A stretch of DNA of 64,000 nucleotides, taken from the NCBI RefSeq assembly GCF_964194155.1, contig NC_135881.1, positions 136,214,001 to 136,278,000 of the forward strand, written 5' to 3'. The notes beneath the pieces are model-generated. The model worked only from the letters and a program-made list of their open reading frames with translations, was not told where the DNA came from and did no database searches. The DNA comes from Cetorhinus maximus (lineage: Eukaryota). Shown here piece after piece: positions 1 through 64,000 of the stretch. Numbering within the stretch: the stretch's first letter is position 1; each line of letters starts with the position of its first letter. The position numbers and the translations under genes are program-made.

Positions 1-225
1 TTCTGATTCTGGCCAATTGGGTCTCTTGCCATCTCCTTATATTCCTACTCCAATATCATGCATCTCTAGAGCATCCTTAATATTAATAAGAAGTATAATC
101 AAATCCATCCCTTGTTCAACCATTGCAGGGGCATCATATTCCTTGGCCCTACTTTGAAACATATGGATGTGTTAAAGGATGGGTTCAATGTCTGCAAAAT
201 CGGGACAGTGGTTTAGATTTTTAAT
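1..225 (-). other. Putative exon (5'UTR plus possible start codon at 32-30, MARDPIGQNQ...) of an unidentified minus-strand gene running off the left edge
   Basis: Strong acceptor on the minus strand (gattttttttccctctttttcag, AG at 227-226). ATG in good Kozak context (gagATGG) with an in-frame TAG 15 nt upstream. Only 10 codons are visible, so the product cannot be identified. Confidence 0.5.
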
Positions 226-1639
226 CTGAAAAAGAGGGAAAAAAAATCAACTGTAAAGTAAAAATATTACATAATTTTTAATACGTAACTTCAAGTTTTC
301 CAGGAGAATGGGCTTCATGACCCACCACAAAATCCATCACTAATTTTGTACCTTCAAAACCTGGATTGTTCCATTCAGGTTTTCATGCCTTTTCTTCTCA
401 ATTTAATTTAAAACTACAGGTTTACCCAACATTCTAAGTTACAAAGCTCATGTAAGCTATTCGTTTTCACATCAATGGCCTGATTATTAGCCTTCCTTCA
501 GATGTTTTGAAACTTTTGCGAGTTTGACTTTGTATGTATGGGTTGTACAATATTACATTTATTTCACATATTTAATATTCTTAGAGCCTACAGGGTTTCT
601 AAGTGTGAAGTAACAGTTTGCAAAATTATACTGTATTCCAGAACTAAAATTGCACTTCATTCTATGAATAGCTGTACAATCACAGAACAACGTGACAGTG
701 ACTCAACTTTACTGGCAAGATCTCTTCAAACCTGAAGTCATTCTGATCCCTTTCCAAAACAATTTTTGAGTTCTGAAACGTTGTTTTAAAATATTGAGTT
801 TAACCATTCTATAGCTTACCTTCAAAGAAAGGGAGGCTGATTACAAGAAGCATGTATTACCGAAAAATTCCTACTACAGCAGCTCCATCAGCAGTTATAC
901 AAAGCAACACTTCCAAAGATCAGAAAATACTTATGAGGAAAGACACTTGGCCCATCTTAATTCATCCATCCAGAACAAACTTAAACTCCCCTGTTGCCTC
1001 CAAACTGTTCATAAATCCAGTTTAAGTGTCGTTCACTCTGCATGAAAAGTCTTCCAGTCCTACTGTTGTCTTTTACTATTTTAAACCCATGTCAAACTTG
1101 TCCAACACCTACAGTTAAATTTATAGTAATAATCCTGATTAATCTTTTGCATACCATTTACTACCTTATATACACTGATAAGGTCACCTCTTCAATCCCT
1201 TATTTCCAGGCTGAAAAACCTGAATCTGTCTGATCTTCGTAATTCAGACTATATATTAGAGGTCTTCTATTGAATGCCTCCTTTGTTTCTCAATAACCAG
1301 AACAGAAGACAGTACTGAACAATCGGTCTCAAAATATTGTTGAATTTGATCGTGACTACAACTGACATGTACTGTTTTGTCTACGTAGTTCAACATTCTC
1401 TTGTCTTTGTTGAGTTCCGCTCTGCATGAGTTGGATATGAGCCCTCTGCAGCTTTTGGAAATTACGAGTTTCCCATATACAAAATGTGCAGAAGTAATTT
1501 TGTATATTCAGCGATAAGACAATGATAGAAAAATTACTGTGGTCATTTAGCACATTGGATGCTCAGTTTTGGTTCAAATGGCACCACTTTTTGTGTGGTT
1601 CCATTCCTACCTGTCCCATTTGAGCCAATGCATCACCAT

Positions 1640-2010
1640 CAACAGTTTCTCCTTGCAGCAAAGTGATAGATAAGTTAGAATTTCCTCCAATTGATCACAA
1701 AGACAACTAAAGCCATTGTTTTCAGCTCCCACCAAAATCTCTTCTCCCTTGGCACTTCTGTCAACTCCACACCACCACAACTACTTGCCTAGGCTAAACT
1801 AGACTTTGCAAAAACTTGGCATCCTATTTGATCTACAGTTGATTTTCAGACCCTATTATCTTATTCATCACCAAACTCTATTATTTCCTCCTCTACAAAC
1901 CTCTAGTATCCCTAGACTCAATTTCTCCATGGTTCAATGTGGCCACCTTCCAATTTCTAGCCTCCACTTCTCCAACTTAAGTTGCACTAACTCCCAACCT
2001 CACTGATCTA
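1640..2010 (+). mobile_element. Degenerate L2 LINE fragment
   Basis: Resembles the L2 RT C-terminal region (KAIVF..., NLGILFD.QLIF.P), similar to other L2 pieces in the window. Confidence 0.5.
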
Positions 2011-2499
2011 CACTGACTTCCGAAAGGGAATTGTAACCTTCAATAACAGATGGGTTGGGGATGTGTGGGTAGTCAAAATTGATCTTTGGATTGTCACCAC
2101 CATCTGGTTCCAAAGTACCCACGTAATTGTTTAACAGAGGCACATTTGGATGCCTGTGAGTAACCTATTCGCTGAAGTTGGGGCATTAATTACTGCTGCA
2201 GGGCAATTATTGCAGCAATTAAAATCCTTGAGATGTTAATTAGACCTTTGTAAATTAAATTTCACTAAACTTTAAGTTCAACATCTCCAACTCTGGGTTT
2301 CCTTGAGGCTCATTAATCCCACTAGTAAAATGGAGATGAGTTTGAGCCACAGTTCTCCAGCGTGTTTAAAGTTGTGATTTCCCTTATGAATAAAAGCTCC
2401 ATACTTACAGCAGATGTCTTAGTACTCTCTGGCAAATTTGGAGGTTTCCAAGCAAACGAATTTAGAATGGGAGGCGCATCGGGTGTGTTTGACATCACG

Positions 2500-3520
2500 T
2501 CAGAAGAGGAAGAACACCACCATTCACAGTAGCAACAATACATTTTGGTGGAACGAGCAGGTGCACAGGTGGCAATATACACATAGCAAGCTGTACAGAC
2601 AAACAGCTTCCTTCACCTCTCAGAAGAGCAGTGCCTCTGCAGGTGGACATTGTCTCATCAAGCGGTCACAGGTATCTCAAGCGTCCAAGAAAACCTGCTA
2701 CCTGCTGGACATAGTGGTCATATATCACCAGTGGCTGTGAAATTCACTACTGTCTTCAATATTTGTCTCTGCATCCTTCAAACGTGCTACTGGAGACATT
2801 ATGGAGAGTTTTGCAGTCCAATCTACATAACTGCATTAGGCAGATGACTACTTGATTGTTTGCCAAGGCTGTAACTTTCCTGTGATAACAATAGCTAGAA
2901 TGAGTGGGTACTCAGTTCACCTCTCGGACTGGATTCCCACAGATACAGGGTATCATTAATTGCACACTTATGGTGATCCAAGCATCACCACAGCAGCCAG
3001 GAATTTTTAAAATCAACCACGAGAAATATTCTTCAATGTGCAGGTGTGTAACCAAAGGGAGAGGTCCATGCAGATGTGCATCAGATTTCCTGGAAGATGT
3101 CCTGATGTACTAATACTGTGGTGGTCCAACATTCCAGACCTTTTTGTTCCAAGAAGCAGACCCAAGGGCTGGCTCATAGGAGCCGGGGGATATCCCCTTC
3201 AAAAAGGTCTCTCAATACCAGTGAGAAACCAATGAGGCGCAAGATCACTACAATTAAAGCCACATGACCACCAAGCACATCATGGAGTAAATTATCAGAA
3301 TGGTGAAGTTCCACAAGTGCCTATTTAGGCTTGGAGTATTCACCAGTGAGGATATCCAGACCAACAGTGGTGCATGAAGTCCTGCACAACATTGGGCTAT
3401 AGATAGGATTGTAGGTGGAGGAGGATGAAGGCACTCATCAGGCATCTTCAGATGTGGATAACATTAAAAAGAAAGAGAAGGATTATGAAGATAAGGCAAC
3501 ATCCACATACACTGCTACCC
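2500..3520 (+). pseudogene. Harbinger (HARBI1-like DDE) transposase remnant
   Basis: Frameshifted pieces GFPQIQGIINCT, RFPGRCPDVLIL and GWLIGAGGYPL match the GFP..IGAIDCTH, .PGS.HD and WLLGD.GYPL motifs of Harbinger transposases. Confidence 0.8.
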
Positions 3521-4524
3521 AGGTTGCCCTAATGGCTTGAAGGTTCAGCGTGGTGACTCACAGACAAAAAAAAAAATCACAAATGAAATTCTCTGGTCTG
3601 CTCCCACCACCAGCACCACCCCACTCCCCACCCACTAAACAAAGTCTTTCAATGGGTGCCATCACGTATTGACATTCATCATGAAAACAAATGAAAGGGG
3701 GTTAACATTTGTGACACAATAAATAAGATTTGGAAGTGGTGCTAGGTAATAACTTGAGTCTTAAGAAAACTTAGTATTTTGTCAAACAACATGGGCATAC
3801 ACTTAGTGATTACAATAGTTTTCTCTTACACTTCCTACTGCTTCTACATGGTGAATCCTGTGTGGCTTTAGCAGAGAGAGACAGGCTGATCAGATCCCTA
3901 ACTCTACTGCCCAAGGGTCCCAAAGACAGCACAGGGAGCTGGCAATACGGAGATGGATACTCACTTGTTTGGGGTGGTGGTAGCAACAGCTGAAAAAATG
4001 GAGTGCTTTGAGTGGAGTTTCCATATCCACTTTCATCATCATCCCTCTCTTGATCCAGTGCCACATCACTACTATCACTCTGCTACAGACCAGCTTGTTG
4101 AAGATCAGTGACACCTTACAAGCCCATGGATAAAGTATGTCATCCTATTTAAGGCAACACATATGTTGGTATCCAAAGTTTGGAGGGCTGTACAAGTGGC
4201 CTGCATGTGCTCACCTGAGCGCCAATTTGAATCTTCACAAAGGTAACCACTCTCTCCATGGCAGACATTCTTGATTTCCTGTATCAATTCACTAGTGATA
4301 GAGTTGAACTCCTCCATCCTCTCTGCTACTGTGGCATGTCTGTCGATACCCGGTTATGTTTCTGATGCACCTGGAGCATTCTCCTTCTCAATGAAAACCG
4401 CCTGGTTCAGCTTGTATCCAGTGAACAGAGCTTGGAGCAGTTTGCATCCCCCTGACAGAGACTCCCCACAGTGTCAATATGTTGTGTGCAATGTGGGATA
4501 TTACTCGTTAGTTTCATCTGCTAG

Positions 4525-5695
4525 TGTAATGCCTTAGATTATTTTTTTAAAAAGGAAACAGCTAGAACTACAAAGACAATGTTTTAAAACGGCTGCAGAA
4601 GTCACCTGACCTACAAACTGGCCAAGTTTCTAGAAGCCGCTGAATGTGGATTACCAAGGGACACGTCTAGGCAGTTCCCCTGGTGGACTTCACCTGTCAT
4701 TGTCTGAACTCTCTGCAAAACATGAGGGCAATAGGCCACCAAACTTCCTGATTCCAGAAACTGCCAGGAACAAAGAAGGATTAACACGACTCATTATGCA
4801 AGGAAGATGCTAAGGACTCCCCATCTGTTTCAATAGCATCTTGATAGCTTTGACAATGGGAGATTGAAACTTCTTCACTAATATGGATTTCCCTCTATTA
4901 GCCAGCTATCACATGATCAGAACCCCACTTGTGAAAAGCTATGATTATAAGCTTGTCTGTTTGTTACAGAAAAAGGAGTCTGTAGGATGCACCAGTAACA
5001 TCAAGACAATGATTGCAGAATCTAACATCACCTCTCTCTCATTCTGCTATTCTCAAGTTCGGGACCTTACCTTTGTACATTTTGGAATACATCATAGAGA
5101 TAGAGAATTTTAATCGAAAGGAACTTCAGGTGTAATAGCACTCACTTTGATAAAAAGGCACATTACAGTTGGAAAAAGATGATCTCCAGAAAAACAATCA
5201 GCTTACATTGGCCGCAACACCACTGGAATTTCAAGACCAAAGGAACTTGGGAACATATATTTCTTCCCAAGGATTTTAACTCTTATCAACTTCACCTCTG
5301 CCATCCTGTAACTTATTCTGTTTTGCGTATGTGTGTGTGTGAGAGAGAGTGCGAGTGAGAGAGAGAGAGTGAGTGAGAGAGAGGGCCTCATGGGATTCGG
5401 GATGTGTTTTTATCTTTTTTTAATATGTCTTATACTTTTACCCGAGTGAATTTTTAAACAATAAAATTAACTCCTTATTTGTTTACTCAAGAGATCTGTC
5501 TGGTTTATTTCTTCATCCAGTTTTACATAAGGTCAAGTATATATTAAATTGAAATCACAATTTTCTAAAAATTCAAAGAGTTATAACCAACCTCAGGATT
5601 GGAAAAAAGAAAGGAATTTATTCACCCCCACCACCTCTCGCCCACCACACCCCCCCCACCCCCCCCACCCCCCCCAACCAAACTTGATCATAACA
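4525..5695 (+). mobile_element. Probable solo LTR inserted in Harbinger #1
   Basis: Termini TGTAATG...CATAACA, internal AATAAA at ~5460 and a (GT)n(GA)n tract. TSD only partial (gctag/gctgt). Confidence 0.55.
5330..5383. repeat. Compound (GT)n(GA)n microsatellite
   Basis: Directly visible. Confidence 0.9.
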
Positions 5696-6165
5696 GCTGT
5701 CCCTGCCAACAGTGTCTGCTGATATTCACTTGTGAAACGTGATTCACCCGGTGAAAATGCAACTAACTGTCTAACTGAACCCACTGAAGTGCAAGTAATA
5801 CACTTATGCATAGCTTTGTCCTGTGATGGTGCACCCTCAGAGGATTGAAGTCCTCTGAGAAATCACCCCCATGCATGTCCAGCAACATCTGGTGTATGTG
5901 TGAAGGCCCTGGAAGACAAAAGGGATATGAATTATTCTTGGCAAAATCACAATCTTGACACTCACCATACACTTTCTTCTCATAGTGCAATCATTGATGA
6001 AATAAAGTCAGCATGTGTAGCAGAAATAGTTGTAACTCTGTCACCAGCTATAAGAGCTCCCTGCTTCTGAAAGGCACAGATGTGTCATTTATCCCCATGG
6101 CATCCTCATCTGCATCTGTGAGCTTAACTATTTCTAGTGGCCAACCGCTATTCCTCTCTCTCTCA

Positions 6166-9100
6166 TTTTTTAGTTCATTCATGGGATGTGGGCTTCGCTG
6201 ACTGGGCCAGCATTTATTGCCCATCCCTAATTGCCCATGAGAAGGTGGTGGTGAGCTATCTTCTTGAACCGCAACCGCTGCAGTCCAAGTGGTGTAGGTG
6301 CACCCACAGTGCTGTTAGGAAGGAAGGTCAAGTATTTTGACCCAGTGACAATTAGGAATGGCAATATATTTCCAAGTCAAGAGGTGAGTGACTTGGAGGA
6401 GAACTTCCAGGTGGTGGTGTTCCAATCGATCTGCTGCCCTTGACCTTCTAGATGGTAGTGGTTGTGGGTTTGGAAGATGCTGTCAAAAGACCCTTGGTGA
6501 ATTCCTGGAGTGCATCTTGTAGATGGTACACACTGCTGCTACTGTGCATCGGTGGTGGAGGGAGTGAATGTTTGTGGATGGGGTGCCAATCAAGGGGGCT
6601 GCTTTATCCTGGACGGTGTCAAGCTTCTTGAGTGTTGTTGCAGCTGCACTCATCCAGGCAAGTGGAGAGTATTCCATTACACTCCTGACTTGTGCCTTAT
6701 AGATAGTGGACAGGCTTTGGGGAGTCAGGAGGTGAGTTACTCACCGCAGGATTCCTAGTCTCCAACCTGCTCTGGTAGCCAGAGTGTTTACATGGCTAGT
6801 CCAGTTCAGTTTCTGGTCAATGGTAGCCCCCTAGGATGTTGATAGTGGGGTAAGAGTGATGCTGATGCTATTGAACATCAAGGACCGATGGTTAGATTCT
6901 CTCTTATTGGAGATGGTCATTGTCTGACACTTATGTGACATGAATGTTACTTGCCATTTGTCAGCCCAAGCCTGGATATTGTCCAGGTCTTGCTGCATTT
7001 GGACATGGACTGCTTCAATAACTGAAGAGTTGCAAATGGTGCTAAATATGGTGCAATCATCAAACATCTCCACTTCTGACCTCATGATGGAATATTGATG
7101 AAGCAGTTGAAGATGGTTGGGCCGAGGAACTCCTTCAGTGATGTCCTGGAACCGAGATGATTGACTTCCAAGAACCACAACCATCTTCCTTTGTCCTCAG
7201 TATGACTCCAACTAGCAGAGAGTTATCCCCTGATTCCCATTGACACCAGATTTCATAGGGCTCCTTGATGCCACACTCGGTCAAATGCTGCCTTGATGAC
7301 AAGGGCAATTACTCTCATCTCACCTTTGGAGTTCAGCTCTTTTGTCTATGTTTGAATTAAGACTGTAATGAGGTCAGGAGCTGAGTGACCCTAACAGAAC
7401 CCGAACTGAGCGTCAGTAAGCAGGATATTGCTAAGTAAGTGCTGCTTGATTTCACTGTTGATGACTCCTTCCACCACTTTACTGATGATCAAGAGTACAG
7501 TGATGCGGCGGTAATTGACTGGGTTGGATTTGCCCTGCTTTTTAACGTACAGGACATAGCTGGGAAATTTTCCACATTGTAAGGTAGGTGCCAGTATTTA
7601 ATCTGTACTGGAACAGCTTTGCCTAGGGGCATAGCAAGATCTGGAGCACGTCTTCAGTATCATTGCCAGAATATTATCAGGGCTCATAGCCTTTGCAGTA
7701 TCTCGTACCTTCAGCCATTTCTTGAAATCACATGGAGTGAATCAAACTGGCTGAAGACTGGCATCTGTGATGCTGGGGTGCTCCAGAGGAGGCCGAGATG
7801 GATCACCCACTCGGCACTTCTGGCTGAAGACTGTAGCAAAAGCTTCAGCCTTATCTTTTGTACTGATCTGCTGCGCTCTCCCATAATTGAGGGTGGTAAT
7901 ATTGTGGAGCCTCCTTTTCCAGTGAGTTGTTTAATTGTCCACCACCATTCATGGCTGGATGTGGCAGGACTGCATAGCTTAGATCTGATTATGGGATCAC
8001 TTAGCTCTGTGTATTACTTGCTGCTTACGCTCTTTGTCACGCAAGTAGTCCTGTGTTGTAGCTTCACCAGGTTGACTTCTCATTTTTAGGTATGCCTGGT
8101 GCTACTCCTGGCGTGCCTTCCTGCACTCTTCTTTGAATCAGGGTTGTTCCACTGGCCTAGTGGTAATGGTAAAGTGAGGGGATATGCCAGGCCATGAGGT
8201 TACAGATTGTGGTTGAGTACAATTCTGCTGCTGCTGATGATCCTCAGCACCTCATGGTTGCCCAGTCGAGTTGCTAGATCTGTTCAAAATCTATCTCATT
8301 TAGCACGGTGGTAATGCCACACAGCAGATAGAAGGTATCCTCAATGTGAAGACGGGACTTCATCCCAACACGGACTGTGCGGTGCTCACTCCTACCGATA
8401 CTATCGTGGACAGATGCATCTGTGGTAGGCAGGTTGGTGAGGATGATTTCAAGTATGTTTTTCCCTTTATTCCCTCACCACCTGCCGCAGATGCAGTCTA
8501 GCAGCTCTGCCCTTTAAGACTCCATCAGCACAGTCTGTGGTGCCACAGAGCCACTCTTGGTGATAGATAATGAAGTCCTCCACCTAGAGTACATTCTGCA
8601 CCCTTGCCATCCTCAGTGATTCCTCCAAGTGGCATTCAACATGGAGGAGCACTGATTCATCAGCAGAGAGGGGAGCCATACACGGTAATCAGCAGGAGGT
8701 TTCCTTGCCCATGTTTGACCTGATGCCATGAGGCTTCATGTGGTCCAGAGTCAATGTTGAGGTCTCCAAGGACAACTCGCTCCTGGCTATATACTCCTGT
8801 GCCTCCACCCCTGCTAGGTCTGCCCTACCAGTGGTGACAGGACATACCCAGGGATGGTGATGGTGGTGGCTGGGTATGCAAGGTACCTGTGAGCAATGAT
8901 TCTGCGAGCATGACTTTTGTCAGGCTGTTGCTTGACTAGTCTGTGAGACAGCTCTCCCAATTTTGGCACAGGCCCTCAGATGTTAGTAAGGAGGACTTTG
9001 CAAGGTTGACAGGGCTGAGTTTCCCATTGTCGTTTCCAGTGCCTTGGTCAATGCAGAGTGGTCCATCTGGTTTCATCCCTAATCCAATTTTCATTAGTGA

Positions 9101-9372
9101 TTTGATACAACCGAATGACTTGCTAGATCATTTCAGGGGGCATTTAAGAGTGAACAACATTGCTGTGGATCTGGAGTCACATCTAGGCCAGACCAGGTAA
9201 GGATGGTCGATTTCTTTCCCTCGTGAACCAGATGAGCTTTTACGAAAACGGTTTCATGGTCATCATTAGACTTTTAATTCCAGATTTTTATTGATTGAAT
9301 TAAAATTCTACCATCTGCTGTCGTGTGATGTGAACCCAGAGTCTCTGGATTACTAGTCCATTGCCTTCCCTG
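6166..9372 (-). mobile_element. Full-length decayed CR1-group LINE with tRNA-derived head and a single APE-RT ORF (no ORF1)
   Basis: RT C-terminal motif MEYSPLAWMSAA.TTLKKLDTVQDKAA and APE start near 9000. The 5' ~300 bp matches the SINE at 61164. 3' tail gggcaataaatgctggc...cccacatcccatgaatgaa(A)n. Confidence 0.85.
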
Positions 9373-10924
9373 TGCCTTCTTCTCCTACAAGGGGCAAAAT
9401 AAATATGATCTTTGAGTAACTGAAGGTCAGCTATTCACCCAATGGAGTGCATAGCAAACGAAGGCTGGGTGCGGCTGAAATTTGAGTGGGCATGAGGAGT
9501 GATGCGATGGTGTACATTTGACAAGACATTAGGTGGGGTGGAGAGTTGTGCACTGCTGGAAGTGAGTCAGTAAATGTACTCACTTTTCCTGACCTGGTTA
9601 GATAATATCATTGAATCACTTCCTGTACTACATCCAAATCTGGGGCACAATGTTCCTGTTGCTCACCTCCGCAGCTTCCTCCAACCATGCCTTCTTAAAG
9701 AACTGCAGGTTTCTTCCTCCCATTGCAGGGGCAAAGTGTGTCCTGCCAGTTCCCAACAGTAATTTCACAGATTCATTACTAAAGCTGTCCTTGTTGCTCT
9801 CTGTGCATCCACCCCAAAAAGCACCTCCTGGCTCCTCCAGCTTCCATTTCTGCCCTGCTCCTTTAAATACAGTTGAGACTGTGTCATGTAGGTGCTCAGC
9901 ACACCCATCATGCAGCTTGGAAATGTGAAACACAGAAGTCAAAATTTATTACCTCAAAAATCAAGCTGATGCACTGACTTGACTTCACCATTTTGTGCAC
10001 CCAATTCCACTCTGCGCTCAGATGTTGCCTTCACATTAATACCAGGACCCTTGACTCACGAAAATCTTAAGTTTGATTAATCATCAACAAATCCCTCAAA
10101 TGGTTTCAGCCCCCACACCTCCATGATGTTCTAAAGCTTAACCTTCCCTATAGCTTTCCTTGCACTCCAACTTCTGTACATTTTCCTCCCTCCACTTCAT
10201 TACTAGCAGGGCCTTTAGCTGACTCATACTTGTTCGAAGAAACCCTCTAGGAATATGAATTATGTAATTCATATTAAGTTAGACACTTAATTCAGTTAGG
10301 ATAAGAGAGTCCATGGATATTTATTTCTCCTTTAAGCCCAAAAATATTGAAGCTAATTGCAATGTCCTGCTGCTCTCCCACTGAAATAACCTGACTCAGC
10401 ACAGATCAGCATCAAACTTGGGCTTGTATCTATAAATTCAGTTTAACACTGGATAGTGCATGAGGCATCTTGAGGAATAACCTAAGGTATTCTAAAATAA
10501 TATTTTACTGCAATACTTATTCTACAAAAAAAAATCCAATTGTTAAATCAAACTTATTAAATTGACTCCTGATAGTTGTAGAAGCTGTAGTTCAATCTAA
10601 CTAGAAATGGTCAAATGTAGTAGATATTTCAAAATGTATTTACAGCACTGATGTAATGTGCTTGCAACCTCATTGACTGAAATAATTCATTTCCCAGGTC
10701 TTGTGTTATTAAAACTGTTCCTTTTATGTAAAACTGATAGCACATTCTGTTCAAAACACAATAAATATATTTACAACACTGTTGTGTATATGCAGGAGCT
10801 GCATTTGATTCAAGCAGCAATCACTCACAGTGATCCTACATTTCTCTGCAAATTATAAAACCACAAAATAATCTCAGATTATCTCCAGTAACCAAAATCA
10901 CATTATTTTGAGAAACAGAATCTT

Positions 10925-11455
10925 AACATAGAATTATAGAATGGTTACAGCAGTTCACCTAGTCCCATTCTCCCAACTTTTCCCTGTTGCCCTGCAAATT
11001 TCTCTTCAAATCATTATCCAATTCCCTTTTGCAAGCCTGGATTGAATCTGCATCTACCACACTTTCAGGCACTGCATTTCAGATCGTAACCACTCACTGC
11101 ACAAAGATGTTTCTTCTCATGTTGCTGTTGCTTCTTTTGCCACTCATCTTAAATCAGTGTTTTTTGGTTCTCAACCCTTCTGCCAAAGGGAACAGTTTCT
11201 CCCTATTTTCTCTGGCTAGACCTCTCATGATTTGCCTCTTAATCTTCTCTTCTCCAAGGAGAACAACCCCAGCTACTCCAACCCATCCACGTAACTGAAA
11301 TTCCTCACCCCTGGAATAATTCTGGTGAAGCTTCCCTGCACCCTCTCCAATGCCCTTGCATCCTTCATAAAGTGTGGTGCCCAGAACGAAACACAGTATG
11401 CCAGTTGAGGCCAAACCAGTGTTTTATACAGATTTATCATAATTTCCTTATAACA
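10925..11455 (-). mobile_element. 5'-truncated CR1 LINE fragment
   Basis: LYKTLVWPQLAYCVSFWAPH..D..ALERVQ is the CR1 ORF2 C-terminus. Confidence 0.85.
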
Positions 11456-12449
11456 TGCAATTATGACATAACTTCTACACACATCCAACTGAAACACGGG
11501 TGACTTCATCAAAAGTTTTTAAAATATGTCAAATGTTTCTATTTTGTGATCATAGTAACAACACAAATGTACAGCTGATTGAAACTTCAGCACCAAAAGG
11601 TAAAACTGCACCGTTCTTTCACAGCCTAGTATAAATCAGACTTTCAGTGTAAAGAATTAAATGGAAAGCCCTTTAACATGCAAAGCCCAACCTCCCCCAC
11701 CCCCAAACAAGCGTATTCAATGTGATGGATCACACCCGTCCATTGATTTATGGAGATGGGTTTTCATTGGAAGGGAGTGCTATAGAAACAAAATTTTGCA
11801 AAAAAAGAAATATCATACACCAGGTTGCGATATTTTACAATACTACATGTATCAATGATACTTACTTTATTCTGCTCACGCCACAGATTTTCAAACACGG
11901 GTCTTCACAGCATTTGTGCAGGTCTCCATGATCAGACTCAGAAACTGCTCTGTAATTTTTGGAATATTTCTGCTGCCGAGGAAATTACTAATAAAACCAC
12001 TTATCCTTTGGGTAGCCTTTCTGGAGTTAAGAAAGGAAACCCCCGCAGGAATGTGTTAATGGATACAGCAAGTCTCCCAACAAAGCGAAGTTTGAGAATC
12101 ATCAGTTTATATTAAAGTGATTGAAAAGCCCGAAGTAACCTCCTGCTTTCATTGCAACACTTCAGCTCAGTGAAATGCAAAGCTCAACTTCCTCAATGCC
12201 CCCTAGAATTACAGGATTGCATGATTATAACATCATTTATTCAGTTGATACAGGATAACTTAATCACACATCTTACCCAGGTGGTTGTATAATGTAACGG
12301 GTTGGATTTAAAGCATCATCTCGCAAATTTCATAAATAATACATAGAATTTCCATTACCAACCCCCTCTCTTTGTTGTGGTGCGATGCTGTCAATTTTGT
12401 AGCTGATCAAATTAACCCAGAGTAGCAGTTCACAAGAGAAAATGAAAAA

Positions 12450-14200
12450 TAATGGGGGGCGGTGGGTGAGGAGGCGGCGAAAGAGAGCGAAGATCAAATG
12501 CGGACAAGAAATCGATAGTGTTCAAACTAAGGGATGTATTGTGAAGAAATCAAATATTTAAAGATAGAAATGCAAAGAAAAGAGTGGAAATGGGACCCGG
12601 AAGAGGGAAACCAGGTAGGCTAGAAAACAGGACGGGGAGGTCCCTACTAACAAAAAGTCAAAGAGAGAGGATGTTGTCGCCGGGTGGGGGAGAGAGGTGA
12701 GAAGAGAGGGGGTGGGGTGGGGCGCAGAGGCTGTTGTCGGGGGCGACCGCACAGGAACGTGTGAAAAATGGGGCACCTGTGGGTTCAGCAGATGGGCAAT
12801 AACCAAGGTCAGGCTGAGAAGCAGCGGGCAATGAGGGACATGTCCTGCCGTTCGCTTCCGACAATTTTTTCCCCCTTTTCCCAGCCTGTGACAGGGTCCA
12901 TCCGCCCCTCCCCAAACTCGGGATACAGAAAAGCAATTTAAGTCGATAGCTCAACCCTTCGCAACCCGTCTACCACCAGCTGAAAGAGAGGGTGTTTTTT
13001 TTTGGGAGGCAAAAGAAAAATCTGGCTGTGCATGGCGACAATCTCCCCTTTCTCTCCCCCCCTCCCCTTGGGTTTGATTTTGGACAGAGAAGGTGCCGCC
13101 AGCCTAGCCCAGTTCCCTCCGACGGGGAAAGCAGCCACCGCCCAAGCCTGCGAAACAATCCCGCTGCCTCCCGCCGCGAGCCGGGGATGGGGAGAGATTC
13201 CATGACTCACTGGGAGCTTGACACTTACCTGAGGGGCTGCCGATCTCCACAGACCGAGGTAGCGGCTGGCTCCTGGTCATGTGACCGCAGTATAGGGCGG
13301 AGGAGACAACACGTACAGAGCGAAATAAATAGCTCTCTCTAACCAAAAGGTGCTCCGTTCACTGTGACGGTGTCCACTGCCATTCGCACAAAGTGTTGAT
13401 GTTTCCACTTGGCGTTCAAGGGGCGGGGCTGCCGAGGCCCGGGGGGGGGGTTCGCGCGCGCGCGCCGCAGCGCCGTCTGCCGAGTGAGCATCACTTTGGA
13501 AACCTCAAACTCAGGCGAGTTGAGAATATTTTCCACTCGCCTCCGCTTTGCCGGCTACTGTTCATCGTGCGGTGGTGGTACTGGTTTCGATTTCATCCTG
13601 CAAAGTTACCATCGGAAAGGAGCAGGGACCATCAAACGTGAAACTATTCAGCTGGAGGAGCCTTCATTTCAGTGAGTTGGCCTCAGGGACCTGGCTCAGG
13701 TGGGCTGGAACCAAAGATTGGCTGAGAAATGAGAGCCTTTCAAAGAGGGAGTAATTCAGGTATAGACTAGGTGCATTTCTGCGAGGGTTTCTGTTCGGAC
13801 GCGCCTTCTTGTTAGCCGGTGGAGAGAGGGGATCCTAGTGAGGACTTGTATGTGAGTGTCCGCTGGCATATTGGGGATCTAGGCGCTGAGCAGTGTTGCA
13901 AGGAGCAGTTCTATCAGCCAGGCTTTTAATCCACTTCACAGACTCCCAGGCCGAGATGAATAAGTGGTTCACATTTATATCGGGAGTGGGATGTTGCCGC
14001 CCCTGTTGTATATTTTTTGAAGGGGCTGCCTTTCATCTTCTGGCTCTACTTCAGTTTCACGCTCCTGATCTTCGACCACCCGAAGCATAGAAGTGGGTGG
14101 GAGAGAGAGGAAAGGGGACGAGAGGGGGTGGTAGCAGCGAAGGGTGGAGAGGGGGGAGCGAGCTTCTCTGGGGGAAAAAGGTGGTGGTTACCCACTGGTC
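12450..14200. promoter_or_regulatory. CpG island / probable promoter
   Basis: Marked rise in GC and CpG. GC box ggggcggggc at ~13420, (CG)n at 13453-13465, near-palindromic E-box GGTCATGTGACC at 13275-13286, ATTGG at ~13717. Confidence 0.8.
13229..13330 (-). other. Putative first (non-coding) exon of the left-hand gene
   Basis: Consensus donor CAG|GTAAGT at 13229/13228 inside the CpG island, with an alternative CA|GTGAGT donor 18 nt further on. 5' boundary unknown. Confidence 0.5.
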
Positions 14201-14354
14201 TAGGTTGAACATGGCCGTGTGTTTGTACATTATGGCTGTGCCTGCTTCTCTTCAGCAGCCTCATTCACACCTGGAGGCACTGGAGAAGGAGTACATTTGA
14301 AGCCACCCGCAACCAGTAGGCACCACAGGAACTGGAGTGTTTTATGCATATGGG

Positions 14355-16332
14355 GAATAAAAATCTGGAATTAAAAGTCTAATGATCTCAATGAAACCAT
14401 TGTTGATTGTTGTAAACCTATCTGGTTCATTCATGTCCTTTCGGGAAGGAAATCTGGCCTACATGTGACTCCAGACCAATGTGGTTGACTCTTAAATGCC
14501 CTAACAAGCCACTCACTTGCTACAAAATCTCAAAAAAGAAACAATGAAACCAGACGGACCACCCGGCATTGACCCAGGCACTGGAAACGACAACAACAAT
14601 ATCGACCCTGCGAAGTCCTTCTTACGAACATCTGGGTACCAGTGCCAAAATTGGGAGAGCTGTGTCACAGACTAGTCAAGCAACAGCCTGACATAGTCAT
14701 CCTCGCGGAATCATATCTTACAGATTATATCCCAGTCTTCAACCAATTCGATTCACTCCACGTGATATCAAGAAACGGCTGAAGCCACTGGATACTGCAA
14801 AAGCGATGGGCCCTGACAATATTCCGGTAATAGTACTGTAGACTTGTCCTCCAGAAGTTGCCATGCCTCTAGCCAAGCTGTTCTAGTACAGCTATAACAC
14901 TGGCATCTACTTGGCTATGTGGAAAATTGCCCAGGTAAGTCCTCTACACAAAAAGCAGGACAACTCCAACCTGGCCAATTACCACCCCATCGGTCTACTC
15001 TCTGTCATCAATGGAAGGGGTCATCAACAGTGCTATCAACCCAAACTTGCTTAGCAATAACCTGCTCACTGGGGCCCAGTTTCGGTTCCGCCGGGACCAC
15101 TTGGCTCCTGACCTCATTGCAGCCTTGGTTCAAACACGGACAAAAGAGCTGAACTCCTGAGATGAGGTGAAAGTGACTGCCCTTGACATCAAGGCCACAT
15201 TTGACAGAGTGTGGCATGAAGGAGTCCTAGCGAAACTGGAGTCAATGGGAATCAGGGGGAAATCTCTCACAGGTTAGAGTCATACCTAGCACAAAGGGAG
15301 ATTGTGGTTGTTGGAGGTCAGTCATCTCAGCTCCAGGACATCACTGCAGAGTTCCTCAGGGTAGTGTCCTCGGCCCCACCATCTTCAGCTGCTTCATCAA
15401 TGGCTTTCCTTCCATCATAAAGGTCAGAAGTGGGGATGATCACTGATGATTGCACAATGTTCAGCACCATTCGCGACTCCTCAGATACTGAAGCATTCCA
15501 TTTCCAAATGCAGGAAGACCTGGACAATATCCAGGCGTAGGCTGACAAGTAGCAAGTAACATTTGTGCCACACAAATGTCAGGCAATAACTATCTCCAAC
15601 TAGAGAGAATCTAACCATTGCCGCTCGACGTTCAATAGCATTACCATCACTGAATCCCCCACCATCAACATCCTGGGGGTTACCATTGACTTGAAACTGA
15701 ACTGGACTAGCCATATAAATACAGTGGCTACAAGAGCAGGTCAGAGGCTAGGAATCCTGTGATGAATAACTCACCATCTGACTCCCCAAAGCCTGTCCAC
15801 CATCTACAAAGCCCAAGTCAGGAGTGTGATGGGACACTCTCCACTTGCCTGGATGAGTGCAGCTCCCACATCACTCAAGAAGCTTGACACCGTCCAGCAC
15901 AAAGCAACCCGCTTGATTGGCACCCCATCCACAAACATTCACTCCCTACCCAACTGATGAACAGTGGCAGCAGTGTGTACCATCTACAAGATGCACTGGA
16001 GGAAATCACCAAGGCTTCTTAGACAGCACCTTCCAAACCCACAACCACTACCATCTAGAAGGACAAGGGCAGCAGATAGATGGGAACACCCCCTGGACGT
16101 TGCCCCCCAAGTCTCTCTACATCCTGACTTGGAAATATGTTGCTGTTCCTTCACTGTTGCTGAGTCAAAACCCTGGAACTCCCTAACAGCACTGTGTGTG
16201 TACCTACATCACATGGACTGCAACGGTTCAAGAAGGCAGCTCACCACCACCTTTCCAAGGGCAACTAGGGATGGGCAATAAATACTGGCCCAGCCAGCAA
16301 CACCCACATCCTGTGAATGAATTAAAAAAAAA
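14355..16332 (+). mobile_element. Internally deleted copy of the tRNA-headed CR1-group LINE
   Basis: SINE-like body, then APE N-terminus (LTNIW..VPKLGEL.HRLVKQQPDIVILAESYL), then a jump at ~14735 to the RT region. Same 3' tail and poly(A). Confidence 0.85.
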
Positions 16333-16679
16333 CCCTGGTTTAAGATAGCTTTCTTCAACTAATCAATTAGAATATACAATCATGTTTGAGTTATTGGCAG
16401 TTGGATAGGACAGTCACATGAAACACAAACCACTTTGTATGTTTTAAGTATATGCTTTCTCTGCAGAACTGAACAAGCAACTGAGAAGCTAAGAGAGGTC
16501 CTTCCTGCTCTTCTCTCCACACAACTTGCAAGCTGTGGTGCCTGCCTGCTATTCTTGATTCTCTCTCCATGTGCAGCAGACAGAGCTTGTAAAGAAAGAA
16601 CTTAACTCCATAGTGTCCCAGCTGAATCTTTATATTCTTTTGAGTATACCAAAAAAATTAACTTGCTAATTTGTTAATT

Positions 16680-17185
16680 AGGTAAACAGTCCCTTAAAAG
16701 GGGCATGTAACAAAAATTGAAACTTTAAAAAGAAACAGTCCCTTAAAAGGGGCATGTAACAAAAATTAAAACTTTAAAAAGAAACATATTTAAAATAATA
16801 TTCCACGGGAGGTGATGCACTCCAGCACCTACAATGCCCATGGTCATGGAAGGCCTCAAGCGTACCGGTGGACATCGCATGCTCCCTCTCCAAGGCCACC
16901 CAGGCGTGGACATACTCACAGAAGAGAGGCAGAAAGTCGGGCTGAATGCTGACTCTCTTTATACTCTTTTAAGCAAAACAAAAATCAATAAATTAAAATA
17001 AAAATCAGAGGGGGTGACAGCCCTTGTTGGCGCACTGTAACTAAAACAAAAACATGAAAGGAAACTCACAAAATCAAATCAAAATGTCATCACTGGGGTT
17101 GATGATGTATCCAGCCCCCGTGGTGCCCAGTGTGGACACTGCGTACTCCCTCTCCAGGGCAACCCAGCCACGAACATAGCTGCAG
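16680..17185 (-). mobile_element. Tx1/L1-clade LINE 3' fragments (two pieces)
   Basis: Minus-strand translation resembles the Tx1 ORF2 end (LPLF..YV.A.V.LEREHA.ST), followed by a T-rich 3'UTR. Confidence 0.6.
16684..16781. repeat. 49-bp tandem duplication
   Basis: aaacagtcccttaaaaggggcatgtaacaaaaatt(g/a)aaactttaaaaag x2, 1 mismatch. Confidence 0.95.
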
Positions 17186-17259
17186 TCTGACTATCTCTCT
17201 ATATATGTGATCTCAGTCCTTAAATCAAACATTTAACAACATAATCAACAAACCATGAA

Positions 17260-18090
17260 CACTTGCTAGGCCATTTCAGAGAGGAGTTAAAAGTCAACCA
17301 CATGGCTGTGGGCCTGGAGTCACTTATAGGTCAGACTAGGTACATCCTGCCCTGCCTTCCTGTATGTGTCAGAGACATGGCCAACGAACAGTAGACACCT
17401 TAAATTCCTGGAGAAATTATCACCAGCGATGTCTCCGCAAAATCCTGCAAATTCAATGGCAGGATAGGCGCTCCAATATCATATCCTCTCTCAGGCCAAC
17501 ATCCCCAGTATCGAGGCACTGGTTATTGTTAATCAGCTACGTTGGGCAGGCCACATCGTCTGCATGCCTGACACAAGACTCCCAAAATAAGCTCTCTAAT
17601 CCGAAATTCATCACATCAAGGGGTTATCAGAAGGGCAGAGGAAACATTTCAGGGACGTTGTCAAAGTCTCCCTGAAAAAAAGCAACATCCCCACCGATTT
17701 GTGAGAATCTCTTGCTCGAGACCACCCAAACAAGGTGCCAACCATTTTGAACATCTCCAATAGACCCAGGTGGAGGCCAAGCGCAAACAGTGGAAGGAGC
17801 GTACCAAACTCCAAGCATCTCACCCATCCACCTCATCAAACACTACCTGTCAAACCTGTGGCAGAGTGTGCAGATCCAGCATTGGACTTTTTCGTCGCTT
17901 CAGGACCCACAACCCTGATGTGGACAAAAGTCATCCTCGGTCCCAAGGGACTACCTAAGAAGAAGAAGAGACCACGTAAGGATAGCAGATTTCCTTCCCT
18001 AAAGGACATTAGTGAACCAGGTGGGTTTTTAATGACAATCGATGAAAGTTATCATGGTCACCATTATTGAGACCAGCTTTAAATTCCATA
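17260..18090 (-). mobile_element. Head/body fragment of the tRNA-headed LINE/SINE family, split by an RTE insertion
   Basis: Body sequence stops at 17342 and resumes at 17969. Confidence 0.7.
17343..17968 (+). mobile_element. 5'-truncated RTE-clade LINE
   Basis: HQRCLRKILQIQWQDR and QLRWAGHIVCMPDTRLPK motifs, C-terminal C..CGRVC.S.IGL...RTH, (AAG)n tail, TSD agactaggta/agaccacgta. Confidence 0.85.
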
Positions 18091-18094
18091 TTAG

Positions 18095-18600
18095 TATTCC
18101 TAACTCACATCAAATGCCATTCACCTATTATCCCTATGCTTGCTGATCTATACTGGCTCCTGGTTAAACAGTGCTTCGATTTTAAAATTTTCATGCTTGT
18201 TTTTAAATGGCCTAATGTTACACAGATCCAAGCCAGTTGGTGAAGTCAAAACTAAGACAAGCAAGTCTTTCCTTGCAGAGAGAGAGAGAGAGAGAGTTTA
18301 TTGACTTAGTACAGAATCAATCATTTTCCACCCCCCAGTGTCCCAGCTATCCCCATTTATCGGTGTACAAATACCCATCACTTGTTTAACAACGTAATTG
18401 CAATTAAACCTTAACAATGTAATTGCTAATAATATTGACACCTGGCCATTCCTTATCTCTGTAATTGCCTTCAGCCCTACAACTATTGAAGAATTCTGTG
18501 CTCCTCTGAATCCCACATCTTAAGCGTCCCTAATGTAATCAGTCCAGTGGTCAATTCTTCAACTTTCTAGGCCCAGTGCACTGGAATTCCCTCCCTTCTT
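18095..18600 (+). mobile_element. L2 3' fragments with an intervening (GA)n repeat
   Basis: PMLADLYWLLVKQCFDFKIFMLVFK is the L2 C-terminal motif. Confidence 0.65.
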
Positions 18601-19267
18601 TGCAACTGAAGTAGGTCTGTTTTGATTGTCAATTTAATTCCAATGGAGTTTCTGTTAAAGAACAAATTTTGTAGGATTTCCACTCAGATCTGACAAGTTC
18701 AATAAATTCCATGCAGCTTTTCAGATATGCTAAGGAATAGAGGATATAAAAAAGTTAGATATATTTCAGACTCAGATAAATTAGAGCAAAATTTGTCCAG
18801 GGACAAAGAATTAAAATTGTATTGAATTGCTTGTGGAAATTAATACAGATGCAATTCATTTCATGTATATATTAAAACACAATCATCCTTGAATGCTTGT
18901 TGGTGATTCTGTAATTCTTGGAATGTTCTTTGAATCATTACAATGATTTTCTCATGTGTGAAATTGCTTACTATGAAAAATTTGAGACTATATACCCAAA
19001 CTGGAACTGTTTTTCAGGCTTAAGACTATAATGACTTGGAGCAGAGCTTTACGTACTTGTAAATCAACACCTCTTCTGTTAACTTTGTACTGAAATTTCA
19101 AATGAAGTCTTTGAAAAGGTGTTAATATTTTTGCTACTAATGCTGCACAGAGCAAACCTCTCCCTTTAAAGTGCTTAGGAAAGCTTTTAGCTGATTATCT
19201 GCAAAAACAAAGCTAGCTTCCTATTCCTAATCTGCCATTGATAGAATTTGACTATTTTACCAAATAC

Positions 19268-19291
19268 ATAAATAAATAAATAAATAAATAA
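19268..19291. repeat. (TAAA)n microsatellite
   Basis: Directly visible. Confidence 0.9.
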
Positions 19292-19919
19292 CATTTTAGT
19301 GAGAGTAAGCAGTTGTAATGTCAAATACCCAGTTTTGTTTGATATGGGAACTACAATCCAATGGTCTAGATGCCATTTTAGGATGATGAATATGGGATTT
19401 TTTCCTCCCTGTGCTAAGATATTACAGGATGTGAAAAGCCCATACTTTCCACATCAGTAATACTAACAACTGGTCCACAATTGCCTTGTTCTGAAAATAC
19501 ATCAGCAAATTGGTCTACAAAAACAATTTATGACTGGGACGCTTTCATGAGGGAGCCTAATAAGGCCACTTAAACAATATTTCTTTCTATCAGAAAATAA
19601 CTCAAGCCATTACTGACATGTTAAAGACTGAAAGAGGGCTTTTTATAAAAAGTCATTTAATTAATACAGCCTAGTTAGTACACCAATAGTATCAGATCTA
19701 ACGTCTTTCTTACCAATTCTTTCCAGGTTCCCTCTAGTGATTGTACAATTATTAAGCAATCTATCATATATTCATGGATTGAAATGTCACAGTTTTGTTG
19801 GCGAAGAGGGCACATTTAAACATGCTTGATCAGAACTCAACAGAATAAGAATAAATATCAACAGTATTATGCTTTGTGTGAAATGTCTTTGTGTATATAT
19901 CTTAAAAGATACTTTGCTT

Positions 19920-22900
19920 TACAGGAATATAAGAACAGGAGAAGGCCATTTTGCCTCTTGCACCTGCCCCATCGTTCAATAAGATCATGGTTGATTGTTA
20001 TCCTAACACCATTTACCTACCTTCACTCCATATCCCTTAATATCTTCAGATGTAAAAAAAACTATTGATCTCTGATTTATAATTATTTTATCAGCTAGTA
20101 TTTACTGGTTTTTGTGAGAGAGATAGCCACACTTCTAACATCCTTTCCATGAAGAAGCTTTTCCTAATGTGTCTCTTGAATGGCCTGGCCTTGAATTTAA
20201 GGTTATGTCTCCTTGTCGTAGCTTTAATTTTAGCTAACAGTCTCTCAAATCCTTATTGAATGTCTTTTGGAAGTCCATATATACTACATCCCTAGACATT
20301 TGACTGTCTATTACTTTAATTACTTTCCTAAAAAATGAATTAAGTTCTTTAGACATGGCCTACCCTTATACCAATCAATGTTAGCTTTTTCTAATCAGCT
20401 TAAATTTGTTACTCTGTCCTTAATTATAGGTTTGAATACAGTAACTTCCCTGCTGGATGGCTGGAGTCACACCAAGCACAAAGGAAAATGATTGTTGGAG
20501 GTCAATCAACTCGGCCAGGCAATCACGGCAGAAGTTCCTCAGGGCAGTGTCCTAGGCCTAAGCATCTCCAACTGCTTCATCAATGACCTTACCTCTATCA
20601 TACAGTCAAAAGTGCAGGTATTCGCTGATGAGTCCACAGTACTTAGCTGCATTTGCAAATCCCCAGATAATGAAGTAGCCTGTGCACGTATGCAGCAAAA
20701 CTTGAACAAAACCTTCAGACTTGGGCTGATAAGTGGCAAGTACCATTCACATCACACAAATGCCAGGCTCACTTTTCTTAAATACTGGAGTTACATTTGT
20801 AAATTTCTAATATAAAGGAACAATTTCTGAACCAGAAGAGCTTTCAGAAATTATGGCTAAAGCATCTGCAGTTTCCTCATTTACTTTTTTTAAAGCTTCG
20901 GAGTGGAAACCATCAGATTCTGGGATTTCTCAGTCTTAGTGCCGTTATGTTTTTTAATACTGTTTCCTTGCTTATGTTAATTTTAATGAGTTCCAGTCCT
21001 TGATTTATTATTAATGGTTTCATTGGAATGTCAGGTATATTATCCTCTTCCTCTACTGTAAAAACTGATATAGTGTAGTTATTCATAAAGTTTGCCATTT
21101 CCTTATTTTCATTTGCAGTACTACCCCCTCTGTATTAAAGGGCTCCTTTTATCCTTGATTACTCTTTTTTTAATGTAAATGTAAAAGCTTTTTGTGTTAA
21201 TCTTGATATCCCTTGCAAGTTTCTTTTTATATTCCAAAGTCTTCCTTTGCAAGTTCAGGGGGGCAACTTAGGGAAGCTTGACTTGTAGGGAAAAGGTGGA
21301 TGTAATAGATGCAACTGAATGGATTTTTGCAATCTTAATGACAAAGATATCCATCAGCTCCTTGCACTTATGGTTGTAGGTAATGGTGCAGTGGGCTGCA
21401 GAGAAGACTTTCAGCAGATGATTGCCAGTGGAAAAAATCCAGGAATTATCCTTTGCATTTCAGAATGATTCTGAAATCATGAGTTGTTTTGGCAGAGGTG
21501 AGCAGAGCCCAGTAGTAGTTGATGTAATCCAGTCGGTTCTGGAGATGAATGATTAAATGTGCATCATATAGGTTCAAATCTGCACTACCAGTTCTTTACT
21601 GGAGACCAAGACATCAAGGACAGAGGTGAGCATGTGATTGAGTCATTTGCTAGCTGTAGAAGTATTGTGGTAAACAGAGGCTAAATGCTAGACTATTGAG
21701 AGTTTGTAAGTACCATTGTAAATTACTTGGGAGAGAGTGATTTTCAGGGGTGGAAGGAGAATATGAGTGGCGAGGGATGCCATAGAAGTGATTAGAGATG
21801 ATCTTGTCTGTGACTGAGTTGCTAGGAACGGAGAAATGACAAGGTTGAGGGAGTAGTCATGAAAATAGGTTGGAGTTTATATGGAGGGTAAGGTTAAGGG
21901 AGGACAAGAGGGCAAGGAGATTTGAGATAGAGGTTGAAATTGCCAAAGAAACCAAAAAAATAATAGCTATCAGCGTGGATTTCAAAAGGATTTCATGCTT
22001 GATCAACTGTATTGAATTATTTGAAGAAGTCACAGAGAGAGTAGACAAGGGTGATACAGTACATGTAATGTATTTGGATTTTCAAAAGGCCTTTGATAGG
22101 TACCACAGAGTGAACTCAAAATTAAGGTCAGAGCATATGGAGCCAAGGGTCATGTGAGCAGCACAGACAGCAAGCTGGCTACAAAATAGAAAACAGGGAA
22201 TAGGGTTTAAGGACAGCTACTCAGACTGGTAGGAGGGAAGTGGTGTTCCACTGGCATTGGTGTTGTAACCACTGTTGCTCACAATTTAATGATTCGGACT
22301 CAGGATTCAGAAGTACAATTTCAAAACGTATGGATAACAGCAAATTGTGAAGTTTAGTTAATACAAGTGAGGAACGTGACAAAATAAAATATGACATTAA
22401 GCTTGCAGAATGGCAAATAACTTTGAAAATAGGTAAGTGTGATGGTGTATTTGGAAGGAAGAATAAGGAGGTCACATACTTCTTGAATGATGAGAGTCTG
22501 GATGGGGTAGAGGAGCAAAGGGATCATGGGACACATAAAAAAAACACTAAAAGCAGTGACACCAATAAGACCATCAAAAACTAAACCAAGGTTCGTTCAT
22601 TCCTGGAGGGATATAACTGAAAAGCAGAGAAGTATGTTAAACTTGTATCAAACTTTGGTTCCCCACACTTGGAATTGGCATTGGGGATGGTGCAAAAAAA
22701 AAGATTCACAAGGATGATACCAGAACAGAGAGGAAAGATTGAAGAGCTTGTTGCTGTTTTCTCTGGAAAAAGAGAAGGCTGAGGGATGATCTGATTGAAG
22801 TCTTTAAAAAAGAAAAGGTTTGATGGGCTAAATGTGAAGAAAATGTTTCCATTTGTGGGGAATCCAAAACTAAAGAGTGTAACTAATAAATCCAATAGGG

Positions 22901-24330
22901 GATCCAGGAGAATTTTTTAAATGCAGAAAGTGGTAAGAATGTGGAATTCACTGCCACATGTAATAACTGAGGCAAATAGCATAGATGCATTTAAGTGAAA
23001 GGAATAGAAAGATGTGCTAATAGGATAAGATGTAGAGTGGGAGGAGGCTCAAGTGGAACATAAAAGCCAGCACAGACCGGTTGGTCATAATGATCTGTTT
23101 GTGTGCTGTATACTTGAGGTAGCTTGATGATGCTGTTCTTTATATCTTTTCCAACCCCCTGGACCAACATTATTCTTTGCACTTTTGTATGCTCTTTCCT
23201 TTAGTTTTTTGCTATCTTTCACATTTTCATCAACCATGTTGTTTTATTTGGTAATTGGAGCTCTTGATCCTTCAGGGTATATACTGGCCCTGAATTAAGC
23301 TGAATTAATTTTTGAACACCCCCCAGTAACAGTTTAGGTAGTTTGCTGTCATCAGTCTCTGTCTAATCCTATTAAAGGTGGTGTGATGATTATATATTAC
23401 AGATCACTCAGGGAGTCCAAGCTGCTATGGCAACGTGCACTTTTACATACATGTTGTAGTCTGGAGTTTTTTGAATAGTGATAGTAGAGGCTCCAACACA
23501 CTTTCTTTAGCCATCAATTCCTGGGGTGGGACTCGAGCCTGGAGCTTATGGCTCAGAGACAGGGACACTACCCACTGTGCCACAAAATCTCCCCCATTAA
23601 AAGTAGCCTTACCAAATTCTAGAATTTTAGTAACAGTGTTAGCTTTCATACATAAGAACATATATAAGAAATAGGAATAGGAGTAGACCATTTGGCCCCT
23701 CGAGCCTTTCTCCTTTTCAAACCTAACATTGAATTTTATCATATTATGATCACTGTTAGCTAAATATTTCTTTACTGTTAGGTTTTTAACCAAGTCTGTC
23801 ACATTACTCATTACTAAGCCTAGTATGTCCTACCCGCTTGTTGAATTTTGAATGTACAAAATAAATTCTCTGCCTTCTGAGTTGAGCTACTCTGTTCTTC
23901 CCGATCTATATAAAAATTAAATTCTCCCCTTTTAAATCAGCTCTTTTTTTCCTCAAGCCTCTCCGATCTCTAAATTAATACATTCCACCACTTCATTTCT
24001 GCTATCAGGAAACCTTTGGACAACATCCATTACAGTTTTAAGTTGTCTTTTATTCCTCAATTTTAACTGATTGTTTTTCCTTACCTTTATCTTCTCTTAC
24101 TAATGTTGTAATAGTATATTTAACCAATGTGACTCCCCTTCCTCCTCTTCTAGTGTCTATAGCCTTTCTAAATATCATGTAAGCTGGAATATTGAACAAC
24201 CACTCATGATAAAATTGCAGCCCTATCCCAGTAATGGCCACCATATCTCACTCTCAAAGCTGTAACTGAGCCTTTAATTCACTCATTCTATTTCATATAC
24301 TCCATGCATTAGTATATAAAAACTTCAGCT
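19920..24330. mobile_element. Patchwork of old LINE fragments: CR1 (- 19920-21235; + 21950-23110; - 23120-24330), tRNA-headed LINE piece (+ 20450-20770) and L2 (- ~21240-21950)
   Basis: CR1 motifs (YLDFQKAFD, SDHNMIKF, LFNIPAY.IFRK), a VPQGSVLG...FADE RT piece and L2 linker similarity. Confidence 0.7.
23440..23595 (-). mobile_element. tRNA-derived SINE head
   Basis: A box TGGCACAGTGG and B box GGCTCGAGTCC on the minus strand. Confidence 0.65.
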
Positions 24331-24429
24331 TGGGCAAGCGACTCCAGCCTGTCCTTCTACTTTGATATTATCTTTCTCACACCAGATAGGTAACACATAC
24401 TTCAGGACTCTTGATTGTGGCTACAAGAA

Positions 24430-26930
24430 TGCTACTTGGCAGGTAAAATAAAGGACAATTCTAAGTTATTTTACAAGTACATTAAGAGTAAGGAGACAAC
24501 TAGGGAAAGAGTAGGGCCCATTAAGGACCATAGTGGTAATTTGTGTGTGGAGCTGGAAGATGTAGGTAGGGTTCTAAATGAATACTTTGTGTCGGTGTTC
24601 ACAAGTGAGAGGGACGACGTGGATATGGACATCAGGCAGAAAGACTGTGATATAGTTAAAGAAATTAGCATAGAAAGGGAGGAGGTTCTAAGTAGTCTGC
24701 TTACAAGTAGATAAATCTCCAGGCCCGGATGAAATGTATCCCAGGCTGTTGAGTGAGGCAAGGGAGGAGATAGCAGGGGTGCTGGAAATAATTTTCAATA
24801 CCTCTCTGGCCACAGGAAAGGTGTCAGAGGATTGGAGGACAACCAATGTGGTACTGTTATTCAAGAAGGGAAGAGGGGATGAACCAGGGAACTGCGGACC
24901 AGTCAGTCTAACCTCAGTGGTGGGGAAACTATTGGAAGCAATTCTGATGGACAGAATTAATCTACACTTGGAGAGGCAGGGATTAATCAAGGACAGTCAG
25001 CATGGTTTTGTTAAGGGGACCAATTTGATTGAATTTTTTGAAGAGGTGACCAGGTGTGTAGATGAGGGTAATGCATTTGATGTAGTCTACTTGGACTTCA
25101 GCAAGGCTTTTGTTAAGGTCCCGCATGGGAGACTGATAACGAAAGAATCCATGGCAATTTGGCAAATTGGATCCAGAATTGGCTGAGTGGCAGAAAGCAG
25201 AGGGTGATGGTCAAGGGGTGTTTTTGAGACTGGATGCCTGTGTCCAGTGGGGTTCCACAGGGATCGGTGTTGGGTCCCTTGCTGTTTGAGGTATATATAA
25301 ATGATTTAGACTTGAATGTAGGAGGGTTGATCAGTAAGTTCGCAGATGACATGAAAATTGGTGGGGTGGTTTAATAGTAAGGAGGATAGCCATAGATTAC
25401 AGGAGGATATAGACGGGCTGGTCAGATGGGCTGATCAGTGGCAAATGGAATTTAATCCGGATAAGTGTGAAGTGATGCACTTGGGCAAGACAAACAAGGC
25501 ATGGGAATACACAATGAATGGTGGGGCCTTGGGAAGTACCGAGGATCAGAGGGGCCTTGGTGTGTATGTCCACCTTAAGGTAGCAGGACAGGTAGACAAG
25601 GTGATTAAGATGGCATATGGGATACTTGCTTTTATTAGCTGAGGCATAGAATATAAGAGCAGGGAGGTTATGCTGGAACTGCATAACACGCTGGTTAGGC
25701 TACAACTAGAGTATTGCGTGCAGTTCTGGAACCCCCATTATAGGAAGGATGTGATTACACTGGTGAGAGTGCAGAAGAGATTTACCAGGATGTTGTCTGG
25801 GCTGGAGAGTTTTAGTTATGAGAAGAGTTGGATAAACTGGGGTTAGTCCAGAATTCTCTTAAGGTTAACTTGCAGGTTGAGTCGGTAGTTAGGAAGGCAA
25901 ATGCAATGTTGGCATTTATTTCGCGAGGACTAGAATATAAAAGCAGGGATGTGCTGCTGAGGCTTTATAAGGCTCTGGTCAGACCACATTTAGAATATTG
26001 TGAGCAATTTTGGGCCCCATATCTGAGGAAGGATGTGCTGGCCCTGGAAAGGGTTCAGAGGAGGTTCACGAGGATGATCCCAGGAATGAAAGGCTTAACA
26101 TATGAGGAACGTTTCAGGACTCTGGGTCTATACTCGATGGAGTTTAGAAGGATGAGGGGGTGTCTGATTGAAACTTACAGAATACTGAAAGGCCTGGATA
26201 GAGTGGACGTGGGGAAGATGTTTCCATTAGTGGGAGAGACTAGGACCCGAGGGCACAGCCTCAGAGTAAAGGGAAGACCTTTTAGAACAGAGATGAGGAG
26301 AAACTTCTTTAGCCAGAGAGTGGTGAATCTATGGAATTCATTGCCACAGAAGGCTGTGGAAGCCTGGTCATTGAGCGTATTTAAGTCCGAGATAGATAGG
26401 TTCTTGATTGGTAAGGGGATCAAAGATTACGGGGAGAAGGCGGGAGAATGGGTTTGAGAAACTTATCAGCCATGATTGAATGGCGGAGCAGGCTCGATGG
26501 GCCGAATGGCCTAACTTATGGTTATTTTCCCTAGAGCATAGGAGATTGAGGGGGGACATGATTGAAGTGTATAAAATTATGAGGGGCATAGATTGGGTAG
26601 ACAGGAAGGAACTTTTCCCGGTGGTGGAGGGATCAATAAGCAGGGGGCATAGAGCTAAGGTAAGGGGCAGAAGGTTTAGAGGGGATGTGAGGAAGAATTT
26701 TTTCACCCAGAGGGTGGTGGGAATCTGGAACTCACTGCCTGAAAGGGTGGTAGAGGCAGAAACCTTCATAGCATTTAAGAAGTATTTGGATGTGCACTTG
26801 CGATGCCATGGCATATAAGGCTATGGGCCTAGTGCTGGAAAATGAGATTAGAATAGTTAGGTACTTGTTTGACTGGCAGAGACTCAATGAGTGGAAGGGC
26901 CTTTTTCTGTGCTGTGGACCTTTATGACTC
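24430..26930 (+). mobile_element. 5'-truncated CR1 LINE (HER1-like tail)
   Basis: RT motifs (RPVSLTSVVGK-like, YLDFSKAF, PQGSVLGP, KFADD, FNPDKCEVMH) and a CR1 3' tail. Confidence 0.92.
25846..26519 (+). mobile_element. Young CR1 3' fragment nested inside the previous CR1
   Basis: Uninterrupted ~200-codon ORF2 C-terminus. GGTTA duplicated at 25841-25845 and 26520-26524, and the host sequence resumes after it. Confidence 0.9.
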
Positions 26931-29299
26931 CTTAAATCCCCTATAACAACAATATTTCTAATCTGCAGCCCCCCCACCCCCCCTTACCACCACTCCTTTG
27001 GGCACAGTCCAATGTTGCCATCCTCCTGACAGTCCTTTTCCTTATCTTCACAAGTATCAAGTCCATTGTACCTTTTGGATAGGACCATTGTATGTGGAGC
27101 TTCCTCCTCCTCCTCTACCTTCCCTTGGTTCTACCTACACCGTTGCTGACCATTACACTGTACCTTTCCTGTGTTTTCCTCCTGAGGTGTGGCTGTACAC
27201 TGGAGAAAACTATCCAGAAATTTCTCTCGCTTATGAATCTGGCTGCCATTAACTCACACACCAGCTCAAGGGCACTGAACTGAAGTGTCTGAAGGTAGAT
27301 TCTTGACAGAAGTGGCAATTCAAGCTGGTCTCTCTGTTCACAAACTAACACACATTACAGTCCTGGTACATAGCCTGCACTGGTATTTCTAGTTGTTTAT
27401 TTGTCAGTAACAGTTTAATCCTAGATAACATAAAATTGCTTGAGATGTTTTGAAAGAAAATACTTTGAATCTAAAGAATTTCCCAAAATCATTGCTGGAA
27501 ATCCAGCTGTTTGTTGGCCTCTGCTGATAACAGTTAATCCGGAGGAGTATGAGAGCTATGTATGTCAATTTAACCTCCAACATCCTTACCTCTCTCTGCC
27601 TTCTTAATTTGGCTTGGTTCAGATTAAGTACAATGGTTCCTGCTTCATTAAATGTCAGTGATATAGATTGATAGATTCCATTAGTAAGCTGGCTTAATTT
27701 TACTGAGCTCCCCAATGCCACCAAACAACATTGCCATTACACTGCTTTTAGTATTTCTTGCAATGCTGTATGTTTGTATGGTGACAAATCTGGGAGATGT
27801 TAAAGCTGACTCTAATTCCTTTTGACTGGTTAGATTTCAAAAGTACAGCAACCTCTGTAAAGCTTAAAACAATCACAGGCTCATAGGACAATGGTCTATA
27901 TTGCAGTATATTGTTAATGGTGTTGCCCTTCGAATGAGACGTTGAAATAAAATTCTTTCTCTTTTTTATATAGATGCTGAAACTATAATGGGAAGATAAC
28001 AAAATTGATATTCTGGAAGAAAAAATCAAATGGACTTTATGGCCTTCATTTGAATCTATCTTTTATTTCTTGTGAAGGATTTTAGTCCCAAACAGTAAGT
28101 ACTAGTTTGTCCACTAGGGGGGTCAAGTAAATACATTCCAAATTTTTTAGTAATGGTCCAGTCTTGTGACTTTAATTGGTCGTTGCAATTGGGCTGTGGT
28201 GCACTTTATTGGTGAATACCAATAATTTACTTTGATTACATGAGCTTTTCTGTTTTTGATTGGTTTCTGATTATGAAATATGATAAGCTCTTATGATAGA
28301 TTATGCTACTTGAAGTAGTTTAAGAAAAATGAAAAGCCAAAAAAGTATTTGGTTCAATTACCATCATATTTAAACCCTATGAAAATCTAAATTTTTTTTT
28401 CTGATTTGGCTTGAAGTGAGAAATTAGCGCATCAGATAAAGAAATGCACACCATAGCCTTTAGTCATCAATGATTCTCTGTATTGACGAAAACTCTTAAT
28501 TGCACAGCACCAAATTTGCATTCTTGGAGAATATTTTTAGAGATATTTTTATTGGTTGAGGAGGTGCTCATAGGTTTGAACGACTGTGATAAATAAGTTG
28601 CCATGATAAAAGCTCTAAAATATTTGCTTTATATGAGAAATGCAAGTTATTGTTATTTTCATTCGCTGCCACACAGTTAACGCTCAGCTCCAGTAAATAA
28701 TTTCCAGTAAATTAACAGGTTGGAATTTTACCTATTGATGGTGGGGTGGGGGTGTGGCGAGAGTGAGGGGGCGGTGGGGAAATGCTGAAAACCTTGGGAG
28801 ATAGCATCAGGTCAGGCCCCAATGTCATGACACTGGGAAACAATATCACCAGGGGCAGATGGCAAGTTGAGTGGGGCCTTCACTTGCAATTTCTAAATGA
28901 GCAATTAAAAGCCAATTAAGGTCATTGAGGAAGCAACTGACAATGATTCTATGATCAAGGCATGGGCGGCACACATTTGGAGTCTTGGCATCATTCAAAG
29001 GGCGGCATTGGGATGGCAGCTGTTGGTGTTGCTGCACTCAGCAGCTGTTCACTTAGACCTTGTCACTTAATTGAAAGGAAGGAGAAGGGCAACCATTTAT
29101 TTTGGCTTCAGACCCCACTGAGTGATTGGCCCTCCTGGCAGGGGCTCATTGGAATGGGACTTAAGAGAGGGTAGGACTGGGTAGCATTCCTGCATCCACG
29201 GAAATGGTCCTTCCTTTATATTGGCATTGCTGCATGGGGATTGTGCATTCTGGAGGACGTTCTTCCAGCAAGGAGGAGAACCTGAGGGAGGGAGGAGTG

Positions 29300-30300
29300 G
29301 ACAGTCGGAATTGGGCAACAGCTAGCTCCTGGCCACCTGCAGTGGCAGCCTCATGATGGAGAAAAGACAGAAGACTGCAGAAGCACCGGGCACAGAGCCT
29401 AGGACAAAGTTGAGTGGCCAGGGTGTACAGACAACAGATGAGCTACTTCCAGATGTCATCTGGCAGTGTTGCTGAAGACTGTGCCTGTCCCAAGAAGCCA
29501 TGATCAATCTGTGCACTATGATAGGGGAGGAGGTAAGCTCCAATTGCATTGGTGGTCATCTGATGCCAGTGGTTCTCAAGGTCATAGTGGCCCTGAATTT
29601 CTACGCCTCACGCTTATCCCAGCAGCCCACTGGAGACATCAGCCGTACATCACTGCTTCAACGTAGTGACTGATGCCCTCTTCAGGAGGGCCAACCAGTA
29701 CACCAAGTTCAGAAAAAATGCGGACAGTCAGGCCAAGAGAGCCAGAGGTTTTGGCACCATGGCTGGATTCCTCCAGGTGCAAGGTCTCATAGACTGAACG
29801 CCATTAAGACTGCCAGAGGCCAGCCAGCATCCTTCATTAACCAGAAGGGATTTCATTCCCTCATTGTCCAACTAGTTTGTGACCACTGACAGTGGATCAT
29901 GCTGGTATAGTTTTTATGGCTAGAGAAGCAGTTATAGTTCGATGTCGAGGTTAGCAATCCATTGAACATTGCGTGAAGGGAGGGATACTAATGGCAAGGG
30001 TTACCCGCTGAAGAGATGACTGCTGACACCAGTAAGGAACACTAGTACTGAGACAGAACAACACTATGGCATGAGCTATGCTGTGACCAGAACGACCATA
30101 GAGCAGATCATTGGTCTCCTCAAAATGAGATTCAGCTGATGCTTTTCAGTATGCCCAGCAAGGGTCTCCTGAACAGTGGTGTCTGTTGCTCTTTACACAA
30201 CCTGCATAGCGGGCAGGTCTTGGCTGCTGGAGACATAGTGGAGCATGAGACATCCTCAGATGAGGAGGATGATGAGGTGCTGCAACATCCTTTCAAACAT
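29300..30300 (+). pseudogene. Harbinger transposase remnant
   Basis: Motifs VLKVIVALNFYA, AGFLQVQGLID, FINQKGFHSLIVQLVCDH, KGYPLKR.LLTPVRN and TRTTIEQIIGLLKMRF. Confidence 0.85.
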
Positions 30301-30699
30301 TAAGGACCCCTTGGAGGGCACCAAGATCCAAGTGCATGGGAGGCATGCATACTCACATGTTTCTCCTGTCCCTTACTTCTTCAGCCATCACTGCCAAATG
30401 AAGATCCACATTCCCAAGGACACAAAAAAGCCACTCAACTCTGTTGGAAGCCCAGACCCCCCTCATCCACTAACACCTATTGCTTTTGCAACGTGCATAT
30501 GATGAGCACACACACTGTGATCACACCCAGCCAATCCCTGAGTCAACACATGCCTCTCTTACACTACTGGATGGCTACCAACACTGCACAGAGACATTCA
30601 TAAACTAAATTAAACATTTACTACAATAATCATTGCATACAGATGGATAATCATTTCTTCTATGAGCACCCATGAGGCTCAAGTGCATCCCAAGTGTTT

Positions 30700-32050
30700 T
30701 CTTAAATCTCTAGCGTGTGCTTCTACGTGGTGCTCCCCCTTCTCTGCCACTTATGGTGGAGGACAGCTGCTAACCTAGCTTCCCTGTGGATTTGGATAAC
30801 CTTGACCATGTCCTCTGGCTGCCTGCGGCTTGGTGGACCCCAGAATACTGAGGGACTCTTGGACATTTGCAGGACCCTCCTCTATTGTTATGGCAACTTC
30901 AGGCGCTGGTGTCACTGGCAGAAAGGCTAAGGAGCTGCTGTTCACAGAAGGAGGGCCCAGAGAGGAGCCCCCAGATGCAAAAGTCAGCTGCTTCTCGTCC
31001 TTTGTAAGGCACACTTATACCTCCCTGCTGACTTGAGAAGGACAAGGACCTGGTGGTGACTCCAAGTGCCTTGTTCCCCCCCCCTCACCTTGCCACTGCT
31101 TCCTTAACCTCAGTGACAAGGCGATGGGATAGATCAGCACACATCACTGGCAGCCACTGATTGGTCTGCAGAATCTGGCTTTCCATGAGAGCCACCAATC
31201 TCTTGATGGAGGAGGCTATGCACGCACAAGAGAGGGAGAGCACAGTACTCATGGCCTGGATGAACTTGTGCATCGTTCAAGCCAGGGCTGGGATACCCTC
31301 TGGAAGCTCTGCCAGTTCTTCATGCATCTCATACTGGACTTCTTGCATCCGCTGCCTCATGGCTAACTCCAGAGATGTATCATCAGTCTGGAGCTCTTAC
31401 GGCCCTGGCGTCCAACACTCTCCTGACTGTCAGTGGCCTCAGCTGTCACAGCCTCCAACAACTGCTCAAGTGTGTGTGTGTGTGTGTGGTGCTCGGAGCA
31501 GGTTGCGATGACGAATCTACTCTCAAATGCATACTCACTGAGGTGACAATATCTGAGTTTGTGGAGCTGTGTGGCAAAGATGTGACACTGCACCATCTGA
31601 GATCCCCTCCTCCTCAGAAGTGGATATCCCCCACTCTTTGGTCCTATGATTGACCTACTTGAAAAAAAAATCAGGCCCAGGCAACCTTCCAGACAGGAGC
31701 TCACAAACTCAGCTGCAGCTCAAACAGATGTCTGTTAATTGGGAGATGCAACCATCCTTCATGCTTGCCTGATGCTTCCCAAAGGGTACTGCGATTTGTT
31801 GCTCACTCCACGGAGTGGAGATTGATGCGCTGGTGGCACTGCAGCCAGACTCTCTGGACAACCACATGGCTGCTGATCTCTACAATCTCTGTCTAGGCTC
31901 GCTTAGTTAGGCAGTGAGGTCTTCTCCTTCTGTTCCTGGGGAAGAGGACCTTCTTACTTGCCCAAGTAGCCTGAAGGACAACATGCAGGGAATTGTCACT
32001 GAACCATGCAGCCATCCAGGTTCTAACTTCTGCCATGTCCATGATTGGGT
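30700..32050 (-). pseudogene. Harbinger Myb/SANT-like partner remnant
   Basis: AAWFSDNSLHVVLQA....KKVLFP...KRA.TEIVE.....QRVWLQC, followed by a GTGAGC donor at ~31806 and downstream coiled-coil-like pieces. Confidence 0.7.
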
Positions 32051-33786
32051 TCCAACTGCAACCTGGGCTAACGTCCTTGTTAGGAGGCAGAAGGGGACTG
32101 GTTTCAGGCTTAAGCAGGCTCATATCAAACTGCAAGATTCATGCTGGCCACAGCTTGCTTCAGGGCTCAGGTGTTGGAAGCCCTTTAAACACACCACCAA
32201 CAGCTCCTCCTTTGTCAGGTGATGACGTGGCCACCGCCTCTGGATGCAGTGTTACTAGCGGCCCTGTCTTCCAGCCAATAATTGGCCAGCTGACACGAGA
32301 ATGCTGTGTAAACAGACGTCGGAGCAGAAGGGATTTGCCACCTGCTTCGGTTCTGCCTCTGACCCTGCCAGTTCAGGTAAAATTCTGGTAACAGTGTCAC
32401 TTAACACACAGGGATTTCATCAGTAAAAGCCGCATTATTTAAATGCATGTGTTCAGCAAACATGCCGGATGCTGGTCTCCCTGTGACTCCTTCCTTGTCT
32501 TGTACAATTATTATTAAAGCTCTTTCCTATTGATTTTTTCTTTGCCAAATCTCTCCTCTCATGTCTCAAAGATGCTGATATTTTTGACTGTTCAAATTGC
32601 AATTTACAAAAAAAGCTTTTCTATATCAACAAGTAAAAATTAGGTTTTGGCCCTTCCATTCAAAGACCTGCACCAGGATTTGATTAACTGACGATACATC
32701 ACAATAAATATTTCCTATGTTTCTTTTATTACCAAATTCTCCCATCTGCTTCCTCCTTGAATATGTTACTGGAGACTAGTTTCAGGGACAATAGTTTTAC
32801 CAGGTGATGACAATAACTGCCAGATCAATCATCTTAATATTGGGGCTCCCAGTTGGTAATTTTGGCTGTGGGTGGAAAGGAATAACTGAAGGTTGATTCC
32901 CATTATTACAAGTCTTCGCATATAATCGACATTTCATTCGAGCAAAATACTCCTTTCTTCCCTTCCCATTAGCACTATTCTCTTTCTCCATTCTTTAAAA
33001 TAGTATAATAACGTAATTGATAATAACATAAATGACATAATTCTGAGCCTCTTGGATGATAGTGGAAATACCTCCAATTTTAATCAGTATTATGAGGATA
33101 AAAATAAACAAATGAATTAAAGTACTTGCATCTTATGTAAATACTGAAAGTCTGTTGTGAGGTGAAGCAAAAAAAAATCATAAATTGAAACAAGTTGCAA
33201 GGAAAGTTGCTTGAATCTTTAGTAAGGTTTGTGAAGGAGTAAGTAAACAGTATTTGTATTTGAGGCTCTTTCAATATATAAAAAAGACTTGTGTTTATAT
33301 TTTTATTCATTCATGGAATCACTGGCTAGGCCAACACTTATTGTCCATCCCTAATTGCCGCTGAGAAGGTGGTGGTGAGCAGCCTTCTTGAACTGCTGCA
33401 GTCCGTGAGGCATTGTACACTCAAAGTGCTGTTAGGACGAGAGTGCCAGGATTTTGACCCAGTGAAGGAATGGTGATATAGTTCTAAGTTAGGATGGTGA
33501 GTGACTAGGAGGGGAACTTGCAGGTAGTGTTGTTCCATACATCTGTCCTTGTCCTTCTAGATGGTAAAGGTCATGGGTTTGGAAGGTGCTGTTGAAGGAG
33601 TCTTCGTGAGTTGCTGCAGTGCATCTTGTAGATGGTATGCACTGCTGCCTCTGTGCATCAGTGATGGAGGGAGTGAACCTTTAAGGTGGTGGGTGGGTAC
33701 CATTCAAGCGGGTTGCTTTGTCCTGATGGTGTTGAGCTTCTTAAGTGTTGTTGGAGCTACATTCAACCAGTCAAGTGGAGTGTATT

Positions 33787-33924
33787 TTCTAAGTCCTGAA
33801 TGTATTGCCCTCTGGTGGAGAGTAAGGAATAAAGGAACCTTCTGTTTTTCATACAGGAAGTTGGAGTCAGAAGCAGATAGCTGTGTGTGTATTCTTAATT
33901 GTTAAGAAGTGACAAAACACTTCA
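33787..33924 (+). repeat. Gypsy 5' LTR (~138 bp)
   Basis: Contains AATAAA, ends in CA, and its 3' part is repeated at 37673-37731. Confidence 0.8.
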
Positions 33925-33926
33925 AA

Positions 33927-33944
33927 TGGCGACAAGGATGGGAT
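33927..33944 (+). promoter_or_regulatory. Primer-binding site complementary to the tRNA-Ser(GCU) 3' end
   Basis: tggcgacaaggatgggat versus expected TGGCGACGAGGATGGGAT (17/18), 2 nt after the LTR. Confidence 0.85.
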
Positions 33945-36900
33945 CATCATTATTAGGGGCTTTAGAGGCTGTTGATTCAACCACTATGGACTTTGTAGTT
34001 TATATTGAAAAACTGTTCCATTTACTCATTGCGAATGAGATTGAAGAGTAAAAGCAGGCCTCAATGTTTCTTACAGTCATCGGAATGAACATTTTCACTT
34101 TTTACTGCGAGATCTCATTGCTTCTGATATGCCAGTAGATAAAAGCTTTAAAGAGCTTGTGGACGTTTTGAAAAAGCACTTCGATCCCAGACCAGCAATT
34201 AATGCCGAGAGATTCAAGTTTCACCGAAGAGAACAGTATGACAGTGTGTCAGTTTCCCAGTTCCTGGCTGAGTTGAGAAAATTAGCCGAACATTGTGATT
34301 TTAGCGGTTACCTGGAAGAAGCATTGTGTGATCGCTTGGTTTGTGGACTAAGAAATGAAAGAATTGTTAGCGGAGCAAGAGTTGACATTTAAGAAAGCGT
34401 TCAAGATTGTGCGAAGCATAGAAATGGCAAAGAAACAAGCTGGAGATTTGAAACTGGATTCTAACAATGCCAAAGTTAAAATATTAAAATCAGGGTATAC
34501 TCGCTTTCAAACATGTTACCGCTGTAATGGAATAGGGCATAATGCAAAAGCCTTCAAGTGGAAAACCGCTGATTGTTGCTACTTTGGGGAACAAAAGGAC
34601 ACATACAGCATGCATGTAGATCAAAGGCTGATCACAGTAAAGCGGTACCACCAATAAAAGGGCATCACGAAGAGCACATAGACAAGTCGTGTTTGAAAAT
34701 AAACAGGCAGTTTAAAACGACGCACTACTTGGAAACAAAATACAAAAGTAATGCGAGTCCAGACAAGACAGAAAATGAAACTAACAGCGACAATGGGGAA
34801 GAGTAATTGTTTGCATTCAGTCTGATTTGCAACTAGAAGGAGGACTAAAATTTGGCATTGCCTCAAATGGTAAAATAGCTGAAATGGAGGTTGACGCTGG
34901 AGCGTCTGTTTCTGTTGCTTCAGAGAAGACACTGGAGAAAACTTTCAAGAAATGCCCATTGGAGAAAACCCCCCTCCAGCTTAGCACCTACACTGGTAAG
35001 CCTGAGAACATACTTGGAAAAATGTCCGTTCAAGTTAAATATGGAGATCAAATAGCAAGGTTGCCACTTATCATTGTGAAAGGGGATCGTCCATCGCTTA
35101 TGGGCAAGAACTGGCAAAAAGAAATTTGGCTGGACTGGAGTAAAATAAATAAAGTGCATTGCAACCCCATGTTACAGTCCTTGTTAGACAAGCATACTGA
35201 TGTCTCCAAAGAAGGTCTTGGAGTTATTAAAGACATTGATGTCAAACTTGCAGTGAAGACCGAAGCTTCTCCAAGGTTCTTGAAACTACGTTCAGTTCCC
35301 TACTCAATGTGACAAAAAATCGAGCAGGAACCAGAACGACTTGAAAACTTTCAGATAATTGAGAAAGTTGATTATGCAGAGTGGGCAGCTCCAATAGTCC
35401 CAGTAGTGAAGGATGACGTGTCTATCAGAATGTGTGGTGACTATAAAATCACCATTAATGCTTTCCTGAAAGTGCGTCAGTACCCGCTACTGAAAATTGA
35501 GGACCTGTTCGCTGCTCTGAATGGAGGTGAATTATTCACAAAACTTGACCTATCACAGGCATTTTTGCAAATGCAGCTGAGTGAAAATTCCAGGAAGTAT
35601 ACAACCATCAGCACATACACTTAGGTCTATGTCAATACAAACAGCTACCATTTGGAATCACGTCATCACCAGCCTTATTCCAGCAGGCCATGGACAAAAT
35701 ACTGCAGGGCCTCCCTGGTGTAATCTGCTTCCAAGACAACATGCTTATCACCTCTAACTGGAGTGATTGCCCATGGAGACAGAATGGTGCAGAGCTTGAG
35801 GGAAGGGAGACATGTACATAGGAGGTGGCACCATAGCTGCACTGTATCCTTGGGTTCCTATGGGGTGAGGCAGCATCAGAGCACTGGGAGACATGTGATG
35901 CGGGCTCCCTTCATGGATTTGTACATCAACCCCCCAACTCATTTAGAGAACTTAGGCAGGGCCCTGCGTACACATTGAAAAATGCGGCATCCGCTGTAAG
36001 AAATTCAAATGCTTGTTCCTGAAGCCCTCAGTGGAGTCCCTGGCATATGTGATTGATGAAACCGGCCTCTCAACCTCACCCAGAAAGGTGGAGACAGTGG
36101 TGAATGCACCACAGCCCAAAAATGTTAAGGAGCTTCGTTCATTTTCGGGACTTGTAAATTATCACGGCAAGTTCATTTCCGGTTTGGCTACCAAGGCAGC
36201 ATCACTGAATAATCTGCTGAAGAAGAATGCAAAATGGGATTGGTCACAAGCCTGTCAGGAAAGTTTCAAGGAACTCGAGCAAGGGCTCACTTCTGCTAAA
36301 GTCCTGGCACATTTAAATGAAAAGTTACCTGTCAGCCTGACTTGTGATGCATCTGGTTATGGTGTTGGAGCTGTCATCGCCCACACATTTCCTGATGGCA
36401 GTGAAGAGCCCATTGCATACACCTCACACACATTGTCCAAGGCAGAACAAACTTACACCCAAATTGACAATGAAGCTCTCGGACTAATCTATGGAGTCAA
36501 GAAGTTCCACCAATATTTGTATGGGCGTTAATTCACGTTAATTATAGACCACAAGCCTTTGACTTGGTTTCTTAGCCCAAAGTCACAAACCCCGACACTT
36601 GCTACTGCACGCCTACAAAGGTGGGCACTGATCCTGTACAAAATTACATTTCACTCTACTGAGGATCATGGAAATGCGGACGCTCTTTCCAGTCTTCCGT
36701 TACACCACAGCTCCAAAACCCAAAGTGAAGTCACTGTTTTCACTGTGAACCAGATGTTACCTGTTAAAGCGGATCAAATTCGACTTGAAATGCAGAGGGA
36801 TGCTGTGCTCTCCAAAGTTTACATATACACACAAGATTGGTATGTACCTCAAGAAGTGACTACTGAGCTTAAATCTTACTACATGCATAGATTTGATCTG

Positions 36901-37672
36901 ACTCTGAAAGACGGTTGTTTGTTATGGGGAATCAGAGTTGCTACCCCTCCAAAGTTCCAAACAAGTGTCCGAAGAACTTCACCTCAGTCACATGTGAATC
37001 ATCAAAATGAAAGCTTCAGCTCATCTACATGTATGGTGGCCACACCTGGATAAAGACATCGAAGGCATGGTCAGTGATTGCCTTCCATGCCAAAAAATGA
37101 AGTATTTTTCTACATCTGCCCCATTACATTCTTGGGCTTGTCCTGACCACCCATGGCAGAGACTTCATGTGGACTTTGCCGGACCATTTCTTGGACATAC
37201 ATTCCTGATTGTGATGGATGCCTACACAAAGTGGCCTCATTTTATTCCCATGAAGTCGATTACTTCAGCAAAGACTGTTGATGCTCTCTGGAATGTGTTC
37301 ACTACTTTTGGTTTGCAGGAGCAGGTTGTGTCTGACAATGGCACACAGTTCACATCATATGAATTTCAAACATTGCTGAAAAACAATGGGATCAAGCAGA
37401 TTCTCATCTCGCCTTACGCCTATCCTCAAATGGTGAAGCAGAGCACTTTGTCCAGATATTCAAAATGGCCATATTGAAGGGGAGGACGCAAACAGATTGG
37501 AAGTTGAAGCTGAAGAACTTTTTGATGATGTATTGTAACACTCCACATTCAACAACAGACATATCTCCTGCTAAGCTGATGTTTAGAAGACAGCTGCATT
37601 CCAGAATGGATTTGCTGTGTTTGGATTTGAAAGGAAAGATTGGGTCAAGGCAACTTGATCAAAATAGGTCCC

Positions 37673-37731
37673 AGGAACCTTCGTTTTTCATACAAGAAGT
37701 TGGAGTTCAGAAGCAGTGACAAAACATCTCA
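37673..37731 (+). repeat. Truncated, internally deleted Gypsy 3' LTR
   Basis: aggaaccttcgtttttcatacaagaagttggagttcagaagcag-tgacaaaacatctca matches the 5' LTR with a ~33 bp gap. Confidence 0.85.
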
Positions 37732-38204
37732 GTATTCCATCACACTCCTGATTTGTGCCTTGAAGATGGTGGACAGACTTTGGGGAGTCAGGAGGTGAGT
37801 CACTCACGGTAGAATTTCCAACCTCTCTTCTGCTCTTGTAGCCACAATATTTATATGGCTGGTTCAGTTCAGTTTTTGGTCAATGCTAACCCCTAGGATG
37901 TTGATAGTGGGAGATTCAGCATGATGGTAATGCCATTGAATGTCAAGGGAAGATTGCTAGATTCTTTTGGAGATGATCATTACCTGGCACTTGCACGGTG
38001 CAAATTTTACTTGCCACTTATCTGTCCAAGCCTTAATGTTGTCCAGGTCTTGCTGCATGTAGACATGGACTGCTTCAGTATCTGAGGAGTTGTGAATGGT
38101 GCTGAACATTGTGCAATCATCAGCAAACGTTCCCACTTCTGACCTTATGATTAGGGAAGGTCATTGATGAAGCAGCTGAAGATGGTTGGGCCTAGGACAC
38201 TACC

Positions 38205-38381
38205 CAATTTTAACCCAACTCACCAGGTGGAAACCCATGACAACAGGTGAAACAGTAATTTTACACCCTGCACACTGTTACTGATTGTCTTCAATGGACA
38301 ATAAGATCTACAGAGTATAAAACCAACATGGTTTGAGTACAATCAGTTTCCCAATTGACAGGATAGGTTAAAATTGCTCCC
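38205..38381. mobile_element. Short palindromic MITE
   Basis: Inverted termini caattttaacc...ggttaaaattg. Confidence 0.55.
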
Positions 38382-38689
38382 TTTGGATAGGGTGTAAATC
38401 AGCATTTCACCTGAGCCCACAGGTTCCCCATTTGGCGAGTTAGGACAAAATTGCCCCCATTCTCCGCACACAAAGCCTTCACAGTGTAGGTGGAGATGGA
38501 AAGACCACCAATGGAAAAGTTAACTGAAAGTCCTACAAGGTATTTCTTACCTTGATGCATCCCTAGTGCTAGTCGAAATTCTCTTTCACCTGCTATAGTG
38601 TTCCTATAAAGTGGATCCGATGGCTTCAACATGGGATTTGATAAACTACTGTGGTACATTCAGTGGTTCAGGAGGTTTAGAAGCTGAGG

Positions 38690-39530
38690 TCTGAGGTGTT
38701 CAGCTCCATTCACAATTCCTCAGATAATGGAGCAGTGTATACCCATATACAGCTAGACCTGAATAGCATCCAGGCTTGGGCATTAAGTGGCAAGTAACAT
38801 CTGTGTTACATCAAGTGCCAAGCAATAACTGTGTCCAGAAAAATAAAGTTGAACCAACTACCCTTGATATTCAATGGCATTACCATTGTCAAATCCCCCA
38901 CCATCAACATCCTGAGGATCACCATGGACCAGAAATTCAACCAGACCAGCAATATAAATCTTTTGATTACTAGAGCAGGTTGAAGGCTGGGTGGTTCACT
39001 ACCTGATTTCCCAAAGCCTCTCCATCACCCACAAGGCACAGGTCAGGAGTGTGATGGAATACTCTCCATTTGACTGGATAATTGCAGCTCCATCAACACC
39101 ATCAAGGACAAAGCAGTCTTACTTGATTGCCATCCATCCATCACATAAACATCTACTCCCATCACTACCACTGGCATTTGGTGGGTGCAGTGTATACCAT
39201 CCATAAGATGCACTGCCACAACTTGCCAAAGCTTTTTAACTGTATATTCCATACCCATGACTTCCACTATGTAGGTTAAAAGCAGCAGGTGCGTGGAAAT
39301 ACCATGATCTCCAAGATGCCCTTTAAGCCTCACACCATCTTGACAGACATATATTGCTGTTGTTTCATCATTGTTAAGTTAAAATCGAACAATCCCCTAC
39401 CTTAAAGCACAGAGTAGTGGACTGCAATGGTTTAAGAACACTCATCACGACCTTCTCATGGCCAACTATAAATTGACATTAATGCCTGCCTTCATTGCAA
39501 GGCACATATCCTGAGAATGAATTTTTAAAA
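38690..39530 (+). mobile_element. Old 3' fragment of the tRNA-headed LINE family
   Basis: HKAQVRSVMEYSPFDW motif and a degenerate tail. Confidence 0.8.
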
Positions 39531-39534
39531 AAAG

Positions 39535-40730
39535 GAAGGAAAGGTTTATGAAGGGGAGTGAGTTCCCCTGCCCTATCCTACATTGAGATAGAGATTGTTA
39601 CCAAAGATGAGGAGTAGGTTGGTGCAAAAACTAAAGTAGAATAGGAATGAGGATATCTTATGCTGGTGGAGCTGGGAGGCAGCAGACCAGGAAGATTTTA
39701 AAAATGTGGAATAGCCTGAAGTGCTTGTAGGTCTAGGTGCCAGAGGAGTAGAGGAACAGACAGTGAAAAGAGCCACACCATCATTGCAATGGTCTTGGTG
39801 GAACAGAATATATTGGCAGGCAGAGAAGTTACGGTAAGATGTAAGGTGTTGCCATCCATAATCCAAAGCCAGGGTGTCAATTAAGAGTATTTTCTGAAAA
39901 TGAATATAATTTCTGAAGGGATGCCTGGAGAGGGATGATAATTATTAATACAGTACTGGAGTTCAAGGGCATAGTGGTGGCTGGAATGAGAAAGGTGAAA
40001 AGAATATTAGTGAGCTTCGCCCTCAGCCGTCACATCGGCCGGGAAGGTCAAAGAGAGAATGAAAGGAATTTCTGCTCAAAAAGTGGCAGTATCCTAAAGT
40101 ATGGCAAGAAGCAAAGAGTGAAGCCATAGACTTATTCAAGGGAGATTGAAGCCTGGGATGACATCAGGAGAATAAGAAGGCAAAGCAGTGGTGATGGGTT
40201 GGGCCGTCGATTAACAGCAGGAAAGTTACTGAGTTGGGAAAAATGCAAATTGTCAAGGGTGGGTGACCGGAAGAGGAGAGGACAGAAGAGAAAGAGCCAA
40301 GACAGGCAAAAAGGGATCCATAAATATTAGGCTTAGGCTTGACATGTAAATAGACAGAGGGCATTTGAATTAGATGGTCTGACCACAAATAGAGAACATG
40401 GAGCAGACAATGAGAACCTGAAGCGAGATGAAGTCAACTTGTAAATGGTATAGAGTCAGCTTGCAGCATCTACGTACCAGTGTCCAGATTCAGAAGCAGT
40501 TGTGGAGAAGGATGCAGCAAATAGTCTGGTATATATTGTCCAATGAAATCAGTGGATGGAGCTGGAAAATCATCCATGAGCTACCAGAGATTGATTGTGA
40601 TGTTCATCCTAGATGTGATGTGGTTTCAGGTGTTAACAGTGCACAACAGCAGATCTGGTAGGCCAGCAGTGGAACCAGAAGCAGTGGGAGTGAAACCAAG
40701 GACCAAGAGATGTACTGTGATAGTAAATGC
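39535..40730 (-). mobile_element. Degenerate L2 LINE
   Basis: Purine-rich plus strand, as expected for an antisense L2 ORF2, with remnants of RT/linker motifs. Confidence 0.5.
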
Positions 40731-41699
40731 ATTTCAAATCTAAATATGAATATCGATTATGGTAATATGTAAAAAGTGAAACATTTCAGCATCATCTCAC
40801 AAATTATCTCTTTAAATATCATGCATTTTTGATTTTTAGAAATCTAATTGGCTTATGACAGCATTTGTTCCATTACCATTTTACAAATGAGTCAGCTTAG
40901 TGGGGATTAATACCATGCACTCAAACTCCTCCCAAATCCATTGCCTGTGATAAAAACAGCACATCATTGTCTTTCTCACTTGCTTGAGGAAAACTTAGAC
41001 ATGACGGTAGTTCTCTTTAAAAGCTACAATGTCACACAGTATAATTAAGGATTATAGTTACCAGAAATTAATAAAATTAAGCTGAAAAAAGAAAAGTAAG
41101 TAAATATAATTGGATTGAAAGATACTGACTGTTTTTGTTCTGATACATTTGGAAAGCCACTCATTAGGAGTTTCCAAACCAAACTACTGATTCATCCCCA
41201 TGAGTAGAGTTTCTATTCGTAGGCTTCAACCTGCTAGATAATCTTGAGTTGATTGAGAAAAGAGTTCCAGTCTCCAGTGAGGTTTAACATTCTTGGCTCT
41301 AGTAATGAGTCAGACCAGCTGGTTAATTACCAACAGCATTCTAGAGTACTCCAAAGTTTCTGGGATCAAGTATTGGATTGCTGGCAGTGTCATTTGGAGC
41401 CAACTCAACTGTAGAGAGAGGAAATTCACTAGTTAATTATTACACATTGAGAAATGTGCGTTTGAGCTTTCACTAGGCAGACAACAGAGTACCAGGAACC
41501 CCTCAACTGAGGAATGAGAAGGCGAGGAGAACACCTCATCATTAAATATGCAGTTGTGTTGGCACCATCCGCATGTTGCTGACATGCAGTTGACCAAATG
41601 CTCATACTGCTTTCAAATTATGGACTCTTACTTTGTGCAGTCATTTCCAGATAAGCTGAAGTAATGTAACTTCCTGATAATGTGTAAACACTGCGTTAT

Positions 41700-44600
41700 G
41701 AACATAAACATACGAATTAGGATAGGTTCTTGAGCCTGCCTTGCCATTCAATAGATCTGGCTTTAACCTCAACTCCACATTCCTGCCTACTTCCAATAAC
41801 CTTTCACCCCCTTATCAAAAATCTATCTAGCGCTGCCTTAAAAACATTCAAAGACTCCGCTTCCCCCACCTATTGGGGTAGAGTTCCAAAGACTCACGAC
41901 CCTCAGGAAAAAGATTCTCCTCATCTCTGTCCTAAATGGGTAACCCCTTATTTTAAACAGTGAGCCTTAGTTCTAGAATCTCCCATAAGAGGAAACATCC
42001 TCTCCACATCCAACCTGTCAAGATCCCTCAGGATTTTCAAGGTTTCCATCAAGTCACCTCTTACTCTTCTAAACTCCAGCAAATACAAGCCTAGCCTGTC
42101 CAACCTTTCCTCATAAGACAACCCACCCATTCCTGGTATTTGTCTAGTGAATCTTCTCTGAACTGCTACTAACACATTTACATCCTTCCTTAAATAAGGA
42201 GACCAGTACTGTACACAGTACTCTAGATGTGGTCTCACCAGTGCCTTGTATAGCTGAAGCATAATCTCCCTACTTTTGTATTCAAATCCCCTCGCAATAA
42301 ACAATAACATTCTATTAGCTTTCCAAATTCCTTGCTGTACCTGCATACTAGCCTTTTGTGATGCATGCACTAGGACACCCAGATCCCTCTGTATCTCAGA
42401 AGTCTGCAATCTCTCACCATTTAGATAAGATGCTTCTTTTTTATGGATCTTGGCCCACTCACTTAACCTATGACCCTTTGTAGCCTCCTATTTTCTCTTC
42501 ACAGCTTACTTTCCTACCTAGCTTTGTCTCATCAGCAAATTTAGCAATCATACCTTTGGTCCCTTCATCCAAGTCATTTATATAAATTGTAAAAAGTTGA
42601 GGCCCCAGCACTGATCCCTGTGGTACACCATTCATTACATCCTGCCAACCAGAAAAAGACCCATTTATGCCAACTGTGTCGTGTTAGCTAACCAATCTTC
42701 TATCCATGTCAATATGTTACCCCATATACCATGAACTTTTATTTTCCGCAATAGCCTTTGATGTGGTACCTTATCAAATGCCTTCTGGAAATCTAAGTGC
42801 AGTACATTGTGAAAAGCACAATGACTCCTTCAAAGAACTCCAATAAATTGATTAAACATGATTTCTCTGTTGACTCTGCTTGATTGCCTTGAATTTTTCT
42901 AAGTGTCCTGCTATCACATCTTTAATAATAGCTTCTAACATTTCCCTATGACAGATGTTAAGCTGACTGGCCTGTAGTTTCCTGCTTTCTTCTTCCCTTT
43001 TTGAATAAAGGAGTTACGTTCGCTTTTTTCCAATCAAATGGAACCTTCCCCAAATCTAGGAAATTTCAGAAATTTAAAACCAACGCATCAGCTATCTCAC
43101 TAACCACTTTTAAGACCTTAGGGTGAAGTCATCAGGACCCAGGGATTTGTCAGTCCGCAGCTCCAACAATTTGCTCAATACCACTTTCCTAGTGATGGTA
43201 ATGTTCCTGAGTTCCTCCCTCCCTTCCATTTCCTGATTTACAGCTATTTCTGGGGTGTAACTTGTATCTTCTATAGTGAAGACTGATGCAAAATATCTGT
43301 TCCATTCATCTGCCATCTCCTTACTTTACATTATTAATTCCCCAGCCTCACCGTCCATTGGGCCAAAACGCACTTTGTTAACTCTGTTCTTATTTAAATA
43401 TCTATGGATATTCTTAATATCCATCTTTATGTATCTAGCTAGTTTTCTCTCATACTCTAATCTTTCCCTCCTTATTAAACCTTTTCGTCATTCTTTGCTG
43501 TTCTTTATATTCTGTTCAGTCTTCTGACCTGCCATGTGCCTTTGCACAATTATATGCTTTTTCTTTAAGTTTGATACTGTCTTTAACTTTTTTATTTAAT
43601 CACAATCATAATATGATTGAATTTTACATTCAGTTTGAGGGACAGTGTTTTTTTTTAATTAACCACAGATGGTGGAATTTTTCTCTCTGTGGATTTTATC
43701 TATTTTCTGAAATACTCCTTTAAATGTCTGCCACTGCATCTCTAATGACCTATCCCTTAACCTCATTTGCCAGTTGACTTTAGCTAGCTCTACTTTCATG
43801 CCTCCATAATTGCCCTTATTTAAGATTAAAATACTAGGCTTGGACCCACTCTTCTCTCCCTCAAAATGAATGTAAAATTCAAACATCATATGATCACTGC
43901 TACCTAGGGATGCCTTCACTATGAGGTTATCAATTAATCCTACCTCGTTGCACAATACCAGGTCTAGTATAGCCTGCTCTCTGGTTGGCTCCAGAATGTA
44001 CTGTTCTATGAACCTATCCCAAAAACATTCTATTAACGCATTTAGGCTACCATTGTCCATCTGATTTTTCCAGTCTATATATAGATTAAAATCCCTCATG
44101 ATTATCGCTGTACCTTTCTGACAAGCTCCCACTATCTCTTCCTTTATAACCTGTCCTATTGTGTAGCTACAATTAGCGAACCTGTACACAACTTCCACAA
44201 GTGACTTCTTGCCTTTATCATTCTCATCTCAACCTAAACCTCTTCTACATCCTGGTTTCCTGAACTTATGTCATCCCTCTCTAATGTGCTAATACCATCA
44301 GTAAATTAACAGAAACACCCCTTCATCTTTTCCTAACTTACTATGCTTCCTAAATGTCATGTACCCTTCAATATTCAGGTCCCAATCTGTCATCCTGCAG
44401 CCATTTGTTTTGAATGCTATGTGCATTCAGATACAGAGCCTTTAGTTTTGCCCTTTTATTATTTTTTTGTTGCATCTAATCTTATCTGATGATTTACTTT
44501 TAGATTAGTACTCTCTGTCCCTTCCTGTCATGGTCTGTTTATCATTTCCCATATGAGTACCTTTCTCTCTTGCCTTTTTTCTACTCTTTAGTTCACCACA

Positions 44601-44700
44601 AGTTCCCAAATTTGATCCCTTGCCCCCACTATTTAGTTTAAAACCCTTTCTACTTCCCTAATTGTGCAGCTCACGAGAACACCCGCCCCAGCACTAATCA
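41700..44700 (-). mobile_element. CR1 LINE (APE plus RT, end of ORF1), decayed
   Basis: PTREQAILDLVLCN, GSSDHMMFEF and LYKALVRPHLEYCVQYWSPY. Confidence 0.92.
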
Positions 44701-44794
44701 GACAGAATTTAAAACCACACTGTTGCAGCTTAACTAATCACATCTATTAGCTATTAATTTTTTACTCTACCATATTGAACATATAGGAACGACA

Positions 44795-45058
44795 GTTTTA
44801 AAGATTTGTCTGTACAATTTCATACTAAGTGCTCTTCTAATTTATTTTGGCTTTTACAGCTGTAGCAAACCTCGTTTCATGTAGGAAAGAAAAAAGTAGG
44901 TGGTATATATAATCTGTGGATGTTTTAAAAGATTTGCCCGTACAATTTCATACTAAATGCTCTTCTAATCTATTTTGGCTTTTACAGCTGTAGCAAACCT
45001 CGTTTCATGTAGGAAAGGAAAAAGTAGGAAGTATATATAATCTGTGGACGTTTTAAAA
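44795..45058. repeat. Tandem duplication of a ~128-bp unit
   Basis: Units start at 44795 and 44922 with a few substitutions; a third start at 45050. Confidence 0.95.
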
Positions 45059-45109
45059 TAGCTAAGGATGAAGTTTATAGACTTGACATGTAACAGATCC
45101 AACCAATGC

Positions 45110-45650
45110 AGAGCATGAATAAACAAAGCCAACAGAACACTGAACTACATAGGCAACACAAGTCAGAAAAAATTATGTCCAAACTATGCAGTACTCAAGT
45201 CAGGCCACACTTTTGAGCACTGCATACAAATCAAGTTGCTGAGACATACGAGAGACATTCAAGTGCTGGAGACATTGCAGAGATTGATCACAAGGGTAGT
45301 GTTAAAGGTTTGAATTATGAGGAAAGACTAAAATTTGCAGCCTGGAAAGGAGAGATCTAAGAGATAATCTTAGAAGTATATAAGTAAAATAGATTTAAAA
45401 AGATAATACTTTAAGTTGAGAGAGCCTAACAAAGGGACATGGATTCAAACTAATAAAAAATATATTTAGGATTGCTATCTGGAAGTGCATTACATCAAGC
45501 GAGCAACATGTGCAATACACTTCCGAACAGAGTAGTCAAGGCAAACACCCTGGCACTTAAGAAAAAAATTGAATGTGACATTTGGTGGACTAGAGGAACT
45601 CCCTGGGTGGATGAATTAAGTTAGCCAAATTATCTTCCTCATCTATAATT
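45110..45650 (+). mobile_element. Old CR1 3' fragment
   Basis: KANRTLNYI..., VRPH, DIQVLETLQR remnants. Confidence 0.6.
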
Positions 45651-46386
45651 AATTATCTTGGCAACAATTAACACTAGAAACAATGTATTAAATTACGTTC
45701 ATAAACAAGAAAGACAAAGTTATTCCATCTAACTGAATTTTGTTGTCATGGCAGGGTGAGGGGGAAGGAGGTAAAAATCACCAGTCGGAGTTTGTTTTAG
45801 TATTTTCTACTGTGAGAAAGCTCTTCTTGAACATATTTAAATATACTCTGGCAGTGTTTTATGTAAAAAAAATCTAGTGAAAAAAAAGTAAAAGGAGTGT
45901 GCAGTTCACTGGTAAAGCAGATTGGATTAATATTTTGTTCACCCAATCCTCTGTTTTATACCACAAACACGCAACTAAGTCTTCGGCAATGCACAATTGA
46001 AAGAACAGTGCACCTTTTCAAAATGAACATCAACAATCAATCAATCAGTAATGGACTTGCGATTCCAAAACCCCCTCTATCTCGACAACTGTCATATAAT
46101 TATGATTGATGTTAATGTCCACAGAAATGTCTGCACTTACTGAGTGGATGCTTAAGGTAAAACATTTAAAATGGGAGGTAAATATGCCATCCAATGAGCA
46201 ATTCATCCAGTCATCTTTTAGAATATGTCAGGTTTGTCTTCTTAAAAAAAAACTTTTGAAAAGAGACTTCGTATATCAGGCTTACTTTTCAATGGAGTGA
46301 TTATTTTTTTCCTTTGAAAAATAAACCTTTGAAATCACAAATGCAGCGTCCTCATATGCTGGCAGGGAACAGAGCCATTAAATGAT

Positions 46387-46545
46387 TTACAGCTCATCGT
46401 GTTTATATGTAAATTCTCTGGCAGAAATATATCCATCTTCGTCTTCATCTTCATTTTTAAAGATGTCTCTAACCATAGACTCCTGCTGGGTGTCATTTTG
46501 TGGAACTCCAAATTTGTCGAATTCTCTGCGGAGGTACTCTTTCAC
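46387..46545 (-). CDS. FKBP14: FKBP14 last coding exon (EF-hand 2, ER retention KHDEL, stop)
   Basis: VKEYLRREFDKFGVPQNDTQQESMVRDIFKNEDEDEDGYISAREFTYKHDEL*, 159 nt, preceded by a ttag acceptor. Confidence 0.97.
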   Translation of the reverse strand: MKEYLRREFDKFGVPQNDTQQESMVRDIFKNEDEDEDGYISAREFTYKHDEL

Positions 46546-46959
46546 CTAATTTGCAAAGATAGCCCAGGATTAATTTAGCAGAAAGGAACATTCAAAGGCA
46601 TATATAATAAAGTGTAGGAAGTTTATATGTTAAAAATATTGTAATACTAGGGAGATAGAAATGGAATTAAAACTAAACAAAATTTAAATGTGAAGTATTT
46701 TACATAATAAAAAACGTTAGGCATCCACATTCATAAGCTTTACTTGTTGGAAGATCTTGCTCTTTAGGCAGGTATTTATCAAGTTATTTAAAAATTATTC
46801 TGGTTGGGTAAATGTGTATGTGTGTGTGCAGGCAGACACTAAGTGATCCTGATGTGCTTGCTGGATTCTTAAACTATTGACACCAAGTTTGTGGATCTGG
46901 GAAGCTCTTTTGTAATGTAATAATGAGTGCGTGGTGCAATAAGGGCCCCATTAATGGCA

Positions 46960-47088
46960 CTTACACCACATGTACTGCAGCAGTTCAAGAAGTTAGCTCA
47001 CTACCGCTTTCTCAGGGGCAATTAGGGATGGGCAATAAATGCTGGCCTGGCCAACGACACCCACATCCCATGAGTGAATAAAATAAAA
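46960..47088 (+). mobile_element. 3' tail of the tRNA-headed LINE/SINE family in an FKBP14 intron
   Basis: gggcaattagggatgggcaataaatgctggcc...cccacatcccatgagtgaataaaa. Confidence 0.8.
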
Positions 47089-48399
47089 ATGACTGAAAGC
47101 CTGAAATTTTGCAATTAAACAATATTTTCTAGTTGTTTATTGAGGGAGACTCTATACTCAAAATAATAAACAATATCATTGAGGAAAAAAGGACAGTTTT
47201 GCAAGGAAACCATTTTAAAATGGCCAGAATAAGTCCACCTACATTAAATATTGCTCATTTACAGTTAAGTTGCTGCATAAACAATATGTTTTAGTCCAAC
47301 AAAAGCAAGCAATGGATTTGATTGTCAGAATGAAATGTGACAAGTAGTTCATGCAAGATACAGGGAAGCATCTAGCAAACAGTGACCACAACATTATTAG
47401 GTTCAATATAACAACTGACAAGGACAGATGACAAAGTTAAAAGTACTTGAGTTTTGATAAACCACCTTTAATTAAATAAAAAAGGGAACTAGCCCAGATA
47501 AACTGGAAATAAAAAAACTAGCAGTTAAGTTAGTACAGATACAATGGGAAATACTGAAACACAAAATGTTAAGGGACAGATGAAGATATATTGTCACAAA
47601 GAAGAAATTGTAATGTAGCAAAAGGAGTTCCTTCAATAAGTACAGAAATTGAAATTAGACTCATAAACAAGGCACATGACAAATCTGAAGTCGATGATAG
47701 ATAAGAAAAAACTGAACAGAAACGCTGAAGGGAAACAAAAAAGAGTTTAGAAAGGCTGGCGAGAAACCCAATAACCTGGATTTTATGATAGAAAAAGCAG
47801 TGAGGGTACCAGCATTCGCTGTTATTTTGGAGTAAATCGGACAACAATTTCTAGCTTCTGCACATGCACAGTTAAATGCAAAAATTGAGGAGTTGCTGTC
47901 TGATTTTCTTTTGTTTTCTACCAGCTTCACTACAACGGTACATCATTGATAGATTCGGCATTAAAATATAGGAAATGCATGAACTTGCGGTACTTACCCA
48001 CTAGCTTCCCACTAAACATGCCAGCAAAAAAATTAAGGCAAGGCTGCTGCATTCAGAAGTAATTGATTTTTTAATGGTATAATAAGTCTTAATTCTACCA
48101 AACAAGCTCTCTGGTCTTAAATTTAATTTTAAAATCTGGGGTCATATTCCTTCCAAGTTTAATTATTGGTGGAGAATTTTTTTAAAAATTAAAATTTACA
48201 TTTTAAAAAATGCTCTGTTCTTTAACTATCTTTCTTGATTACATCTTTCTTTCCCACTCTTTTTTTGCTTTTGTACATTTTATATTGAATCAAATGTTAT
48301 AATTTATTTTTCCTGGTTTTAGACACTTCGGTGTAATTTTGATTTTAATTTTAATCTGGAGAGTAGAGAATATTTATCTATAAATAAAAATAGGCTTAC

Positions 48400-48527
48400 C
48401 TCTTGTCTGGACAATTTCCAGTCATCGTTGAGGTCCATCTCCTGGAATGAGTCATGAGACCGTGGCCCATTTTTGATCTCAAGAAGTTCAATTTCAAATG
48501 TCAAAGTGCTTTCAGGTGGAATTTTTC
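48400..48527 (-). CDS. FKBP14: FKBP14 coding exon 3 (end of PPIase domain, EF-hand 1)
   Basis: (G)KIPPESTLTFEIELLEIKNGPRSHDSFQEMDLNDDWKLSRQE, 128 nt, cag acceptor, GTAAGC donor, phases fit the neighbouring exons. Confidence 0.97.
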
Positions 48528-50058
48528 CTGTATTAACATATTTATTTTAGTTGCAAAACAGAATACTTGTGTACAAAATTAAACAATGTCATGACTTTTC
48601 AGAATTTTCCTGAAATGATCACTTCCACCTCACCATTTCTGCCAAATAAAGGCCTGATAATTTCTGTCCTGCATCACTGATCACATGGTTGACATAAACA
48701 TCAAGATATACTTGGAAACAAACTAAAATGTGGGGATAAATTTTGCTGCCAACTGTTATACTATACACAATTAAATTGTAATGTTATTTACTTACTTTTT
48801 AAATTGTTTTTGTGAAAAATGAAACATTTCAGATTTTGGGCACCCAGTGTTAGTACCAAGCACTCCCAAGAGATACAGCATGACTAGATATGGAGTACAG
48901 CTTCCTCAACTCTGCCCCAGTAGCATGAGAGCACCTGCAATATCATTTTTCCATTTCTCTCTCAGCCACACTGCGCGAGTTGGTCAGTTTATTGCTGAAT
49001 TAGCGGTGGTTTTGTATTGTCAAGTCATGCCCATTGGTAACTGGATCAAAATTGGTCAAACTCATTTAATGAACAAGACTAACAGGCAGCAGAGAGTGAA
49101 GATTTGCATTCTATTATTCTCGCTAAATTTGAACTTCAGGCCGAGGAGTAACTGTTAATTGTACTCCCGCAGAAGTCAACCTTTGCCACATTTTGCAGTC
49201 TCTCCTGAATTGTGTGAGTGCTCAGGATGGGTACTAGTAACATGAGCATCTGTTGGCGATATGTAATTACAGACCTCCGAGTCCAGTGGCAGGATAGTGC
49301 CACAATAAATTTTTGGGGCCATTGACTCCTTGCTGGGCACTGGAGTACCATTTTCAAATGGCTAATTTTCACGTGTGATTCTTGCCAATGAGAATTGGAA
49401 GCTCAGGAAAAAACACAGTTAAGCCTAATGTTTTCGACATCCAATATTCAATGTTTATCTTAACAACCCTTCATATTCCTAACATACACTGACATCTAGA
49501 GATTATGTGGGTCTCAGCTGTTGAGGGTAAAGGGATAACAAGAGTTTGAATCAGACTAAGATTTAGAGTAGATTTAGACTATCACCACATATGTACTCTG
49601 GGACAAATCTTGCCAGGTTGCATATCACCAAGCAGTCAATCATTAGTCACTGATTAGGATAGATGGAATGATTCCATTATGGTATCCCTTTCACTCACTT
49701 GCAGCCAACCTTACCAGAAAGTAAAACTGACAACAGCCAAAATCAGCATGCAAAGGTCATCGGGTAACGGAAATTTCAATTCAAGGATATGCATTGAGTA
49801 TGCATGACCATGTTAGCTGTTAACCAAAGAGAGCATGGAATGGTTAGTAATTTGATAATAAAATCATTAACAATTTTCATATTAGCAATTATTTAGTACA
49901 TTAGTTGAAAAAGATGAAAAAAGGTAGATGCAGGATATTTTGGTAGTCATATTAAATGCCTACACAAGCACAACATTTGGTTTTGTTCCTTGTACATATT
50001 ACCTGCACCAAAAGCAATTAGAGCTCAAAACTGCAGAATGACTTTCCTGAAGAGCATA

Positions 50059-50879
50059 TGTGTGCTGTGTCATCTCTTATGTCAAATGTTACTCTTTTAA
50101 TTTAAAATGAGGCAGAATGTCCTAGAATGGGGGAAATGTGACCTCCTATGAAATCTGCCCAGAGACAAGCCAATGTGTGACTCGGTTGTCATGGGAAGGG
50201 AGGCCCAGGTCAAAACATATTGAAAGTAAGATGCAAGTTTTAACAACTCGTCACAAAGGAGGTGACAGCTAGTCTTGCTGCACACAGACTCTCAGACAGA
50301 GAGATTTGGGAAAGAAGACTGAAAATAGGTGCTGCAATGCAGCAGAGGAGAAGGACTGTTTTTGTGTTAACCACCAAGCAGAGTTCTGGTGAGGATGGAT
50401 TCCCTGTTTGAAGAGGGTGAAGAGGTGAGGCTGTGGAGATTTGAAGACCAAGGAATCACCAGAGAGTGCCTTGCTACTGCAGTCAATTTGATTATGCTCA
50501 GAAGATTTAGTGAAGGAACTATTTTAAAAAGGACACTGGAAGACTCACCCTGGTCAGGTAGGGAGAATAGATCCTGTTGAAGTTGGGAGGAGCTTGGGGC
50601 TTGATATACAAGACTACATCTCTGCTATGAGTGGTGTATTAGTTGCCTAATATAAATGTGGCATGTAGTTTTCAGTTGTGTTAAGAAATTAATGGGCAGT
50701 GCCTTTTCTGTAGTTTAGAGTATTAGTTGCCTACTAAGTAATGTTTTGTCGATGTTGATTTTAGTTTGTTACAGCAGAAGTCTTAAAATGTGAAATCTTG
50801 CCTTGCGATCCTTTGCATTGGTCACTGGAAAATTCATAATTCTTTTTCAAAGTTAACAGTTCCTAAGGGGATCGTAACA
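50059..50879 (+). mobile_element. Solo LTR in FKBP14 intron 2
   Basis: TG...TAACA termini, near-TSD cata/caaa, homologous to 59428-60281. Confidence 0.65.
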
Positions 50880-51392
50880 CAAAGCAGTTGATCATGAGTC
50901 CCGAGTAGACTGATGCTTGCCTTTTCATACTTGACATGTAACTATGACATAACTGGGACTATTGAACTCCCATACTTTTTCATTTCTTGTACACCCCAAT
51001 TTACCCACCCCAACTGTTGTGCTTATATTACTGAATGGCAGCTAAAATCAACTGGGTTGGATATGAGATGGCTCACTGTAAAATATGTTAAATACAAAGC
51101 ACTAAAACACACAAGTTTAGGTGCAGTAAAACTCATGTACGTTGAAAGATTGTTAAGAACAATAAAGATTCAGCTGTGCAATCAATGTAATTTCAGCAAT
51201 GTTCATCTTGCGCAATTATCTCAAAGTATTTGGTATCAATCAACATATATACTAGATAAGATATCATTTGCAAAATACTTCCTGAATTGGTGGTTAAGTA
51301 TACAGAAAATATATTAAGACTGTGCAATAAAAAGAATGGATTAAGCATTTAAAAAAAAATCTCATTTGTGTAGTTAACTCTGGGTGCAATAC

Positions 51393-51544
51393 CTCTTCCT
51401 TCTTTCCCATAGGCAAGGGCTGGGGGAATGATTAGTTTCCTCTTCTCTCCTGCACACATCTCACGTAACCCTCTGTCCCAGCCTTTAAGTGATTCTTTAA
51501 TCCCAAGTGTGAACCAAACTGCCTCGCCATTGTTGTTCTCATGA
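51393..51544 (-). CDS. FKBP14: FKBP14 coding exon 2 (FKBP-type PPIase domain)
   Basis: HENNNGEAVWFTLGIKESLKGWDRGLREMCAGEKRKLIIPPALAYGKEGR, 152 nt, cag acceptor and GT donor. Confidence 0.97.
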
Positions 51545-51737
51545 CTGAAATACAATAAAATAGTTTCAGTACCCTAATTTGAGAGCACAGATATCATAAG
51601 CAGATTATTCCAAATACTTCTATTGAAAAAATTGATGAATGCACCCACAAATGTACATGCATTCTGGAGGAACACATACTAAGAATGAAATTAAGTCTCA
51701 CTTCTTATGGGCATTAGCTCACACAGCCATACATATA

Positions 51738-52417
51738 GGGCAGAATTTCCCCCCCCCTGTTGTGGGGTGGGGGGGAAGGTTTAGGAGCGGGAGCACTCCA
51801 CCATTTTACATGGGCGTGCCAATTAAGGCCGGCCCAGCTTGACGTCCGCAAGGAAGAGCTATACGCTCCCTGTGTGGGCCGGGGGGGGGAGGGGATTCCC
51901 TGAACCAAGAGTGTGCTCTTTGGCGCATGCGCACAAAAGAGCGCACTTCATCTCTCTGAGGCTAAGTGCTGCCTCAGGGAGATTGGCTGCACAATAAAAA
52001 ATCTGAAAAATAGAAAAAAATAATTTCCCTGACATGTCCCCTCATGTGACAGTCACATGAGTTGGGACATATCCATCAGTTTTAAATACACTTTAATTAC
52101 ATTTTTAAAACCTACATGAAACCTCATCCCGCCCGTGGATGAGGTCTCATGGTTTTTCTAATGCCCGCCAGGGCTCCCGGCCTGCCCGCCAACCCTAAGG
52201 TTGGACGGGCAGGTCCATTAATTGCTTTAACTACTTTGTCAATGGCCACAATTGGCCTTTGATAGGTCGGCGGGCGCACAGCTGATTCTGCTGAGCCCCT
52301 GCCAACCTGAAAACTTAAATGGGGCGCAGTGACGTTAGGAGTTCTGCCCGACGTCATCCCGCATCATTTTAAGCGTCGGTGAGCGGGCCCTGCCCCCCGC
52401 TCGGGAAATCATGGCCC
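51738..52417. mobile_element. Non-autonomous Harbinger-type element (MITE), CpG-rich and therefore probably young
   Basis: TIRs gggcagaatttccc / gggaaatcatggccc. GC-rich subterminal arms flank an AT-rich centre; no coding capacity. Confidence 0.7.
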
Positions 52418-52780
52418 TTGTATTTATATAACACTTTCACAACCTCAGGATGTCACAACATGCTTTACCTGCAATGAAGGACTTTTAGAAAGAATGTTGT
52501 AATGTAGGAAACACAGCACCCAATTTGCACATAACAAGCTCACACAAACAACAACATGATAATGTAATAGTGATATTGAGGGATAAATGATGGCCAGGTT
52601 GGGTAGAACTTCCCTGGTCTTCTTCAAAACAGGACTAGGGATATTTAGATATACCCAAATGAGCTTAAAAAAGGCAGTTCGACAATGCTCTCTCAATACT
52701 AGTGTGTCAGCATAGATTTTATGCTTAAGTTTCTTGGGTGAGTTTCAAAGGCATGAGTGCTATCAACTGAAATACAACTA
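52418..52780 (-). mobile_element. Deu-domain SINE fragment (SacSINE1/AmnSINE1-like)
   Basis: Minus strand ...tttatccctcaat...gagcttgttatgtgcaaattgggtgctgtgtttcctacattacaaca...tatataaatacaag resembles my recollection of the DeuSINE body and tail. Confidence 0.6.
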
Positions 52781-53709
52781 ACATTGTAAGGTAGAGTAAC
52801 CAGTGGGTGTAAAAACACCTCGAGACCTGAACCAGATATTTGAATCGTTCATGTGTACTTCTTTGATCTCTCCAAAGATGGACTAAGATATAACTTTGAG
52901 GGCAAGGTTTGCTCCACAGCAAGTGAATAAACAGCACAATTATGATCAGACTCACTTAGTTTAATCAGCAATTTACATTTACATAGCACCATTAATATCC
53001 CAATGCACTTGCTGGTTATGTAAACATACAAAATTAAGAATATGCCGTGCTTCTCCACAATAGGTCATCTTACCTGACTTAAACAAGATGGGGTTGATTT
53101 TGTTATACAATATTGCAAAATGGGTGATGGTGAGTCAGGCGCCCATTTTACACCCCTCCCAATTTTTTTATCTCCATGCAAAGTCAATGGTTGGTGATAA
53201 AATCAAGGTTTCTATTTCTGGAGAGTGACTTTGGCATGCTGCTCATTCTTATATTTGATGTCAAGGCACTCATTCCCTAATACCAGCTGAGCTCCACAGA
53301 GTCCCCATTGCTGGAGTGTGCAAATGCCCATAAGCAATTTTTTACTTTTAGTTTGCTGCAGGAAGCCTTAATCCAATTGTAGTTTAGGAGATCTATGTTT
53401 CTGGGTCTATGGTGCTGTCCGTTTTCTCCAGGTTGGGTTGTTTATACTTGGCAATGCTTCAAGAGAAGGAGGACCATGAGTCCACCATTGGCTGTACAAT
53501 TCTAAAGTTAATAGCACTATCAATTCTTCAATTCAATCTGAATCTCAAGTCTTTATTCCATCATATTTTTATTTCACCCAATTTTGAACAATTTATATGT
53601 TGCATAACACATGATGTAATATCCATACTTTTTCATATTTCATGGAGTTGATATAATTCAATTAATTATGAAATAATATCTTTTCAGACTTTGTAGGGAA
53701 GGGAGTGAG

Positions 53710-54957
53710 TACAAACATACGGGTTAGGAGCAGGTTTAGGCCACTTAGTCCCTTGAATCTGCTCTGTCATTCAATAAGGTCATGGCTGATCTGATTTTAA
53801 CTTCAACTCCACACTCCTGCGTAGCCCCAGTAACCTTTAACCCCCTTGCTTATCTATCTAGCTCTGCCATTAAAATATTCAAAGATTCTGCTTCTGCCGC
53901 CTTTTGAGGAAGAGAGTTCCAAAGACTCACGACCTCAGAAAAAAATTCTGATTTCTGTCTTAAATGGGCAACCCTTTACTTTTGTGACTCCTAGTTTTAG
54001 ATTCTCCCAAAAGAGAAAACATCCTTTTCACATCCACCCTGTCAAGACCCCTCACGATCTTATGTTTCAATCAAGTCACCTCTTACTCTAAACTCCAGTT
54101 GATACAAGCCTAGCTTGTCCATTCTTTCCTCATAAGGCAACCCTCCCATTCCAGTTATTAGTCTAGAAACCTTCTCTGAACTTTTTCCAAAGCATTTACA
54201 TCCTCCCTTAAATGAGAACAATGCAGTACTCCAGATGTGGTCTCACCAGTGCCCTGTAAACTGAAGCATAACCTCCCTACTTTTGTATTCAATTCTCCTC
54301 GCAATAAATGATAACATTCTATTAGCTATCCTAATTATTTGCTGTACTTGCATACTAACCTTTTGCAATTCATGCATTAGGACACCCAGATCCCTCTGAA
54401 TCTCAGAGCTCTGTAATCTCTCATTTAGTTTTTTGCTTTTTTATTCTTCCTGCCAACATGGACAATTTCACATTTGCCCATATTATACTCCATTTGCCAG
54501 ATCTTTTCCCACTCAATTAACCCATGCCCCTTTGTAGCCTGCTTATGTCCTTTTCACAACTTACTTTCCTACCTATCTTGGTAACTTTCCTATCTATCTT
54601 TGTGCCATCAGCAAATTTAGCAACCATACCTTCGGTCCCTTCATCCAAGTTATTTATATAAATTGTAAACAGTTAAGGCCCCAGCACTGATTTCTGTGAC
54701 ACACCACTCATTATATCTTGCCAACTAGAAAACAACTCCTTTATGCCTACTCTCTGTTTTCTGTTAACTAGCCAGTCTTCCATCCATGTCAATATGTTAC
54801 CCCTGTACCATGGGCTTTTATTTTCCGCAATAACCTTTGATGTAGCACCTTATCACAAGCCCCTGGAAATCTAATACAGTACATCCATTGGTCACTGGTT
54901 CCTCTTTATCCACAGCACATGTTACTTCTTCAAAGAAGTCCAATAAGTTGATTAATA
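53710..54957 (-). mobile_element. CR1 3' fragment, same subfamily as 41700-44700
   Basis: Collinear similarity with 41700-42860. Confidence 0.88.
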
Positions 54958-55098
54958 CAAATAAAACAAGTGCACTAAGCCTAAACCCATGTCACACAAA
55001 TATATATTTCAGCTCAGTACACTTGTACTGTGAACAGTCTTGTTGAATTGAAAGTCATTAGCACCTGCACGACTTTAAATGGAACAAAAATTTGAGTG

Positions 55099-55300
55099 TA
55101 AAAGCAAAAAACTGCAGATGCTGGAAATCCAAAACAAAAACAAAAATACCTGGAAAAACTCAGAAGGTCTGACAGCATCTGTGGAGAGGAACACAGTTAA
55201 CGTTTCGAGTCTGTATGACTCTTCACCAGAACTAAGGAAAAATAGAAAAGAGGTGAAATATAAGCTGGTTTAAGGAGGGGTGGGACAGGTAGAGCTGGAA
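55099..55300. mobile_element. Penelope-like element terminal fragment
   Basis: aaaagcaaaaaactgcagatgctggaaatcc...aaaactcag.aggtctg.cagcatctgtggag...gtttcgagtc, with a second copy at 62958. Family assignment is from memory. Confidence 0.5.
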
Positions 55301-55479
55301 AAATTTGAGTGTGTAGGGCATTATTAAACATCCTTAACATGTTAAATTGCATACATGGAATGTAAACCATTATGGGATTTTCCATTAAAAAATATCCATT
55401 GTCTTACAATTTCCTATTATACCTTTAGCAGATGCTGTACAGTCACACTTTCCTGGTCACCCAACATGCACTATTTTAG

Positions 55480-58400
55480 CCATAGAGGTTTACAGCACAG
55501 AAAAAGGCCCTTTGGCCCATCGAATCTCTGCCGGTCAAACAAGTACCTAACTGTTCTCATCCCATTTTCCAGCATGAGGCCCTTGTATGCCATGGCATCG
55601 CAAGCGCACATTCAAATACTACTTAAATGTTATGAGGGTTTCTGCCTCTACTACCCTTTCAGGCAGTGAGTTCCAGATTCCCACCACCCTCTGGGTGAAA
55701 AAATTCTTCCTCACATCCCCTCTAAACCTCCTGCCCCTTACCTTAAATCTATGCCCCCGGTTATTGATCCCTGCACCAAGGGGAAAGTTCCTTCCTGTCT
55801 ACCCTATCTATGCCCCTCATAATTTTATACACCTCAATCATGTCCCCCTTCAATCTCCTCTGCTCCAGGGAAAATAACACCAGTCTATCCAATCTCTCCT
55901 CATAACTAAAACTCTCCAGACCAGGAGAGACTCCTTCTAAATCTCCTCTGCACTCTCTCTAGTGCAATCACATCCTTCCTATAATGCGGATTCCAGAACT
56001 GCACGCAATACTCTAGCTGTGGCCTAACCAGCATTTTATACAGTTCCAGCATAACCTCCCTGCTCTTATATTCTATGCCTCGGCTAATAAAGGCAAGTAT
56101 CCCATATGCCTTCTTAACCACCTTACCTACCTGTCCTGCTACTGTAAGGGACCGGTGCACATGTAACCAAGGTCCCTCTGATCCTCGATACTTCCCAGGG
56201 TCCTACCATTCATCGCGTATTCCCGTGCCTTGTTTGTCCTGCCCACTTATTCGGATTAAATTTCAGTGGCAACCATTTGCCACTGATCAGCCCATCTGAC
56301 CAGGCCGTCTATACCCTCCTGTAATCTAAGGCCATCCTCCTTTACTATTTACCACCCCACCAATTTTTGTGTCCGCGAACTTACCAATCAACCCTCCTAC
56401 ATTCAAGTCTAAATCGTTTATATACACCACAAACAACAAGGGACTAAAAACCGATCCCTGTGGAGCCCCACTGGACATGGGCATCCAGTCACAAAAACAC
56501 CCCTCGACCATCACCCTCTGCTTCCTGCCACTCAGCCAATTCTGGATCCAATTTGCCAAATTGCCTTGGATCCCATGGGCTCTTATCTTCGTTATCAGTC
56601 TCCCATGCGGGACTTTATCAAAACCCTTGCTGAAGTCCAAGCAGACTACATCAAATGCATTACCCTCATCTACACACCTGGTCACCTCTTCAAAAAATTC
56701 AATCAAATTAGTCAGATATGATCTCCCCTTAACAAAACCATGCTCTCTGTCCTTGATTAATCCCTGCCTCTCCAAATGTAGATTAATTCTGTCCCTCAGA
56801 ATTACTTCCAATAGTTTCCCCACCACTGAAGTTAGACTGACTGGCCTGTAGTTCCCTGGTTCATCCCTTCGTCCCTTCTTGAATAACAGTACCACATTGG
56901 CTGTCCTCCAATCCTCTGACACCTTTCCTGTGGCCAGAGAGGTATTGAAAATTATTGCCAATGCACCTGCTATCTCTTCCCTTGCCTCACTCAACAGCCT
57001 GAGATACACTTCATCCGGGCCTGGAGATTTATCTACTTTTAAGCCTGCCAGACCACTTAGAACCTCCTCCCTTTCTATGCTAATTTCTTTAATTATATCA
57101 CAGTCCTTCTGCTTGATTTCCATACCCATGTCGTCCCTCTCACTTGTGAACAACGACACAAATTATTCATTTAGAACCCTACCTATGTCTTCTGGCTCCA
57201 CACACAAATTACCACTATGGTCCTTAATGGGCCCTACTCTTTCCCTAGTTATCCTCTTGCTCCTAATGTACTTGTAAAATAACTTTGGATTTTCCTTTAT
57301 TTTACCTGTCAATGTTTTTTCATGCCCCCTCTTTGCTCTCCTAATTTCCTTTTTAAGTTTCCCCCCTACACATTCTATACTCCTCAAGGGCTTCCACTGT
57401 TTTGAGCCCTCGGTATCTGCCATAAGCCTCCCTTTTTCTCTTTATCCAATCCTGTATATCCCTCTACATCCAGGGTTCCCTGGATTTGTTGGTCCCTTTG
57501 TCTTTACTGGAATATGTTGGCCCTGTACTCTCCCTGTTTCCTTCTTGAATGAGTCCCACTGCTCTGATGCAGATTTACCGAAAAGTAGCTGCTCCCAGTC
57601 CATCTGGCCAAATCATATCTGATCCTACTAAAATCGACCTTCCCTCAATTTAGAACTCTGATTTCTGGCCCATCCTTGTCCTTTTCCATAACAACCTTGA
57701 ATCTAATGGAGTTATGATCACTATCTACAAAATGCTCCTCCACTGATACCTCTACCACTTGCCCGGCTTCATCCCCTAAATTTAAGTCCAGGACCGCCCC
57801 TTCTCTTGTAGGACCTTCTATGTACCTGCTTAAAAAGCTCTCCTGGATGCATTTTAAGAATTCTGCTTCTTCTAAACCTATCTATCTAATAAATCTAAAC
57901 ATACTATGACTAATCCAGTTAATGTTGGGGACGTTGAAATCCCCCACTATTGCTACCCTATTATTTTTACACTTCTCTGAAATTTGCCTACATATCTGCT
58001 CTTCTATTTCTCTCTAACTGTTTGGGGGCCTTTGGTACACTCCCAGCAATGTGATTGCTCCTTTTTTATTTTTCAGTTCTACCCATACGGCTTCATTTGA
58101 GGAGCCTTCTAAGATGTCATCCCTCCTTACTGCTGTAATTGATTCCTTGATCAATATTGTGACACCCCCTTCTCTTTTACCTCCTTCCCTATCTCTCCTG
58201 AAGACCCTATATCCTGGAATATTGAGCTGCCAATCCAGTCCCTCTCTCAACCATGTCTCTGTGACAGCAATGACATCATACTTCCATGTGTTAATTTGTG
58301 CCCTCAACTCATCTGCCTTATTCGTCAGAATCCTTGCATTAAAATAAATACCATCGAACCTTGCCAAACTCCCTTGTGCCTTAACTGGCCTATAATTTCT

Positions 58401-58710
58401 ATGCCTTCCAGACTCACTTGCTTTTTCTTCTAATTTTGACTGTGCATCTCCCCCTGCTGAACCTCCTCTCAGGATCCTAAACCCCCCCCCCCCCCCCCCC
58501 CCCGCCGCCAAGTTAGTTTAAACCCTCCCCAACAGCACTAGCAAACCTCCCCGCAAGGATGTTGATCCCATTCTGGTTCAGGTGCAACCCGTCCACCTTG
58601 TACAGGTCCCACTGCCCCTAGAAACGGTCCCAATGTCCCAGAAATCTAAAGCCCTCCCACTTGCACCATTTCTCCAACCACGCATTTATCTGGACTAACC
58701 TCCTATTTCT
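55480..58710 (-). mobile_element. CR1 LINE with near-complete ORF2 and ORF1 C-terminus
   Basis: APE (YFNARILTNKADEL...DVIAVTETWL), a 277-aa RT ORF, and ORF1 esterase-like end (DLYKVDGLHLN..G.NILAGRFASAVGEGLN). Confidence 0.95.
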
Positions 58711-58879
58711 ATACTCATATTTCTATATAATATGTAACAGAATTACATATTAGTGTGTGAGCCATTCCTGTTAAGCCAACCAAAAGACAGGTGTGTATAC
58801 TCTGTTAGAATCACAATACATATAATGTTTTATTGAGCACAAAAGATTGCTGGTTGTGTAGTCACCATTATTTACTGAT

Positions 58880-59260
58880 GGCCACAAGGGTTAATGTTGG
58901 CTGTCCTTGTTTCGAAATCCCTCCATGGCTTTGTTCCCTCCTCATCTCTAACCTCAAGTCCTACAACCCTCTGAAATATCTGCATTCCTTCAATTCTCGC
59001 ATCAAATCTTAATTGCCCTGCCAATGATGGTTATGCCTTCAGGTGCCAAGGTCTTAAGCTCTGCAATTCCTTCTCTAAACCTCTCTACTTCTATTTGCTG
59101 CTGTAAGATGCTCATTATAACCTACCTCTTTGACAAAGCTTTTGATTATCTGATAACATAATATTTCTTTATGTTTCGGTTTCAGATTTTGTTTGATAAT
59201 CCTCCTGTGTAGCACCTTGAAACATTTTATTACATTAAAAATGCTATATCAGTACAAATC
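58880..59260 (+). mobile_element. L2 3' end
   Basis: L2 tail ...cctcctgtgtagcaccttgaaacattttattacattaaaaatgctatat. Confidence 0.7.
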
Positions 59261-59399
59261 GTTATCACCTGCTATCCTTATCAAAGAAAAATCAATCAAT
59301 CTCAATCTTGAAGGCATTGTCCCAGCATCCACAACATTTAAGGGAAGAGAATTCCAAACTTATACTACCCTTTGTGTGAAAAGATGCTTCCTCATTTCC

Positions 59400-60600
59400 A
59401 CCATCTTTTATTTACATAGCACCTTTAATAATGACCCCAAAGAGACCATTAACTTTTAAAGAGAGATTTGAATTCCTTGTGACCGGCTCAAAGGATCACA
59501 CAAGATTTCAAAGACTTTATGCTTAACAAAAAAACTTAAATCAACATTGACTAAACATTACTTAGAAAGCAACTAATACACTAAACTATAGAAAAGATGT
59601 CCTCCCTTAATTTCTTAACACAACCAGAAACCCCACGCTGCATTTATACGTTTCACCGTACTCTCCGCAGAATTGCACTCTTTACAAGAACAAGTCCGAA
59701 GTTATTCCCAGCTTCCAACAGGCTCACTTCTCCCAATTTCACTGAGTTGTAACGTCAAGTGTCCATTGAAAATAGTTTTCCTCAGTCTTCTGGGAATTCC
59801 CAAACCGACTTCTGGCCTACACTGGTGACTGCTTGTCCCAGTCATGCCAGGGTGAAGCTTCCAGTGTCCTTAAATCTCTACAGGTCCCATCTCTTCGACC
59901 AGGGCATAAACTCCCACCAGCATTCTGCCTGGTGGTGGCCACAGAAAACAGCCCTTTCCCCTGCTATTCACAGCAGTTCTGTTTCCTTGTCCTTTTCTCT
60001 CCAGGACACTCTCTCTGTTTGGGTTCTCAGAGTCTGACTGCCTGAGAGTCTCCAAGTCTGCCCACAGCAAGGCCAACTGCTATTTCCTTTGTGCTCAGGC
60101 ATGAAAGCTGGCACTTGAGTTTCAACAGGACTTGCCCTTTCCTGCCCTGGCCCCTGACAACCAAGTCACATAGATTGATTGCCAGGCAGAACTAGGAGGT
60201 CACATATCCCTCTCCATTGCTTCATTTAATTATGAATTATAAGAGACAGTTTAAAACATAACCACCTTATAAAACCTCACACTCATAATAATAAAAGATC
60301 CCAAAGTGCTTCATATGAGTGTTTAAAGCAAAATTAGACACTGAGCCATGTAAGGCAATATAAGGTTAGATGACCAAAAGCTTGGTCAAAGAGGTTGGTT
60401 TAAGGAGCATCTTAAAGGAATAAAAAGAGCTAGAGGTTTAGACAGAGAATTCCAATGCTTAGGGCCTTGGCAGCTGATGGCATGACCACCCATGGTGGAG
60501 CAATTAAAATCAGGAATACTCAAGATGCCAGAATTAGATGAGTACAGATGTGTCAGAGGGTTGTGGGGCTGGAGGAAATTAAAGAGAGGGGGGAAAAGCG
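59400..60600 (-). mobile_element. L2 3' end split by a solo LTR
   Basis: Tail begins at ~59405 and resumes at ~60285. Confidence 0.65.
59428..60281 (-). mobile_element. Solo LTR, same family as 50059-50879 but inverted
   Basis: Reverse-complement similarity over several hundred bp (e.g. ggacactggaag..tcaccctgg and the 3' AT-rich block). Confidence 0.65.
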
Positions 60601-61163
60601 AGACAATGGATTTGTGCTACACTATCTCCACAGCCAACACATGCTTCCTGAAGTGCAATGCCTAAAACTGTACTTTGGATGGGGACAGACTCTGTACAAC
60701 GCATAGCTACTTCCTCTTTGTAATCCAGCCCCTTTGAAACAAAAGCTAATGTTCACTTAGCCTTTTTATACCTGTCTACTAGGTTAAAATGACTTGTGGA
60801 ACAGAAGGGCTGATACTTGGAGATATCATCAGAAAGGCACAACGGACAACATGAGATACAGACATAATGGAGTGAAAGAAAGAAGCAGTTCAACCAGCCA
60901 CCCAAGAAAAAATGGCTTATCAAGTAGAACCTTCCCCTCTTAAGCCACCCTCCAGCCTCTAACATTACCTTCCCTTCGCCAGTAATTTCAAATTCTGCGC
61001 TACTTTCCCCTATCATCAGAGTCCTACTCTGTCCTCCCCCCATCCTCTCGCATCCTTTACCAACTTACGCTAGCCACTTCTAGGCCTACAGTGTTGCATC
61101 CCTCCCTCACCCTGGCACAGGCTATAACAATGTAAGGGACTTTATGCTGCTGTTGGAGTAATA

Positions 61164-61482
61164 TGGGGAGGCAGTGGCATACTGGTATTGTCACCCAGGG
61201 CTATGCTCTGGAGACCTAGGTTCAAATCCCACCATGGCAGATGGTGAAATTTGAATTCAATAAAAATATGGAATGAAATTAATGATCATGAAACCATTGC
61301 TGATTGTTGTAAAAACTCATCTGGTTCACTAATGCCCTTCAGGAAATCTGATGTCCTTACCTGGTCTGGCCAACATTTGACCCCAGACCCACAGCAATGT
61401 GGTTGACTCTTAAAAACGCCCTCTGAATAAATGCTGGCCTAGCCAGTGATGCCCACATCCCATGAACGAATAATAAAAAAAA
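61164..61482 (+). mobile_element. tRNA-derived SINE made of the head and tail of the tRNA-headed LINE
   Basis: A box TGGCATACTGG, B box GGTTCAAATCC, body shared with the LINE 5' end, LINE 3' tail and poly(A). Confidence 0.88.
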
Positions 61483-61489
61483 CCAAATC

Positions 61490-61826
61490 CAACCATGACA
61501 ATCTAAGAATTTCAATTTAGTTTAAATATCAGTAAATAAACAGCTGTATCAGTATCAGTATTAGTAACTATAAACAACTAGTTCATCAATGCACTGCAGG
61601 GAAAGAAAGTGCCAATCTGACTTGTGTGAATCCCGCACTAATATGGTTGGTTCCTCTGATTTGGCCTGGAAAGTCACATAGTTAAATTAAACCTTTCGAC
61701 ACCATCACTACTCAGTCTTTAGTGTTTTCCAAAGCTGGCCAACCAACCTGCATCTGTAGAACTAGGGCTGGGCAATAAATGCCAGTCTTGTAGGTGATGG
61801 CCCACATCTCAAATACATTTTTTTAA
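61490..61826 (+). mobile_element. Older degenerate SINE related to the preceding one
   Basis: Degenerate body plus tail gggcaataaatgccag...gcccacatc. Confidence 0.55.
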
Positions 61827-62957
61827 ATACCCCTCACTCTCGAACTTCATTTGACCTAAATACTCCATTTCATTTTGACTCCTCATGTCAACGCCATGGG
61901 ATATTTACTAGTATTTTTTTTAAAAAACATTATTTTCTACCAAAATCATATCTTCTAAATTCCATAAACAGAACACATGTAAATCTTTGGGGTATGATTT
62001 AGACTTTAATTACACCATAGTTCCCAATACGACAATGGATCTGCTGATGGTCAAGAACCATCTATCATTTGTCATGTTGCAGACAGCCCTCCACAAAAGC
62101 TCAGGGACAAAGAAACACTGAGCAAGAACACTTTCATGCATGTTTCTTTGACTGTTTACCAATGGGCTGTTCTGTTCCAGAAAGCTAGACAATGAAGGGA
62201 AGACCTAGAGCCAATCTTTACACACTTTTGTAAGCCTTTATTTAGAGAAACACATTACAAACATACACCTCCTAACCGAATCACCAGTTTGTCTGTTCAT
62301 ATTTATACCTCTCTTGTAGGATACATTACCAATTAAGTGCCCCATTTATGGGAGCACCAGTGAATTCCTAATTAATGCTCATTACCTGCATACAATTGGT
62401 ATACAATTAAGATGGACTGCCAGGGGAATTTTAAAATATGGCATTTAACCAATTTGAAGTTATGTTGCAGCCAGTAAATTTAAATTATGTTAGATAGTTC
62501 ATGGAAGGGTTTTCACTCTGCTTGGCTTTACTGCAGTCAGGAATCAGAGACAGAACTGACACTCAATTCATGGCATCACTTTATGCATCAGTTTACACAT
62601 GGAACCACTGGATAGCAATGTGAAAGTGAAGCACAACGGCATTGTTACACACCAGTCATACAACTTTCAGTGGTGTCACTGCAGAGCCTTCTGCATATGA
62701 TCTAGGTTGGCACTTCAGGGCAATACTTATCTAAATGCAAATCTCTGAAGCCAAGCAATAACCTCCTAATTTGCAGAGTTTAAGGTGATTAGTCTGTTAC
62801 TTGGTCTATAGAGAAGACACTCCTTGATAATGTGCAGCATTGTTTGTCTCTCTCCACAAGTGCATAAGGAATTTGTACTGAGGCCCTAGTGGTGGAGGTT
62901 GGCTGCATAGTGGCCCTGGCTTCTCCTGAACCTGTTTAGCAAGGATCACTCTCAACA

Positions 62958-63055
62958 TAAATAAAAACAGAAAATGCTGGAAAAACTCAGAGGGTCTCAC
63001 AGCATCTGTGGAGGGAGAAACAGAGTTAATGTTTCGAGTCCATATGACTCTTCTT
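62958..63055. mobile_element. Penelope-like terminal fragment
   Basis: Matches 55135-55230. Confidence 0.5.
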
Positions 63056-64000
63056 CACTCGCAGCATGGAAGTTCAAAGCTTGCCATTCGACAGTTGGGG
63101 TTTGTTGCAAGGAACTTTTTAGTGATTTCCCATGTTTCCCATTCCTTCATCCAAAGGATGTTTGCTGAAGGATCTTGCTCAGGAAGGTTGATCGGTTTGG
63201 GGCGCCAAAATGGAAATGGGCAGCAGGTGACTTGACCAGATCATCATAGAGTGGCAGGTGAGGCACAGCACGGATGGTTTCAGCCAACTTGTGGGTTTTT
63301 ATCAGTTGCTGCATGTGTGACCGAGTGATTATGTGAGGACACGAAGTCAAGGAGGGGTGTTGAGTGGAGGCTTCCAGTTATGATGTGCATTGTTGCGTTC
63401 AATTCAGTGTCAACAAGATCTTTACCAAACAGGTGCACAGTACTCTGCTGTGGAGTGATAGGGCAAGTACTGAGGTCCGAAGTGTTACAGCAGCAGTGTC
63501 CCACTTGGGTCCAGCAAGCTTGGTTAATAGATTGTTTCAGGGTTTGACCTTTGCTGCTGTTTTCTTCAGATGTTACTGGAAGGACAGAGTGATACCTAGA
63601 GTCACTCCCAAGTATGTTGGGTTGGTATCTTGCTTTTGTCTCTGGCCATCCATGTAGATATGCAATTTTTTTTTGACACTGGCATTGTGGAGATGGATAC
63701 ACAGAGTTTTAGAGGGATTCAACATGAGACGCCATGTGCTGCAGTAGTCTGTCAACTTTTAAAGCCTTCATTAAGGGCCTGGTCCAGAATACAGAAGGAC
63801 GGAGCTTGGATGGAACAGAGGTCATCAGCATAGATGAACTTGCGGGGGACATGGTTGTTGGCAGGTCATTTGTATGTGTGTTGAACAGCATTGGGGCTAG
63901 CACTGAGCTCTGTGGTAGTCTATTGGCCTGTCTTCTCCATGCATTTCACCCTTGGCCAAGGTGGACTCTGAATTGTCTGTTGCGAAGGAGTACATACCAA
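63056..64000 (-). mobile_element. Vingi/Ingi-clade LINE 3' part (continues beyond the window)
   Basis: LPQSSVLAPMLFN..TNDLP, KFIYADD, NPTYLGVTLG.TLSF and VDTELNATM.IITGSLHSTPL motifs. Confidence 0.75.

Follow-up and report, generated by a model that had tools for sequence, protein, structure and literature searches.

A tRNA-like head and avoidance of T-runs in an elasmobranch Zenon LINE suggest transcription of a coding retrotransposon by RNA polymerase III

The textbook division of retrotransposons sets coding LINEs, made by RNA polymerase II (Pol II), against non-coding SINEs, made by RNA polymerase III (Pol III). Four or more T residues end Pol III transcription, and the A and B boxes have a consensus, which was used here for the head of the element. 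Translation from a non-AUG codon is known for the LINE R2.

The closest described elements are the Zenon LINEs of the CR1 group. Zenon has been reported from five elasmobranchs, always without ORF1 and with poly(A), and none of these elements had previously been in a repeat database (Stuart et al. 2026, PMC13343379). The name CR1-Zenon has also been used in the whale shark (bioRxiv 10.1101/443036). Vertebrate CR1s encode, or descend from elements with, an esterase ORF1 (PMC13343379). The lepidopteran CR1-Zenon and its SIDE derivative Persaeus resemble the family described here in their length of about 3.3 kb, their poly(A) and the repeated origin of derivatives that keep the 5' and 3' ends across an internal deletion; Persaeus-type derivatives end inside the last codons of the ORF (PMC6740152). 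They differ from it at the 5' end, which in lepidopteran Zenon, judged by the part that Persaeus retains, is described as having neither tRNA homology nor a Pol III promoter (PMC6740152).

Other described systems share part of this organisation. The LINEs R2, RTE, Ingi and L1Tc carry 5' HDV-like ribozymes (PMC5786205) and are functional analogues, being single-frame LINEs with uncapped RNA, but their RNA is excised from transcripts of Pol I or Pol II, whereas the 5' end here is a Pol III-type promoter. RTE-1_DAn and elements related to it are LINEs with a tRNA-like sequence matching many SINE2 elements (Kojima 2018, PMC5786205). This is a possible precedent for a LINE with a tRNA-like sequence, but RTE-1_DAn is of the RTE clade and, in the portion of the paper covered, its tRNA-like part is named in one sentence as a match to be removed, with no analysis of position, promoter or terminator. 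The chondrichthyan SINEs HE1 (a V-SINE), SacSINE1 (Deu) and SINE2-1_CM (CORE) have tRNA-derived heads and LINE tails (PMC3747384, PMC5499810); as described, they have only the 3' tail in common with HER1 or L2-2_CM, which would set them apart from the SINEs of the present family. CR1-2_CM and SINE2-1_CM were considered as an identity for the present elements and dropped, the SINE being a chimaera-restricted CORE-SINE with an L2 tail (PMC5499810). The open literature, which was the scope of the search (subscription papers, Repbase and Dfam lay outside it), yielded no report of a coding LINE transcribed by Pol III.

Here we describe a LINE family from a 64,000-nt stretch of Cetorhinus maximus DNA (the window), and its relatives elsewhere in the genome. 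Positions called majority are those of the 3,290-nt family majority sequence. The family is represented in the window as follows.

6166 to 9370, minus strand: elasmobranch Zenon LINE, a whole but dead copy, 86.7% identical to the family majority
9316 to 9370, minus strand: head resembling tRNA-Thr(AGT), with a deletion through the A box and a degenerate B box at 9337-9327; the end coordinate is approximate
9000 to 9315, minus strand: leader (5' body); two SINE families have majority 1-291 and 1-314 in common with the LINE
9074 to 9076, minus strand: AUG (majority 347) out of the main frame, from which 35 codons stay open and overlap the start of the endonuclease
6227 to 8999, minus strand: APE endonuclease and reverse transcriptase in a single frame, broken here; 934 codons, open in the refined majority
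6166 to 6226, minus strand: short 3' UTR with AATAAA at 6218-6213 and an A-rich tail; the region is common with the SINEs
14356 to 16334, plus strand: second copy, 5'-truncated at majority 114, without the tRNA head; internal deletion from 547 to 1670
61165 to 61482, plus strand: type A SINE in which majority 1-291 is fused to the 3' tail; both the A box and the B box are clear
33300 to 33786, minus strand: 5'-truncated fragment, majority 2786-3287
37731 to 38205, minus strand: RT fragment, majority 2313-2791
38697 to 39533, plus strand: very decayed 3' fragment (70%) whose best genomic matches are ordinary family copies
20458 to 20768, plus strand: RT fragment, majority 2221-2537
46959 to 47087, plus strand: 3' end fragment, majority 3162-3290
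17969 to 18098, minus strand: body fragment, majority 114-233
17262 to 17342, minus strand: body fragment, majority 224-304

Together these fragments make up 7,884 of the 64,000 bases (12%). The 70% fragment at 38697 was followed up as a possible sister family with another 5' end, but it led back to ordinary copies and no such family appeared.

On the minus strand of 6166-9370 the order is a tRNA-like start, a leader of about 300-330 nt, a decayed APE-RT frame and an A tail, and window 9337-6166 aligns with majority positions 73-3288. The copy is dead: its frame contains 23 indels, 20 of which are not multiples of three. The first description of this locus, a sequence-only reading, had given bounds of 6166..9372. 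The element is there, but its first base is 9370. That reading also held that both boxes are damaged in this copy, as is the case, and that a second copy at 14355 has the same junction between body and endonuclease. The second copy does have this junction, but it starts at 14356, lacks the head and is missing positions 548-1669.

The family is the published elasmobranch Zenon, as judged by identity with the consensuses of PMC13343379 itself. CarCar_Zenon-1 is 3,288 nt long against 3,290 nt here, the two being almost identical by reading over the first 400 nt, and a 16-nt motif of the family is found in five rows of the supplement to that paper. CarCar_Zenon-1, RhiTyp_Zenon-1, ScyCan_Zenon-1, SquAca_Zenon-1 to -3 and HypSab_Zenon-1 are all of the same sequence type. 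The present family likewise has a single APE and RT frame, no ORF1 and a poly(A) tail. The absence of ORF1, which had been taken as a special trait, is therefore not one, since all the Zenon elements surveyed in PMC13343379 lack it. The suspicion that the family might already be known was justified: its head is included in the published consensuses, but goes unremarked in the parts of the paper covered. The words 'tRNA', 'promoter' and 'polymerase' occur nowhere in the main text, nor 'tRNA' in the supplement. The head, the avoidance of T-runs, the missing AUG and the derived SINEs are all undescribed there, and the first three are likewise absent from the other papers covered.

Among proteins, the nearest are fragments from the whale shark (75%) and Heptranchias (78%), followed by single-frame proteins at 42% or less, one of them from Branchiostoma; a word-index protein search gave a best match of 35%, and matches in the PDB were to L1 and R2 proteins only. 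A canonical CR1 at window 55478-58563 has the CR1 group and the APE and RT domains in common with the element, but protein identity between them is 26.8%, and of the marks of a canonical CR1 (high RT identity, an esterase ORF1, no poly(A)) the element has none.

Is the junction of tRNA-like head and frame a property of the family, or of SINE insertions that came to lie beside 5'-truncated LINE copies by chance or recurrently? Both repeats are very abundant, and no target-site duplication frames the unit. A junction DNA query against the 3.99-Gb host genome gave 10,435 candidates, 40 of which were scored. In 30 junction-picked loci, what the copies have in common sets in abruptly with a G-rich stretch, behind which come the A and B boxes, and nothing is common before the head. 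The 3,290-nt majority was built from the window copy and 21 of 39 extended loci, picked as near full-length; after remapping of all 100 sequences, 17 majority positions were altered and the frame stood open over 934 codons. Because this first set had been picked with the junction, the question was retested on loci chosen solely by their RT protein, 60 in all (ranks 2-61 of the 109 matches scored; the full-length copy nested inside locus L142 was left out of the counts). Sixteen of the 60 begin at majority 1-3, three end within the leader, and 41 end within the frame or leave the locus. Each of the 19 copies that extend beyond the start of the endonuclease runs on into one and the same leader. 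No pair of the 60 has common upstream sequence. The sequence-only reading had named two contrary outcomes, a variable junction and a conventional UTR with ORF1 farther 5'; neither was seen among these 60 copies.

The one fixed junction in 19 of 19 RT-picked copies already refutes an origin by chance or recurrent insertion, which we regard as having a negligible probability. The head is also without the SINE's own tail, and the same junction is present in the published consensuses of five species (PMC13343379). Thus the earlier judgements that the structure is that of a family and that it is no chance juxtaposition hold by the genome-wide copies. The expected target-site duplications flanking head-to-tail units did not appear: 2 of 26 pairs reach a score that 2.9% of mismatched pairs attain, none above chance. 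They neither support nor refute the head-to-tail unit.

The head itself is tRNA-derived, as had been proposed. In the family majority the A box lies at 10-20 and the B box at about 73-83, a type-2 spacing near the 5' end, and ARAGORN at a relaxed threshold (-ps80) folds majority 6-94 as tRNA-Thr(AGT); at default settings it called no tRNA in the 64-kb window. Copies start 5-6 nt ahead of the tRNA-like stem, with the boxes placed as in SINEs. Rfam found no tRNA, IRES or ribozyme in a single decayed copy (L060), nor any HDV-like ribozyme match in it at E<=10. By its 5' end, with a tRNA-like fold and A and B boxes, the element resembles a SINE2, but in length and coding (3.3 kb, a 934-codon frame) it is unlike one, and it is not a SINE.

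All seven elasmobranch Zenon consensuses in Table S2 of PMC13343379 begin with the head and keep both boxes, the ray B box being degenerate (first 400 nt, by eye). Over the same length, also by eye, two hagfish entries and one coelacanth entry have no head, and contain runs of four or more T (T4+). Because the hagfish, coelacanth and lepidopteran Zenons are without it, capture of the head is the parsimonious reading, and comparison of the consensuses suggests that it is a derived feature, likely captured once before the split of sharks and rays. Promoter capture by a LINE, as first proposed, therefore stands as parsimonious, but the SINEs do not appear to be simple donors. A SINE may have donated its head to Zenon, or Zenon may have taken up a tRNA gene. 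In 80 metagenome loci with related sequence, many of them lacking a 5' end and none with Zenon membership established, no locus had both A-box and B-box patterns upstream. A T4+ run lies within the matched region of 79 of these 80, again loci for which Zenon membership is not established.

Absence of T-runs is the second feature that points to Pol III. On its sense strand, which is T-poor (20%), the 3,290-nt majority has no T4+ run against 15 A4+ runs, and mononucleotide shuffles give a probability of 0.007 for zero T4+ runs. When only the synonymous codons of the frame are shuffled, the probability is 0.064 and short of significance, but this null retains the T-poor codons of the element itself. 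The majority of 29 canonical CR1 copies from the same genome, used as a control, has 17 T4+ runs in 3,085 nt, and in real copies the T4+ density is 0.30 per kb against 5.59 per kb in the control CR1, an 18-fold difference. A scan for TTTT terminators had been proposed from the window sequence, and its outcome speaks strongly for Pol III. Interrupted runs are similarly rare on the sense strand when compared with the antisense strand (TTTNT 0 vs 26; TNTTT 0 vs 23; TTNTT 2 vs 22).

Codon choice was examined at third positions outside CpG that hold T or C, split by whether a T would make a run of three or more. T is present at 1 of 35 run-making positions against 108 of 368 elsewhere (p=0.0002), and the control CR1 gives 37/68 vs 105/204 (p=0.78). 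A-runs in the element, put to the same test, are not avoided (p=0.67). The 80 metagenome loci contain 52 related ORFs longer than 1,500 nt, of which none reached p<0.01, these being only 23-46% identical to the element and T-richer. As only two third positions could yield a run of four, the codon test speaks for avoidance of TTT and not of TTTT. At the 3' end, T4+ lies within 18 nt of the anchor ahead of the A's in 26 of 129 tails, 20 of them at one offset; these may be the remnant of a terminator or the result of A-tail decay.

With a tRNA-Thr-like head carrying both boxes and no T-runs on the coding strand, the active ancestor was likely transcribed by Pol III. Could Pol II instead have transcribed it, using a promoter inside the body, with the head a relic and T-runs avoided on account of splice acceptors, U-rich decay signals or export? 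LINE 5' UTRs usually hold Pol II promoters, as is assumed for Zenon in PMC6740152, conservation between shark and ray is by reading higher in the body than in the head of the PMC13343379 consensuses, and the element has AATAAA as well as a poly(A) tail. Yet the boxes have been kept in all seven of those consensuses, if in degenerate form for the ray B box, copies begin where Pol III would be expected to start, and avoidance of T-runs was seen in no other LINE tested (the control CR1; 0/52 relatives). We consider transcription by Pol II unlikely.

A third possibility is that the element is an outsized non-autonomous SINE in which a Pol III head is attached to a dead LINE body and another LINE does the copying. 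Such an element would have the Pol III head, the lack of a start codon and the lack of any intact copy that are seen here: the best RT matches have stops or frameshifts, and copies with long matches are about 85-96% identical to the majority. With no intact copy seen, the family may be extinct in Cetorhinus maximus. The refined majority is nevertheless one open frame of 934 codons with endonuclease and RT motifs, Pfam finds PF03372, PF14529 and PF00078 (endonuclease and RT) in natural copies, and the protein fragments of the whale shark and Heptranchias are 75-78% identical. A non-coding passenger would not retain the frame, and this explanation is accordingly very improbable.

How, then, was the ancestral protein made? 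With the start of the endonuclease frame at 8999, 371 nt of 5' sequence precede it, which leaves no room for ORF1, as the sequence-only reading had held. The last in-frame stop is at majority 298-300. It is followed by 41 open codons before the endonuclease, Arg-rich towards the end. Ahead of the endonuclease there is no in-frame AUG; the first in-frame Met is residue 250, behind it. Eleven upstream AUGs are present in the majority, none opening into the frame, and the out-of-frame AUG at majority 347 is kept, by reading, in six of the seven published elasmobranch consensuses (PMC13343379). A TTG at majority 313 does not lie in frame in every species. Among the nearest full-length relatives, two have Arg-rich or basic N-terminal extensions, and both start with Met. 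RNAalifold on eight copies of the body gave 25 pairs, none changed on both sides, in an alignment of copies that stem from one master and therefore cannot show covariation. Entry by a non-AUG, cap-independent route would be favoured over a -1 shift from the AUG at 347. As a separate observation, the published 400-nt starts (PMC13343379) slightly favour the endonuclease frame as coding upstream, in that synonymous changes leave Arg codons in place, on very few changes.

The start-codon problem of an uncapped RNA would be dealt with if labour were split, Pol III making the RNA that is copied while other copies supplied the protein in trans, through capped read-through RNAs of Pol II. Under this view the copied RNA would account for both the fixed 5' end and the avoidance of T-runs. 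The family is abundant (12% of the window), and assembled contigs from four runs, two of them guessed to be RNA, cover the whole element, although contigs cannot tell start, strand or polymerase. The SINE derivatives show that mobilisation in trans works. A capped RNA would, however, equally be without an in-frame AUG before the endonuclease, and a frame of 934 codons would probably be kept by selection more easily with cis preference. On these grounds divided production of RNA and protein seems improbable to us.

The reading that we prefer, and consider probable, is that the ancestor was read from end to end by Pol III and that this same RNA was translated, likely without an in-frame AUG. TFIIIC would have bound the boxes, placed in the head as they are in SINEs, and Pol III would have run on until it met a first T-run, located at the 3' end or beyond it; with no terminator inside, it could read all 3.3 kb. 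The weakest step would be the next, in which the uncapped RNA is translated independently of a cap, most likely from a non-AUG codon among the 41 open codons, or else with the conserved out-of-frame AUG as the start and a -1 shift after it. As in LINEs generally, the APE-RT protein would then carry out target-primed reverse transcription from the 3' end of the RNA, giving many 5'-truncated copies. Finally, deletions would have joined the leader to the last 75 nt and produced at least two SINE families, whose structure is seen in the genome and which would use the same enzyme.

The fuller account built on these sequence features, of an autonomous coding LINE made wholly by Pol III and translated from uncapped, AUG-less RNA, with a tRNA promoter gained before the shark-ray split, terminators purged and SINEs arising by single deletions, is one to which we incline by a little. 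If it is true, a successful vertebrate LINE crosses the divide between LINEs and SINEs, Pol III makes a coding RNA of 3.3 kb, and some cap- and AUG-independent route translates RNA made by Pol III. It would also mean that a SINE can originate in one step, when a LINE already equipped with the head suffers a deletion, and would account for a SINE body otherwise without known source. A compact, self-contained Pol III retrotransposon might in addition be a possible tool.

The relationship between LINE and SINE was first noticed as homology of the 5' part of a 3.2-kb element with a SINE at 61164, and this is borne out by a match of window 9132-9345 to SINE 61427-61211 (73.7%, E=4e-31). Sharing extends beyond the head. 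The SINE at 61165 is majority 1-291 joined to 3216-3290 and so has both ends of the element. The window SINE led to 30 loci, every one of which has the 5' part (1-291 as a rule), and 28 of which give a BLAST match to the tail from about 3216. A second SINE junction, from majority 314 to 3215, has 2,917 exact matches in the genome, against none for a reversed control. By their sequence the local SINEs are bipartite, SIDE-type derivatives, in which the 5' and 3' ends of a partner LINE are joined and the middle is missing, and they appear to have arisen from the LINE by deletion rather than to be its straightforward donors. As the parent LINE carries the head, the shark derivatives are full tRNA-type SINEs. 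The type A SINE has the head of the Cetorhinus maximus LINE version, and type B a longer head that by reading resembles the published Squalus Zenon entries (PMC13343379). The heads of the SINEs thus vary in step with the versions of the LINE, in agreement with deletions that arose from the LINE more than once, in the manner of Persaeus.

Runs of at least four T on the coding strand lie immediately 5' of the A's in 26 of 129 Zenon tails (for example, in the copies L184, L249 and L170), and in 20 of these the offset is identical. They may be the remnant of a Pol III terminator or the product of A-tail decay. Among the 80 metagenome relatives, L310 alone has no such run in the matched region, where about two loci without one would be expected; L310 lacks its 5' end. 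In most tails of SINE type B (L220-L234), AACAAA is found at the site occupied by AATAAA in the LINE and in SINE type A. At one locus, L142, a full-length Zenon copy is nested within another Zenon copy in the opposite orientation.

The control family for the Zenon comparisons was canonical CR1, which has two young copies in the window, both within 92–94% identity to their own majority. These and the other repeats are as follows.

55478-58563 (-), canonical CR1 copy
24436-26930 (+), canonical CR1 copy
41732-44228 (-), second, more distant CR1 family
53736-54884, further piece of the second CR1 family, 77% identical to that at 41732-44228
34785-37477 (+), broken LTR-retroelement pol remnants whose frames, judged by eye, resemble protease, RNase H and integrase
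44796-45058, tandem repeat, two copies of about 129 nt, 93% identical
50481-50856 and 59449-59810, old repeat pair, about 70% identical
58934-59232 (+) and 60289-60595 (-), old repeat pair, about 70% identical

The last pair presumably resembles a SINE or an L2 tail.
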